From Desulfatiglandales bacterium (lineage in GTDB: Bacteria > Desulfobacterota > DSM-4660 > Desulfatiglandales > Desulfatiglandaceae), in contig OY759599.1 in the NCBI GenBank assembly GCA_963662465.1, positions 960,001 to 1,024,000 of the forward strand: a DNA stretch of 64,000 nucleotides. The letters run 5' to 3'. The notes under the pieces were generated by a model. The model had not been told where the DNA came from, did no database searches, and worked only from the letters and a program-made list of their open reading frames with translations. Below, piece by piece: positions 1 to 64,000 of the stretch (the first letter of the stretch is position 1; each line of letters opens with the position of its first letter). The position numbers and the translations under genes are program-made.

Positions 1-1130
1 TGATGGATAACGATGGGGTTTTTGAAGCGCCTTCAGTGACTTGGGCCGACCCCTTTGTGATCATGTTTACCAGCGGCACCACCGGGCCCAGCAAGGGGTC
101 TTTGATGCCCCAGAATTACGCGCTTTTCATGGGAAAGGTCTGCATGGAGACGGCCGAGTATACGGAAAAAGACTGTCTTTACAATACCCTTCCTTTGTTC
201 CATGGCAATGCCCAGCTTTTGTCCACCATGCCGGCGCTCATGAGCGGCGCGCGCATGGTGCTGGTAGAACGGTTTTCCGCCAGCCGGTTCTGGCCGGAAG
301 TGAAAAAATACGGATGTACCGAGTTTAATTACATTGGCGGGATTTTACCCATCCTGCTCAAGGCGGAACCGAAACCGGACGATGCGGACAATCCCTTGCG
401 GATCATGTTTGGCGGCGGATGTCCGCCGCACCTGTTTGAAGAAGTGGAGACCCGATTCGGCGTGACCCTCCTGGAAGGGTACGGCATGAGCGAGATCGGA
501 ATCCCCCTTTTAAATACCCTTAAATCCAGAAAATTCGGCACCTGCGGCAAGGCGGCCTATGGGTGCGAGGTGAAGTTGGTGGATGATTACGGCATGGCGG
601 TGGGACCGGGCGTCCCCGGCGAACTGCTCATGCGGACCCGGGAGCCCTTTACCATGTTGCTGGAGTATTACAAGATGCCGGAGAAGACGGTGGAGGCCTG
701 GCGGGATCTGTGGTTCAACACCGGGGATTATCTGGTGATGGATGAAGAGGGGTATTTCCAGTTTGTAGACCGGAAAAAGGACGCCCTTCGCCGCCGGGGA
801 GAAAATATCAGCTCCCAGGAGGTGGAAAAGGCCATCAGCAGCCATCCCGCCGTGCTGGAATCAGCAGCCATCGGCGTGAAATCCGACATGAGCGAAGACG
901 AGGTCATGATCTGCGTCACCCTGAAGCCGGGTGAAACGCTTTCACCCGAAGCCTTGCTGGACTTTGCCCAGGAGCGGATGGCCTATTTCATGGTCCCCCG
1001 ATATGTCAGGTTTATGGACCAAATGCCAAAAACGCCCACCGAAAAGGTCCAGAAGGCGGTACTTCGTGAAACGGGCGTTAGCCGGGATACGTGGGATCGC
1101 GAGGCGGCCGGGTATCAGGTGAAGCGGTAG
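1..1130 (+). CDS. ATP-dependent acyl-CoA ligase (CaiC-like AMP-binding enzyme), 5' end outside window
   Basis: AMP-binding motif IMFTSGTTGPSKG, YGMSE, WFNTGD, DRKKDALRRRGENIS, PKTPTEKVQK. Confidence 0.9.
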   Translation, partial: MDNDGVFEAPSVTWADPFVIMFTSGTTGPSKGSLMPQNYALFMGKVCMETAEYTEKDCLYNTLPLFHGNAQLLSTMPALMSGARMVLVERFSASRFWPEVKKYGCTEFNYIGGILPILLKAEPKPDDADNPLRIMFGGGCPPHLFEEVETRFGVTLLEGYGMSEIGIPLLNTLKSRKFGTCGKAAYGCEVKLVDDYGMAVGPGVPGELLMRTREPFTMLLEYYKMPEKTVEAWRDLWFNTGDYLVMDEEGYFQFVDRKKDALRRRGENISSQEVEKAISSHPAVLESAAIGVKSDMSEDEVMICVTLKPGETLSPEALLDFAQERMAYFMVPRYVRFMDQMPKTPTEKVQKAVLRETGVSRDTWDREAAGYQVKR

Positions 1131-1156
1131 GTTCTTTTAATCGGGAGGAGACTGAA

Positions 1157-2197
1157 ATGAAGGCTGTATTGTTAAAAGAGAATCAACAGATAGCAGTAGA
1201 AGAGGCGCCGGAACCTGAACTTCTTAAGAATACGGATGTGATCATTAAAATTATCAAAAGCGCCATCTGCGGATCGGACATCCATATCAAGGAGGGAATG
1301 ATTCCGGTCAATCCCGGCGCCATCATGGGGCATGAATTCATGGGTGTGGTGGAATCCGTGGGTTCCGATGTGGCGCGATTTAAACCCGGCGATCGCGTTT
1401 CAGCGCCGCCCGCGGTGTGGTGCGGGGCATGTCCGGCCTGTAAACGGGGGCAAGCTCAGTATTGCGAGACCCTCAACATATGGGGCGGCGGAGAGTTGCT
1501 GGGGCCTGATTTGACGGGCGCCCAATGCGGTTATGTGCGCATGCCCAATGCGGATCTGTGTTTGACCCCGGTGCCGGACAATGTCTCCGATGAAGACGCT
1601 GTTTTTGTGGGAGATGTTTTTTCCACCGGATACCACGCGGTTCTTTCGGGGAATATTCAAACGGGGGATACCGTGGCAATCTTTGGCTGCGGTCCCATCG
1701 GTCTGGGGGCCGTGGCCTCGGCATGGCAGTTTGGTCCGGCCCAGGTTCTGGCCGTGGATATGATGGAAAACCGGTTGGCTCTGGCTGAAAAATTCGGCGC
1801 CATCCCCATCAACGCCGGAGAGGTGGATGCGGCGGAAAGGATTCGGGAGATGACGGCAGGGCAGGGGGCCGACGTGGTAGTGGAAGCCATCGGAAACCCG
1901 GCCGCTTTTGCTTCCGTTTTGAAATCCGTTCGCAGGGGCGGCGCTGTTTCCATTGTGGGTCTTTTCCCGACGCCCGTGGAATTTCCCATTCACGAGATGA
2001 GCATGTACGGGGTTCGCCTCAACATGGGACTGGCAGGCATTACCTATAGTCCCCGGCTGATGCCCCTTTTGGAATCGGGTCGGGTCAGTATGAAAGAACT
2101 GATTACCCATACCTTCCCGCTGGAGGAAGCCGTCAAAGCCTATGAGATTTTTGAAAACAGCAAAGATCAATGTATGAAGGTCATCCTGGAACCCTGA
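1157..2197 (+). CDS. Zn-dependent medium-chain alcohol dehydrogenase
   Basis: ICGSDIH, GHEFMG, structural Zn CGACPACKRGQAQYC, GCGPIG; GGAGGAG RBS before ATG 1157. Confidence 0.9.
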   Translation: MKAVLLKENQQIAVEEAPEPELLKNTDVIIKIIKSAICGSDIHIKEGMIPVNPGAIMGHEFMGVVESVGSDVARFKPGDRVSAPPAVWCGACPACKRGQAQYCETLNIWGGGELLGPDLTGAQCGYVRMPNADLCLTPVPDNVSDEDAVFVGDVFSTGYHAVLSGNIQTGDTVAIFGCGPIGLGAVASAWQFGPAQVLAVDMMENRLALAEKFGAIPINAGEVDAAERIREMTAGQGADVVVEAIGNPAAFASVLKSVRRGGAVSIVGLFPTPVEFPIHEMSMYGVRLNMGLAGITYSPRLMPLLESGRVSMKELITHTFPLEEAVKAYEIFENSKDQCMKVILEP

Positions 2198-2249
2198 TGC
2201 AAAACGGTTTCGGTGGTGAACTTTGAACAGATGCTGACCGTTAAAAGGA

Positions 2250-2702
2250 ATGACTATGACTAACAACAAGACAGAGCCGATGCCTCCCATGCTGCCGGGT
2301 ATTTTCACCCTTCCTCCTTATGAGGAAAAGCCACCCATGCTGCTGGGGGGGTATTGCGTTCACTGCGACGCAACCTTTTTCCCAAAACCCAGGTATTGCC
2401 CCAGGTGTCTCGCGACCCCTGAACTCAGGGAAATTGGAAACGCGGGCCGTATTCACAGCTTTACACTGGTGAGGACCAAGCCGCCCATGGGACTGCCCCA
2501 ACCCTACGGCGTTGGATACGTGGATTTGGATGAGGCTGGGGCGGGACTTCGTGTTTTTTGCCTGTTTGATCCGGATTTTGTGGATCAACTGGAAATTGGC
2601 GCGACTGTAACGTTGCAGGTGGGGCCTATGGGTCATGACGGTCGGGGAGCGCCGTGCCTCAGACCTTTTTTTAAACCGGTTCATGTGAAACAGGAAGGGT
2701 GA
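2250..2702 (+). CDS. DUF35-type Zn-ribbon/OB-fold protein (thiolase partner)
   Basis: CVHC..FFPKPRYCPRC Zn ribbon followed by OB fold (PYGVGYVDL); overlaps the thiolase gene. Confidence 0.85.
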   Translation: MTMTNNKTEPMPPMLPGIFTLPPYEEKPPMLLGGYCVHCDATFFPKPRYCPRCLATPELREIGNAGRIHSFTLVRTKPPMGLPQPYGVGYVDLDEAGAGLRVFCLFDPDFVDQLEIGATVTLQVGPMGHDGRGAPCLRPFFKPVHVKQEG

Positions 2703-3850
2703 AAATGGCGTTAGCAACAGTCATCGGTGTGGGGATGATCCCCTTTGGCAAACATGAAGACAAAACGTTGGTGGGCATGGCATCCGAAGCGTGCTATCTG
2801 GCTTTGAAAGACGCCGATGTCAACCCTTCCGGGGTGGATACGGCTTTTTTTTCAAGCGGACTGGCATCGAAACTTTTCGGCGATTTCACCGTGGGTCAAA
2901 ATGTGTTCTGGGAAGTGGGGATCAATCGGATTCCCGTCATCAACGTCGAAAACGCCTGTACCTCCGGGTCAACGGCCTTTTTTCTGGCCTGCAATATGGT
3001 GGCCGCGAATCAGGCGGAGATGGTTTTGGTATGCGGTGCGGAGAAGATGTGCGTTCCGGGATTCGGGCTCATCAGTTCCGGAGAGAGCCAATTGGATACC
3101 CAACTGGGTATGGTGGCGCCCGCCGGCTTTGCCCTTCGCGCCGTGCGGCATATGGCGGAATACGGCACAACGGTGGAACAGTTGGCTCGTGTGGCGGTCA
3201 AGAACCGGGCGCACGGAGGATTAAACCCTATCGCCCAGTTTCGGAAACCCATCACGGTGGAAGAGGTGTTGGCCTCTCCCATGATCGTGGACCCTTTGAC
3301 GCGCTTTCAGTGTTGCCCCATTGCGGACGGGGCTGCGGCGGTTTTGATTGCGTCGCCCGCCGCGGCGGCACGACTGGCGCGAAAGGTCAATGTGGAGTGC
3401 GCGGTGCTGGTCACGGGAAATTATGAAAATCCCCAGAACCTGGCCAATTGGGAGACTGATCGACGGGCTGCCGCACAAGCTTATGAGAAAGCGGGAATGG
3501 GTCCCGAGGATATCGATCTGGTGGAGTGCCACGATGCTTTTACCATCTCGGAGATTCTGCACTATGAAGCGCTGGGCCTCTGTCCCCCGGGAGAAGGGGG
3601 TCGACTGGTGGATGAAGGGGCCGTGGCTTTGGGAGGAAGGGTGCCGGTAAATCCTTCCGGCGGTCTTTTGAGCCGGGGCCATCCGGTGGGCGCCACCGGC
3701 GTGGCCCAGATTGTTGAAGTGGTTACCCAGCTTCGTGGGGAGGCGGGCCACCGGCAGGTGGAAGGGGCCGGAGCGGGACTGGCCCATTGCATGGGTGGGG
3801 ACAAGGATGGGGACAGCAAGTCATGCACCGTCTCCATCTTCTCCGTGTAA
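2699..3850 (+). CDS. Thiolase family protein (SCP-x type)
   Basis: VENACTSG, ECHDAF, NPSGGLLSRGHPVGATG; start at GTG 2699 or ATG 2705. Confidence 0.9.
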   Translation: MKMALATVIGVGMIPFGKHEDKTLVGMASEACYLALKDADVNPSGVDTAFFSSGLASKLFGDFTVGQNVFWEVGINRIPVINVENACTSGSTAFFLACNMVAANQAEMVLVCGAEKMCVPGFGLISSGESQLDTQLGMVAPAGFALRAVRHMAEYGTTVEQLARVAVKNRAHGGLNPIAQFRKPITVEEVLASPMIVDPLTRFQCCPIADGAAAVLIASPAAAARLARKVNVECAVLVTGNYENPQNLANWETDRRAAAQAYEKAGMGPEDIDLVECHDAFTISEILHYEALGLCPPGEGGRLVDEGAVALGGRVPVNPSGGLLSRGHPVGATGVAQIVEVVTQLRGEAGHRQVEGAGAGLAHCMGGDKDGDSKSCTVSIFSV

Positions 3851-3978
3851 TGCGAAAATGGGTAAACCCTCATGAGAAGGGGATTTGCCACCCCCGCGGA
3901 TGAAAATAATATCTACCGCTTTTAAGTAACGGCTAATAGCTAACGGCTAATAGCTAACAGCTGTATTTTCATGGTAAA
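3776..3978 (+). repeat. Copy 1 of ~190-200 bp diverged direct repeat (thiolase 3' end plus downstream DNA)
   Basis: Aligns by eye with 13542-13730; contains heptamer-like tandem units (gctaacg/gctaata) between atgaaaata and tattttcat. Confidence 0.9.
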
Positions 3979-3984
3979 GAGGTC

Positions 3985-4437
3985 ATGACAAAGGTACATC
4001 ATGTAACGCTGTTTGTGGCGGATATGGATCGGGCGCGGTTTCTGTTTCAAGACATTCTGGGGTTTGAACCGGCCTGGCATGCGCCCATGGTCAAGGGCAA
4101 TAGAATGGCCACGCTTCTGGGAATCCCGGATGTAAAAATGGAGATTGCATATCTGCGTAACGGGGATGGCGGTGTGGCTGTGGAACTGTGCCGCATGATC
4201 TATCCGGTCGCGAAAAAACAATCCATACCCATTGGCAGTCCGGGGACCACGTCCCTGAGCTTTCAGGTGGAAAACCTGGACCAATTGCATCAGCGTTTGA
4301 GCAGGGAAGGGTGGACGCCCTTTTCACAGTGCCTGGATATGCGCGATCCCGAAGGGCATCCCGTAAGGTTGTTCTGTTTTGCAATGGATGAAGGGATGCT
4401 GGTGGAATTGATCGAGAAGCCATCCCGGAAATCTTGA
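3985..4437 (+). CDS. VOC/glyoxalase family protein
   Basis: VHHVTLFVADMDRARFLFQDILG at the N-terminus, VELIE at the C-terminus. Confidence 0.8.
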   Translation: MTKVHHVTLFVADMDRARFLFQDILGFEPAWHAPMVKGNRMATLLGIPDVKMEIAYLRNGDGGVAVELCRMIYPVAKKQSIPIGSPGTTSLSFQVENLDQLHQRLSREGWTPFSQCLDMRDPEGHPVRLFCFAMDEGMLVELIEKPSRKS

Positions 4438-4580
4438 GGCGCTGTATTGTCGCTGTGACAGTTTTGCTTTTAATTTATCCAATAAAATAAAGTTATTATG
4501 CTTTAATCGAGATGTGGGATGGTATAAGTGACGCGATACGGTCAGTAGGCTTCATAAGCCCTTCTTTGAAGGAGAAAGAA

Positions 4581-5852
4581 ATGAAAAAGTTGAAGATCGT
4601 TTTTAAAACAATCGGATTGTTTTGCTTACTCTGCCTGTTATTTTTGCCTACGGAGGTTTTGGCAAGCGGTTTTGCGTTTTCAGATCAGGACGCCAAAGCC
4701 AACGCCATGGGAGGCGCTTTCACCGCTCAGGCTGATAATCCTTCCGCCGTTTACTATAACCCCGCGGGTATCGTACAACTGGAGGGCCTCCAGGTTTCAG
4801 CCAGTGTCGACTATGCTATTTGCAACGCGGCCTTTGACAGCAACGGTACTTCTGCTGCCGGCAACAAAGGTAAAACCGACGGTATAGAAGGCACATATCT
4901 TATCCCAAGTTTATTCACGACTTACAAACTGGATGATCAATTCAGCGTTGGGCTGGGGATATTCAGCGATTTCGGGCTGGGTTCGGAGTGGCCGGATGAC
5001 TGGGAAGGTCGTTATATTCCCGGCGCTACAGAAGCAAGGGTGTCCGTTATGTCGATCAATCCGACAGTTGCTTACAAACCTCATAAAAAAATCAGTATGG
5101 CCCTGGGTCTGGTAAGTCAATATCTGGATTTTAAAATGGAAAACAAAATTCCCAATCCATCTTCCCCTTTTAATCCCGACACGGATTTGCATTCTAAACT
5201 GACCGGCAATGACTGGGCATGGGGGTTTAACGTCGGATTCCTCTATCAGATCATCGACAGCCTAAAATTCGGTGTTTCATATCGAAGCAAAATTAAACAC
5301 AAGCCCGGTATAAAACAGGAAATCACGGGAATGCCGACGGACACGGGTAAAACCGATTTTGATCTTCCGGATGTTTTGTCTCTGGGTCTGGCCTGGTCAG
5401 GGGAAAAATGGACCTTTGAATTCGATACCCAATGGACAGGCTGGTCCACTTTTAACGAGATGGCGATTGATTATGACACATTCCCGGATCAAACCCTCAA
5501 ACAAGAATGGGGTGATACATGGACCTATCGTTTGGGTACACAATACAAAATAAACAAATTCTTCGATGTCAGAGCTGGGATTGCATTCGAACAAACACCT
5601 GTTCCGGTCAGTACTCTCAGTCCCACCATTCCCTGTACCGATCGTTGGATATACTCAATAGGCGGTGGTTATAATCGCGACAGTTGGTGCATCGACCTTG
5701 CATACAGTTATAAGACTGATGCAGGCGCGACATTCAATAACGCTTTGGGTGATTACAGCGGCATCTACGGCGCACCGGTGGGGCAGGTAACTGGTGAACT
5801 GGAGGACATTAGTATACACATGATGACCGTGAGTTTCACTTACAGATTCTGA
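4581..5852 (+). CDS. OmpP1/FadL/TodX family outer-membrane channel for hydrophobic compounds
   Basis: Signal peptide, SGF..Q..KANAMGGA..AQADNPSAVYYNPAG, terminal YRF; AAGGAG RBS. Confidence 0.9.
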   Translation: MKKLKIVFKTIGLFCLLCLLFLPTEVLASGFAFSDQDAKANAMGGAFTAQADNPSAVYYNPAGIVQLEGLQVSASVDYAICNAAFDSNGTSAAGNKGKTDGIEGTYLIPSLFTTYKLDDQFSVGLGIFSDFGLGSEWPDDWEGRYIPGATEARVSVMSINPTVAYKPHKKISMALGLVSQYLDFKMENKIPNPSSPFNPDTDLHSKLTGNDWAWGFNVGFLYQIIDSLKFGVSYRSKIKHKPGIKQEITGMPTDTGKTDFDLPDVLSLGLAWSGEKWTFEFDTQWTGWSTFNEMAIDYDTFPDQTLKQEWGDTWTYRLGTQYKINKFFDVRAGIAFEQTPVPVSTLSPTIPCTDRWIYSIGGGYNRDSWCIDLAYSYKTDAGATFNNALGDYSGIYGAPVGQVTGELEDISIHMMTVSFTYRF

Positions 5853-5923
5853 TGGTTGCACCATAGAGATGTTCTTGTGCCGAATTCCGGCTTTTCGTTC
5901 ACATCAATTGAAAGGAGAACAAA

Positions 5924-7936
5924 ATGAGCAAATACGAGTACCTGTTTTCACCCATGAAGCTTGGACCGATTGCACTCAAGAATCGAATTGTGTGTGCCGC
6001 CCATGGAAACCAGGTGGCGGATCCCGTAACCTTTATGGTTACGGAAAGGGCCAAGGCCTATTACCGGGAGAGAGCTGCGGGAGGGTCTGCGGCGATTGTT
6101 CTGGTGTCCTCAAGCGTGGATGAGCGGGCGGATTATTATCCGGCCAATAATTTTGCCCTGTGGAGCGACGATATTATCCCGGGATTGAAAGAGCTTGCGG
6201 ATATTTGTCACGAGTACGATTGCAAATTCTTCATCCAACCCAGCCATCCCGGGGTCCATCAAGGCTGCCATGTACTCGTGGATGAAGTTCCTTTTGCTCC
6301 CTCCCAGGTTCCGGCTATAGAGACCCCCAACCAGGTCCCCATGGCCCTGACAAAAGAGGGGATCGTTGAGATCCAGGATAAATTCGTAAGCGGCGTTCAA
6401 AGGGCCGTTGAGGCGGGGGTTGATGGCATTGAACTCATGTGCGGGCATGACAAGCTGACGTCGGCATTTTTCTCGCCTTTGGCCAACAAGCGTACCGATG
6501 AGTACGGCGGTTCATTGGAAAACCGATTCCGGTTTATGGGCGAGATTTTGGACAAGGTCTCAGCCAAAATAGGGCCGGATTTTCCTATCGGTTTGCGTAT
6601 GAACGTCATGGAACTTGAACCGGGTGGTCTTAGCCTGGAAGAAGGTATCCGCCTGGCAAAGATGTTCGAAGCGACCGGCAAGATTGATTGGCTCGGCTGT
6701 GTGATGTCAACCTATCGATCCATTCCTTTTGAACTCAGCCCCTTTTCCGCCAACCTGGAACCCGGTTGGGGCGGAGAGTTCACCCGACAGGTCAAAGCGG
6801 AATTGAAATTGCCGGTAAGCGTATCCAGCAAAATCAATGATCCGGGCCTGGCCGACAGAATGATTGCGGAAGGCAAATGTGATTACGTCTACATCGCCAG
6901 AGCTCTCATCGCCGATCCCCATTTTCCAAGAAAGGCGCAAGAAGGTCGTGAAGACGATATAACGCCTTGTATCTACTGCAACCAGGGATGTGTGGCGCGG
7001 AGTTTTGACCGAAGTACCACCAACGGCACCCGGTGTACGGTTAATCCTACCTCGGGGGAGGAGACCCGATGGGGAAGTTGGAATTTCAAGCGGGCCCAAC
7101 GCAAAAAGATCCTGGTGGTGGGAGGTGGACCCGCCGGACTCCAGTGCGCCTTGACCGCGGCCAAGCGGGGGCATGATGTGGCCCTGTATGATGGAGAAGA
7201 AGAATTGGGCGGGCAGGCCCGGTATATCAAAATGATCCCCGGGCACATCATGCCGCAGACCTTTCTGGATTACCTGGAACTTCAGGTGAAAAAGCACGGG
7301 GTCAGCTTGAACCTGGGGCAAAAGATTGAGGCCGGCAATGTGGATCGCATTCTTGAAGCTGAAAATCCCGAAGCCATTGTGCTGGCAACCGGGTCCCGAC
7401 CGGCGGCCGACGGGTTAAACGGTCTTACCGCATACCCGATTCCGGGCTGTGACCGATCCAATGTGCATACTTATCTGGATTTTTTGAGAGATGAACCGAA
7501 ACTTGGCGAAAGGGTCCTGATCGTGGATGAATTGGCAGATAGGGTTTCGCCGGGAATTGCGGAGATGCTGGGAGAACAGGGGAAAAAAGTGCATGTCATT
7601 ACCCGATGGCCCATGTTGAGTCCAAACCTGATGATATGGCTCGACGCGCCGTTCACATTTGGAAAGCTGGATGCATTTGGCGTTCAGGTGACGCCCTTTA
7701 CCTGGGTAAAGGAGATTACCGACAGTGGGGCCACCCTCATCAATATCAATAGCCAGCGTGAATATGACATTGATGTTGACAGTGTGATCCTGGCTACCAT
7801 GAAGTACTCCAATATCGAGGTCGCTTCCCTGTTTCAAGACAAAGGGATGCCGCTTCACGTAATAGGCGATGCCAGAGCGCCACGCTTCATGTGGAATGCC
7901 ACCCATGATGGGCAGAAGATCGGCAGCGAGTTATAA
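5924..7936 (+). CDS. Old-yellow-enzyme family NADH:flavin oxidoreductase with 4Fe-4S and FAD domains
   Basis: LKNRIV, NKRTDEYGGSLENRFRF, CIYCNQGC-x14-C, VVGGGPAG. Confidence 0.88.
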   Translation: MSKYEYLFSPMKLGPIALKNRIVCAAHGNQVADPVTFMVTERAKAYYRERAAGGSAAIVLVSSSVDERADYYPANNFALWSDDIIPGLKELADICHEYDCKFFIQPSHPGVHQGCHVLVDEVPFAPSQVPAIETPNQVPMALTKEGIVEIQDKFVSGVQRAVEAGVDGIELMCGHDKLTSAFFSPLANKRTDEYGGSLENRFRFMGEILDKVSAKIGPDFPIGLRMNVMELEPGGLSLEEGIRLAKMFEATGKIDWLGCVMSTYRSIPFELSPFSANLEPGWGGEFTRQVKAELKLPVSVSSKINDPGLADRMIAEGKCDYVYIARALIADPHFPRKAQEGREDDITPCIYCNQGCVARSFDRSTTNGTRCTVNPTSGEETRWGSWNFKRAQRKKILVVGGGPAGLQCALTAAKRGHDVALYDGEEELGGQARYIKMIPGHIMPQTFLDYLELQVKKHGVSLNLGQKIEAGNVDRILEAENPEAIVLATGSRPAADGLNGLTAYPIPGCDRSNVHTYLDFLRDEPKLGERVLIVDELADRVSPGIAEMLGEQGKKVHVITRWPMLSPNLMIWLDAPFTFGKLDAFGVQVTPFTWVKEITDSGATLININSQREYDIDVDSVILATMKYSNIEVASLFQDKGMPLHVIGDARAPRFMWNATHDGQKIGSEL

Positions 7937-7977
7937 AAATTGCGGCGAAGCTTTGAATTGATGAAGGAGATCCTTCA

Positions 7978-8949
7978 ATGGTTAGAGAAATCTGGGTTTA
8001 CCTGGAAAGTGATGAGAATGGTTTCCATGAATCGGCGCATAGAATGGTTCATGAAGCCAGACGAACCGCCGAAATTGTTGGGGGATCTCCATGCGGGTTT
8101 TTATTGGAAAATGGCATTGAATGGTCTGAAAACGCCCCAAAGCTGGAAGGACTTGAAAAACTATACGTAATCCAAGAGGCAAAGGGTTTCTCCATCGAGA
8201 CCCGTGCCGGCGTCATTCGAAATGTCGTTCAGAAAAAAATGCCGCATATGGTCTTGTTTGCGGGTACCTTTACAGGCAACGAGTTGGGGGGCCGTGTGGC
8301 CGCGGCGCTTGATAGAGGGTACATTTCCGACTGCACGGATTTCGAGATGGATGACGGTCTTGTTTTCGCAAGGAAGTCAATTTATGGGGGGAAGGCGGAT
8401 GTGCTGCTCAAATGGGAAACCGCCTTTCCCCTTTTTGCGAGCATTCATTTGAATTCATTGGAAAATATTTCTGTAAGCAGTGCCCAACCACCTGAAGTTG
8501 TTTTATTGAAGAAGGATATGGAGGCGCCCAGGGCTAAATTGCGCAACAGATGGCGGGTTCCCCCAAGCGAGCTGGACCTGAATGAAGCCGCCATTGTCAT
8601 CGGCGTGGGCAAGGGTGTTCCATTTAGTTCTATGTCGGAAATTTACCGGCTTTCCGAGGTCCTGGAGGCTGCTGTGGGTGGGACTCGAATCGCTGTTCAT
8701 GCGGGACTGATTCCGGTTGAACGGCAGATCGGAACAACAGGCAAATGGCTCAATTCGGATCTATACATCGCCTTGGGCATATCAGGGGCGCCGCAGCATA
8801 TGATGGGCATAAAAGATGTGCGCAAAATCATCGCCGTGAATATGTGGAAAGGGGCGTCTATTTTTCAAAAGGCGGATTTAGGGGTGGTGGGAGACCTTCG
8901 CGAAATTTTGCCGGAACTCTTGGTTTTGTTGGAAAAAGGAAAGCGCTGA
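7978..8949 (+). CDS. etfA: Electron transfer flavoprotein alpha subunit
   Basis: RQIGTTGK, LYIALGISGAPQH, ADLGVVGDL. Confidence 0.88.
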   Translation: MVREIWVYLESDENGFHESAHRMVHEARRTAEIVGGSPCGFLLENGIEWSENAPKLEGLEKLYVIQEAKGFSIETRAGVIRNVVQKKMPHMVLFAGTFTGNELGGRVAAALDRGYISDCTDFEMDDGLVFARKSIYGGKADVLLKWETAFPLFASIHLNSLENISVSSAQPPEVVLLKKDMEAPRAKLRNRWRVPPSELDLNEAAIVIGVGKGVPFSSMSEIYRLSEVLEAAVGGTRIAVHAGLIPVERQIGTTGKWLNSDLYIALGISGAPQHMMGIKDVRKIIAVNMWKGASIFQKADLGVVGDLREILPELLVLLEKGKR

Positions 8950-8953
8950 AGCC

Positions 8954-9790
8954 ATGGAAGGCCTGAAAATTGTTGTCTGCTCCAAAACAATAACCGATCC
9001 GGATCTGGTGACGTTCGATGTTGTCAAGGAAGAATTTGGCGCCGTTTACCCAATCCCCGATCCAATGGATGAGTATCTTCTGGAAGAGGCCATACGAATT
9101 CGCGAGAAGCATGGCGGAGAAATTATTGTCCTCAGTGCCGGTCCGGAAGAAATCGAGAAAATTCTGGAGAAAACGTTGCGCTTCGGAGCTGATCGCGCCA
9201 TTCGCATATGGGATGACGGCCTGATGGATCCGGATACCTGGATGATATCGCAAGTGATTGAAAAAGGACTTCGCGGTATTGAATTTGACTTGGTTCTGTG
9301 TGGTTCACGGAGTTCGGATACCGGGAGCGGGACATTTGTTCCCTTACTGGCCCGGAACCTGGATCTGCCTTGTATATGCGGGGTTGTGTCCATGGAATTT
9401 GAGGCCAAGACAACACTGGTGGCGCACAAGAAACTGGAGAGAGGGATGCGCGAGGAATATGTTTTGGCATTTCCGGCTGTCCTCGGTCTTGATCCGGGGA
9501 TAAACCTTCCCCGCTATGTAGCCCCTTATAGCAAGGTCTATTGCCGGGGTATGCAAAGAAGCGTCGAGAGGATGACGGCAACGTCTTTTTTAAAGGTTTT
9601 GGAAAAGCGTGTTTCCGTGGGTCGCCTTTGTCAGCGAAAGCCCCGGGTGAAAAAAGGGATCAACACATCCGCCCTTTCCATGCAGGATCGGCTTCGCATG
9701 ATGAGGGGCGAACTCGGAGACAAAAAACGCAGGTTTCAAGGTGAACCGGCCGCAGTGGCCAGAGAGATTCTTAAAGAGATTAAAATGTAG
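8954..9790 (+). CDS. etfB: Electron transfer flavoprotein beta subunit
   Basis: KIVVCSK, GADRAIRIWD, DLVLCGSRSSDTGSG, INLPRY. Confidence 0.85.
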   Translation: MEGLKIVVCSKTITDPDLVTFDVVKEEFGAVYPIPDPMDEYLLEEAIRIREKHGGEIIVLSAGPEEIEKILEKTLRFGADRAIRIWDDGLMDPDTWMISQVIEKGLRGIEFDLVLCGSRSSDTGSGTFVPLLARNLDLPCICGVVSMEFEAKTTLVAHKKLERGMREEYVLAFPAVLGLDPGINLPRYVAPYSKVYCRGMQRSVERMTATSFLKVLEKRVSVGRLCQRKPRVKKGINTSALSMQDRLRMMRGELGDKKRRFQGEPAAVAREILKEIKM

Positions 9791-9834
9791 TTGGGAAGCG
9801 ATTCACAATTGCCTGGGAAGAGGCGCAAAATGAT

Positions 9835-11772
9835 ATGGAACTGAGTACACTGGAAAGGGCGGTATTTTGGATTTTGCTGGCGGGCGCAGCCGTTATATCC
9901 GCAGCCAAGGTTGCCTGGACTTTAAGCAGGGTTCGCAGGGGAAGAGATCCGGATCTCATGGACAAACTCCGGTCTAGATTGCGCAAGACGCTCCTTTATG
10001 TTCCACTCCAAATATCCAACCTGGAGTCGGTTTCTCTCAGGGATCCGTCGGGCTTGATCCATTTTATCCTTTTCTGGGGGGCTCTGATACTGGGTTCCTA
10101 TTTTTTCGTCTTTCTGGTCCTGGGAGACGGACTTGGATTATCAGCATTTTTTCGGGAAAGCGCGGCGTTTGCATGGTTGCTTACAGCATCGGGGTGGGTG
10201 GCGATTGCACTTATCCCCGCCATGTTTTTCGCCGCAATACGGCGGCTGGTCAAGAGGCCCGAAAGGCTCGGTCCTGAGTTTGACGGCGCCATATTCATGG
10301 TTTTGACCACGGGCGTCTTCCTGCTGGCGGCGGGGGCGTTTGTGTCCGAGGGACTTCGTGCATTCTTGCATGGGACCGGTTATCATGCCCCGTTGGCGGG
10401 GAGTTTATCTTCATGGTTCGGGCGAAGCGGGATCGAAGCTTCCTTTGCGCACGGCTTATTGAGGTCCGTCTGGTGGGTGCAGGTCGGGACGCTTGTCGGG
10501 TTATTGGTCTACGCCCCTTTTTCCGGACACCGACACCCGTTTTATGGGCCATTCAATATTTTTTTTCAACTCGCCCGTCATCCGAGGTGTATGGCGCCGG
10601 TGGATTTGACGTCGGGGAAGCCTCTCGGGGCCTCAAAGTCGGAACATCTCACCTGGAAACAATTCCTGGAAGCACTTTCCTGTACTCAATGCGGAAGATG
10701 TCAGGATGCCTGTCCCGCTTATGCTACGGGAAAGCTGCTCTCCCCCAAGGCCATCCTCATGGGTACGAAACGAAAACTTGAAAGCACTGATAATGTTTTT
10801 ACGCTGGATAAAGTCTCTGCCTACGTCTTTTCCTGCACAGCCTGTGGGGCGTGCGTAGCGGTATGTCCCATGACCAACCGTCCCATGGAACTGATTATGG
10901 AGTTGAAGCGTGGCTTGGTTTACGAGGGGGTATATGAGGCTGGGCAGCAGCGTGCATTGAAACGTGTGAGCCGGGATTACAATCCCTTTGGGCGGCGGTG
11001 GAATCAGCGGGGGGAATCCCTGCGTTTGAAGCAGGCGCGTGAAGATGAACACTATGACTGCATTTACTGGATCGGTTGTCTTGCCGCCTTTGATGATACG
11101 GTAAGGCGGATTGCCGAATCAACCGCTTCAATCCTTCGAGCGGCGGGTGTTAACTTCGCTGTATTGGGTGTGAAGGAAGCCTGCTGCGGCGACTTTGTCA
11201 GGCGTCTTGGCGACGAAGGGCTATTTCAGAAACTCGCTGAAATGAACATTGAAACACTGAAGGGGTATGATTTCGATTTCATTTTGACCCACTGTCCTCA
11301 TTGCTTTAATGTCCTTTCCAATGAATACAAACAATTCGGAGGAAATTTTAAAGTCGTCCATCATAGTCAGTTCATAGAACAACTTATGAATCAAGGTCAG
11401 ATCAAAACCAGCGTTGGTAAAGAAAAAATTGTATTTCATGATCCGTGTTATCTTGGTCGATTCAATGAAATTTATGAATCGCCGAGAAATGTGCTGACCC
11501 CAATTGCGGGTCAGCTGATGGAATTTCCCTCGAACCATGCGCAAAGCGTTTGTTGCGGCGCCGGTGGGGGGCATGTCTGGATGGAAGAGGAGATTGGTGA
11601 AAAGATGAGCGTTCGAAGATTGCGGGAGATTTCTAAAAATCCGCCCGATGTTGTGGCTACGGCTTGTCCCTTCTGTTTGATGATGCTTCAGGAGGCTTCC
11701 TTGATCCTTGATGATCAGCCGGCTTTTCGAATCGCGGATTTATCGGAATTGATTGAAAACAATATGCAATGA
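9835..11772 (+). CDS. Membrane-anchored Fe-S oxidoreductase (FadF/HdrD-like, likely ETF:quinone oxidoreductase)
   Basis: About 5 N-terminal TM helices, CTQCGRCQDACP and CTACGACVAVCP, two CCG domains, FHDPCYLGR. Confidence 0.88.
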   Translation: MELSTLERAVFWILLAGAAVISAAKVAWTLSRVRRGRDPDLMDKLRSRLRKTLLYVPLQISNLESVSLRDPSGLIHFILFWGALILGSYFFVFLVLGDGLGLSAFFRESAAFAWLLTASGWVAIALIPAMFFAAIRRLVKRPERLGPEFDGAIFMVLTTGVFLLAAGAFVSEGLRAFLHGTGYHAPLAGSLSSWFGRSGIEASFAHGLLRSVWWVQVGTLVGLLVYAPFSGHRHPFYGPFNIFFQLARHPRCMAPVDLTSGKPLGASKSEHLTWKQFLEALSCTQCGRCQDACPAYATGKLLSPKAILMGTKRKLESTDNVFTLDKVSAYVFSCTACGACVAVCPMTNRPMELIMELKRGLVYEGVYEAGQQRALKRVSRDYNPFGRRWNQRGESLRLKQAREDEHYDCIYWIGCLAAFDDTVRRIAESTASILRAAGVNFAVLGVKEACCGDFVRRLGDEGLFQKLAEMNIETLKGYDFDFILTHCPHCFNVLSNEYKQFGGNFKVVHHSQFIEQLMNQGQIKTSVGKEKIVFHDPCYLGRFNEIYESPRNVLTPIAGQLMEFPSNHAQSVCCGAGGGHVWMEEEIGEKMSVRRLREISKNPPDVVATACPFCLMMLQEASLILDDQPAFRIADLSELIENNMQ

Positions 11773-12026
11773 GCGATTATAATTTGTTCAAACGCTTGAA
11801 AACGGATTGCAGGAGAAAAGTAGAACTGGTTATGACTAGTGCTGGCGCGCCTGAGGATCTTATCGACCGGGCCAATCATCTCACCTAATTCAAGCAGATC
11901 AAACACCCCTACTATTCGGACGCCAAGGCAAGAAAGGGCATTGAATTCTAGCGGGTCAAAAATGTGGGCTTTGATTTTGTCGGGACAACGCTAAATCAAT
12001 AATTTTGATATGCTAAGGAGTATTCG

Positions 12027-13199
12027 ATGTCCAACTCATCAATGACGGAAACATTCATCTCCGGCCTGGGAGTCCTGGCAATCATCTATTTTCTGCTCTG
12101 GGGACTACTGTACCTAATCTACGGCAAAACCCTGGTGGTTCGCCTGTGGCAGCGTTTAGGTCCGGGCATTATGGTTTTCTGCTTTCTTGGCGTTTTGGCT
12201 GGAAAATTCGAAGAAAGGGGTGTCAGCGACCTGATCACCAAGATAGTCCTTCCTTTGGGCGCTCTGGTACTCATGACGGTAAATCTCATTATTGTGGCCC
12301 GAGGAATAGCACAACCCATTCAGCGGACCGTAAGAGGGATCACTGAAGGCGCCGACGAAGTGGTTGACGCTTCTGAGCAGATCTCCTCGGCCAGCAACAC
12401 CTTGGCCATAGGGGCAGCGGAGCAGGCGGCATCTATTGAAGAAACCTCCTCTTCCCTGGAAGAGATGGCTGTCATGACCCAGAAAAACTCAGAAAATGCC
12501 GGTCAGGCAGACTCGCTGATGAAAGAGACCGATGATGCTGTGAAGGAAGCCCAGAGTGTCATGGCGGCGTTGAATACTTCCATGGGAGAGATTTCCGAGG
12601 CCAGTGAAAAAACCCAGAAGATCGTCAAAACCATCGATGAGATCGCCTTCCAGACCAACCTGTTGGCCCTCAATGCTGCCGTTGAGGCGGCCCGGGCCGG
12701 CGAGGCGGGCGCAGGCTTCGCCGTGGTGGCTGACGAAGTGCGCAACCTGGCCATGCGCGCAGCCGAGGCGGCGAGAAACACCGCAGAGTTGATCGATGGG
12801 ACGGTTCGCAAGGTAGAAAAAGGGACGAAAACGGTGGATCGGACCTCAGAGATTTTCGCCCAGGTGGTCAGTAATTCCGGTAAGGCCGGCGAATTGGTCA
12901 ATGAAATCGCTTCGGCCTCTTCGGAACAGGCCCAGGGCGTTGGCCAGCTCAACACCGCAATGGCGGAAATGGACAAGGTGGTTCAACAAAACGCCGCGAC
13001 AGCCGAGGAGGTCGCAGCGGCCACGGAATCGATTTGCGGCCAGGCGGACCGAATGCGGAAACGCATTTCGGAACTGTCAGCCATGGTTTTCGATGCACGA
13101 AGAGAGAGGGGCAGAGCCCGAGTCACCACAGGCGACGCGCCATCAATCTCAGAAGACCGGAAGCTCCTGCCGTCCGTTTCCAGATTTGCAGACTATTAA
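12027..13199 (+). CDS. Methyl-accepting chemotaxis protein without periplasmic sensor domain
   Basis: [37 protein letters not shown]; three short N-terminal hydrophobic segments. Confidence 0.92.
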
Positions 13200-13383
13200 A
13201 GGGTGTTAAAACAATCGGGTGATAGTATAATAAAAACAATTGCATATACATGAAAAAGCCTCTATAAATAGTATCTGCTGAATTTTAGCCCTATGAAGAG
13301 ATTGGGTCGTTATCCATACCTCAATATGCTACTATTCGGATAGCTGTTTAAAGGTGTCTCATCCATCTCATATAGGTTTAGGG

Positions 13384-13541
13384 TAGGGCGTCTAAAACGA
13401 CAAAAAAACATTCCCCGGTTTTTGCCCCCCCCCAATTTCTGGATTTGTGGTTGCCCTGTTTGTGCCCACAAATCTAGAAATTTGGGGGGCCAAAAACCGA
13501 GCAACAAATTTGAGCGCTTTTGGCTCTTTTTAGGCGCCCTA
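13384..13541. mobile_element. MITE-like element (158 bp)
   Basis: Terminal IRs tagggcgtctaaaa / ttttaggcgcccta (13/14 match) and an internal hairpin with ~33-bp arms (13417-13498); no coding capacity. Confidence 0.65.
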
Positions 13542-13730
13542 GGCCTGGGCCATTGCATGGGTGGGGACAAGTATGGGGTCAGCAAGTTATGCACCGTCTC
13601 CATTTTTTCCGTGTAATACGAAAATAAGTAAACCCTCACGACAAAGGGATTTGCCACCCCCGCGGATGAAAATAACATCTACCGCTTTTAAGCTAACAGC
13701 TAATCGCTAACGGCTGTATTTTCATGGTAA
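13542..13730 (+). repeat. Copy 2 of direct repeat; includes a thiolase 3' fragment (13542-13616)
   Basis: Encodes GLGHCMGGDKYGVSKLCTVSIFSV* versus GLAHCMGGDKDGDSKSCTVSIFSV* at 3776-3850. Confidence 0.9.
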
Positions 13731-13768
13731 AAATTGGGGCGTTGGTACAGGCAGGCCAGAGATTGCTT

Positions 13769-14551
13769 TCAATTGAAGTAGATTACTACACTTGAATTGT
13801 CTATGCAACAAACGCAATTATCGGCAGCTCGAATGCCACTGATTTTGGAATTGACTGGGACATTCACCGTTATTAAATTATTTCCTGAGTTTCCTGAAGA
13901 AGACACGGCGGCTACTGTTTTCAATGTTTCCCATTTGTTTGCTCGGTAAATCTGTATCATCACGTTACTTTTGCAGTTAAATCCTCTTCCGGTGTCAAAA
14001 GTCAAATCAAATGCACGGACATATTGGTCTGGGAATTTATATGTATGGGCTCCTAGGAAACAGCAACACCCTTTTTCTGCATTTTCTTTATTTTTGCAGG
14101 AGAGCCTGAGCACTTTTTGTGTTCCTCCCGGACCTCCTTTTGCAGCCGTACCATACCATGGGTAGACACCGTCCACGGAACCTTTGAATTCGCTGACTGT
14201 ACCAGCGATGAAATAGTCGCCGCTATAATAGGGTTGTCCTTGGGCGCCTAGCTTGGGATCAAGAATCCATCCGTCATACAATTGTCCGTTACCTTTCGGA
14301 TTCCGATGCAGCATCAAATGGCGCCCAACTAGAAACCCCTCCACCGGCGTTCCCAGAAGAGTGCCGGTCACCTGCTTCGTTTGGGGATTGTATTTGTAAA
14401 TAAGCAATCCTATGTAACCATTGCAATTCACATTCCAGCTGGTAGGGTATGGCGTTTGTTGGCCAAATGCGAAATGAGCCGAAAAGACCCAACAGATAAT
14501 TCCCACAACAACCGGGACTAGAGCCCCATGCATTTTCCTTTTCGTATTCAT
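13769..14551 (-). CDS. Secreted Cys-rich hypothetical protein
   Basis: GGAGG RBS, signal peptide ending AFG, GGPGG linker, C-terminal GCCCF and CVCCID. Confidence 0.65.
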   Translation of the reverse strand: MNTKRKMHGALVPVVVGIICWVFSAHFAFGQQTPYPTSWNVNCNGYIGLLIYKYNPQTKQVTGTLLGTPVEGFLVGRHLMLHRNPKGNGQLYDGWILDPKLGAQGQPYYSGDYFIAGTVSEFKGSVDGVYPWYGTAAKGGPGGTQKVLRLSCKNKENAEKGCCCFLGAHTYKFPDQYVRAFDLTFDTGRGFNCKSNVMIQIYRANKWETLKTVAAVSSSGNSGNNLITVNVPVNSKISGIRAADNCVCCIDNSSVVIYFN

Positions 14552-15037
14552 TTCGCTCACGCCTCCAATTTTTACTAGAGTATTCATTTTGTCACCCGAA
14601 AGCCTCAAGAACCTTATTTGCATTTAGATTCTTACGCTTTCAATGTGAGAGCCTATCTCTCAGAATGTCCGGATCTATTTGATAATAATGCGTTTCCCAG
14701 TTGTATTGAAAATTTAAAATATCTTTTGCTAGGATTTAGTTTGATAATTTTAATGTTAAACAACATTTCGCGCTTAGGTCAATTCAAATTTCATTACACA
14801 ATAAATTCGTTGACGTTCCAGCAAGAGCAATTGCTCATAAAGAATGCTGTAGCTGGGAATCTGAGTTATGCCAATAGTCGCAGATTCGGAGACCGGATGA
14901 TTCTCCTTTGCTTCCAGGGCCGAGGGGGTAAGGAATAGATGGAAACAGAGACTGAGAAATACGATACACATATGGAGGAGGGATGTTGCCATTAAAAATA
15001 TAACCTTTATTTTGATTGCAGGCTTTTCGTTCAGGGC

Positions 15038-15988
15038 CTATATGGCTGGGTTTAACAGAATCTGTACCTCGACGGTTTCTTCTCCGGTTTTTATTTCAAA
15101 AAAGTTGCTTTCGCCATAAAATCCAGATGGCGGTTGTTCGTGTACCGAGTTGTGTTTAAACTGATAAATGCCAGGCACAAGGGACATAAACCCTCCTGAG
15201 AGATCACGGAGTTTTAATTCTTGTCTCTCTTTCTCGACATACTTGTACTGACTGCTTGCGTCGTCCGGCCAGCGTTTGACAACAACTCCTTTATCCTGCT
15301 TTTGACGTTCATAACGGATAAGGACAACGGATCCAACATGGTCAAACGGCATGACCGACTGATGGGAGACATTGAAAAAGATCGGCTTAACCAGACATCG
15401 GCTTTCTGTGACTTTCTCAACTCCTGCCCCTGTATAATCAAACTCAGCCAGTTCCTGCCAGGGGGCCGGGCTGTGATCTCTTGTTACCGCCCGGGTTTTG
15501 ATGACATAGCGACCGGGATTCCAATCCCGCGGGGCAATCCAAACGCTGATGCCCAGGTTCCCCCCTATTACTCCGGCAGCGCTTTGCTTTAGAAGTATAC
15601 CATAGGGGGATGCCTGGTTCCACTGGACGTTGAAACCGGCACTGGCGACGTTTTTGATGGACCGGTCGTCGCTCGCAGGGTCGACAATCACACCGAACGT
15701 ATCAGGAGGGATTGGATTGCAACGGGCGCTGCGGTTTTGCAGCACACCGAATACAGGTTTCCCGTGTGCGTCGAGGATCAGCAGTTCGATCCGGGCGAGC
15801 GGCCCTAAGGCATCGATGCTGGGGACCACCCATTCGATGACGATTGCGGCGGCATTCGGTTCATAGTTGGCGCGGACAAATTGCATTCCGGCGAGCGGTG
15901 GGGCCTTACGAGCTGCCATGGCGTGGGTCGAACTGGCTAGGCTAAGAAGTAGGACTGTTGTCAGAAAACAACGGATTTTGGTGCTCAT
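15038..15988 (-). CDS. Secreted hypothetical protein
   Basis: Signal peptide; ATGA overlap with the upstream gene. Confidence 0.65.
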   Translation of the reverse strand: MSTKIRCFLTTVLLLSLASSTHAMAARKAPPLAGMQFVRANYEPNAAAIVIEWVVPSIDALGPLARIELLILDAHGKPVFGVLQNRSARCNPIPPDTFGVIVDPASDDRSIKNVASAGFNVQWNQASPYGILLKQSAAGVIGGNLGISVWIAPRDWNPGRYVIKTRAVTRDHSPAPWQELAEFDYTGAGVEKVTESRCLVKPIFFNVSHQSVMPFDHVGSVVLIRYERQKQDKGVVVKRWPDDASSQYKYVEKERQELKLRDLSGGFMSLVPGIYQFKHNSVHEQPPSGFYGESNFFEIKTGEETVEVQILLNPAI

Positions 15989-17139
15989 AAATAGGATAGC
16001 CATTCTTTGGACGCGATGGCAATACTCGTCTTTAACTTCTCGGGCGCGTGTTCCATCAGCGCCGCGATGATCTCTTTTTTGGTAGACTTATAAGGAGGCT
16101 CCATGACGTGCAGCGCAGTGGTCCCGGCATCGATCTTGAGCAGCTTCATTACTCGCTTGGGCGTCCATATGCCGCCCAACCTGCGTGGGGAGAAGACTTG
16201 AGACACTCGGAAGCCCTCCACATCGGACCAGTCCACAGTGGTCAGACCAAACAAATCCTTGAGCCCGATCGTTTCACTGGTGATCACTAGGATCTGAAGA
16301 GACATCGCAGTGGTGACGAACGCCAGCACCGGATTCGCGAGTACCATCATGAAAAACCCCATGCCCCGTGTCAAAGTTTCGTTCCAGTCCGGCGTTGTGT
16401 GGAATACCTGAGCAAAGATCGTATCCAGGAGCCACAGGGCGAACACGACCTGTACGACGATGATAATGACATCCCAGATCAAAATGGCGCTTCTTTTGCC
16501 GATGTAGATGCCCGCGCTAGAGGGACGCGCGTAACATCCCTTCAGAAAGAAAAGGCCCAGTAATAGGAAGAGACCTCCGACAATTCTGCCCCCGGTCCTG
16601 AGATGCTTCACTTCCATGGGGACGATGGTGGGGACCGTCTCGACCCACCCCTTGCAAACATACCTTCCGAACTGGAATGAGCCATCCTTGATTCCGAAAG
16701 CCTTCCGGAAGGCATCCCATTCTTCAGGCGGAACCGCGTCTTGAGAGATGGGACGATGATAGTTGTGGCGCCCGTTGGCGTACATGCGCCGCATCGCGCT
16801 GACTTCCGATTTGAGCGCGGGATAGCGGGCCAGATCTTCAGCCCGTATTCGGGGATAGCCGTATGAATTCATGACCGCGTCCGCACGGGCTTCAGCCAAG
16901 GCCATTTGCTCTTGCTGTCTTTTCAGTTGCCGCCACGCGTCTTCCTGGGTCTTCGGCTTAGGCAGAGGCGGATCCGAAACGCCGGGATGTTCGGGGACTG
17001 CCAGAACCTCAAGGATATCCAGAAAGAGAACGGCCTTTCCGCCTTGCCCCAAGCGATGGGTGCTAATCGGGACGAAGATCAGCACCAACCCGGCCGGAAG
17101 CAGAAGGTACGCCATCCATCGTTTCAGCACCACCAACAT
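15985..17139 (-). CDS. Membrane protein, possibly with a C-terminal bacterial PH-like domain
   Basis: About 4 TM segments; C-terminal TTVDWSDVEGFRV resembles bPH domains. Confidence 0.65.
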   Translation of the reverse strand: MLVVLKRWMAYLLLPAGLVLIFVPISTHRLGQGGKAVLFLDILEVLAVPEHPGVSDPPLPKPKTQEDAWRQLKRQQEQMALAEARADAVMNSYGYPRIRAEDLARYPALKSEVSAMRRMYANGRHNYHRPISQDAVPPEEWDAFRKAFGIKDGSFQFGRYVCKGWVETVPTIVPMEVKHLRTGGRIVGGLFLLLGLFFLKGCYARPSSAGIYIGKRSAILIWDVIIIVVQVVFALWLLDTIFAQVFHTTPDWNETLTRGMGFFMMVLANPVLAFVTTAMSLQILVITSETIGLKDLFGLTTVDWSDVEGFRVSQVFSPRRLGGIWTPKRVMKLLKIDAGTTALHVMEPPYKSTKKEIIAALMEHAPEKLKTSIAIASKEWLSYL

Positions 17140-17222
17140 GAGTAACGTCCCCGCAATCCTATTCCCAGTATGGGTATTTTTATCATGTCTCCTTCTGGTC
17201 CAACGCTCATAATCCCTCCATT

Positions 17223-17597
17223 TTACCCCCTTCCAGCTGCCAGCAGAAGTCGAATATTGCGGTAGTTAGCCGGCGTGTTCCACGTTGAAAACCCCAGGAC
17301 TCTCAAGTTTTGCAGCGGGACGGGATCTTGCCAGGTTAGTGTGATATTTTGACCGGGAATTTCGTCTCTTCCAACCATAATAATACCCCGGTCAACGCTG
17401 ACCCAGTAGGTAGCCCATTGTCTAGCGGACACTACGGCCTGGGGATTTTGCTTTACAATCAAACCGTTATGCACCTGACGGGGGGTCTGCCTTCCCTTGC
17501 GGATGATTGTCTGAGTATTGTTGAAGTTGTTTGCACTGGCATGTCGACCACCGCATTTTGGTTTCAAGGAGTACCGGGCAGCAAGTACAGGTTGCAT
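17223..17597 (-). pseudogene. Fragment resembling a farnesoic-acid O-methyltransferase-like domain
   Basis: NNTQTIIR..YWVSVDRGIIMVG..WQDPVP..LGFSTW; the N-terminal part of the domain appears missing. Confidence 0.45.
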
Positions 17598-17627
17598 GGC
17601 GCCGGAGGTTTCTTGTTCTTCGTCTCT

Positions 17628-18389
17628 TCAGCGAACGAACTTCCACACCGTATGATAGAGGCCTGTGATAACTGGCGTGTAGTCCGGACTCACGCCGATG
17701 CGAAGTCCTTTGCCACCTCCGGGTAGCAAATGCCACGAGGATCCGTGGTAGAAAAAAACCTGGTTGTCCGTGCCAATCACATAGGGTGCTCCGGCAGGGC
17801 CGGTGCCGATGTCCTTTCCACGGCCACCTCCGGCAAGCTCGGTCCATCCAGAGGGACTTCCACGGAATATCCTGTTGTCCGTACCGATCACGAACGGGGT
17901 TCCATTGTCCGCAACAGTGATGGCCTTTCCTTTGCCTTTCCCGGGATATTCGACCCATTTATTGACGTTGAGATGGTATATGCCATTGTCCATGCCAATG
18001 ATCCAAGGTCGTCCGTTCCCGCCCACGGCTATGTCTTTGCCTCTGCCACCGCCAGGCGCCTCAGCCCAACCCTTCCCGGTTGCGTAGTAGATCCGGGAGT
18101 CCGTGCCGATCACCCAGGGCCTACCGCTGGGTGTCACCGCAATGGCCAGACCTTTGCCTCCTCCGGGGTAAGCCACCCACTTTCCTGCAGAGTAGTGCCA
18201 GATCGTGTTGTCGGCCGCAATGGCCCAGAGCGCAGTGTTGGTCGCGGCAACATCTATGCCAGTTTTAGCCAAGGATTTCCATTGCTGGCGGCCAACCTTT
18301 TCTAGGGATGTCTATTGCTGGGCGGACACCGCGCCTGAAAAGGCCAATCCGAGAATCAGGAAGATCGCCCAAAAAGACAGCTTTCTCAT
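17628..18389 (-). pseudogene. Secreted tectonin-like beta-propeller (lectin-like) with in-frame TAG at codon 26
   Basis: GGAGG RBS, ATG 18389 and signal peptide, TAG at 18312-18314, then ~36-aa repeats W..PGGG.GKDIAV...G.PWVIGTD. Confidence 0.7.
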
Positions 18390-18516
18390 TCTTTTCCTCC
18401 CTCTATTATTTGTATTCAGATGGGCCAACAGTTATTATACGGATCTGTTTATCATTACATCTGTAATGCTATCCAGTGAAAAGCGAACCGTATTGCAATA
18501 CAAATAAATATATACC

Positions 18517-19604
18517 AAAACCATAGAACGCCGAAAAGGTAAAAAAATTAAGGCGAAAGGCTGTTATCGTGACGCAGTTCGCTCTTCACAAGAAAAAGTG
18601 GTACTTTGCTTTGGACTTAAATGGATATCCATGATGGCGGTTGTTCCCTTACCCTGGTCGCAGCGCCCATGGGCTTTACCGTTTCTCACAGTTCTTACGC
18701 CGTCAAAATCTTACAACAAGGCCCAAAATAAACGACATAAGACTACCGTTGATTGGACCTGCCAGATGATCATACAAGTAAGACGCTGGTTGCCAACTCA
18801 CCCCATGGTTTTAGTTGGAGACGGTGCTTATGCTGCTGTTAAGCTCGTGCTGTGTTGTATGGGTTTTTCTACGCCCGTTAGTTTGGTATCTCGTTTGCGT
18901 CTAGATTCCTCCTTATATGAATTCCCGGCTTCTGCTCAGCCCGGAAAACGGGGACCTAAACCTAAAAAAGGGAAAAAACAATCTTCTTTGTCAGAACGGG
19001 TTAACGATCCGTTAACTAATTGGAATCTCATTACGATTATTTGGTACGACGGCGTCAAACGCACGCTTGAAATATTTTCCGGCATTTCCCTTTGGTATAC
19101 GCCTGGGCAGGATCCTGTTCCTATAAAATGGGTTGTCGTTCGTGACCCAAAAGGAGAACTGCGTACTGAAGCTTTTTTTGCCACAGACCTAAAAGCAACA
19201 GAAAATGAGATCCTCACATGGTTTATCCTCAGATGGAACATTGAAGTCACATTTGAAGAGCTCCGCGCTCATCTTGGTTTTGAAACCCAAAGACAATGGT
19301 CTGACTTTGCCATAGCCCGTACAACACCAGCACTATTCGGCATGTTTTCCGTTGTTGTTCTGGTCGCCTTAGAATTGCTAAAGAGCAAAACCCTGACAAT
19401 CTCGACCTGTGCATGGTACAAAAAATCCGCCGCAACTTTTTCGGATATTATTGCTTTAGTTCGCAGGCATATTTGGCATGCCAGGAATTACACGAATTCA
19501 TCACCTGAGGCTGATTCAACCTATTTCCAAGATGATTTGCTCGAAATACTGCTCGATATAGTATGCTACGCAGCTTGAATCCCAATAGATTGGCCAAAGT
19601 CGAG
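18517..19604 (+). mobile_element. 5'-truncated IS701-like DDE transposase (reading frame ends 19578) with probable right end
   Basis: Begins mid-protein at TIERRKGKKIKAKGCYRDAVRSS; LVGDGAYA, RWNIEVTFEELRAHLG; ttggccaaagtcgag after the stop; no left end seen. Confidence 0.75.
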
Positions 19605-19631
19605 ATTAAAGCATTTGTTTAAATTCTTACC

Positions 19632-20123
19632 ATGGCACGGATGGCAAGGGCAGTGGCTCCGGGTTTTCCTCATCACATTACACAAAGGGGGAATAGACGG
19701 CAGCAGACATTTTTCAGCGATCAGGACTTCGAAGCCTATCTGACTTTGATGTCGGAATGGTGCCTGAAATATAAAGTCGAAATATGGGCTTATTGTCTGA
19801 TACCCAATCACATCCACCTGATTGCCGTTCCAGAAACCAAGGATGGATTAAATCTAGCCATTGGGGAAGCCCACAGGCGATATACGAGAATGATCAATTT
19901 CAGGGAAGGTTGGCGCGGTCATTTATGGCAGGGGCGGTTTGCGTCATTTATCATGGAAGAAAGGTATTTATTGGCATGTACCCAGTATTCTGAAATCGAA
20001 TTGTTCAGAAAGTATGAACGGACCGGTCGACCGTTAGGAAAAGCGACTTTTGTAAAACAATTGGAGACTATTTTAGACAGGCGGCTGAGGCCGAAAAAGC
20101 CTGGTCGAAAGAAAAATAGGTAA
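19632..20123 (+). pseudogene. REP-associated tyrosine transposase (RAYT, Y1 HUH) with internal deletion
   Basis: HHITQRGNRRQ, AYCLIPNHIHL, GHLWQGRF; jumps from CTQY directly to the C-terminal RTGRPLG and lacks the usual NPVRA..WSS segment. Confidence 0.8.
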
Positions 20124-20205
20124 GGTGTCCCCGGATTTGAGGTGCTTTATGCACCGGTTTCCCTCGATACTGTGATTCGCTTGTCATTCGAAAGAGGTGT
20201 CGGGA

Positions 20206-21624
20206 ATGATTGAGGGCGCGTCCCGTAGAAACGATCGACTGATCATATTCACGATTTCCCTTGCTGCGTTTATGGGAGCGCTCGATGTAACTATTGTGAA
20301 CATCTCATTGCCCACGCTCGCTCGGAACTTCCAGGTGAGCACGAGTGTTGTTTCCTGGATCATACTGGTTTATCTCCTGGTCCTGTGCGCGTTTCTCCCC
20401 ACCTTTGGACGGTTGGGGGACATGAAAGGATTCCGGAAGATCTTTGTCGCCGGGTTCTGCACTTTCACGACAGGTTCCCTGGGCTGCGGGCTGTCACAGG
20501 GCTTCGCCCAATTGATCCTCTTCCGGGTCATTCAGGCGACTGGGGCGGCCATGCTTTCAGCCATCGGGCCGTCGATGGTCAGCGCTTACCTGCCGGAAAA
20601 GATGCGGGGGCGGGCCCTGGGCTACGTCACCACGGCCGCTTCGCTGGGGATCGCCATCGGCCCCGTGGTGGGAGGGATGATCAACCAGTATTGGAGCTGG
20701 CGGGGAATATTCTTCATCAATATTCCCGTGGGCATCATCGGGGTGTTTTTCGCAATGATCTTCCTTCCCCGAATCGCACCGGCTTCTCTCGGCAAGAAGT
20801 TCGACCTGCCGGGGGCGGCGCTGATCTTCCTGACGCTGTTCGCCTTGCTGTATGCCCTGAACATGGGCCACGAACTCGGTTTTACTTCCGGGCGGATTCT
20901 GGGTTCTTTCGGCGCCGCGGTCGTATTTGGCGGTTTGTTTATCCGGCAGGAAGCGCGCAGTCGAGATCCACTGATAAACCTGACGCTGTTCCGCAATGCC
21001 ACTTTCACGATTGCCAACCTGGCAGGGGGCTTGATGACGGGGGCCTTTACGGGGGCGATTTTCATTTTCCCGTTTTACCTCGAACTGATCAGAGAAATAT
21101 CGGTCTCCGGCTCCGGAATCATCATGATTGTCCCCTCCTTGCTGATGATGCTTTCCGGCCCGAGCGCCGGTCACTTGGCGGATCGTGGCAGCTCCAGGAA
21201 CGTCACCATGATCTCGATCATCTTCATGGTGATCGCTTTTGCGATGTTTTTTCTGCTCGGAAAGGTAGACATTTTCTGGTTTTTGATCCTTTCCCTTGCG
21301 CTCATGGGCGCTGGGATCGGCGCTTTTCTCCCTCCCGCCAGGCGAATGATTCTCGACAGAAGCCCCTCCAACATGGAAGGGATCTCATCGGGCATCATGG
21401 TGACCATAAGGAACTGCGGGTCGGTGCTGGGCGTGGTGATCCTGGAGACGGCCTTTTCAAGCGTTGTGGGCGGAGACCGCGGAAGATTAATTCTTCCCGG
21501 AGAGAATCGGGGTTTACTGTTGAAGGGTTTCGAAGACGCTTTCCTGGCGGGCCTTCTCCTCTCTCTGGCAGCCCTTGCCGTTTTCGCTTTTGTGAGGCGG
21601 GAGTCACGCAGGGCGAACACATAG
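20206..21624 (+). CDS. DHA2-family MFS efflux transporter
   Basis: LDVTIVNISLPT, GRLGDMKGFRK, GPVVGG, WRGIFFINIPVG; about 14 TM segments; alternative GTG start at 20197. Confidence 0.9.
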   Translation: MIEGASRRNDRLIIFTISLAAFMGALDVTIVNISLPTLARNFQVSTSVVSWIILVYLLVLCAFLPTFGRLGDMKGFRKIFVAGFCTFTTGSLGCGLSQGFAQLILFRVIQATGAAMLSAIGPSMVSAYLPEKMRGRALGYVTTAASLGIAIGPVVGGMINQYWSWRGIFFINIPVGIIGVFFAMIFLPRIAPASLGKKFDLPGAALIFLTLFALLYALNMGHELGFTSGRILGSFGAAVVFGGLFIRQEARSRDPLINLTLFRNATFTIANLAGGLMTGAFTGAIFIFPFYLELIREISVSGSGIIMIVPSLLMMLSGPSAGHLADRGSSRNVTMISIIFMVIAFAMFFLLGKVDIFWFLILSLALMGAGIGAFLPPARRMILDRSPSNMEGISSGIMVTIRNCGSVLGVVILETAFSSVVGGDRGRLILPGENRGLLLKGFEDAFLAGLLLSLAALAVFAFVRRESRRANT

Positions 21625-21636
21625 GTTCGCCCCTAC
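21611..21636 (-). repeat. GTAG-type REP palindrome
   Basis: GTAG-GGGCGAAC-CTATGT-GTTCGCCC on the minus strand; overlaps the MFS stop codon. Confidence 0.75.
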
Positions 21637-21644
21637 GCCCGCCA

Positions 21645-24600
21645 TTATTTACAAAACGATAAAATATTGTCCGCCAATGCCTCCGTTTCATCAAGAATAT
21701 CAAAATGATGCCGGTTGATCTGCTTGACCTGGAGGTTATCTGCGAATTTGGGGATCGAGCATCATCACAAGGGGTTCATAGATCTCGCACCCGCCGTCAC
21801 CGGGATGAATGAAGACCAGGGTTCCGGCGTTTTCCCTGAATGGGTTGAGGCGCATGATGTCGTGGTTCGCCTTTTTTTCGCATTCTTCGGCAATCCGCAG
21901 CACTGTTTTCAGATTGAATATATGCGACACCCGAAAATCGATTCCCAGGTTTTTCGAAATGAGATGGGCCGCCTCCATGGCCCGTATGGAATCGCCGCCC
22001 ATATGGAAGAAGTTATCGGTTATGCCCACGCGCGAAAGGCCCAGCACCTCCTGCCAGATGCGGCACAGGTTTTCCTGTATATGGTTTTCCGGCGCCCGGT
22101 AAGCATCTTCTCCCGTTGCAGCCGGTTCCGGAAGCGCATGCTTGTCGATCTTGTCTGATGTGGTGAGATTGAATTTCTCCATTTCAACAAAAACGGACGG
22201 CGCCATGTAATCGGGAAGATGCTCCAGAAGATAGGACCTTAACTGATGGACCGTGGTTTCCCCGGTCTTACCCCCCTTGAGGGTGTAATAGGCCGCCAGG
22301 TACTGACGCCCCTCACGCTCTTTACATAAAACGGCGGCCTGTTTCACCGCGTCATGGGACAGGAGCCTGCTTTCGATTTCCTCGAGTTCTATTCTGAACC
22401 CGCGCATCTTGATCTGGTTGTCGTTTCTGCCCACGTAGTCTACGTTTCCATCCGGCAGCCACCGGACAATGTCCCCTGTTTTATAGAGCCGCCGGTTTCT
22501 GGAAAGTCGCTTGTCTTCATTCGCGGCAAAGGGGTTTTCCAGGAATCGCTCCCGGGTCAGGTCCGGGCGGTTTAAATAACCGCGCCCCACGCCGTCTCCG
22601 CCGATGTACAGTTCGCCTTTCATGCCCACGGGGACGGGATTTTTGTCCGGATCCAGCACGTACAATGTGGTGTTGTTCAAGGCTTTACCGATGGGAATGA
22701 GGTCCGCGTCGGTCAGGCGGCAGGCGGTGGCATAGACGGTCGTTTCCGTGGGGCCGTAGGCGTGTATCAGATGTGTATTCACAGAAGATACGAGAAATTC
22801 CCGGACCCGTTCCCGGTTCGCCTTTTCACCGCCAAAGATGACATGGCGCAGTTTGAGAAGGGGATTTCGATCCCCTGTACTTGCCAGGAGGTTGAAAAAC
22901 GAAGTGGTGGCAAAAGCCGTATTCGCGTCATGGTGATCGATGATGCCGGCAAGCGTTCCCAAATCCAGGAATTCATCCTTTTGGGGGAATACGGTACACC
23001 CGCCGTTTAGAAGGACTGAAAAAATATCGAATATGCTGGCATCGAAGGTAAAATTGGAGAAGGAAACGGCCCTGGTATCGGTATTCAAAGGACAATAGTT
23101 GTTGTTAATGGCGTAAGCCGCAACATTTCGGTGTTCGATCATGGCGCCCTTGGGCTGTCCGGTTGATCCGGAGGTATAGATGAGATAGGCCAGATCCCGG
23201 GGTGTATTGATGTGTTCGGGGTTTTCATCAGGGTGTGAGGATGGCGCTTCCCGCGAAAGATCCATTACTTTGATATTGTCCGCTAAAAAGCCTAAGGTTT
23301 TCCGGTGGGATGAAGATACCAGGATGAGGCGGCATCCGCTGTCTTCAATTTTATTCCTAAGCCTGTTTTCCGGTTCTTCCGGGTCCAGGGGAAGGTAGGC
23401 GCCGCCCGATTTCAGGATGCCGTAGATCCCGGTGAGCATTTCAGGTGAACGATGGGTATAAATGCCGATGATCGTGTCGCTTCTTATGCCATCGTTGTTT
23501 ATTCTTTGATATGTTTTTCTGATGGCATGCGCGATCCTGTTGGCCGCACGGTTCAGTTCCGAAAAAGTGAGGGCCTTTTGGGGAAATATGGCGGCGGTTT
23601 TGTCCGGTGTTTTTTGAACCTGTTCCTCAAAGAGTTGAACCAGAGTCTTGTCCCGAGGATACGGCGCATACGTCCGGTTCCAATCAAATACCTGCTTTTC
23701 GTATTCCGCCCGGTCCATCAGCACAATGTCTTTGATCCGGATTTCCGGGTTCGTGGAAATCGTATCCAGAATTCGAACATAATGCCCGCCCATGCGCTTA
23801 ATGGTGCTTTCGTTAAACAGCGCGGCGGCATAGCCCAGGATGAATTTCAGTTTTTCGGCGTCTTCATAAACATAGCCGATCAGATCAAAGGGTTGGGACG
23901 TTATTCCCGGATCCACATGCTCAAAGGTCGCCGGACCCAGTTGCAGCGTCTTTTCGCCGGATTCCCACTGGCCGAACATCACATCAAAGAGCGGGTTTCG
24001 CCCCGGCGCTCTTTCAATCTTGAGGCGTTTTACCATCTCTTCCAGGGGATAGGCGTCATTTGAAAGCGCGGCAATCACCTTCTCCTTAACGGTTTTTAAA
24101 TAGGCCCGCACCGTCATCTGACCGGAAACCATTGTTTTCACCGGCAGTGTGCTGACAAACATGCCGAGGCAGTTCATGACATCCTGGCGGTTCCGTCCCA
24201 AAGAGGGGATCCCCGTAACGATGTCTTCTTCCCGGCTGTATTTGGAAAGCAGGATATGAAACGCCGCCAGCATTATCATGAAAAGTGTGACGTTCTCGGA
24301 TTTTTCCAGTGCCTTGAGCGCGTTTGTGGACGTGGCCTCGATTTCCAGCTGAACGGAGCCCCCGCTGCGATCGGGCAGGGTGCCCCGCTTTTTGTCGTAG
24401 GGAAGCATCAGTTCCGGGAGGGGGCCTGAAAGCGCATGGCGCCAGTATTTTTCCTGGCGCAGGTAATCCGGGGTCTTGGCAAATGCCTGTTCGTAAACCG
24501 CGCAATCCCTTAACCGCACCGGCGGCACTTTTGCGCGCATTCCCGCGAAAACATCGGTAAGCTCCCTGAGGAAGATTTCCACGGACCGGCCGTCGAAAAT

Positions 24601-27600
24601 ACTGTGATGAAAATCAAAGAGCAGACAGGTGGCCCCGCCGTCCGTCCGGTGGTAAACCGCCACGCGCCAAAGCGGCGCTTTATGAAGATCAAAGGGGCGG
24701 CAAAAACGGGTGAGGGCGGATTGCATTTTCTCGGACGGAACATGCTTTTCTTCAATTTCAACTTTAAATTCAGACATTTCGACGATCTTCTGCCGAATGC
24801 CGTTTTCCGTTTCAATGAAATGGGTCCGCAAGGCTTCCTGGGATTGGGCAATTGCCGAAAGCGCCTCTTTGAGCTGGTGGGTATCAAGGTCATGGCCGGT
24901 TTTGTAGATCAGGGTGATATTGTAGGCGGTGCCGGCCCCCTCAATACGATTGACCAGAACCATTCTTCGCTGTGCGTTCAAAACCGGATAATCCGGCATA
25001 TCGGGCGTTTTTTCGATTGTAAGTGCCGCACTCTCGGCGGCGGCGTCGATAAAATCTGCTTGTTCCTTGATGGTTTTGGACTGGAACAGATCTTCGGCGG
25101 TAATGTGTTTCCCCAATTCCGAATTCACTTTGAGCGCCAGCTGAACGACTTTGAGGGAATTTCCCCCCAGGTGGAAGAAGTTGCTGGTGATCCCCGGATT
25201 TTCAACCCCTAAGAGTTCTTCCCAGATTTTAGAGAGTCTCTTCTGGGTATCCGTAAACGGCGCTTCGTAGTCTTCATCGCTTGCGGAAAATGCCGGTTCC
25301 GGCAGCGCTTTTTTGTCAATTTTGCCCGATATGTTGAGGGGCATTTCAGAAAGCGCCACAAAAAAGGAAGGAATCATATAGGCGGGAAGACGTTCCGCCA
25401 GGTATTCATTCAAAACCCCCGCGGCAATCTTTTTTGGCTGATCGCTTTGTACGGGATTGTTTGAATAAACCTCGGAATCTTTTCTTTCGGCATTCATGTG
25501 ATAAACGGCATCTTTTACGGCATCGAGTCCGTTTTGAAAGAAGACCACGTCCAACCCGCACTTGTTGTCAAGCGATAACGACACCAGAATTTGATACCCT
25601 CCGGCATCGGCCATTTCGTATAAATCTTCCAGCGTATGGATATCGGCGCAATCGTCGGTCTATTTTTCATACTCGGACAATATCTTTTGATTGTCCTGGG
25701 ACAAAAAACCGGTGATGCCGCATTCACTGATGACGCGTTTGTTGGGAAAATTGCGAATCGCGATGGTGTCCGTTCCGGCCCCCAGTTTTTCTTCCAGGGT
25801 CATTTGGGGCCCATATTCTTCCCAGGGAAGCGCAATGGGGTTTTGCTTCTTTGAAGGACCCACCTTAAGCATCACATCATAGCGAAACCGGTTCATTTCA
25901 TGGGCGCTCCGCCCTCTTTTGGGCAGGATCTCCACCCGGCGGACGCTCTTGTTTTTGCCCGCAAACGCCATGAAAAACGCCGGTGAGATAAGGAGTTCCT
26001 TGTCATTTTTCATGTTCCGCATGGCCGTTTTGCCGATAGGGGTATTTTCAGGCAGTGGACCTTCCTGGTGTTTAAATACCTGAACCGCCGCGTGAAATTC
26101 GCCCTGCAGCCTGAAATCCCGCACATCTCCGATGAATATGGTTCCCTCCCCGATCCTGCGGCAGGCTTTTTCCAGGACGTCTTCGAGGTAAGGGGCGCCG
26201 GGAAAATATTGAACAACGGAGTTTATGATGACCACGCAGCTGCCGTTTTCATCTATGGCGGTTCGCGGAACTTGATCGATTTCGTGTGCCCGCTTTTTAA
26301 ATAGTACGGCATGCTCCGCGCTTGTTTTTTTCAAACCTTGTTTCAGCTTTTCAATCACCTTGCCCGAAAAATCGATTCCCGTATAGTGATCCACATGGGA
26401 AAGGAGCGGATACATGAGCAGCCCGGTGCCGCAGCCGATCTCGAAAACTATGGAAGGCTCGAGGGAAAGGATCCGCTCCAGGGTCATGTCCCGCCATTCA
26501 CGCATGTCCTCGATCGGGATGGCCCGGCCGGTGAACGAACTGTTCCAGCCGTAAAATTCATCCTGGCGCACTGCGCCCGCAATATCATCATAGGTATCGT
26601 CATAGATGGACTCCCAGGATTGAATAAAGGTATTGTCGGCTTTTTTTCCTTCGCTTTCGTCGGTTTCCCGCGTTGTTTCCCGGACCGTGTAATAGGCAAC
26701 GATCACCTTGTCCTGTTTCTTTTTCCGTACCATGACCGTGCAGGTCTCGATCATGGGATGTGAGGCCAGTTTGTTTTCGATTTCCCCCAGCTCGATCCGG
26801 TATCCCCTGATCTTCACCTGACCGTCATTTTGTCCCATGTACTGGATGTCCCCGTCCGGAAGCCATCGGACCACGTCCCCCGTCTTGTAAATGCGAAGAT
26901 TTTTGCCGTTTTTTTGGTCTTCGGCGGATGCAAAGGGATTTGGCATGAAACGCTCCGCCGTCAGTTCCGGGCGGTTCAGATACCCCCGGGCCAGACCTTC
27001 TCCCCCGATGTACAATTCGCCCGCAATCCCTTCCGGCACGGGCTTCCGGTCCGGATCCAGAACATAAGCGGTGATGTTGTGGACGGGTTTTCCAATATTC
27101 GTATTGAGGTCCCCCTTTTGATAGAAATGCAGGGTGGCGACAACCGTGCTTTCCGTGGGACCGCAGGCATTGACGAAGGCTCTCTGCCGGCGCCGGCGAT
27201 CCATGATTTCGGCAGGGCAGGCATCGCCGCCGGTTTGAAGAATTTTTAGCGCCGGAAGCGCCTTTTCCGGCATGGCTTCGATGATGACCGGCGGCAGCAG
27301 GGTATCCGATATGGCCGTCTTTTCCATGAAATCGGAAAGGGCCGCCGGGTTTTTTCTGATCTCATCGGGCGCGATATATAAGGCGGCGCCGGAGAGAAGC
27401 GCCGGAAATATCTCCCAGACCGATGCATCAAAAGACGTTGAAGCGAACTGCAGGGCATGTGATTGGGGGTTCAGCTTGAAAATGTCTTTCCTGGCAAAAA
27501 TCATATTGACGCAATTTCGATGTTCGATCATCACCCCCTTGGGAAGTCCCGTGGAACCGGAGGTGTAGATGACGTACGCCAGGTCCCGGGGTGTGTTGAC

Positions 27601-30600
27601 GGATGGCGGGTTGGTGGTGGGAAATTTTTCGATCTCTTCCCAGTAGGCGTCTACGCTCACCAAAATGGTGTCCGATTCCGCCAGAAAAAGGAGATCCTCT
27701 GCCCTGTTCCGCGATGCCAGCACCATCTTGCAGGCGCAGTCGTTGATCTTGAATTGGAGGCGTTCTTCCGGGTCCGCATGATCGAAAGGGACATAGGCGG
27801 CGCCCGATTTGATGATCCCTAAAATGGCGATGATCTTTATTATGGAGCGGTCCATATAGAGACCGATCAGCGTGTCCCCCCTTACGGCTTCGCCCCACTC
27901 TTCCGGGTATGTCTGCCGGATCATGTGGGCCAGTTGATTGGCCTTTTCATTGAGCCCGCGGTAGGTGAGGGTCTCATCGCGAAACACAAGGGCGGTTTGT
28001 TCAGGCGTTTTTTCCACCTGTTCCTGAAAAAGAAGGGTCAGGGTTTTGCCGTTGGGGCAGGGCCGTGCCGTGCGGTTATAATCATGAATGATTTTTTCAT
28101 ATTCTTCACGGTCCATCAGGGAAATGTCTTTGATGGGCATTTCGGGATGGGAGACCATGGCCCTCAAAACATTTAAGTAATGCCCGGCAAAGCGTTCGAT
28201 GGTCGTTTTGTTGAAAAGGGCCGCGGCATAGCTGAAAACAATATCCGTCCGGCCCGCTTCTTCATAGACGTAGCCGGTGATATCGAATTTTTCGGTGATG
28301 ACTTCCTCATTGATTCGCGAAAGGGCGGTATTTCCCAGTCGCAGCTTGTCGTCTCCCAGGTCCCACAGGGCAAATACCGTATCAAAAAGCGGATTTCGTC
28401 CCGCTTCCCGTTCGATATGGAGGGTGCTGACCATTTCCTCTAAGGGGTACAAATCATTGGCAATGGCGGACAACACTTTGTGTTTGACCCTTTCCAGGTA
28501 TTCCGACACGGACATATGGCCGAAAATTCGTGTCCGGACCGGGAGCGTGCTGACGAACATGCCCAGGCAGGAAAGCACATCGGGACTTTTCCGGCCCAGT
28601 GAGGGGATGCCGGTGATGATGTCTTCACTTGCGCTGTATTTTGAAAGCAGGATATTAAATGCCGCAAACATGAGCATAAAGGGGGTCACGTCCCGGCTTC
28701 GTTCAACCCGTTTCATCGCTTCTTTCAAGTCAGGGTCTATGGCCAGCCTTACGGCCCCGCCCTTATAGTCCTTTACTTTCGGGCGTTTCCGGTCCCAGGG
28801 GAGTGATATTTGGGGAAGTTCTTCACCCAATTCATCGCGCCAGTAGGCTTCCTGCCGTTGGTAGGTTTCGGAGCTTGAAAGCGCCTGTTCCAAAAACACA
28901 TAGTCCCTGACGCGGCCGTCGGGCGGGGTGAGTGTTTTCGTATGGTAGGCGTGATGGAGTTCTTTTAAGAAGAGATTCACCGACTGCCCGTCAAAAATGA
29001 TGTGATGAAAAACAAAGATCAGATACGTGGCGCGCCCATCCGATTCCTTGAAAATACCGGTACGCCATAAAGGGGCTTTGGCCAGGTCAAAGGGGCGGCA
29101 AAATTGTGTAAATGCCGCTTGTAATGAACGGGTCTCGATGGCTTTTTCTTCGATTTCAAGGGCGCACTCGGACATCTCCGGAATTTTCTGGCGAATACCG
29201 TTTTCGGTTTCGAAAAAGCGGGTTCTCAGGGATTCCTGGTTGCGGGCTATTTCCGCCAGCGTTTCCTTCAACGGTTCCCCGTCGAAAGCATCTTCGGTCC
29301 GATAAATCAACGTCACATTGTAGGCCGGGCTTTTGCCCTCTATTTTGTTGACCAGGTACATTCTTTTCTGAGCATTTAAAACCGGATAGTCCGGCAGTTC
29401 AGGTGCGCGTTTGAGTTTCAATGAAACCGATTTGCCGGCGCGCGCAATCCGCGCGGCCTGTTCCTTTATGGTTTTAGCCGCGAAGAGTTTTTCCGGTGAA
29501 ATATCGATTCCAAATGTCCGGTTGATCCGGAGCGCCAGCTGAACGATGGTCAATGAATTGCCCCCAATATGGAAAAAATTCGTCGTCACCCCGATCCTTG
29601 GCACCCCCAGCAGGTCCTCCCAGATGGCGCATAGTTCGGTTTCGGTTGCGGTTGCGGGTGCTTCAAAATCCTTCTCATCCCCGGTAAAATCCGGTTCCGG
29701 AAGCGCTTTTCGGTCGATCTTGCCGGAGGTGTTGACCGGCATGGTTTGAAGCGGCACAAACACCCGCGGGATCATATAGTCCGGCAGAAGTTCCGCGAGA
29801 TGGGACCGAAGCGCGTCCTTTTTGACGTCCGCTTTTTCCTTTGCGGTATAATATGCGCAAAGATATTTTTCGCCGTTTCTTTCACGGGCGATGACCGCGC
29901 ACATCAAAACTGAAGGATGCGCGTAGAGCTTGTTTTCAATCTCCCCCAGCTCGATGCGAAACCCCCTGATTTTCACCTGGTTGTCATTTCGTCCCACATA
30001 CTGGATGTCGCCGTTTGAAAGCCGTTTCACCACATCGCCGGTTTTGTAAATGCGGAGGTTTCGGCCGTTTTTCTTCTCCTCATGGGTGGCGAAGGGATTT
30101 AAGATAAACCGTTCTTTCGTGAGATCCGGGCGGTTCAGATACCCCCGGGCCGGCGCATCGCCGCCGATGTACAGCTCTCCTTCGTCACCGATCTTCACCG
30201 GACGCTGTTCCCCGTCCAGGATATAGACCGTAATATTATCCAGGGGTTTTCCGATATCCGTATTGAGATCCCCTTTTTTATAAGTATGCACGGTGGCGCA
30301 AACGGTACATTCCGTGGGTCCGTAAGCGTTTACAAACACATGGTTTTGGCTCCACCGATTCATGGCTTCGGTTTTACAGGCTTCTCCGCCCGTCAGAACA
30401 ATTTTAAGAGACGGCAGTTCCGTCGGGTGAAGCGCCTCCAGCACCACCGGAGGCAATGTGAGAACGGAAATGCTTTCTCTTTTCACCATGTCCAGCATGG
30501 CGGCGGGGTCGGTTCGAATCTCGTCCGGCACGATGTACAGGGCGCTGCCCGACAGTAGGCATGGAAATATTTCCCAGACCGAGGCATCGAAAGCGATTGA

Positions 30601-30736
30601 AAAAAACTGTGTCATGCGCGAAGAGGAATCCAGGTCCAGATGTTTCTTTTTGCCGTGGATCATGTTGATGCAGCTTTTGTGCGTAATCATGACCCCCTTG
30701 GGACGTCCCGTTGATCCGGAGGTGTAAATAACATAA
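21645..30736 (-). pseudogene. NRPS A-T-C-A(N-MT)-T-C-A-T-TE, disrupted
   Basis: Three YTSGSTG A domains, HHIIFDG and HHSIFDG C domains, GGNSL/GGNSL/GGDSI carriers, FEIGCGTG methyltransferase; cut at 30736 by an IS; in-frame TAG at 25660-25662; TE internally deleted. Confidence 0.9.
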
Positions 30737-32742
30737 CGCATAAGTCTAAATGTTGTGGGGTTTACTCTAACATATTGAAATTATTTCATCTGTTAAACGG
30801 TTCAGAATCAATATCCTAATCAAAGCGCATTTCGTGAGGCCAAACATTTTTTCCTGAATTCGCCTTAGCGGAAAAAAGTTAGGGACTTTTTTTGATAAGT
30901 GTGCATAATCATAGTGCAACAGTCTATGTTAAATTAGAGAGGTTGCACATGATTAATAATATTAAGAGAGCTTTGACAATGTTGGACAAAGCTCAAAACA
31001 GACTTGCAAGACAATGTTATTACGATCCAAAACAGTATCCTGAGATTTTCTTTGAAATTGAGAAATGCATTAATGCCATCAGATCATGGATCAATGAAAG
31101 GGAGATGTTTCAATCATTGCAATATTTTTATGTAACATTGTCTGCTCTTATTGATGAACTTGGTAGGTTAATAAGTCAATTATGGGATATTTGTAAGCCA
31201 ATAAAAGGGAAAAAAAGCATTCCAAAAACACAACGGGATCGACAGAAAATTAGAATCTTTTATTCAATTCGTTCAATGATAAGTAATATTACTAAAAAAT
31301 TGAATAATGTAAAAAGTCGTGATAGTACAATCAGTATTGCATTTGAGATAGGGATGTTAAAATCTTTTGATAAATCCATAATCGAAAATGTAAAAAAGAA
31401 AATGGAAGACCTTGTTTCTAAACGAGGAAATCAAACATATATCTTTCCTTATAATAACACCGAAAGCTATCATGCTCTCGTAAAAGATAGTAAGAAGTTT
31501 CGCATTGAAGTATTAGATAAACTCGATAAATATGATCACCACACAGGCCATAATTCAACATGTTCTGGACCTAAAGAATATATTTTATCTGGTTTCCGCG
31601 GGAATCCTCGAAAAACAATAATGAATGGAGGAGAACAACAGACATTCCCAATCCGCATGATACAATGCCGGAAGTGCAAACAAAAGTTCTCTCTTGTTCC
31701 CAGCTTTCTCCCAAGGGAAAAGAATTTTGGTATAGAGATTATTGGGCACGTATTTCGGAATATGTACCGTTTTAATGCGAGCATTCAAGGAGCCATCGAA
31801 AGCCTTAAAATTATTGGCAAAAAAAGTGTCAAAAGCAAACAAACCATCTTGAACTGGAATCGATGGGCAGGAACACTTCATCCTGCAACAATACTAACAA
31901 GAGCAGGAGTGAAAGGCTCAGGATATCTACAGGAAGATGAGGGCTTTGAAAAAGAACCAAATTTAAGAACTTATTCTGTAGTTATGGTCGATCCTGAAAA
32001 TTTATTAGTATGGCACTCCGATTATGTTGATCATGTTGATGAAGAAAACCTGTGCGGTTCATTTGAGGATTTTTTGCAAAAAATCGACTTCAAAATCCTT
32101 GGTGTAACAAAAGATAAGTGGAAAGCCTCAACCAATGCTATCAAGACCGTATTCCATAACATTTGGGTCGGATATTGCCATCGTCATTGTTTGAAAAACT
32201 TCTACGATGCACTATCAAAATATCAAAAAGAATCAAAATGTACCGACCAAGAAGTGGACAAGCTTTATAAAAAATTTAAGAAAGTTTTGAAAACATCCAC
32301 ATCTAAAGTTAACTTGGAAGTAAAGATTAAGGCATTAGATGACGATGCATTTTCTCATCCATTACTAAAAAAGAGGGTAGTAGAATTAAAAGAAAATGCC
32401 ACTCATTATACCTCTCATAAAAATAGAAATGGGATAAAACAAACAACCTCCATTGTTGACAATTATTTAAAAGGAATCAAACGTAAACTAAAACAAATTG
32501 AGAGTTTTCGAGATAAGAAATGGGCAAGTCTTTTCTTTCGAGCACATGCGACTATCAGGAATTTTGTCCCATTTTTACCTGGCGCAAAAAATGCTCATAA
32601 AAGTCCCTTTGAATTAGCCAACGGCCAAACATTTGACTTACCTTGGATTCAAGTTATGAATGTTCATAATGCATTCTTGTTTACCGAAAACGCCTTTTAA
32701 TTTTGATGGGTTATACAACCCCACAACATTTAGACTTATGCG
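30737..32742 (+). mobile_element. Insertion sequence, 2006 bp, family unassigned
   Basis: Perfect 26-bp terminal IRs (cgcataagtctaaatgttgtggggtt) at 30737-30762 and 32717-32742; AT-rich; no target duplication. Confidence 0.9.
30949..32700 (+). CDS. Putative transposase with Mutator/IS256-like features
   Basis: Sole long ORF between the IRs; CRKC Zn motif, QEDEG, VTKDKW, GYCHRH, TTSIVDNYLKGIKRKLK; GAGAGG RBS. Confidence 0.75.
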   Translation: MINNIKRALTMLDKAQNRLARQCYYDPKQYPEIFFEIEKCINAIRSWINEREMFQSLQYFYVTLSALIDELGRLISQLWDICKPIKGKKSIPKTQRDRQKIRIFYSIRSMISNITKKLNNVKSRDSTISIAFEIGMLKSFDKSIIENVKKKMEDLVSKRGNQTYIFPYNNTESYHALVKDSKKFRIEVLDKLDKYDHHTGHNSTCSGPKEYILSGFRGNPRKTIMNGGEQQTFPIRMIQCRKCKQKFSLVPSFLPREKNFGIEIIGHVFRNMYRFNASIQGAIESLKIIGKKSVKSKQTILNWNRWAGTLHPATILTRAGVKGSGYLQEDEGFEKEPNLRTYSVVMVDPENLLVWHSDYVDHVDEENLCGSFEDFLQKIDFKILGVTKDKWKASTNAIKTVFHNIWVGYCHRHCLKNFYDALSKYQKESKCTDQEVDKLYKKFKKVLKTSTSKVNLEVKIKALDDDAFSHPLLKKRVVELKENATHYTSHKNRNGIKQTTSIVDNYLKGIKRKLKQIESFRDKKWASLFFRAHATIRNFVPFLPGAKNAHKSPFELANGQTFDLPWIQVMNVHNAFLFTENAF

Positions 32743-32846
32743 CAAGGATGGATTAAATCCGGCCATCGGGGAAGCCCACGGGCGATATACGAGAATGATC
32801 AATTTTAGGGAAGGTTGGCGCGGTCATTTAAGGTGTCCCCGGATTT
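32743..32846 (+). pseudogene. Second RAYT remnant
   Basis: Near-identical to 19838-19925, then joined to the same taaggtgtccccggattt terminus seen at 20121. Confidence 0.85.
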
Positions 32847-33200
32847 GCGAACACTGAATGATATGAAAGAACACTATTCCTGCTTGAAGATTGCTGTTGT
32901 TATTTTGTTGATCATGTCAACCGCGGCTTTGGCACGCAGCAATGCTCCTTTAAATCAGGACACCCAACTCGAAAGCAGCACGGGACAATATCTTGAGCAG
33001 ATAGAAGATCGTCTTGAAAAAAGTTTAAAAAACAACGAACCGGAATTTCCTGCCTCCCTCCGTAATGTCCTTATCAAATTTTCCATGCTTGGACCAATGG
33101 CAAACATAAGCAGCCGGACACTTGAAAAATTAGGTGGCAGCAAGACGGCCCGTACCTGTATATTCTTTGTCATGCCGGTAATCCGCTGGATGAGCGAACC

Positions 33201-33280
33201 GGCCATAAGCTTTTCCGGCATTTCTTCAGGCGCCACAGGACATAGTCCACTAGACCGGTTGCCGCAGCCCGGTTGGGCAT
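33201..33280 (-). pseudogene. Short frameshifted CheB/CheBR-like remnant
   Basis: MPNRAAATGLVDYVL / APEEMPEKLM resembles the end of the CheB methylesterase domain. Confidence 0.5.
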
Positions 33281-33531
33281 GCTTCGGAAAGTGAATCAGT
33301 GGATCAAATATGTTTGCGAAAACGGTTTCGTGTTTATGAAAAGCGCCCTTCGATCGGGCAAAAATTTATCTTGAACAGCAGGGTATAAATAGTCACGGAA
33401 AACTGTTTAACTATTATAAAGAATGCACGAAGTGTCAACAGCTATTTATGGAATTCGTCAGTTCGCCTGAAAATCCATTTTGGAAGTGTCGCTGCTTTTT
33501 GAGGTTAAACTACAAATGTGATTTCGTCAGT

Positions 33532-33672
33532 GGACCTCGGGGAGGTTCGTCAGATTATAAAGTGACTCAAAGCCTTTTAATTCTTTCCCAAAAATGGTGC
33601 AGCTTTCTATGCTTCTCTATGCGAATTTTGAGTGGCATATAAACTCATAATCTGAGGTACGTCCCCATTCTC
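33532..33672 (+). repeat. ~140-bp non-coding repeat, copy 1
   Basis: Near-identical to 43083-43222; internal IRs tcagattat/ataatctga and actcaaa/tttgagt; ends gtacgtccccattctc. Confidence 0.9.
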
Positions 33673-34690
33673 AATAGCGATCTTTCTGTCTATGATTGTT
33701 GGGTTCCGCTTTTATGACCTGGCGCGAGGATTTGTGGTTCACATACAGACCGCCGGAGTTTCAAAACACCGGAAATGCCGACTCAAGAATAACCGATCGA
33801 ATCCTACACCCAAGTCCTGTGATTGTTTGACAGACTTCCAAAGCGAAAAAAATTGGTTCAGAAGACCATTTACGAGATAATACCTTTCTACCATCCAACC
33901 CCTACATATTGTGGTTGTCAAATTTCTGATTTCATTGCAGATATAGCAGTAATCAGAAGTTCTTCATTGATAATAAATAGTTAATGGATTAAGAACTTTT
34001 TCTTCGTTGAAATGGTACAAATAGAATTAGTGCCTTATCACCAGGTCTTTTGTCACAAAAAACAAGAAAATTTTCACACTATGGAAATGCAATCGACCCC
34101 AATAGCTAAAAGGTCAAAGCTGAAAGCTCAAAGGAAAATGCAATCTGCCTCGCCTTTCACCTTTCAGCTTCGAGTTAAAGTGAGACTTTGTGTTGCGTGC
34201 AGTGCTCGCCTTAGCTTTTAAGAATGCTCTCTCTTTTCTGGTTTGATCGAAAAATCTGGCTCAAAAGCAGTAGAAACGAAAGAACACATTTTGAACATCC
34301 GTTGTTGACATGCACGCCGGGGAAATATTAGTCTCCTTAATAAAAGGACCAAGATTTACACGTCGCACTGACGTTGATATTTTTATTGAAAACTCGGCTT
34401 CTAAACAGGAAGCAGACCATCGTCTATGGTTTCTTTATGAATCACTTTTCGGGTTATTTAGAGACGCTCAATCGCTTAGAACTCTTTGCCGGAATTTCTG
34501 ATTTAATGAAGGATGCCGAATTATGTTGGCATTGATAACCGCAATTTTTTAAATCTTAACAAGAGGACCCCATAATCTTCCGTTATCCTCTGTTTTTCAA
34601 CCGTAAACCGGCAACCGTAAACTGTGAACGGTTACTTAATTTTATTATCACTTCAACTGAATTTTCACTTAATGGAAGGAGGAGCCAACC

Positions 34691-35794
34691 ATGCTGCAGT
34701 TACTCGTCCATCGAATTGCCCGGGGTTTATCAATGGGGACGTCGGCCGTGGCAGTCTTTCTTGCTGCTGCCCAACTGTTTGCCGCGAGTGCTTCGGCGGA
34801 TCCGTCGACATCCATCGACATCGACGGAATTGTTCCGACCGAAAAAGGATTCGTGGTAACGGGGAAAGTCACTTGCAAAGGGCCGGTGTCTGGTGGCGGT
34901 GAAAGCCACTCTTATCGGGTTTATGCGGTCGCGGATATCAAAGACAGTAAGGTTGCCAGGTTCCCCAAACTTGCCGAGTACTTGGTCATCAGACCGCCAG
35001 CCGGTGCGGAAACCGATGTAGGGCCTGGCAGCGGCCTCGGCAATTTGATGACGATTGAAGAGCGAGACGGCATTGACTGCACGTCGTTAAGAACCGGCCC
35101 GCAGCCCGGAACCGACAAATTCGAGTTGATTATTCCCATCAAGCACGGTGGCAAGATGGTGCGCATACGTGCGTACCTCAACTACCAGTACAACAATGTC
35201 GGCACGCCGTGGCCGATGATTAAATTTTACCACGACATAGGCTACGAAGGGGTGCTGCCATCTGATCAACCCATGAATGAAGGAAAGAACTGGGATCTGA
35301 ATAGTGATTTGCGTTATGGTATCCATCAGATTACACAATATATAAGGAAACGGGCAAAAGACATCCGTGCAACTGACAAGAATATGTCAGATCTGTTAAA
35401 TCTTTATGCTGAAAGAATTTCTAATGCTAAAATTTCTTACAAATCTAAACCCTTGTTTGGCAAAAATGGACAAATGGCAAATTATTGGTGTGGCACTATC
35501 ACTCTTTTTAATGGCATATACCAATACAATGATGTATTTGGCCCAACAAATAAATTATATTCTATTAAAGCAGGCAAGTATAACTTGAGTATAATGGCAA
35601 GTTTGCTCATACATGAAGTAGCCCATTCATATGGGGCGAATGAATGGCAGGCCCATCGACTTCAGCAACTGACTTTTGATGCCTTAGGTGTCGATAAAAA
35701 TAATCCTGTTCGTGATCCTGTTAAGAAATATTTCAAGGCTTATCCTTCGTGGTGGAGCCTTGGCTCACAGTACCTTTATTGGTTACGGATGTAA
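34691..35794 (+). CDS. Secreted protein with C-terminal HEXXH (zincin-like) domain
   Basis: Signal peptide (ASASA), SLLIHEVAHSYGANE. Confidence 0.65.
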   Translation: MLQLLVHRIARGLSMGTSAVAVFLAAAQLFAASASADPSTSIDIDGIVPTEKGFVVTGKVTCKGPVSGGGESHSYRVYAVADIKDSKVARFPKLAEYLVIRPPAGAETDVGPGSGLGNLMTIEERDGIDCTSLRTGPQPGTDKFELIIPIKHGGKMVRIRAYLNYQYNNVGTPWPMIKFYHDIGYEGVLPSDQPMNEGKNWDLNSDLRYGIHQITQYIRKRAKDIRATDKNMSDLLNLYAERISNAKISYKSKPLFGKNGQMANYWCGTITLFNGIYQYNDVFGPTNKLYSIKAGKYNLSIMASLLIHEVAHSYGANEWQAHRLQQLTFDALGVDKNNPVRDPVKKYFKAYPSWWSLGSQYLYWLRM

Positions 35795-35809
35795 CGGGAG
35801 GAATAAATA

Positions 35810-37291
35810 ATGATAATAAAATACAAAACAAATCGAATGATACAGGGTTTGAGTGCCTGCATTGTATTCTTTTTTTTGCCTATTTCGTCTTTGTTTGCAC
35901 TTGAAAATCCGGAAATTGAGAAAAAGATAGACAATTTCGAAAAAGGATTAGCAACAAAAAACATTAATCTTGTTATGCAATCATTCAAGAAAAACGACGT
36001 TTGGCAAGGCGTCATGACATATCCTTACGTCAAGGAGAATGCTGCTGAACTCTTTAACTACTACAAATCCATCAATCTGCAGAGAATCAGACTGGAAATT
36101 TTAGCTCTGGATCAGCGCATTGCCAGTTCTGCAGACTACCTACTGCGGGCAACAACAATGCAGGGCAAGCAGGTCGAGCTGAAAGTCTCTTTCGTCTTTC
36201 TCTGGGAGAAAGGAGAGAACGAATGGCAGATCACAGCAATAAATCCCTTGATCATGGTCCCGGTAGATGGTTCGGTAGCAGATGATCTGAAAAAGATCGA
36301 TCCTGGCAATGTAAGCCAAGACTCGCAGGTTGGCCACTTGTCTCCAGTTGCCGACTCCTATGTCTATGCCTATGCCTACCGGAACTGGAACAAGGCCAAC
36401 TGGGGGAAATCCGGTAGCCTTGGGGCTGGATGGCATCCCACCGGCGGGGAGAAAAGGATATACTTGAAGTTTGACCTTTCCGGTATTGACGTCAAAAAAG
36501 TGGGAAAGGCAACACTGAAACTCTTTCATTATCATACCGGGGGCAAAAATTCTTTATTTCTGGGGGTTCACGCAGTCACCAGCGCATGGCGGGAAGGCGG
36601 GAACACCTACCATTCGGGTCAGACTGAAAAATTTGCTGCAGCTGGTGAAATTAGCTGGGTTAACCAGCCTGCCTTTAATTTTTCCCCTTTGGCAAGCTTC
36701 AAGCCCGGCTCAAGAGAAGGTAAATATGCTGAAGCGGACATTACGCCACTGGTTGTGGCATGGCTTACAGGGAAACCCAATTACGGGTTAATGATCAAAC
36801 CGATGGGAATTATGTCAGGAAGAGCACCGGAATCTTCCTACGCGTTCTACTCCAGGGAATATCAGGATAAGAACAGACGACCGGTTCTCTGTATTGGATC
36901 TGCGGTGTCGGGATCGCTTGTTCAAGATCCCAAAGGCGAAAAAACAACTGAGCTGGAAGCCAAAATGAGGGATCTGGGAGACCGAATCGGGGCTTACAAG
37001 AATTGTATCTCCCTAGAACGACCCGGGGAAATCATGCTCTACCTGGATCCGCTGACATCTGAATGTATGCCCATTAACATTGCTTCATTCAAGGCCTACC
37101 TGACAGAAAAGGGGTTGACCACCTCAGAAATAAAAGACCGAATGGCGATTTGGGATGAAAAATCTGCTGATGTCAAGAAGAAACTGTTGGAGGATATTTC
37201 ACGAATGGAATCCGAACTCCGCCAGCTTCACAAGAATTCCGGAACGGAAGGAGCCAGTGAAAAGAGGGTAAGCCTCCCACTCAACCCTTGA
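35810..37291 (+). CDS. Secreted protein with NTF2/SnoaL-like and DNRLRE-like domains
   Basis: Signal peptide; WEKGENEWQI; LSPVADSYV..NWG..YLKFDLS..ATLKL..DITPLVVAW..NYGLMI..FYSRE. Confidence 0.7.
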   Translation: MIIKYKTNRMIQGLSACIVFFFLPISSLFALENPEIEKKIDNFEKGLATKNINLVMQSFKKNDVWQGVMTYPYVKENAAELFNYYKSINLQRIRLEILALDQRIASSADYLLRATTMQGKQVELKVSFVFLWEKGENEWQITAINPLIMVPVDGSVADDLKKIDPGNVSQDSQVGHLSPVADSYVYAYAYRNWNKANWGKSGSLGAGWHPTGGEKRIYLKFDLSGIDVKKVGKATLKLFHYHTGGKNSLFLGVHAVTSAWREGGNTYHSGQTEKFAAAGEISWVNQPAFNFSPLASFKPGSREGKYAEADITPLVVAWLTGKPNYGLMIKPMGIMSGRAPESSYAFYSREYQDKNRRPVLCIGSAVSGSLVQDPKGEKTTELEAKMRDLGDRIGAYKNCISLERPGEIMLYLDPLTSECMPINIASFKAYLTEKGLTTSEIKDRMAIWDEKSADVKKKLLEDISRMESELRQLHKNSGTEGASEKRVSLPLNP

Positions 37292-37351
37292 GTTGCGCCG
37301 GTTGATTTTCCGGCTGAGGGGTTCTTATTTACTTATCAAAGAGGTATACAC

Positions 37352-38620
37352 ATGACGCGCAAGAGCTTATGGGTTTACGTAACGGTATTTTCAATTGTAG
37401 GATGGTTACTATTGTCTGCGATTTTATCGTTTGCGGGCATGGTGGATGAGCGACCTGATGGACCTGCCAAAGCAGGCTCATCCATAAACGCCTTAAACTG
37501 CAAAGCAAAGGAAGAGGCCCGCTTGCAAGAGCGGATTAATGCCATGAAGGCTGACCCCGGAAGCCTGTTTTATGCCAAGTCAAATCTTTCTCCCGGCGAA
37601 CAGGATAGGATTGCCCAAAGACACCTGAAGGAAATTCAAAAGCTTAATCGGGTGAAGGCCTTTGATTTACCCGACGATAATCATATTCTCGAACATACCC
37701 GGTTGATTCTCCTCGATGCGCCCGATTCGCGAATAGCTCAAATCGCCCATTGGAATCTTCATGTCCTGTATATGACGATGGGAGATGAGGACTCTGCATC
37801 GCAGGCATTAGAAAGCTATATCGACAAATATCCGGAAAACACAGACAGGCGGTTGGAAGCTTTCGACAAGCTGTTTCTGTTTGCTCAGAGGCGGGGGGAC
37901 TGGGGGGCAGCCCTGTATTACGCGGAAAAACGGTTGGCGTTAGATCCCAATAACTCCGTTTTCATGCTGACGAAAGCCAGAGCCCTCCTCCGGCTGGGAG
38001 ACAGGGAAGGCGGCCGAAAACTCCTTGCGCGAATCCTCAAGGAAGATGAAGGATCGGTTCAGTATAATCTGGCCATGATGGAGGTGGAGCGTTTGCAGGC
38101 CGGAGCGTATGACAAACCCTCAGTTAAAGAGTTCCCGAATAAATCCCTGGCTCCGGCTCACGGCCAGATAAAGGTCAGTGAACAAACAGACGAAACCGGC
38201 AGGCAAACGGCTGATTTGAAGCGGTCGGATTTGCACCAGACATCGGTTGCTCCGCCAGCGGATGAGAAAGAGGTTTCAGCCGGGGATCCACTACTGGTCG
38301 ATCAATACCAGCTGACCCTCAAGCGAATGAAACAGCTCGCAATGGGCAGCCAAATTTTCGAACTCCATAACGATGCCCTTCCTTCAAGCCTTCAGGAGTT
38401 ATTGAAAAATGGATACGCCAAGGAAGAGTTTATGCGGGATGCATGGGGCCAGGAGTTTTATTTTAAGGCGGATTCCGTAAATAAAATCTGCTGGGTGGCC
38501 AGCGCCGGTAGCGATGGCAAATTTCTTGGATTCGACCAGAAGGGGGCCTATACCCATCTTCTGGGGCAGGACATCATCGCCTTCGGCACAGATTTCATCT
38601 TTGCTCCCGAATTTAAATAG
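37352..38620 (+). CDS. Secreted TPR protein with C-terminal GspG-like domain
   Basis: Signal peptide, TPR-like helices, LPSSLQEL..DAWGQEFYF..SAGSDGKF. Confidence 0.65.
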   Translation: MTRKSLWVYVTVFSIVGWLLLSAILSFAGMVDERPDGPAKAGSSINALNCKAKEEARLQERINAMKADPGSLFYAKSNLSPGEQDRIAQRHLKEIQKLNRVKAFDLPDDNHILEHTRLILLDAPDSRIAQIAHWNLHVLYMTMGDEDSASQALESYIDKYPENTDRRLEAFDKLFLFAQRRGDWGAALYYAEKRLALDPNNSVFMLTKARALLRLGDREGGRKLLARILKEDEGSVQYNLAMMEVERLQAGAYDKPSVKEFPNKSLAPAHGQIKVSEQTDETGRQTADLKRSDLHQTSVAPPADEKEVSAGDPLLVDQYQLTLKRMKQLAMGSQIFELHNDALPSSLQELLKNGYAKEEFMRDAWGQEFYFKADSVNKICWVASAGSDGKFLGFDQKGAYTHLLGQDIIAFGTDFIFAPEFK

Positions 38621-38895
38621 TTGCTGAAAGTGACCACCAAATCCGATGGAAAGATTGCAAGCCATTTTGAAGGAGATGCAACATAACCCATGTGGCAACA
38701 TAACTTGACATAATCACAAGTCAAAAGGTCCATATCCGCCACCACAACATCTTGTGGTCTAATGCTATAATGTTTAAGGTGCGAAACAATCCTTTCATCT
38801 GCCCAAACCAACTACAGATTCAAATTACATTCACACAAAATGGACCCATTAAATCGCCTCATGACCAACCTTCTTCCAATGGACCCATTATCGCT

Positions 38896-38921
38896 CTCGT
38901 TTCCATGCTCTGCGTGGGAAC
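38896..38921 (+). repeat. Degenerate REP-like palindrome
   Basis: ctcgtttccatgctctgcgtgggaac forms an imperfect hairpin. Confidence 0.4.
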
Positions 38922-39047
38922 CAGCCTGTGGAAAGAACAAAATTCTCTTTTTCACGTTAATCCGCGAAGACCCGTAAATAATTTGTCCTCCGTCCTCTTA
39001 TGACTTTCGTTGCCTTGAAACTGATCTCCAGACCCCCGCCCTTTTTC

Positions 39048-39076
39048 TTGACAGCATGCCCCATAATAGATACATT
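39048..39076 (+). promoter_or_regulatory. Putative sigma70 promoter
   Basis: TTGACA-N17-TACATT upstream of the gene at 39259. Confidence 0.45.
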
Positions 39077-39258
39077 TCCATTTTGACAATTATTTCAATT
39101 TATCGCATAAGTCTACATGTTGTGAGGTTTTAGGTTAACGTGCTGAAATATAAAAGATTTCAGAGTTTTTATTCCAAAGTCATTAATCGTTGATTTTCAA
39201 TAGGTTACATGTAGATTTTTGAAAACCCCATAACTCTATTTAATACGGAGGCAAACCC

Positions 39259-41787
39259 ATGTGTGGAAAACATCGACATGTCACGGAAACACTTCTTTTA
39301 TGGTTTGTTCTCCTGCCTTTACTATTTGCCCTGATTTTGGGCTGTAGTGATTCGGACAGCACCATTTCAGGATCAGACCCTTTTAGAGGAAAACCTGTCA
39401 ACCTCACCATCGACCACAAGAATACGGAGACCGGTTTGACCCAACCTCCTTCCGGCAGCCATTCGGTGCTCGCGGAAACGCCCGTAGACATCGTCGCCTC
39501 ACCCGGGGATGGCTATGTATTTTCCGGTTGGCAGTTGTCCGGGGCTGGCTCACTCGGGGATCCACACGCATCAGTCACGACGGTGACCTTGAGCGGCGAT
39601 ACGGTCCTGAAACCGCTTTTTAAACGGGAGGTTCGGCTCACGATTCACATAGTCCCTCCCTCTTGCGGCAGCACCGTTCCCATGCCGGAAAAAGCCATTT
39701 CCTTGGGACAGGAGGATACGATTGAACTGAGTGCCCTTCCAGGGACGGGGTATTATTTCTCCGGCTGGCAAGGAACACAAGGTTGCGAAATCACGGATTC
39801 GACTGCGTCATCTACGACCGCCATCATATCAGCCGACTGTAAAATCACTGCGGAATTTGAAGAAGATCCGGTGAAATTTTCAGGGATCGTGATCGCAAAT
39901 GCCTATACCGCCACTGACAGCCAGACCGGACACGAAAAAACCCTGGCAAATCTGGAATGGCTGGAGGCCTCAAGCCGTTTTTCCGGCTCGCCCGAGGAAA
40001 TGACCTATCATGTCTACCACGGCAACAACAGCGACCTTAAGACCCTCTACAGATCGGAAAACCTGAAGCTCAGCCAGAAAGGGGTCCTGAAGGCGGAACT
40101 CGATATCGACACAGAGGAAACAAAAACCTACTTCCTCGTGGTGGCAGAGGATCCACAGGGAAATCGAAACCACGGGCACAGGGTGGCCTCGGTGGTGTCG
40201 TCCCGGCTGACCTTTGACCAAGGGGGTGTTCCCATGGATCTTCGGACACTCGGGGCGGATAACATCACTGTCTCGGCAGAGGAAAAAACAGTTACGCTCC
40301 ATGGCGGGGACTGGCGTTATCTTTTTCCCACAGGGAAAAATATTGCTCTCTTCGGCGACGATCTGGGGGTAAAGTCCGTCTCCTATGCCACATTTAATAA
40401 CGATAATTACACCACGATCCACTATAAGGACAAGGAGTTGAAGGATTTTGTTCAGGGCGGGCGTTTCCAAACCTATGCAAACTTTCCGGATCTGAATCAA
40501 CTGCCTGCCCAGACACTGCAAAGGGCGCTGGAGCGTTCAGACCTTCCGGCACAATTCATCCGTAGACTGGAATCCGCAGAGCGGTCAAACACTTTGGTTT
40601 ATATCAACCCGGCAAAAACCATGATATTGATAGAATCCAGTGCCGACGGCGTTACCCAGTCCAGAGACGGCGCGTTTGAGAGAACGATTTCCCTGGATGG
40701 CTTCGGTACGCTCAATATTCTGATCGATCTGACATTGGGAGCTTATACTGACCGAGTAGTCGATGAAAATACCAAAGAGGTCGAACAGCTTCTCATTGAT
40801 TTTGAAGGGGCTGCCCGGGTTCACGGCGTGGCCAAACTCCAGATTGACTCCGGCTCGAATCTTGAATTCAAGAAAGAACGTCTGGTCGAAAAGAAATTCA
40901 CGGTGATTTACGCATTAGGTCCGGTGCCTGTCATCCAGGATTTCGATTTTTGGATCGACGCGTATCTCGACGTCAGTTTCAATGAGGGAACCGACCTTCA
41001 AATCACCGCCGGCGTCAAAGTTGATAAGGGGATTCATATCGGTATGTATTATGAGCGGGGAAAGGGTTGGTCGCCCTACTACCGGCAAGAACATCATAAA
41101 GACCTGCCCCTTGCCGTTTCAGGCTCTGCAAAAACCACAACCACACTGCATCTCACACCCCATGTGAAAACCACCTTCAACAAGTGCGCAACAGCCGAAG
41201 CACAGTTGGTATCCAACTCTAAACTCTTTGCGGATTTCACTGCCGCTGGTTCGGAGGTCATGCTGACGCGCTGCGACTTCAATTCCCATGCCTATATGAT
41301 GTTCTTCTGCGATTTCAAACCGTTCGGGGTGATTCTGCTGGGCAGCACCAACCCCAACAGTCTTTGGTTATTTACGGGGTGTTTTTACAGCCTTCCTGAG
41401 ATGAAAATGGGTCCTGTCCAAAACCTATCCGTGGATGAGAAGACAACGCCCCATCACCTGCGAGACTTCGCCAAGGTTGAATTTGTAGATGGCATCAAAA
41501 ACCCGCGACGCAAGGTTTGGTGGGTTCTGGAAAGGCTGATGCCGGACGGCCAGATGTGGGTCCCAGTGCCCACAAGCCGCCTCCTGCCCGACTCGGAAAC
41601 TATTGATCGAGCGACGGAACCACCCTATGACCGGTGCCGTTTCATACAGAATTGTGACCTATACGTGGATAACATTTTTCCCCAGGGATTGTACCGTATC
41701 AAAACGACGGGGACCACCAAAGGCATTCTGGGATCCCTGGATACGCGTGTTGTCTCAAGGCAGTTCCGCGTCTACAATGCCCAATAA
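39259..41787 (+). CDS. Lipoprotein with two InlB B-repeat-like domains and an FN3-like domain
   Basis: Lipobox ILGC; PGDGYVFSGW and PGTGYYFSGW repeats; TYHVY..YFLVVAEDPQGN. Confidence 0.7.
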   Translation: MCGKHRHVTETLLLWFVLLPLLFALILGCSDSDSTISGSDPFRGKPVNLTIDHKNTETGLTQPPSGSHSVLAETPVDIVASPGDGYVFSGWQLSGAGSLGDPHASVTTVTLSGDTVLKPLFKREVRLTIHIVPPSCGSTVPMPEKAISLGQEDTIELSALPGTGYYFSGWQGTQGCEITDSTASSTTAIISADCKITAEFEEDPVKFSGIVIANAYTATDSQTGHEKTLANLEWLEASSRFSGSPEEMTYHVYHGNNSDLKTLYRSENLKLSQKGVLKAELDIDTEETKTYFLVVAEDPQGNRNHGHRVASVVSSRLTFDQGGVPMDLRTLGADNITVSAEEKTVTLHGGDWRYLFPTGKNIALFGDDLGVKSVSYATFNNDNYTTIHYKDKELKDFVQGGRFQTYANFPDLNQLPAQTLQRALERSDLPAQFIRRLESAERSNTLVYINPAKTMILIESSADGVTQSRDGAFERTISLDGFGTLNILIDLTLGAYTDRVVDENTKEVEQLLIDFEGAARVHGVAKLQIDSGSNLEFKKERLVEKKFTVIYALGPVPVIQDFDFWIDAYLDVSFNEGTDLQITAGVKVDKGIHIGMYYERGKGWSPYYRQEHHKDLPLAVSGSAKTTTTLHLTPHVKTTFNKCATAEAQLVSNSKLFADFTAAGSEVMLTRCDFNSHAYMMFFCDFKPFGVILLGSTNPNSLWLFTGCFYSLPEMKMGPVQNLSVDEKTTPHHLRDFAKVEFVDGIKNPRRKVWWVLERLMPDGQMWVPVPTSRLLPDSETIDRATEPPYDRCRFIQNCDLYVDNIFPQGLYRIKTTGTTKGILGSLDTRVVSRQFRVYNAQ

Positions 41788-41890
41788 CCCACCCCGGAAA
41801 CAGCAGAAGCCGGACCGAACGCTCATATCATGGATGCTGCGGTCCCTTTTAAGAAATCAGAGCCAAACGCGAAGGAGGTCTCTGAAGAAA

Positions 41891-42955
41891 ATGAAAAAGC
41901 CGGTGATGATGATCGAAGGCACACTATTTGTTCTGGTTTTATTTGGATGCTGCATGCAGATGCTTGGGGGTTGTTCGGACGATTCAGGGTCCGGGGGCCA
42001 ACAAGACACAGAGCCTCTGGGTAGCACCAATACCCTTCTACCGGATACGGGCCAGGTCAAATCCTATACCGCCACCTTTGGGGAAGACTCGGACTATCTT
42101 ATCAACCCGCCCTCTTACACCAAATTAGATCAAAACGGTTGTGAACTCCCCGATACCGCATCCGAGTGGGCCATGGTGAGGGACAACGTTACCGGCTTGA
42201 TCTGGGAGGTCAAGACGGACGACGATACCATACATGACAAGGACGCCGTCTTCAGTTGGGATTATGCCCGTTTCGATTACATGAAGGGATTGAATGAGCG
42301 GGCATTCGGGGGGGGTACAGGCTGGCGTCTTCCCTACATTCGGGAGTTGTCCTGCATTGTAAACCCGGATCGATACTGGCCGACATTGAATCCGGACTAT
42401 TTCCCGAATTCCCAGAAACCGGACCCTCACTATTGGTCCTATGATCTCCTCCACTCCGATATCAATCAAGCCTATATCGTGCTTTTCGGTTACGGAGATA
42501 TCGACTGTGCCAAGCGAACCGAGTTGAAATATGTGCGTGCGGTTCGCGGAGACGCAGTATGGGAACAGGACGACTATATGGTCAACGGCGACGGGACCGT
42601 AACGGATCGGTTTACAGGACTGATGTGGCAGCAGGCCACTTCCCAAAACGAGATGGACTGGGAGGCTGCCCTTACCTATTGCGAGGAACTCTCCCTTGCC
42701 GGGTATGATGATTGGCGCTTGCCCAACCGCAACGAACTGCAGTCCCTTGTGGACAAGCAGCCGGAACCGGGGGCTTCTCTGACCATCAATCAGGCGTTTC
42801 CGGATACCCGTGGGGAGAATTATTGGACCTCCACGAGCAACGCCATTATCCCAAACGCGGCCTACTGCATTTCCTTCCACGAGGGCGTATTGTTTGGTCG
42901 GGGTCCCAAGAACCACCCGTATTGGGTCCGTGCCGTCAGGAGGGTCAGCCTTTGA
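41891..42955 (+). CDS. DUF1566 (Lcl) domain lipoprotein
   Basis: LGGC lipobox; LPDTGQ; two DNVTGLIW/DRFTGLMW..WRLP..EL..YW..VRAVR units. Confidence 0.85.
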   Translation: MKKPVMMIEGTLFVLVLFGCCMQMLGGCSDDSGSGGQQDTEPLGSTNTLLPDTGQVKSYTATFGEDSDYLINPPSYTKLDQNGCELPDTASEWAMVRDNVTGLIWEVKTDDDTIHDKDAVFSWDYARFDYMKGLNERAFGGGTGWRLPYIRELSCIVNPDRYWPTLNPDYFPNSQKPDPHYWSYDLLHSDINQAYIVLFGYGDIDCAKRTELKYVRAVRGDAVWEQDDYMVNGDGTVTDRFTGLMWQQATSQNEMDWEAALTYCEELSLAGYDDWRLPNRNELQSLVDKQPEPGASLTINQAFPDTRGENYWTSTSNAIIPNAAYCISFHEGVLFGRGPKNHPYWVRAVRRVSL

Positions 42956-43082
42956 CAAAGGACAAATGAAAAGCATTGGGAAAGCGGGGATATCTGGCGC
43001 CCTTGCAGATGACCGAAGTGGTAGCGCAGGCGCCGAAAAGCTGGGTTAGCTGAAATGGATCAAGACCGTGGATCTGATGCAG

Positions 43083-43222
43083 GGACCTCGCGAACGTTCG
43101 CCAGATTATAAGTTACTCAAAGCCTTTTAATTCTTTCCCAAAAATGGTGCAGCGTTCTATGCTCCTCTATGCGAATTTTGAGTGGCATATAATCTCATAA
43201 TCTGAAGTACGTCCCCATTCTC
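43083..43222 (+). repeat. ~140-bp non-coding repeat, copy 2
   Basis: Near-identical to 33532-33672, same orientation. Confidence 0.9.
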
Positions 43223-43652
43223 TTAAAAAGCGGCCTTTTTGGAGGAAACCCGATATTGGTTCGGCTGGTGACAGGCGATCAGGAATCTTTCACGCCCTAT
43301 GACGCCTACAAATCCGTCACCGGCAAACCGCCGCCGGGACGACCGGAAGAGGTACTGGATGAACCTTCCGTAGCCTATTCTCTTGTCTGCGCTCTGGATA
43401 CGCCGGATCGTCGCTGCGGCCTGATTCTGATGTCGCGTTATCACAATCCGATTATACTGCGTATGCCATTGGCCCTGGCCATTGCTCACGGACTTATTCC
43501 CGCCAATCCCGTTGATTGAAACTTCATCCAATCTTTCCTTACCTGTTGGTTCCGATAGTTGTGCCTGGCTTGCTTTTTGTGGTAGGCTTTTAAAAATGTC
43601 GAATTCAACAGGTTGTGATTGTTTATATTTTTTAGTAATCAAAGGGGGTTGC

Positions 43653-46600
43653 ATGAGGTTATTTGTGGAATTGCACAAATTCGCGAACTCTGCCCTTTTC
43701 ACCGGCGGGTTGATTGTGATGTTGATATTGCTGGGTTCCGCCTCAAGCGGGATGTGTAACACTGTTGACGGTCTCAACAACCAGCCCGACAAGACCCCCA
43801 AAGTGGGAGACCCGGTGTCCGCGGCCACCGGAGAGGAGTTGATGACCCTTCCCCTGTTTCATCTGCCGGGCCCAATGCCCATTGATCTCACGCTTTACTA
43901 CATGTCCCAGTCCAGCTCGCCGTCAGAGTTCGGCAATCAGTTTTTTCTGAATGTTCCGTATATGTGGCGTATCGGGGACGACATCAGCGTCACCTTTGTA
44001 AATGGCATGGACGAGGTGGAGTTTCACAAAAACGCTGAAAATGACTGGGAAATGATCGGTCACTCCTCCTGGCCCTATGAACTCAAGGCTGCGGGGGATC
44101 ACTTTTTTTTGAAAAATTCCGCGGACAATACGGTTTTCTATTTTGAGAAGTTCAACGATTTTCTTTGGTTGTGCCGAAAAAAAATGGATCGCGCCGGTAA
44201 CTCGCTGACCTACACCTACAGTGCGTTTGCCGGCAAGTCCTTTCCCGGGCTGGTCTCCATTGAGAGTTCCGCGGGCCGGAAGATTGACTTCACCATACAG
44301 GAAGTGAATGGCAAATGGGTGGTGACCGCCATTGAAACGGACACCACGCCTGCGCAGTCCCGGACATTTTCCTACACCGGCGGATATCTCACATCCATGG
44401 TAAACCCCGATGGCAAAGCTGCCACTTTTGCCTATGACGGCGACAACCGCCTCACCGCCATGACCACTCCCCGGGGAACGGTTCCCTACACTTCAGAGTA
44501 CGACAGCGTGGAGGTTCACGGCACGGACAGCAGCATGTTCATTCCCGTGGTGGTAAAACAGACCGACGCCATGGGAAATATCACGCAGCTCGCATACGAT
44601 TTTCCCGACAACAAGGTGATTGAGACCCGGCCCGACGGCCGGCAGAATACCTTCATCACCGCGGGATATCAGGGGGAGTACGGTCGCACCGGCGGCGCGG
44701 CGCTGCAGGTGAGCCCCTCCGGTCTCGGTACTCTGAATTTTCAACAAAACGGCGAGGGAAACATCACACAGGCCCAAACCCAGGGCGGTGCAACTCTCTC
44801 CTTTGACTATGATGCCACCTCCGGCCGTCTGTCATCCTATGCAGTGGGAAACGATCGCATTTCCATGGACCATACCCCCGTTGCCCAAACCTTTTACGGG
44901 CTGAACAGCGACACCGCAGCATTCATTTTCGCCGATGAAACCTCCCGCCTCTATTTTCCCAGCAACGGAACCGAAACCCTGACCTATGACGATAAGGGGA
45001 ACCTTCTCACCTTCCAGGACATGGGCGGCAACATTTGGAGTTATACCCGAAACAGTCGGGGTCAGGCCACTCAGATCGAAAATCCCCTGGGAGCGGTCGA
45101 AACATTCTCCTACAACACGGACCAGCTCCTTGCGACCCACTCATCTTCGGTCAGCGGGACCACTACGATGGTCTATGATGCCTACGGCCGCCTCACCACC
45201 ACCACTGATGGGATGGGAAATACCCGAACCCTGACATATGATGATATGGGCCGCCTTACCCAGGAGGTCAACGAGTTGGGGCAGGTGACCGGGATGGCCT
45301 ATGACCCGAACGGCAACCTTGACTCCACCACCGATCCCCAGGGAAACGTGACCGAGTTCACCTATGACCCCATGGACCGCTTGGTGCGGACACAGGCCGC
45401 CAACGGTGAAACGGCATCCATTACCTACGATTCCATGGGGCAGGTCGCCTCCACCACCGGCCCGTCCGGCATCTCCACCCAATACCAGTACACGGCCGGC
45501 GGCTTGGTGAGCCGTATGATAAAAGGAAATTATATCTGGGAAGGCGCTTATGACACGGACGGTCTTTTGGCCACGGATCAGGAAACCGGTGGCGTGGCTT
45601 ATACCTATGCCCATGATGCGGCGGGTCGGGTTACTCGAATCCAGGACGTGGAAGGCCGGGTCTGGCAATACACTTATGACGCGTTCGGGAAACTTCTTAC
45701 CAGCATCAACCCCGCGGGACAGACCATCCAATACGCGTATGACGGCATGGGCAGGCTGATGGAAGCTACCCTGCCCGGAAACCGGAAAGGAACTTACGAA
45801 TATAATGGGATCGGGAACCTCACCCAGATCACGGGGCCACAGGGCGGGAAATGGCAATTCCAGTACACCACGGCAGGTCAACTGACACAGCAGACCGACC
45901 CTCTGGGGGGCACTATCAGCTACACGTACGACACATTGGGTCGAATGGCCACCCGGACCGACGCCATGGGAACGATGCAGACGTTTGAGCATGACGCGCT
46001 TGACCGGGTCACCCGAATAAACTCCGGCAGCGATATTTTGACCTACGCGTTTGACCCTAATGGCCGGATGACCCAGACCCGGGGCCTTTCCCTCACGTAT
46101 GATGCCTTGAGCCGGGTCACCCGGTGCATGAGCGGAAACACTACCTATGATCTCACCTGGAACACCAAAGGCCAGCTCGTCACCCTGACCCAAACGCCGG
46201 GAAATCTCACCATTGCCTATACATACGACGCGATCACCGGCGATATTGTGTCGGTATCGGATTCAAAGGGATTGGGATCCGCATCCTTCTCGTATGATGA
46301 CGCGGGCCGGGTGACGGGCATCACCCGAAAAAACGGGGTTTCCACTACTTTTACCGTTGATGCGGCCACAAGCCGGATCACCCACGTCACCGACGGCGAT
46401 TTCACGGATGTAACCTACACCCTCGATACCCTTGGACGGATTACCGCCTTGGACGGCGCACTGCCCCTGGAACCCGGCGCTTACCTATCAGCCCGGGACG
46501 AAACACACACCTTCAACGCCATGAATCAGGTAACGGATGCCGGCTACACCTACGACGCAGCAGGGCGTCTCCTCGCCACACCAGATATGACGCTTTCCTG

Positions 46601-47819
46601 GAACGGATTTTCCCAGCTCACGGCCATCAACGACGCCGTATATACCTATGATGGGTTGAATCGAATCCTGACCGCCGCGTTAAACGGGACTACCACCGGC
46701 TACAGCTATTGCGGCACCGTGGACAGCCAGACACCCCTGCGTATTCACAATGACGCCATTGAATGGACCCAGGTAGTGGCGCCCGGATGGGGGCTGGTTT
46801 ACTCCATCCGCACCACGCCGGATGGAGAGGCGGTCGTCTATTACCACACGGACTGCCGGGGTTCGGTCATTGCCGTGACCGATGCTGCAGGGGCGGTCAT
46901 CCATCGGTTCGGATATACCCCGTATGGCCGACTGCTGGCCGACGAAGGCGTCGCTCAAAGAGCTGACGCCGGTTCGCCCCGTCCGCCCTTTTTGTACCTC
47001 GGCCACTATGGTTGCCACACCCTGCCCGGAACGGAAGCGCTATATCGGCACGGCGCAAGGGCTTATTTTGCGGCGGTGGGGCAGTTTGTTTCACCTGAAA
47101 CAGAATGGCCGGACCTTGGAAATCCGGCACGATTGAATGTGTACCATTATGCGACATCGGATCCTATTAATTATGTCGATTTTAACGGATTCGCAATGGA
47201 TATCAATAAATTGAGAGAAGCATATGCTTCGTTGGAAAAACAATTTAAATTAACACATAAACAAAACTATAAAGAACCGGAAACGGATCCGAATTTTAAA
47301 TCGTTCCCTGATTACCGTCGCATACCGGTGAGGCAGTCATCCGAATTAAACGCTGCTCTAGAAGAAAATAAAGGTGAAATATGGGTGGATTTTTATCTTG
47401 CGTATAACAGTCCATTTCGAGATGTATTGAAAGGATTGGGTAAAATCAATCGGCAGGGACGGGCGCGAATCATCCCGGAGGAAAATTTTGGTAAAGCCTT
47501 GGAAATTGCAGAAAAACTGATCATTTACATGGGCTATGACACCCGATATGCTAATGGCAATTTCCTTAAACTCGGGCAGGATATCGTCGAATGGATATGG
47601 TGGGAGCGAGAGAGATTGAAGAAAGTAAGGCGAAAAATAGCGTTAACTCGAGGGCTCCTTTTTGGAGAGGGTGAACTGAGTCCGGGCGCCGGAATGGTGG
47701 AGGAAGCTATACAGGCCCTTGGCCTCAAGTTCATAGAACCAAATAGAAAGAAAGAAATAATGTTTTGTCCGCCGTATCCTGCATTAGATAAAGCAATCAG
47801 TTTGAGTATCGCGAAGTAA
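43653..47819 (+). CDS. RHS/YD-repeat protein with variable C-terminal domain
   Basis: VGDPVSAATGE, many YD repeats, YYHTDCRGSV, YHYATSDPINYVDFNG followed by an AT-rich ~210-aa tail; start uncertain. Confidence 0.9.
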   Translation: MRLFVELHKFANSALFTGGLIVMLILLGSASSGMCNTVDGLNNQPDKTPKVGDPVSAATGEELMTLPLFHLPGPMPIDLTLYYMSQSSSPSEFGNQFFLNVPYMWRIGDDISVTFVNGMDEVEFHKNAENDWEMIGHSSWPYELKAAGDHFFLKNSADNTVFYFEKFNDFLWLCRKKMDRAGNSLTYTYSAFAGKSFPGLVSIESSAGRKIDFTIQEVNGKWVVTAIETDTTPAQSRTFSYTGGYLTSMVNPDGKAATFAYDGDNRLTAMTTPRGTVPYTSEYDSVEVHGTDSSMFIPVVVKQTDAMGNITQLAYDFPDNKVIETRPDGRQNTFITAGYQGEYGRTGGAALQVSPSGLGTLNFQQNGEGNITQAQTQGGATLSFDYDATSGRLSSYAVGNDRISMDHTPVAQTFYGLNSDTAAFIFADETSRLYFPSNGTETLTYDDKGNLLTFQDMGGNIWSYTRNSRGQATQIENPLGAVETFSYNTDQLLATHSSSVSGTTTMVYDAYGRLTTTTDGMGNTRTLTYDDMGRLTQEVNELGQVTGMAYDPNGNLDSTTDPQGNVTEFTYDPMDRLVRTQAANGETASITYDSMGQVASTTGPSGISTQYQYTAGGLVSRMIKGNYIWEGAYDTDGLLATDQETGGVAYTYAHDAAGRVTRIQDVEGRVWQYTYDAFGKLLTSINPAGQTIQYAYDGMGRLMEATLPGNRKGTYEYNGIGNLTQITGPQGGKWQFQYTTAGQLTQQTDPLGGTISYTYDTLGRMATRTDAMGTMQTFEHDALDRVTRINSGSDILTYAFDPNGRMTQTRGLSLTYDALSRVTRCMSGNTTYDLTWNTKGQLVTLTQTPGNLTIAYTYDAITGDIVSVSDSKGLGSASFSYDDAGRVTGITRKNGVSTTFTVDAATSRITHVTDGDFTDVTYTLDTLGRITALDGALPLEPGAYLSARDETHTFNAMNQVTDAGYTYDAAGRLLATPDMTLSWNGFSQLTAINDAVYTYDGLNRILTAALNGTTTGYSYCGTVDSQTPLRIHNDAIEWTQVVAPGWGLVYSIRTTPDGEAVVYYHTDCRGSVIAVTDAAGAVIHRFGYTPYGRLLADEGVAQRADAGSPRPPFLYLGHYGCHTLPGTEALYRHGARAYFAAVGQFVSPETEWPDLGNPARLNVYHYATSDPINYVDFNGFAMDINKLREAYASLEKQFKLTHKQNYKEPETDPNFKSFPDYRRIPVRQSSELNAALEENKGEIWVDFYLAYNSPFRDVLKGLGKINRQGRARIIPEENFGKALEIAEKLIIYMGYDTRYANGNFLKLGQDIVEWIWWERERLKKVRRKIALTRGLLFGEGELSPGAGMVEEAIQALGLKFIEPNRKKEIMFCPPYPALDKAISLSIAK

Positions 47820-47844
47820 TTTTTTATTATTAAGGAATAAAATT

Positions 47845-48534
47845 ATGATCAAATATCCTCATGTCTGCTGTACAATATTGCTTTTTGCGCTTTTTTTTGC
47901 GGTTCCGGCCCAGGGTGCGAACATCACCTACACCTATGACAATGCCGGACAGCTGACCAAAGCCGATTACGGCGGTGGCAAAAATATTGCCTATGCCTAT
48001 GACGCCGGCGGGAATATGCTGCGGCGGCAAAGCATTGGAGATGCCGCGACCTACACCCTTACGGTAAACAGCGGTACGGGCGGCGGTGAGTACGAAGCGG
48101 GAACGGTTGTGGCCATCTCCGCCAACGCTCCGGCCGCGGGCAAGGTGTTTGACCAATGGACAGGCGACACAGGCCCCGTGGCCGATGTGAACAGCGCCAC
48201 GACCAACGTGACCATGCCGGCGGCGAATGTCGCTGTAACCGCTGCCTACGGGGATCAACCCATCGTATATGTGAGCGAAACAGGCTGTGGGAACCTCAAG
48301 CCCTGTTACGCCACCCTTAACGAGGCTGTGATGGACGTGGAAAGCGACACCCTGGTCAAAGTTGCGGGAGACCTTTCCACCCAGACAAACGTGGATGCAG
48401 CCAAAACCCTGTATATCGAGTTTGGCTATGACGCCAACTTCACCGGAAACGATGGCGGCGTGACCCGGATACAGGGGTCTTTCACCGCCAAGGACAAGAC
48501 CATTATTCGTTCCGGGACCATTCGGGTCAGATAG
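47845..48534 (+). CDS. Secreted short YD-repeat plus B-repeat protein
   Basis: Signal peptide (AQG), YTYDNAGQLT..YAYDAGGNM, YTLTVNSG..GKVFDQWTG. Confidence 0.8.
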   Translation: MIKYPHVCCTILLFALFFAVPAQGANITYTYDNAGQLTKADYGGGKNIAYAYDAGGNMLRRQSIGDAATYTLTVNSGTGGGEYEAGTVVAISANAPAAGKVFDQWTGDTGPVADVNSATTNVTMPAANVAVTAAYGDQPIVYVSETGCGNLKPCYATLNEAVMDVESDTLVKVAGDLSTQTNVDAAKTLYIEFGYDANFTGNDGGVTRIQGSFTAKDKTIIRSGTIRVR

Positions 48535-48716
48535 ACTGGAAACAGAAATTCTATTTGCATCAGAAATTATCGCGTGCTAAATTTTTTAGAGGTTGATGAT
48601 GAATGGCATGGCACAAGATATCGGGGCATCACCAACGGTGGTCTGAATCCATGGCGCTGGTAGTAAGTTATTGATCTCGCAATATTATATCATCGCCAAT
48701 CATTGTTGGTCTCTCA

Positions 48717-48885
48717 ATTAATCGGTTCATCGCGGATTAACGTGAAATCGCGCTTTGAGATTGTTTCGGTTCGGGCTGTAGGTGCGACTTCAGTCGCACA
48801 GGGTCGGCTTAATGTGCGACTGAAGTCGCACCTACAATCGGCTCAGAAGCCAAATCTCACGCGAATCCACGATGAGCCAATTAAT
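48717..48885. repeat. REP doublet nested in a larger inverted repeat (REPIN/MITE-like)
   Basis: GTAGGTGCGACTTCAGTCGCACA-N12-TGTGCGACTGAAGTCGCACCTAC at 48778-48835; imperfect outer arms of ~33 bp. Confidence 0.85.
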
Positions 48886-49072
48886 CACACTTTTGGCGGC
48901 TGAAAAGCGGCCTACAATATGTTGTATCTGGTCTCCTACACCCAGGGCGGATGGCTTGACAATTTAGGGTTAAGCATGTCAATGGTATGTTCGATGATGG
49001 CGAAATTCAAAAATAATGCGATTACCAAATGCTTAAGAACCAATCCAGATTTAAAAGAATTCATCAGATTCA

Positions 49073-51048
49073 TTGGAGAAGCGATTGGCGAGAATATTAA
49101 TTTTACTGAATTGTGCTATACTTCTGTTGGTCTTACTTTCGCCGGCCGTTGCCGAAAGTGAAGCTGTTCCCAGAGTCCTGATTCTTCATTCCTACCATTC
49201 TCCCTATGTTTGGACTGACCGTATTATGGACGGCATGATGAGCATTCTACGGCTGGCCGATGATAAAATCGACATTTATACGGAATATCTGGATGCGCAG
49301 AGAATCCCAAAACAAGCATCCTGGCCGGCTTTTGAGCACTGCCTGAAGGTCAAGTACGCAGGTGAAAAATTTGATGTCATTCTGGCCTCAGACGATGATA
49401 TGCTCGATTTTTTGATTCCCCGGTACGAGGCCTTGTTTCCCGACACCCCTGTTGTATTTTGCGGCATCAACAACCTGGATGAAAGCAGATTTGAAAAGCA
49501 CCGCGCATTCAAGGGGGTCAATCAGGAAATTGATGCCAAAGGAACCATTCTGCTCGCGCTGAAACTGCTGCCGGACACTGAAAAAATTCTGGTCATCTCG
49601 GATCGAACCTCCGGCGGCATCAAAACCACCCAAAAGTTCAAGAACGATATCCAGGAAATGGGCACTTTGAAGCAGAAGTTTCAACTGATGGACGATTATA
49701 CGCTGCCGGCACTTAAGAAACGCCTTCAAGCGCTTGGGCCCAACGACCTTGTTCTGGTGCTCAGAATTCAGAAAATCAAAGGAATCGACGAGCGATCCCC
49801 TGCCCGATTCGCGAAAATCGTAACGGACACGGCGCCGGTTCCGGCCTTCAAGCTCTGGGACATTGGTGAAAGTGATTTTGTGGGCGGTGTCTTGGTGTCA
49901 CCCTTTGAACAGGGCAAAACCGCGGCGGAAATCGCCTTGAGGATCCTTAAAGGGGAAGGTTTCAGAAATATTCCACGGGTGACCGGAAGCCCCAATGTTT
50001 CCATGCTCAATTATGCCGTCATGAAAAAGTTCAATATCAATCTAAAAAACATTCCCGACGGCACCACGATAACCGATCGCCCGATTTCGATTCTGGAAGA
50101 ATACTCGGGCCTGGCCCGTCTTGTTTTGTTCATTTTCGTGGTAATGGCTTTGGTTGTTCTTTCGCTCGTTATCATCCTCTTCCAAAGGAGAAAAAGCGAG
50201 AAACTGATTCTAGAGAGCAAAAGAAAGTTGTTTGAAAGTGAAAAAAATATCGCCTTATTGTTGAAAATCAAAACGAACTGGTGGTTAAATTCGACAATAA
50301 TAAGAGAATTCTGTATGTGAGCCCCACTTACTGCAAGACATTTGGGATCAATGAGGACGAAATACTTGGAAAAAGTTTTTTCCCATTAGTCCACAGAGAC
50401 GATCTTGAGGCCGTTAAGAAATCCATCGATTCTTTGACCAAACCACCTTATAGAACCTACCATGAAGAGCGTGCTAAAACTGTCAACGGTTAGCGCTGGT
50501 TCGCTTGGTCTTTGAAAGCTTTGATGGATGAAAATGGCGATATCAATGAAATTATTTCGGTTGGAAGGGACATCACCGAGCAGAAAAATCGGGAAGAAGC
50601 CCTGATCAAGAGCGAATCTTCTCTTCGGGAAGGTCAGGAAATTGCCAAGTTCGGCAACTGGGAAATGGACGTCTCATCAAAGTGGATCGCCTGGTCGGAT
50701 GAAAATTTTCGGATCTTTGGGATAGACCGACCACACGAGGGAGGCCTGTCATTCGATGATTTTATGAAATTCGTGCACCCGGATGACCGCGCTTTAATTT
50801 TTGAACTCTGGGAGAGAGACTTGCCGCCAAGGGACGTTCGAAATTAGAGTACAGGGCGATTCGTCCGAATGGTGAGATCCGCTGGATCTCTGGGCGGGGT
50901 AAAACATACTTTGACGAAAACGGAACCCCTGTAAGGATGTTTGGGGTCTTACAGGATGTCACCAAACGCAAACAAGCAGAAAACGATTTGAAGATAAGCG
51001 AAAACAGACTGAAAAATATCATTGAAAGTACCACGAATCTTTTCTATT
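49073..51048 (+). pseudogene. Hybrid sensor histidine kinase, 5' part (periplasmic binding domain, PAS domains)
   Basis: RVLILHSYH..WTD, TM helix, PAS/PAC motifs; frameshifts near 50245 and 50820, TAG at 50491; interrupted by a mobile element. Confidence 0.85.
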
Positions 51049-51298
51049 CTTCAACGCTAATCAAAACTGAACCAAGTTTGCTAATGGAAATTGAACCATT
51101 GGCTGTCACCGCCGGTGAGTACGGCCCTCAGGTATAGCGGACGATGAGGGATCCATAAGTGGCGGCAAAGGAGTCGTTGATGTAGATTTACTTTTCAATA
51201 AATTTTTATAAAATCTATTTTCTTTGGATTTGGTTTTCTTCTTCCAAGACAGAGGCTTGGTTAAGTGGAAATGCGATTTACTTTGTAGAATGGATGGT

Positions 51299-51334
51299 GA
51301 AGGCCCGAAGTAGCCGCTTCGGGCCTTCTTTTTT
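51299..51334 (+). terminator. Intrinsic terminator in the element leader
   Basis: 12-bp perfect stem gaaggcccgaag/cttcgggccttc, 6-nt loop, T6 tail. Confidence 0.7.
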
Positions 51335-51410
51335 GACCACCGGATAGAGCCGGAAGCCACACACACGCCAATTTTATATAAGTGTGTTTCCGGCCAATTG
51401 CAAGGCTGGA

Positions 51411-51827
51411 ATGATGGGAGATGTCCTTTTAAGAGTGGTTCAATGCCGATGTTGTGGTTGCTTTTTTCACGTCTGTCGGTCGTGTTGGCGTGGCCAGGCC
51501 TATTGTGGGGAACGATGTCGCAGGATACGCCAAAGACAGCTGCACCGGAAAGCTCAGGGGAAATACCGCAATTCGAAAAAAGGGAAAGAGCGCCGTCGTT
51601 TGTACGAAAAAACAAAAAAATCCAAAAAAAATGGACTGAACCCTGGTGATGATAGTTCAACACCTCAAAAAGACTGTGATATTGAACCCAAAAAGCGGTC
51701 GGGGAACCGACCCAGCTGTCTTTTTTGCGGGTCGATCGGGGTTGTTGTGGACCATTTTCCTCGCCGTGCTTATGCAGGGAGGGTTTTTTCAGATGTAACA
51801 GGCTTTGAGAAAACCCCATATCCATGA
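51411..51827 (+). CDS. Basic Cys-rich (Zn-binding) hypothetical protein
   Basis: CRCC..CRSC..YCGERC and CLFC; first gene of a tightly coupled run. Confidence 0.65.
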   Translation: MMGDVLLRVVQCRCCGCFFHVCRSCWRGQAYCGERCRRIRQRQLHRKAQGKYRNSKKGKERRRLYEKTKKSKKNGLNPGDDSSTPQKDCDIEPKKRSGNRPSCLFCGSIGVVVDHFPRRAYAGRVFSDVTGFEKTPYP

Positions 51828-51839
51828 CAGGAGAAAAAA

Positions 51840-52259
51840 ATGATCAAAAAAAGAGTCCTTTTTCCCGAAAGAGTGCGTGTCATCAATGGAAGCTTCGGCT
51901 TTCTGGAGCATCGTTTTTTGAGAAACGGCTTTTGGGAGAGCCTGAATCATCATGAGCTGCTGCTCTACATTTTTCTGGTGTTGGTATCTGACAAAAACGG
52001 GCTCTCTTATTATGGTTACGACAGAATCTGCCGGATTTTAAAGGTGCATTTGGATCAATATATCGATGCCCGCGATGGCTTGTTGGACAAGGATCTGATT
52101 GGGTTTGATGGCCGTCTGTTTCAGGTTCTTTCGCTTCCCAGACGTCCTGTGATTGTGAAACAGGTAAAGGAGATCCGGCAAGGAAATTGGGTCAGTCTTG
52201 GAGAAACCATAGAGGAAATCTTTCGGGAGACTGGGTATGGAATCCATCCGAACCGTTGA
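51840..52259 (+). CDS. Winged-helix-like hypothetical protein
   Basis: LLLYIFLVLVSDKNGLSYYGYDRICRIL resembles replication-initiator N-terminal wHTH; AGGAG RBS. Confidence 0.65.
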   Translation: MIKKRVLFPERVRVINGSFGFLEHRFLRNGFWESLNHHELLLYIFLVLVSDKNGLSYYGYDRICRILKVHLDQYIDARDGLLDKDLIGFDGRLFQVLSLPRRPVIVKQVKEIRQGNWVSLGETIEEIFRETGYGIHPNR

Positions 52260-53121
52260 TATTCATTTGCTGGAGTTGCGTTACGCTCATTGCCGGATAA
52301 TGAATCACCAGGCTTTAAAGCGATTGAGGGATTCCATCGAAACTTACGGGCAGATCGTTCCGGCCCTGGCTATTGAAGAAAAAGACAAACTGATTCTGAT
52401 TGATGGCTACCTGCGTGTTCGAGCGCTTTGTGCTTGTGGAAAGGACCGGATATGTGTCCAATTCTCAAAAGAAAACGAACAAAATGCCATGTTTTCGCTT
52501 TTAACCAAGGCCAATGAACGGCAATGGGAAGTCATTGAGCAGTCTGTTTTACTTCAGGAATTACATCGGCGTTTTGGGTGCAGCCTCTCCCATATTGCAA
52601 CCCGAATAGGGCGCGACAAGAGTTTTGTAAAACGGCGGCTGGACCTGGTTGAAGCCCTGCCGGAAAATATTTTGAGAACCGTGATTGCAGGCTCACTTTC
52701 AACCTGGGCTGCCAGCCGTGTCATGGCGCCGTTGGCGCGCGCCAACGGTGAAGACGCACAAAAACTGTTGGCCCACCTGGAAAAAGAACCTCTATCCACA
52801 AGGGAACTGGCCCGTTTCTACGCACATTACCAGAAAAGCAACCGGTCTGTTCGAGACCACATGCTGGAAAATCCATCCCTTTTCATAAAAGTTCTCGAAC
52901 AAAGAACCCAGTCTAAACAAGCCAAAGAAGTTCATGATGGACCGGAAGGCAAATGGTTCAAGGATATTGAAATGGTATATGCGGTTCTCAAACGTCTGGT
53001 GAAAACCGTTTCGCATGTCCATTACCCAAAAAGCGATCAGTTGAAGAAACAAACGCTCAAAACCTGGGTGAAAAAGATAGAAAAACAAGCACTGGAACTC
53101 AAGAAAGCGACCCAATTATGA
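52237..53121 (+). CDS. ParB/RepB/Spo0J family protein
   Basis: LRDSIETYGQIVP, LIDGYLRVRA, HTH SLSHIATRIGRDKSFVKRRL. Confidence 0.8.
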   Translation: MESIRTVDIHLLELRYAHCRIMNHQALKRLRDSIETYGQIVPALAIEEKDKLILIDGYLRVRALCACGKDRICVQFSKENEQNAMFSLLTKANERQWEVIEQSVLLQELHRRFGCSLSHIATRIGRDKSFVKRRLDLVEALPENILRTVIAGSLSTWAASRVMAPLARANGEDAQKLLAHLEKEPLSTRELARFYAHYQKSNRSVRDHMLENPSLFIKVLEQRTQSKQAKEVHDGPEGKWFKDIEMVYAVLKRLVKTVSHVHYPKSDQLKKQTLKTWVKKIEKQALELKKATQL

Positions 53122-54500
53122 TCCGACAATCCAAAAAAGATGCCATTGTGGAATTGAAAAAAACCGGCATGAGTTTGCGCGACATCGCCAAAACCCTGAA
53201 GGCCGGTCGCAATACCGTCACGAAGGTTTTAGATGATCATGACGAAGAGGCGGTACCCCAAAGGAACTCCCGGTATGAAGAACATGTCCCGTTGATCCGC
53301 GAGCTTTTCAAGGAATGTAAAGGAAATGCCGTGCGAGTAGCCGAGGAACTGGAAAGCCGCCAACAGATCAAAATCCCTTATCAGAGTCTGACCTGGATTA
53401 TGAGAAAGTACGAGATCCGGGAACGTAAAAAAAGACGGGCGGGCCAATACCATTTTAAACCCGGTCAGGAGATGCAGCATGATACGTCACCCCATCTGGT
53501 TGTCATTAATGGGAAAAAAATGTCGACCCAGTGCGCGTCCCTGACCCTGGCCTTTTGCCGAAGGATTTTTATTCAGTATTACCCCTGTTTTACCCGGTTT
53601 GAGTGCAAGGTTTTCCTAAAAAAAGCATTCGAGTTTATGGACGGGGTGTGTTCCCGGTGCATGGTTGACAACACCAATGTTATTGTGGCCGGCGGCACCG
53701 GGCCTGATGCATTGATTGCGCCTGAAATGAAATACTTCGGCGATATGTATGGAACCCGGTTTGAGGCCCATGCTGTAGGAGACGCCAATCGAAGTGCCCG
53801 TGTGGAAAGGCCTTTTCATTTTGTGGAAAACAATTTTCTTCCCGGTAGAACATTTGTTAGCTGGCAGGATTTGAACCGGCAGGCAATCGACTGGTGCCGG
53901 AATACAAGCGATAAAAAGTTTAAACGGGCTTTAGGGATGACGCCGGATGAGGCCTATGTCATTGAAAAGCCATATCTCATTGATTTACCGGCATACCAGC
54001 CGCCAGTCTATGTGGCAGAACACAGGGTAGCCGATGTTCAGGGATATGTGCACTTGGACACCAACCGCTATTCAGTCCCTGAAGCGCTGATTGGGAACTC
54101 CCTGGAAGTACAGAAACATTGGCTCAAGGTCATCGTTTACGACAAAAACACAAAAGTGGCGGAACATGACCGCATACTGGATAAACGCAACACCCGAACA
54201 ACCCTGCCCGGTCACCATGTTCCCATTCGAAGAAAAAAAGATCCCCGAATCCCTTCAAAAGAAGAACAGCTGTTGACGGGAGAGGATGCCATCCTGGATG
54301 AGTATGTGGCTGAACTGAAGAAAAGAAGTCACGGTCGCGGTGTGGTCAAGTTACGTCGGTTGCTTCATCTGAAACGCACTTATCCCGGGGAACCTTTTTT
54401 GAAAGCCATAACACAGGCGCTTAAATATGGACTTTTTGATTTGTCGCGTCTGGAAAACATTATTCTCGATTATATCGCGGGAGACTTTTTTGATCTATGA
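53118..54500 (+). CDS. istA: IS21-family transposase
   Basis: N-terminal HTH, PGQEMQHD, MVDN, ARVERPFHFVENNF, DTNRYSVP. Confidence 0.85.
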   Translation: MIRQSKKDAIVELKKTGMSLRDIAKTLKAGRNTVTKVLDDHDEEAVPQRNSRYEEHVPLIRELFKECKGNAVRVAEELESRQQIKIPYQSLTWIMRKYEIRERKKRRAGQYHFKPGQEMQHDTSPHLVVINGKKMSTQCASLTLAFCRRIFIQYYPCFTRFECKVFLKKAFEFMDGVCSRCMVDNTNVIVAGGTGPDALIAPEMKYFGDMYGTRFEAHAVGDANRSARVERPFHFVENNFLPGRTFVSWQDLNRQAIDWCRNTSDKKFKRALGMTPDEAYVIEKPYLIDLPAYQPPVYVAEHRVADVQGYVHLDTNRYSVPEALIGNSLEVQKHWLKVIVYDKNTKVAEHDRILDKRNTRTTLPGHHVPIRRKKDPRIPSKEEQLLTGEDAILDEYVAELKKRSHGRGVVKLRRLLHLKRTYPGEPFLKAITQALKYGLFDLSRLENIILDYIAGDFFDL

Positions 54501-55216
54501 AAAAGAAAATTGAACAGTTACTCATTGATTTGAAGTTTAAAGGCATGCTGAAGGCTCTCGAAGAACAGTTGGCTTCGGCTGAAAAGAACGGTTTTTCCAT
54601 TCACGAGGTCATCTACAATCTCCTGGCTGAGGAATTACGTTTCCGGCAGGAGCGCAGCATGATCTATCGGGTCCAGATTGCAAAGCTTCCATGGGAATGG
54701 ACCCTCAACTCCTTTCCGTTTGATCTTCAGCCGGGAATACAGAAGAGCCGGATCATGACGTTGTCCGGCCTTGACTTTATCAGCCGAAGAGAAAACATCG
54801 TGTTCCATGGAAAAACCGGCGTCGGCAAAACGGGATTGGCCGTGGGGATCCTTCGTCAAGCCATTATTGCCGGGTACCGGGGGCGTTTTTATAATGTTCA
54901 GGATTTGCTGGATCAGCTCTATGCGTCTTTGGCAGATCGGTCCACCCCGAAACTCCTCAATGCCCTTTGCAGATATGACCTGCTTCTGCTCGATGAACTG
55001 GGATACCTGACCCTCAAAAAAGAGCAGATGAACGCCTTTTTTAAACTCATGAAAGATCGCTATGAAGCCGGTCGGTCCACAATTATTACGACCAATCTTC
55101 AACCTGAACAATGGTATTCGCTGCTTGAACCAAAGGACATGGTCGATGCCTTGCTGGATCGTCTCAACCATCGCTGCATCAACATTCATATTGATGGTCC
55201 TTCCCTCAGAAAATGA
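54497..55216 (+). CDS. istB: IS21-family helper ATPase
   Basis: GKTGVGKT, LLLLDELGY, STIITTN, ALLDRL, GPSLR. Confidence 0.92.
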   Translation: MKKKIEQLLIDLKFKGMLKALEEQLASAEKNGFSIHEVIYNLLAEELRFRQERSMIYRVQIAKLPWEWTLNSFPFDLQPGIQKSRIMTLSGLDFISRRENIVFHGKTGVGKTGLAVGILRQAIIAGYRGRFYNVQDLLDQLYASLADRSTPKLLNALCRYDLLLLDELGYLTLKKEQMNAFFKLMKDRYEAGRSTIITTNLQPEQWYSLLEPKDMVDALLDRLNHRCINIHIDGPSLRK

Positions 55217-55314
55217 GATGTTCGCCAAAGGGCCGGTTTTGAGGTCTGAATATCACCGGTCTGTTTGAATCTCGTTACACGAATATCAGAAATTACCTTG
55301 TCTTGGAGCTTGAA

Positions 55315-55512
55315 ATGAGAGGTGGAAAACGGGTAGGCGCCGGCCGAAGAAAGAAACCGGAACATTTGAGACGTGAACTGCTCACCATTCGTCTCCCCAA
55401 ATGGATGATTCTACAGCTGAAAAAAAACGGGGAAATTGGATATTTGATTGAGGATCAATTGGCGAAGGGAGGCCTCCTGAATTTACCGGACGACTATGAC
55501 ATAGACAAATAG
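55315..55512 (+). CDS. Small putative DNA-binding protein
   Basis: RGGKRVGAGR followed by an RHH-like LTIRLPKW; GGAG RBS. Confidence 0.55.
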   Translation: MRGGKRVGAGRRKKPEHLRRELLTIRLPKWMILQLKKNGEIGYLIEDQLAKGGLLNLPDDYDIDK

Positions 55513-55773
55513 TTCCTCAATAAGCATTGCCCTTAACCGAAAAATCTAATCCCCTCTTCTCTGCCATCACCATATTGATGGTATCCTCATCACTGATTCT
55601 TCAACCAGAACGCTACGTGTCTCACCAGCATTTTTAAAATACCATCTGATATACTCTTTCATGCAACCTCTAACAAATTTACAAGAAAACCCTTCTAAAA
55701 GGAAAAGACCAGTGCGCAATATCTGGTTCCGTTTGGAGTAGCAAAACTGGTTCCATTTTGGTTAGCGCCCAAG

Positions 55774-57264
55774 TTTCTATTCCCATACGGCAGACTACGA
55801 GGTAACGTTCATCAGTCCGCAGGTTCGAGAATATCTGGGCTATGAACCGGAAGAAGTAATGCGGCGCTGGACTGAGTTTATTACCGATAATCCCATTAAC
55901 AAAAAGGGAATGGAATTTACCGAAAAAGCGATTCGAACCGGGAAACGTCAGCCCACCTATGAACTTGAGATGCGCCGTAAAGACGGCAGGAAAATCATTG
56001 TCGAAGTGCGGGAAGCCCCGGTCGTTAAGGATGGTACGGTGACAGGAGTCGTCGGCTTGCTTGTGGACGTCACGCATGAACTCAATCTTGAGGCCCAGCT
56101 CATTCAGGCCCAAAAGATGGAGTCTGTGGGTCGATTGGCGGGAGGGGTTGCCCATGATTACAAAATGCGCTTTCCGTGATCATCGGTTTCTGTCAACTGG
56201 CCATCGAGAATGTGGACCCCGGCGACCCGCTTCGTGGAGATCTCGATGAAATCTACGGGGCAGCAAAGCGTGCGGCGGATATTACCCGGCAACTGCTGGC
56301 CTTTGCCCGAAAACAGACCATCTCCCCTAAAGTTCTTGATTTAAACGAGAATGTGGAAGGGATGCTTAAAATGCCGAACCGCCTGATAGGCGAGAACATT
56401 AATCTTGTCTGGGCGCCGGGGAAAAATCTGTATCCCATCAAAATGGATCTATCTCAGATCGATCAGATCCTGGCCAACCTCTGCGTCAACGCCCGTGACG
56501 CGATTCCCGGTGTCGGAAAGGTCATCATCGAAACAAAAAACAGCGTCTTTGATAAGGCCTACTGCGCTGATCACCACGGGTTTGTTCCCGGCGAATTTGT
56601 TCTGCTGGCGGTTAGCGACAATAGCAGCGGCATGGAAAAAGAAGTTCTGGATAACATTTTTGAGCCGTTTTTTACCACCAAGGGCATCGATGAGGGAACC
56701 GGTCTGGGGTTGGCCACGGTCTACGGCATTGTCAAACAGAATGAAGGATTCATTAATGTTTACAGTGAATCCGGGGCGGGAACGACCTTCAAAATCTTTT
56801 TACCCCGGCATAAGGGCAAAACGGTTCAAGAGGATCAGGAAAGCGTTCCGGAAATCCCTCAAAGCAAGGGAGAGACCGTTCTTCTTATAGAGGACGATCT
56901 TTCGCTTCTGGAACTTGCCGGGAAAACGCTTGATGGACTGGGCTATAAAGTTCTGAAAGCAGGCACACCTAAAGAGGCCATGCGTCTGGTTAAGGATTAT
57001 ACCGGAGAGATAAACCTTCTGCTGACAGATGTCATTATGCCCGAAATGAACGGTCGTGAATTGTGGGAAAAGTTGGAAGCGCTCTATCCCCAACTCAAAT
57101 GTGTTTTTATGTCCGGCTATACAGCCAATGTCATCGCCCATCACGGTGTCCTGGATGAAGGCGTACACTTTATCCAGAAACCGTTTTCCAAAAGCGATTT
57201 GGCAATAACCGTCAGGAAAGCGCTGGACGAGGTGAAAAAACCAACTTCCGGAACGCCACACTGA
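55774..57264 (+). pseudogene. Hybrid sensor histidine kinase, 3' part (PAS, HisKA, HATPase, receiver)
   Basis: QAQKMESVGRLAGGVAHDY then frameshift near 56162; NLCVNARDA, FEPFFTTK, GTGLGL, LLTDVIMP. Confidence 0.88.
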
Positions 57265-57357
57265 CGTCAAATTAGACTGGCAAACCGCAGGGGCGAACGT
57301 TTGTTCATTTACCCGGTATCTGATTGTCAAGATGGGTCGCCAGAATTGATGTTAGTC

Positions 57358-58062
57358 CTAAGGCGAGCCTTCTTCAAGTTCTTCCAATTTGGGAACGATT
57401 TCTCTCAGATGTTCACGGAACGCGCTTTCGGCCCCTTTTGCATCACCCGCTTGTATTTTTTTGAAAATAGTCGGATGAGAGGTGGTGTCATGAAGAACCC
57501 GCTTTGAGGGCTTGATGCTTAAAATCAGCTCCTGCGTAATGTCCATGAGAATGTTGACCAGCATTTCGTATAAGACATTGTGGCTTGCCTTTGCCACCAG
57601 ACGGTGAAAATCAACATTCCAGGCCACATAAGCGTCGCCTTTCTTGACTTTTGGCATATTCATGATGCCTTCTTCGAGCATTTCGATGTCTTTGGGCGTC
57701 CGCCGCCGTGCCGCAAGACCCGCGACAATCGGTTCGATGTGCAGCCGGACCTCCATGACTTCCACAACGGTGATCCGGCCCAGTTTGAGTGTATCGCGAA
57801 CAAGAGCTGAAAGGGCATCGTGGTTCATGCCGCACACGAATGCGCCACCCGCGGGTCCCCGTTTGATTCCCACAAGTCCTGCTTTTTCAAGATTGCGAAC
57901 CGCTTCCCGGACCACAATGCGGCTGACGCCGAAAATTTTCATCAATTCGTGTTCAGAGGGAAGTCGTTCCCCTTCACGATATTCACCCGAGAACAAAGAT
58001 TCCTTGAGCTGCTCGGTCACCTGGTCTCCCAGTCGACCGGTCTTTATCGGCTTCATGGCCAT
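57358..58062 (-). CDS. GntR/FadR family regulator
   Basis: GERLPSEHELMKIFGVSRIVVREA; FCD domain (DFHRLVAKASHN). Confidence 0.9.
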   Translation of the reverse strand: MAMKPIKTGRLGDQVTEQLKESLFSGEYREGERLPSEHELMKIFGVSRIVVREAVRNLEKAGLVGIKRGPAGGAFVCGMNHDALSALVRDTLKLGRITVVEVMEVRLHIEPIVAGLAARRRTPKDIEMLEEGIMNMPKVKKGDAYVAWNVDFHRLVAKASHNVLYEMLVNILMDITQELILSIKPSKRVLHDTTSHPTIFKKIQAGDAKGAESAFREHLREIVPKLEELEEGSP

Positions 58063-58192
58063 GCGTAGCGGTCCTCCTGTACACAAAAAATCAAAAGAAA
58101 TGGTTTGTATTACGTATATCAAATGCTTTCTGTCAAGGAAGATGTGTTCCGGAAAAGTTCCTGACATCTAAATGGAAAGCGAAATTTTTTGC

Positions 58193-58221
58193 TTGACAAG
58201 AAAAGAAGCATTTAATATTTT
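58193..58221 (+). promoter_or_regulatory. Putative sigma70 promoter for the UbiD unit
   Basis: TTGACA-N17-TATTTT in an AT-rich divergent intergenic region. Confidence 0.4.
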
Positions 58222-58300
58222 GCTTATAATATTATATGTATGATGATTATTTGTCAAGGGATGTTATCCTATTTAAGAGGCGACCGCCAGCAATGAAACC

Positions 58301-58567
58301 ATGAAAACCCCCTGGCCTGACTACCGTCTGCAGGCATCCATTGAAGATATCGTCAAGGAGATGGAAGCCATCGCGCACCGTCGTTTCATCAAGTGCCATG
58401 TTCCGCTGGACGGTATCCCCTATGATGAGAATGTCAACTACATCCATGTTTCCCGCGAATTGCACGACGCATTTTTCTCGCTCCGGAATTGCGCCGGTGG
58501 ATCGAAAAAGGAAGTCTGGAACTCGGTTATTATCCGGATGGAAAAAAATAGCGTTAAAGCGTACTGA
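58301..58567 (+). CDS. Small hypothetical protein
   Basis: 88-aa ORF co-directional with and just upstream of the UbiD gene. Confidence 0.5.
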   Translation: MKTPWPDYRLQASIEDIVKEMEAIAHRRFIKCHVPLDGIPYDENVNYIHVSRELHDAFFSLRNCAGGSKKEVWNSVIIRMEKNSVKAY

Positions 58568-58618
58568 TGCACGATCGTTCTAACGGTAATTCAAATTATT
58601 TTGCCAGGAGAGCCGGCC

Positions 58619-60133
58619 ATGAACACCTTGAAGCATCTGGAAGCATCTGAAAAGGAAGCGACCGGTACCATTTTGGATCTCAGAAGTGCCATTGAAAATC
58701 TCAAAAAGACGCCTGGGCAGCTTCTGGTCTGTAACGAACCGGTGGACCCCAATGCCGAACTGGCGGGGGTCTACCGAAGGGTCGGGGCGGGAACCCCGGT
58801 GGAGCCCCCCACCCGGGAAGGGCCGGCCATGCTCTTTCAAAATGTGAAGGGGTATGATATTCCCGTGATTACAGGGGTTCTGGCCAGCCGAAAGCGGGTG
58901 GCCCAACTTCTGGGCAGCAGACCGGAACGGCTGCCCCATCTACTGTTGGAGGCCCTGGAAAGCCCTGTGGCGCCTGAGATGATAAAGAGCTCCAATCCAC
59001 CGTGCCAGGAGGTGGTCCACAGTGAGAATATCGACCTCATGAAGCTGTTGCCGGCCCCCACCAACACGCCCCTGGACGCGGGACCCTATTTTACCATGGG
59101 GCTCATTCGGGCGGAAGATCCGGAAACCGGTGAAGCGGACGTGACCATTCACCGGCTCTGTGTTCAGGGCAAAGACCGTCTTTCCATTTATTTCGTGCCG
59201 GGCCGTCATATCGACCAGTTTCGTATCAAGGCTGAAAAAGCAGGGAAGGCGCTGCCGGTGTCCATCAACATCGGTCTGGATCCCGCCATTTACCTGGCCG
59301 CCTGTTTTGAGCCTCCCACAACGCCACTGGGTTTTGATGAACTCTCCATAGCGGGAGGCCTTCGGAAAAGACCGGTGGAATTGACGCCCTGCGTGTCCAA
59401 CAGCGCCAAAAGCCTGGCCCGGGCGGAAATTGTCATTGAAGGGGAGATCCTGCCGAACGAACGGATTCAGGAAGACATTCAAACGCTTACGGGGTTTGCC
59501 ATGCCGGAGTTTCCCGGATATCTGGGGCTGGCCAAAAATAAGCTTCCCGTGATTCGGGTCACCGCCGTGACCCATCGACAAAACCCCATTATGCAGACCA
59601 TTGTGGGACCGGGACTGGAACACACCAGCCTGGCGGGCATTCCCACCGAAGCCAGTATTTTGCGCCTGGTGGAAACGGGCATGCCCGGAAAACTGCTGAA
59701 CGTCTATGCCCATGAAGCCGGCGGCGGGAAATACCTGGCGGTGCTTCAGTTCAAAAAGTCCGCTCCGGCTGATGAAGGGCGGCAGCGTCAGGCGGCCCTC
59801 ATGGCTTTTGCCGCCTTTTCAGAGCTCAAGCACATTATCCTGGTGGATGAAGATGTGGACATATTTGACACCGATGATGTGCTTTGGGCCATGACCACCC
59901 GGTACCAGGGGGATGTGAGCACCGTTTTTATTCCCGGTGTCCGCTGTCACCCTCTGGACCCCAGTCAGAGACCTCAATTCAGCCCGTCCATCAGGGAGAA
60001 CGGTATCAGCTGCAAAACCATCTTCGACTGCACCGTTCCCTACCATCTGAAGGATGATTTCAAACGAGCCCCTTTTGCGGATGTGGATCTGGATCGGTTT
60101 TTGAAAAGCAGTGTGGACCCTGCATCGTTATGA
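58619..60133 (+). CDS. aroY: UbiD-family prFMN decarboxylase, protocatechuate/gallate (AroY/LpdC) type
   Basis: Long stretches match recalled AroY sequence: PVDPNAELAGVYR, LLPAPTNTP, DVTIHRLCVQG, AMPEFPGY, DEGRQ, GISCKTIFDCTVP. Confidence 0.85.
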   Translation: MNTLKHLEASEKEATGTILDLRSAIENLKKTPGQLLVCNEPVDPNAELAGVYRRVGAGTPVEPPTREGPAMLFQNVKGYDIPVITGVLASRKRVAQLLGSRPERLPHLLLEALESPVAPEMIKSSNPPCQEVVHSENIDLMKLLPAPTNTPLDAGPYFTMGLIRAEDPETGEADVTIHRLCVQGKDRLSIYFVPGRHIDQFRIKAEKAGKALPVSINIGLDPAIYLAACFEPPTTPLGFDELSIAGGLRKRPVELTPCVSNSAKSLARAEIVIEGEILPNERIQEDIQTLTGFAMPEFPGYLGLAKNKLPVIRVTAVTHRQNPIMQTIVGPGLEHTSLAGIPTEASILRLVETGMPGKLLNVYAHEAGGGKYLAVLQFKKSAPADEGRQRQAALMAFAAFSELKHIILVDEDVDIFDTDDVLWAMTTRYQGDVSTVFIPGVRCHPLDPSQRPQFSPSIRENGISCKTIFDCTVPYHLKDDFKRAPFADVDLDRFLKSSVDPASL

Positions 60134-60282
60134 ATCTCATTCGGTAACATTAATAACGGATAAGAGTCTCTTGATTTTTTTGATACTGCTTCCGTTCAGT
60201 GTGGGGTAGATGGACAAGAGATCACTTTCGATCGTTGTGCGAACGCCTTGTTCCAGTACCATATGATAGAAAGGAGTTTAAG

Positions 60283-61527
60283 ATGTTTGATTATCTACTG
60301 AACGACCCACAAAAAAGATTAAAACAGGAAACCCGTGATTTTGTGAAATCCATTCCTAAAGAAATGATCCTGGATATGGACGCAGACAAAATTCAGTTTC
60401 CAAAGGATTTCCTGCGTGAAGCAGGCAGGCGGAATCTCATGGGTTGCCGATACCCGGAAAAATGGGGCGGCAGGGGTATGGATTGGGTCTCTACCTGCAT
60501 GGTGATGGAAGAAATCGGTGTTTTGGGGTACATCTTTGCCTGTACATTCGGAGTGGGTGCTGAACTGGTCTGTGATGCCATCATCCTTCACGGCAACGAT
60601 GTTCAGAAAGAAAAATATGTAAAACCCCTGTTAAAGGGAGAAATTTTTGCCGCGGAGTGTCTTACGGAACCCCGTGGCGGATCAGATTTCTTCGGTACCA
60701 CAACCAAGGCTGAAGACAAGGGGGATCACTTTATTTTAAACGGCCAGAAACGCTTTATTGTGGGGGGAGAGGGCGCCGACTATTTTCTGGTATATGCCCG
60801 AACCGATCCCGATGCCGAACCCCACAAATCCATTTCCTGTTTTATCGTTGACAGAACAAAAGGGGTTAAAACGGAATACCTGTACGGATTGATGGGCTGC
60901 CGGGGCGGGGGCGCCGCCCGAATGGTTTTTAAAGATGTGAAAGTCCCCAAAGAGAACCTTTTGGGTAAACGCAATCAAGGGTATAAAATTTTTAATACCA
61001 TGATGATCCCCGAACGTCTGGGTACCGCGGCCATGACCATTGGCGCTGCCGCACCGGCTGTCGATGTGGCCACCGGCTATACCTCAAAACGAAAAGCCTT
61101 TGGCCGGCCGGTTGCGGACTTCCAGGGCGTCTCTTTTCAGGTGGCCGAAGCAGTTACCCTTCTGGATGCCGCCAGGGCCATGATTTATGCGACCGCCAGA
61201 GCGGTTGATGAACAGACCTATGAAAAACGGATTCGACGGCTGGTTTCGCAATCCAAAAAATTCGTGACGGAATCCTGCCAGAAAGCGGTCCATAACGCCA
61301 TGCAGGTCATGGGCGGCATCGGTTACACCAATATTTATCCGGTGGAAAGGATTTTCAGGGATCTTCGTCTGGCATCCATCTGGACCGGAACCAACGAGGT
61401 CATGAGCATGATCATTGCCAATGAATGGTACAAGGAATATTGGAAAAAGAAAAAATCAGGCCAAATTCGTGATATGGAATTGGATGCCGTTGAAGCTGAT
61501 GCCAAGGACGAAAAAATATTTGAATAG
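60283..61527 (+). CDS. Acyl-CoA dehydrogenase
   Basis: CLTEPRGGSD, LNGQKRFI, RKAFGRP, QVMGGIGY, IWTGTNE; AAGGAG RBS. Confidence 0.92.
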   Translation: MFDYLLNDPQKRLKQETRDFVKSIPKEMILDMDADKIQFPKDFLREAGRRNLMGCRYPEKWGGRGMDWVSTCMVMEEIGVLGYIFACTFGVGAELVCDAIILHGNDVQKEKYVKPLLKGEIFAAECLTEPRGGSDFFGTTTKAEDKGDHFILNGQKRFIVGGEGADYFLVYARTDPDAEPHKSISCFIVDRTKGVKTEYLYGLMGCRGGGAARMVFKDVKVPKENLLGKRNQGYKIFNTMMIPERLGTAAMTIGAAAPAVDVATGYTSKRKAFGRPVADFQGVSFQVAEAVTLLDAARAMIYATARAVDEQTYEKRIRRLVSQSKKFVTESCQKAVHNAMQVMGGIGYTNIYPVERIFRDLRLASIWTGTNEVMSMIIANEWYKEYWKKKKSGQIRDMELDAVEADAKDEKIFE

Positions 61528-61856
61528 CTTTAAAGCGTATGGAATGGATCGGATCGCCTTCTAAACCTTAACTTTGAAAACGCTTATGCCTTGGACCTGT
61601 CTTGGATTCGGAAAATGCCGCCCATACCTCCCAGTCGTCTTGCCACCCAAAAACAGTTTTGTCGTAAACTAAGTCAGCTGAGGGTAGTCACCCCCGCTGG
61701 AAAATTACTCCAGCTTGAAGTCGGAAATTTGCCCCTCAAATAGGAAAGTGTCCAAAAATCGGCGGGTAAAACCACCTCTCGTAACGAGTTCTGTCTCATG
61801 AGCAACCTTTTTCTTTAATTCCAAATTTGAACTTTCCATGGGCCGACAGATTTCGA

Positions 61857-61893
61857 TTGACGTGCGACACTAAAGCATGTCACATTAGTGTCG
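61857..61893 (+). promoter_or_regulatory. Putative promoter with palindromic operator upstream of the Fic gene
   Basis: TTGACG followed by IR cgacactaa-N11-ttagtgtcg; further tgtcgc half-sites downstream. Confidence 0.5.
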
Positions 61894-61968
61894 TTCTTTA
61901 TTGTCGCGCTCCAAACCGGCCATGCTGCAAATTTTGTCGCTCGGGATTTATAAAAGGGAAGGTGTTTT

Positions 61969-63399
61969 ATGCCGCGTATCGTTTCTGAAAGGGAATTGGA
62001 CCTGATTGCGTGGGTGATATCAGAGCATCCTCATGGTATCGGTATTTCCATGTTGGAAGAAACCCTTGTGCGTCATTTACCCAAATCCCTCAACCGCCGC
62101 ACTTTGCAGCGTCGCCTGGAACGTCTTATTGCGGACAAACGAATCAGAACCGAAGGCGAAAGCATCGCTCTGGTTTATAAATCCGTGCCTCAGGTCATTA
62201 CCGGGAGGTCAAAGGAAGGGATAACGCTTTTAGACCATGCCGAGGCAGAAACATACATCCCTGTTTCGTCTGAGGGCGCCATTATCCGCGATTTCCTTCG
62301 GAGGCCGTTGATGCATCGGAAACCGGTCGGATATCAGCGAGTTTTTCTGGATGATTACATACCGGGCAATAGCTTCTATCTTTCGAGATCATTACGTGCA
62401 CAACTACATGAAATAGGTCGTGCCCCTGGCGACAAGAGCCCCGCGGGAACTTATGCCCGGCAAATCCTGGATCGGTTGCTGATTGACCTATCGTGGGCTT
62501 CTTCGCGCCTGGAGGGAAATACCTATAACCGTCTTGATACCAGAAACTTGATCGAATTCGGCCAGTCCGCGGAAGGCAAAGACCTTCAAGAAACACAGAT
62601 GATTCTGAATCACAAAGCGGCTATCGAAATGCTCATTGAAGAAGCTGACCAGGTGGGTTTCAGCCCGTTTACATTTTTCAACCTCCATGCCATCTTATCA
62701 GAAAACCTGCTCCCTGATGAAAACGCCTGTGGACGGCTACGCCGCAGGCCGGTAAACATTTCCGGGTCCGTTTTTCACCCGCTTGCCATGCCCCAGGCAC
62801 TGGAAGACTGTTTTCGCCTGTTGCTCCGGAAGGCCGCCGACATTCCGGATCCTTTTGAGCAGGCCTTTTTCGTGATGGTGCAGTTGCCATATTTGCAGCC
62901 TTTTGAGGATGTCAATAAGCGTGTTTCGCGGCTTGGCGCAAACATTCCACTGATAAAGAACAACTTGTGTCCGCTTTCTTTTATCGACGTGCCCGAACAA
63001 GCCTATTTGGATGGAACCTTGGGGGTGTATGAACTAAATCAGGTTGATTTGTTGATGGATGTGTTCATTTGGGCCTATGAGCGCTCATGTCAGCAATATC
63101 TTGCGATCACAAAAAAAGTGGCTGAGCCGGATCCTTTGCGTATCCGTTATCGGGAGGCGTTGATCCAGGCTGTTCAGACCATTGTTAAAGACCTTCAGAC
63201 GCCGTCTCCTGGTAATGTTGAGCGTTTGGGAGAGGCGCTGGCTCCCGAAAAAGACAGAGATGCCTTTTGTAAAATCCTGCGAGATGTTTTGCGGCACCTG
63301 CACGAGGGTAATGTGGTGCGATATCGGCTGAAACTCTCCGATTTTCAGATTTGGGAGCCAATACAAAAGCGATATCAAGGGCAGAGAAAGCACCCATGA
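61969..63399 (+). CDS. Fic family protein with N-terminal HTH
   Basis: SSRLEGN motif, QPFEDVNKRVSR Fic-loop variant, RRTLQRRL helix. Confidence 0.85.
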   Translation: MPRIVSERELDLIAWVISEHPHGIGISMLEETLVRHLPKSLNRRTLQRRLERLIADKRIRTEGESIALVYKSVPQVITGRSKEGITLLDHAEAETYIPVSSEGAIIRDFLRRPLMHRKPVGYQRVFLDDYIPGNSFYLSRSLRAQLHEIGRAPGDKSPAGTYARQILDRLLIDLSWASSRLEGNTYNRLDTRNLIEFGQSAEGKDLQETQMILNHKAAIEMLIEEADQVGFSPFTFFNLHAILSENLLPDENACGRLRRRPVNISGSVFHPLAMPQALEDCFRLLLRKAADIPDPFEQAFFVMVQLPYLQPFEDVNKRVSRLGANIPLIKNNLCPLSFIDVPEQAYLDGTLGVYELNQVDLLMDVFIWAYERSCQQYLAITKKVAEPDPLRIRYREALIQAVQTIVKDLQTPSPGNVERLGEALAPEKDRDAFCKILRDVLRHLHEGNVVRYRLKLSDFQIWEPIQKRYQGQRKHP

Positions 63400-63533
63400 A
63401 ACCCCTAGCAGTCATGAAAGGTTGATGAGCGGGATTCATCCGCTTTCTTGCCGCCCTTTCCGTTTTCGCGGGTGTGGAGCGGAAGCACCGGTCGAACACT
63501 GAATGATTCCATACAAAAGGGAGAACACTGCCA

Positions 63534-64000
63534 ATGGAAAAAAAATTACCTCCGGCGGAAATTGAAAAAATGGTTTCGGATTGGAATCGAACTTCGGCGT
63601 ATTATCCCCGTGACAAGACCTATGTGGAATTGTTCGAGGAGCAGGCGGTCAAGACGCCGGGGCAGATGGCCGTCTCTTACCGGGACCAGGCGCTCTGTTA
63701 CCGGGAATTGAATGAGCGGGCCAACCAGCTGGCCCATGTGATTCGGGAAAAATACCGAATGCTCTGGGGGGAGGAAGTCCAGGGCGATACCCTGATCGGG
63801 TTGTATGTCGACCGGTCCGCGAACATGATCGTCGGCATGCTGGGGATCATGAAAGCGGGCGGGGCGTATGTGCCCTTTGATTCCGCCGATCCCGTAGAGC
63901 GACTGAGATTCAAGATCAACGACTGCGGCTGCCGCATGGTGCTCACATCCACGGAAAAAGTCAAGGATCTGTTGTTTCTGACGGAGACGGAAACGCTCCC
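63534..64000 (+). CDS. NRPS, N-terminal part of an adenylation domain (runs off window)
   Basis: ATG 63534; LFEEQAVKTP, YRELNERANQLA, KAGGAYVPFD; no stop before the window end, so absent from the ORF track. Confidence 0.85.
   Translation, partial: MEKKLPPAEIEKMVSDWNRTSAYYPRDKTYVELFEEQAVKTPGQMAVSYRDQALCYRELNERANQLAHVIREKYRMLWGEEVQGDTLIGLYVDRSANMIVGMLGIMKAGGAYVPFDSADPVERLRFKINDCGCRMVLTSTEKVKDLLFLTETETL

Follow-up and report, generated by a model that had tools for sequence, protein, structure and literature searches.

What is a ParB-like protein doing within a transposon of the IS21 type? IS21 serves, along with Mu and Tn7, as a minimal model of ATPase-assisted transposition, and bears on the question of how correct ends are paired, or self-insertion is avoided, in such systems. 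The window analysed here, a stretch of 64,000 nucleotides from a Desulfatiglandales bacterium (contig OY759599.1), harbors a unit of 4,725 bp (51049-55773; Table 1). This unit is a transposon related to IS21 that can be classed as autonomous and that contains a module of its own, made up of a ParB-like protein and a candidate parS-like site. The presence of ParB together with an internal palindrome suggests an undescribed way of controlling transposition. No description of such a ParB-carrying IS21-type element was found in a search confined to the literature.

The boundaries of the element are settled, because 25 full-span copies in the same genome agree on the start CTTCAACGCT and the end GCGCCCAAG, each with CTT..AAG termini; 19 of the 25 are flanked by a target site duplication (TSD) of 5-8 bp. 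An earlier note, made on the window alone, had given the same coordinates and ends and an 8-bp TSD, and had placed the extra genes inside inverted repeats with which they move, all of which the copies bear out. Shifting the left end to a TTC start would give a 9-bp TSD that fits this one site as well, but the other copies rule this out. The element interrupts a PAS/histidine-kinase-like gene, whose reading frame is restored at the empty site. It has recently spread to multiple copies, which cover about 1.4% of the genome, and represents a major mutagen for its host, given that insertions lie mostly within open reading frames (16/19 in frames of more than 150 codons). The insertion sites of the genome copies share no target consensus, and orientation relative to replication is unbiased (15/25 co-oriented), which rules out a fixed target site as well as replication-oriented insertion. 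Tandem or abutted element ends are absent from the genome. A phage origin was rejected, as no IstA relative occurs among viral contigs; in plasmids, the best IstA match was a clade-B copy at 28% identity, and tblastn returned no ParB homologue. The presence of the element in RNA runs was not counted as expression.

Table 1. Features of the element and its insertion site (window positions)
Feature	Position	Strand	Remark
Left TSD copy, 8 bp	51041..51048	+	TTTCTATT
Left end	51049..51098	+	starts CTT; two ~20-bp repeats (51055-51074, 51079-51098)
Intrinsic-terminator-like hairpin and T run	51299..51336	+	upstream of operon
Zn-finger-like protein, Cys-rich, basic, 137-147 aa	51384/51414-51827	+	invariant cysteines
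Winged-helix (wHTH) protein, 139 aa	51840..52259	+	HTH_36 score 23.3 vs cut-off 25
ParB-like protein, 294 aa	52237..53121	+	above HTH_ParB cut-off
Perfect 16-bp palindrome, candidate parS-like loading site	52731..52746	.	within parB, codons 165-170
IstA-type DDE transposase, 460 aa	53118..54500	+	D122, D184, E230 invariant
IstB AAA+ helper ATPase, 239 aa	54497..55216	+	Pfam IstB_IS21, NCBIfam IS21_help_AAA
Small RHH-like ORF	55303..55512	+	likely start 55315; sequence pattern
TGCGCA motif	55713..55718	.	right end only, immediately inside second repeat
Right end	55724..55773	-	terminates AAG; two repeats (55724-55743, 55748-55767)
Right TSD copy, 8 bp	55774..55781	+	TTTCTATT

The ends follow the plan of the IS21 family, in which two internal repeats per end (L1/L2, R1/R2) are a common trait (PMC10122671). 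Every end here contains two repeats of about 20 bp closing in GAACCA, the sub-terminal motif already picked out in the earlier note, and the left and right ends agree at 27 of 35 and 37 of 50 positions, as compared to a mean of 8.8 and a maximum of 18 matches in 2000 random pairs of 35 nt. The ends of IS21 itself match those of the element from position 3 on, and the register of the left end is the same as that of the TGT of IS21, but the first two bases are CT or CC rather than TG. Among relatives, the terminal base is C at 78 of 80 ends and TG is seen at a single one, whereas the recognizable ends of 12 plasmid IS21 loci, judged by eye, start with TG. Non-TG ends, noted earlier for this element only, are thus clade-wide and take the form C(C/T)..(A/G)G. 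The transferred strand ends in CA in IS5376 (PMC10122671) and in G in this element, and a DDE transposase acting on such a 3'-G terminus would offer a comparator for the solved IS5376 structures. Also unlike IS21 are the internal palindrome and the TGCGCA motif, whose exact form TGCGC(A/G) occurs in 29/42 right ends of relatives versus 0/38 left ends.

Six open reading frames are located between the ends, and the first five are as tightly packed as had been noted: a gap of 12 nt separates the Zn-finger and wHTH genes, wHTH and parB overlap by 23 nt, and the parB/istA and istA/istB junctions are ATGA overlaps. As in IS21 and IS5376, IstA has HTH, DDE and beta-barrel domains and is directly followed by IstB; variable short TSDs and the lack of strong target specificity are shared with the family, too. 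IstA scores below the cut-off of the NCBIfam IS21 model (129 bits; cut-off 160), and its profile match to PDB 8B4H (E 1.7e-27) aligns the catalytic triad with that of IS5376 IstA. IstB exceeds the curated cut-offs (PF01695, 200.6 bits; NF038214, 225 bits). In contrast to the two-gene IS21, however, the element measures 4.7 kb and includes constant parB and Zn-finger genes, and in a quick tree the ParB-linked IstAs form a separate long branch and cluster (SH-aLRT 100) apart from the 12 plasmid IS21s.

Are the extra genes accessory factors, as the earlier note proposed, or cargo? The answer differs between genes. parB adjoins istA in 76/76 informative metagenome loci (those with 150 nt or more of upstream sequence; 76 of 80 qualify) and also in a sister clade with an IstA identity of about 31%, and the Zn-finger gene is found at 53/58 informative loci. 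An accessory role is hence favored for ParB and the Zn finger, both conserved in a distinct IstA clade; the note's own counter-scenario, in which close istA homologues usually lack the extra genes, fails for these two but does apply to wHTH (8/58 informative loci), which is optional, and to the RHH-like gene (1/80 loci by HMM), a passenger. It appears very improbable that the upstream genes altogether are mere cargo or serve as a module for target selection. Unrelated elements have wHTH and RHH-like genes in common with this one, which fits cargo for those two, but parB is always present and its overlap with istA persists over an IstA divergence of more than 65%. Accessory target selectors are known from Tn7-like elements (PMC10293859, in excerpt), where TniQ/TnsD and TnsF, some of them with zinc fingers, likewise accompany a DDE transposase and an AAA+ ATPase. 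The element, however, has no att-site preference and no homology to these selectors was found, and the pattern of insertions described above speaks against the role in target selection that the earlier note had entertained. According to the same source, no target selector has been reported for IS21; ParB goes unmentioned in it (PMC10293859).

The ParB-like protein combines a ParB/Srx nucleotide-binding fold with an HTH domain and a helical C-terminus, and is similar to Spo0J and Noc over its full length (E 2e-17; Foldseek E 6e-11). Box II (GxxR) is retained, with G57 and R60 present in 62/62 homologues, and the DNA-contacting arginine is invariant (R161, corresponding to R204 of Caulobacter ParB). 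The Glu of the AGERR motif and the residues of Box III (ENLQR) are catalytic in ParB CTPases. Here, AGERR is changed to DGYxR, and ENLQR to a motif devoid of Glu and Asn, with R95 as the sole residue kept; because both motifs are altered, CTP hydrolysis and sliding may have been lost. Among orphan ParBs, divergence of Box III is frequent (10.1101/2025.10.10.680097, in excerpt), and the terms 'transpos', 'IS21' and 'insertion sequence' do not occur in the main text of this ParB-fold survey. Unlike ParB-parS and Noc-NBS systems, the element has no parA among its open reading frames, and the protein sequence begins at the fold without an LG-R/K-GL ParA-binding peptide. The host's chromosomal ParB does carry such a peptide.

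The best clue to the role of ParB is the internal palindrome, which the earlier note had overlooked. It is perfect in 45 of 62 ParB homologues, and in 58 of them no more than one of its 8 pairs is broken; the mean pairing is 7.65 versus 5.21 for codon-shuffled genes, while the 16-mer ranking second reaches 3.98. Codons inside it are nearly fixed (Ala167 100%, Arg168 98%), whereas codons of conserved residues elsewhere in the protein are fixed to 30-71%, and symmetric double changes that alter amino acids have occurred in about four lineages. Judged by these comparisons of sequence, the palindrome is conserved at the DNA level, and it would provide a case in which a site in the DNA dictates part of the protein sequence encoded by its host gene. 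Consensus parS and NBS have the same length (16 bp) and central CG (PMC7383237, in excerpt); the palindrome, the GxxR box and the DNA-contacting arginine all recall ParB-parS and Noc-NBS, as well as KorB; different are the sequence of the site and its location within its own gene on a transposon. An equivalent palindrome is absent from chromosomal parB. It is also lacking at one locus of the Zn-finger-wHTH-ParB type whose ParB is divergent (L238), and is reduced to 6 of 8 pairs at another locus (L232). Of 22 matches to the 16-mer in viral contigs, 21 are without parB or ends, and they were treated as chance or unrelated.

Gene-less derivatives hint at what the site might be needed for. Three mini-elements without genes (257, 278 and 386 bp; TSDs of 6, 6 and 5 bp) all keep the two ends and carry the palindrome within interiors that are not derived from parB and that share little besides the site and its immediate flanks. 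The palindrome itself served as the query that retrieved them, and two of them stem from the same genome, hence they are consistent with, but do not prove, its necessity; searches by the ends alone retrieved one complete mini-element, the same as L272. At two further orphan right ends, the palindrome is situated no more than about 260 bp away in DNA unrelated to parB, and at another right end (L280, genome G046) it is absent from the available 374 bp. The candidate L235 was dismissed as a mini-element, as it has no TSD. Conceivably, the palindrome could be an operator from which ParB spreads to silence the operon in a KorB-like manner and to limit transposition as copy number rises. Its position in mid-operon, upstream of istA, and the long-range gene regulation by ParB-fold CTPases such as KorB (10.1101/2025.10.10.680097, in excerpt) are in line with this notion, but the gene-less derivatives keep the palindrome with nothing to repress, making it rather improbable. 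Somewhat less improbable, albeit still unlikely, is target immunity, whereby ParB would bind the site, coat the element and keep IstB off its own DNA. Many transposons that rely on an ATPase show immunity, and it has been suggested, if not resolved, for IS21 (PMC11208146, in excerpt), and no copy is nested in another (0/25). Self-insertion is unexpected anyway, however, given the small share of the genome taken up by copies, and mini-elements of 260-390 bp gain little from immunity yet retain the palindrome.

Could the palindrome be a genuine cis site that is read by something other than ParB, be it the Zn finger, IstA/IstB, a host factor or an RNA hairpin, with ParB doing another job? The dyad is lengthened to 40 bp in two mini-elements, as expected of a hairpin or cruciform. 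In the sister clade (22% protein identity), however, the palindrome is perfect in 10/10 genes although its sequence is different, and an ATT-variant lineage has also changed recognition-helix residues 129 and 133, a single event and thus a weak argument. Covariation of site and HTH as a general pattern was discarded, being confined to this one lineage. Taken together, we regard a reader other than ParB as quite improbable.

How might ParB then act on transposition? We give about even chances to a reading of these sequence patterns in which ParB loads at the candidate parS-like palindrome and licenses or pairs the ends. A ParB dimer would bind the palindrome via its HTH domain, close as a nucleotide-dependent clamp and spread along the element. 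As a positive requirement in cis, it would then join or license the two ends that IstA occupies on one and the same copy, upon which IstA would cut at the 3'-G and IstB would deliver IstA to the target as in IS21. Because a mini-element of about 260 bp hardly needs long-range pairing of its ends, the role may be one of licensing rather than of bridging a distance. A functional analogy without homology is provided by the central strong gyrase site (SGS) of phage Mu, an internal cis site important for end synapsis in a DDE/AAA+ transposon (PMC3820752, in excerpt); the SGS recruits host gyrase and acts across 37 kb, whereas the candidate reader here is encoded by the 4.7-kb element itself.

Alternatively, complexes of ParB with its site might hold on to a circle formed on excision, or partition it, via host ParA or SMC, akin to the circle maintenance considered in the earlier note. 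A copy-out/paste-in route has been proposed for IS21 (PMC11208146, in excerpt), the palindrome resembles parS, and the top fold matches of wHTH include replication-initiator and DnaB/DnaD domains. These matches are generic, however: the best one (4PTA; Z 7.9, rmsd 4.5 A, 93 aligned) ranks level with the winged helices of CRP, DnaB and MarR and none reaches a Z of 8, so that a Rep initiator is indistinguishable here from a generic winged helix. Neither parA nor a ParA-binding peptide is on hand, and no end-to-end joint is present in the genome or in four assembled runs (X1, X3, X4 and X7), whose contigs drop rare forms. The read depth of the element (1116-1143 versus 33-43 for the flanks) fits about 26 chromosomal copies. 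We therefore consider a role in circle maintenance improbable.

More broadly, the entire clade joins an IstA/IstB core to ParB and a self-encoded parS-like candidate site. It is conceivable, if slightly short of an even chance, that a widespread transposon lineage has made a ParB-type nucleotide-gated clamp, loaded at a site within its own gene, obligatory for transposition while switching its cleaved terminus from CA to (A/G)G. This would be the first transposition system to depend on a chromosome-segregation clamp, and ParB-fold clamps would gain a function beyond segregation and gene silencing. Because the natural mini-elements of 260-390 bp would define the cis requirements, a few constructs suffice to address end pairing and self-avoidance; nature already supplies a mini-donor of three parts (left end, site, right end).

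The remaining genes probably play distinct parts. The Zn-finger protein, so labeled because of its invariant cysteines, matched no named family above cut-off in family and structure searches; its gene, which belongs to one of the two subtypes seen ahead of parB across the clade, has a dN/dS of about 0.2-0.26, and its product probably acts as another accessory factor of the core. wHTH is probably an exchangeable regulator, and its gene is also the first gene of three-recombinase (RIT-like) elements in this genome. For the RHH-like protein, labeled by pattern only, family and structure searches gave no match; its gene is common to three other element types in this genome and we infer that it is a passenger. 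A promoter scan of the element stayed at chance level, and a single Rfam match (E 0.23) was disregarded. Terminator-like sites are no more numerous than in shuffled sequence, and their count is no evidence; the hairpin ahead of the operon probably keeps transcription from the flank out of it. The NaphS2 element has a similar hairpin in the corresponding position.

The element spans 4,725 bp, is bounded on both sides in the window sequence by TTTCTATT, and sits within a PAS/histidine-kinase-like gene; at the empty site the frame of that gene is open again. In the genome, 21 uninterrupted copies (99.5-100% identity) are accompanied by four further copies broken by other insertions and by several fragments. 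All 25 full-span copies begin with CTTCAACGCT and finish with GCGCCCAAG, and 19 of them carry a target-site duplication (TSD) of 5 bp (n = 1), 6 bp (n = 1), 7 bp (n = 9) or 8 bp (n = 8); two of the six without a TSD have swapped flanks, such as might be left after recombination between copies. The unit delimited by a TSD and inverted-repeat ends in an earlier note on this sequence holds, and its six ORFs (Zn-finger, wHTH, ParB-like, istA, istB and a small RHH-like ORF) agree with our reading. IstB scores above the cut-off of curated IS21 models and IstA below that of NCBIfam (129 against 160 bits), with a DDE triad that aligns to IS5376 IstA; ParB exceeds the HTH_ParB cut-off, and the wHTH protein lies slightly below that of HTH_36. 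An Rfam search of the left leader gave no match.

The element works like IS21 but fails two of its hallmarks, the TG..CA ends and the two-gene organisation. Its left and right ends, each with two repeats, are identical at 27 of 35 positions (random control: mean 8.8, maximum 18, 2000 pairs). A scan for relative ends that left the first six positions unscored yielded 80 distinct ends, starting with CC (38), CT (37), CG (2), CA, TT or TG (one each), and all 25 copies here read CTT..AAG, in line with the non-TG ends described earlier. The sole exception starting with TGT, the right end of locus L163, offers a natural comparison for end specificity. The register is confirmed by TSDs just outside the ends at L109, L117, L140, two copies in strain NaphS2, the plasmid copy and both sister-clade copies in this genome; TSDs are missing from 33 of 36 metagenome end pairs, as might be expected of assemblies that mix the flanks of repeats. 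In the same register, all ends recognisable by eye in 12 plasmid IS21 loci, out of 13 retrieved, are TG-initial. Given C-initial ends here, the transferred strand would terminate in G, unlike the CA terminus described for IS5376 in the accessible part of PMC10122671. A TGCGC(A/G) motif at positions 56-61 is confined to right ends (29 of 42, versus 0 of 38 left ends).

Which of the extra genes belong to the core? Among the best 80 of at least 600 matches in a metagenome scan with an IstA alignment (44-70% identity), parB adjoins istA wherever 150 nt or more of upstream sequence is available (76 of 76 loci). In 58 loci the sequence upstream of parB reaches 600 nt or more; an HMM detects a Zn-finger gene in 53 of these, and the genes fall into two subtypes that are weakly related (HHalign probability, 59%). 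Two of the five HMM-negative loci show a Zn-finger-like ORF by eye, and eight of the 58 have the wHTH; the RHH-like gene occurs in one of the 80. The latter is also lacking from the NaphS2 copies (86% IstA identity) and is found in three other element types of the same genome, where wHTH relatives (58-63% identity) likewise stand ahead of three-recombinase elements, after a different upstream gene. Close istA homologues usually keep parB and the Zn finger, in line with the earlier proposal that these are accessory factors, and usually lack the wHTH and RHH-like genes.

In a quick IstA tree of 46 sequences, 30 ParB-linked IstAs and one contig-cut locus form a single branch (SH-aLRT 100) separate from 12 plasmid IS21s. 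The IstA search returned 6367 proteins at E <=1e-40 among 7999 scored. Of 209 class genomes 18 have an IstA match, as do 6 of 401 phylum genomes sampled; further matches lie on short contigs of one Planctomycetota and one archaeal MAG, which could be mis-binned. A sister clade with the order parB-istA-istB, commonly joined by a CHC2 zinc-finger gene, shares ~31% identity in IstA and ~22% in ParB; it is represented twice in the same genome and once, with annotation of the single genes only, on a Desulforapulum plasmid. Together with a third, L207, this makes three IS21-like families in one genome with C..G ends and accessory genes. The element is best classed with IS21, as a form that has a candidate control module resembling ParB-parS. 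Titles and abstract openings, a scope with most subscription papers outside it, revealed no link of ParB to IS21 or of parS to a transposon, and the portions available of an IS21 Nature paper (PMC11208146) and a Tn7 target-selector paper (PMC10293859) contain no 'ParB'; an ISfinder entry may possibly exist.

A dyad scan of the element found one perfect 16-mer, inside parB and kept in 25/25 full-span copies. When this gene is aligned with 61 full-length homologues (67 less six near-duplicates), the palindrome is perfect in 45 of 62 genes and has at least 7/8 pairs in 58; paired positions average 7.65, versus 5.21 with synonymous codons redrawn and 3.98 at the next best position. Codons for Ala167 and Arg168 are fixed at 100% and 98%, against 30-71% for other conserved residues outside the site, and the two arms co-change in about four lineages, with Leu166 and Asn170 altered in step. 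Exceptions are L232 (6/8 pairs) and the divergent ParB gene of L238, without a palindrome. At the corresponding codons, 10/10 sister-clade parB genes carry a perfect 16-mer with another sequence (chance 0.4-2% per gene for nine assessed, the genes not being independent); chromosomal parB has no such 16-mer. Length and central CG are shared with consensus parS and NBS, as far as the excerpted text of PMC7383237 describes them. The protein (model pLDDT 94.7) matches ParB, Noc and KorB and retains G57 and R60 of the GxxR box, R20, S33, G38, Q39 and P42; AGERR is changed to DGYxR, and only the Arg of ENLQR is kept. Neither a ParA-binding peptide in ParB nor a parA in the element was found. Its invariant R161 aligns to R204 of Caulobacter ParB, a DNA-contacting residue in the same excerpt, and for this fold sequence gives no prediction of nucleotide preference, according to the part seen of 10.1101/2025.10.10.680097.

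The site also occurs outside parB. Seven of the 209 class genomes contain its 14-mer core, against none for the reversed control. Six of the seven have an IstA match; in the other, G046, the core lies in non-parB DNA ~215 bp inside a right end. A second such case is 256 bp from an orphan right end in G000 (L204), for which no matching left end was found and beside which lie what we take to be a comM/YifB-like fragment and a small HTH-like ORF. Three non-self 16-mer matches in 401 phylum genomes comprise one without element ends nearby (G309) and two, both in G299, within mini-elements that carry no genes (257 and 278 bp, each with a 6-bp TSD); of 22 matches in the viral collection, one belongs to a mini-element of 386 bp whose TSD is 5 bp long. 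The three interiors have little in common except the site and its immediate flanks. As these mini-elements were detected via the palindrome, they show that the site can exist apart from coding sequence and moves along with the ends, and are not evidence of requirement. Searches with the ends alone, over 5 viral stretches and 8 of 209 genomes (30 loci retrieved), gave one complete mini-element, identical to the mini-element L272, and none without the site among 18 end-derived loci inspected; L280, a cut right end, lacks it across 374 bp.

We envision that ParB would load at the 16-mer, would clamp, and would license or pair both ends of one copy, possibly contacting IstA or IstB; to loading followed by licensing or pairing we give an even chance. 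Such a role would loosely resemble that of the central gyrase site of Mu, as outlined in the part available of PMC3820752. Alternatively, ParB and site might act as repressor and operator, or confer immunity. Both are less favoured, because elements without genes have kept the site, which speaks for a positive role in cis. The earlier note had instead suggested target selection or maintenance of an excised circle. A target selector is unlikely, given no target consensus, 16 of 19 targets in frames >150 codons and co-orientation with replication in 15 of 25 copies. Nor is there a sign of an amplified circle: four assembled runs contain no end-to-end joint, and depth in sequencing run X1 (1116-1143 for the element against 33-43 in the flanks) fits chromosomal copy number; rare circles are possible.

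Positions of the element, its parts and neighbouring or related features (G000, genome containing the window; C1, its contig)
Feature	Position	Observation
Element	window 51049-55773	
Perfect 16-mer	window 52731-52746	
Left leader	window 51098-51361	includes terminator hairpin
Stand-alone leader copy	G000:C1:3458440-3458702	76% identical, without element ends; may be gene remnant or regulatory RNA
Imperfect inverted repeat	window 51347-51394	between terminator and Zn-finger start; possible operator
Interrupted sensor-kinase gene	window 50281-57264	more frame breaks either side of insertion (stops at 50493, 50847, 56179); looks decayed
Sister-clade copies	G000:C1:8094473-8099500, 6813482-6822866 (L205)	parB-istA-istB-CHC2 zinc finger-RHH; one broken by primase-fusion element; ends read CTAT..ATAG; TSDs of 7 and 5 bp; parB carries its own perfect palindrome of 16 bp
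Third IS21-like element (L207)	G000:C1:5957224-5961575, 6818096-6822447, 7835547-7839898	IstA fused to DnaG-like Toprim domain; two RHH-like ORFs; CCC..GGG ends; 5-bp TSDs
Serine-recombinase-like element	G000:C1:6823916-6826372 and six similar places	same RHH-like gene family
RIT-like tyrosine-recombinase elements	G000:C1:285375-288273, 3489873-3493976 (L206)	~205-aa Cys/His protein, then same wHTH family
Orphan right end (L204)	G000:C1:3732400-3733252	palindrome in non-parB DNA (G000:3732981)
NaphS2 copy	L058:5397-6440	three tandem right-end segments ~520 bp apart, two with duplicated istB tail
RHS/YD-repeat-like ORFs	window 43482-48534	
Low-GC stretch	window 31001-36000	

Elsewhere in the window, a 1445-aa RHS/YD-repeat-like ORF precedes one of 229 aa that has a YD-like repeat (by eye, from translation), and a stretch of 34-44% GC, against ~50%, is possibly foreign DNA.
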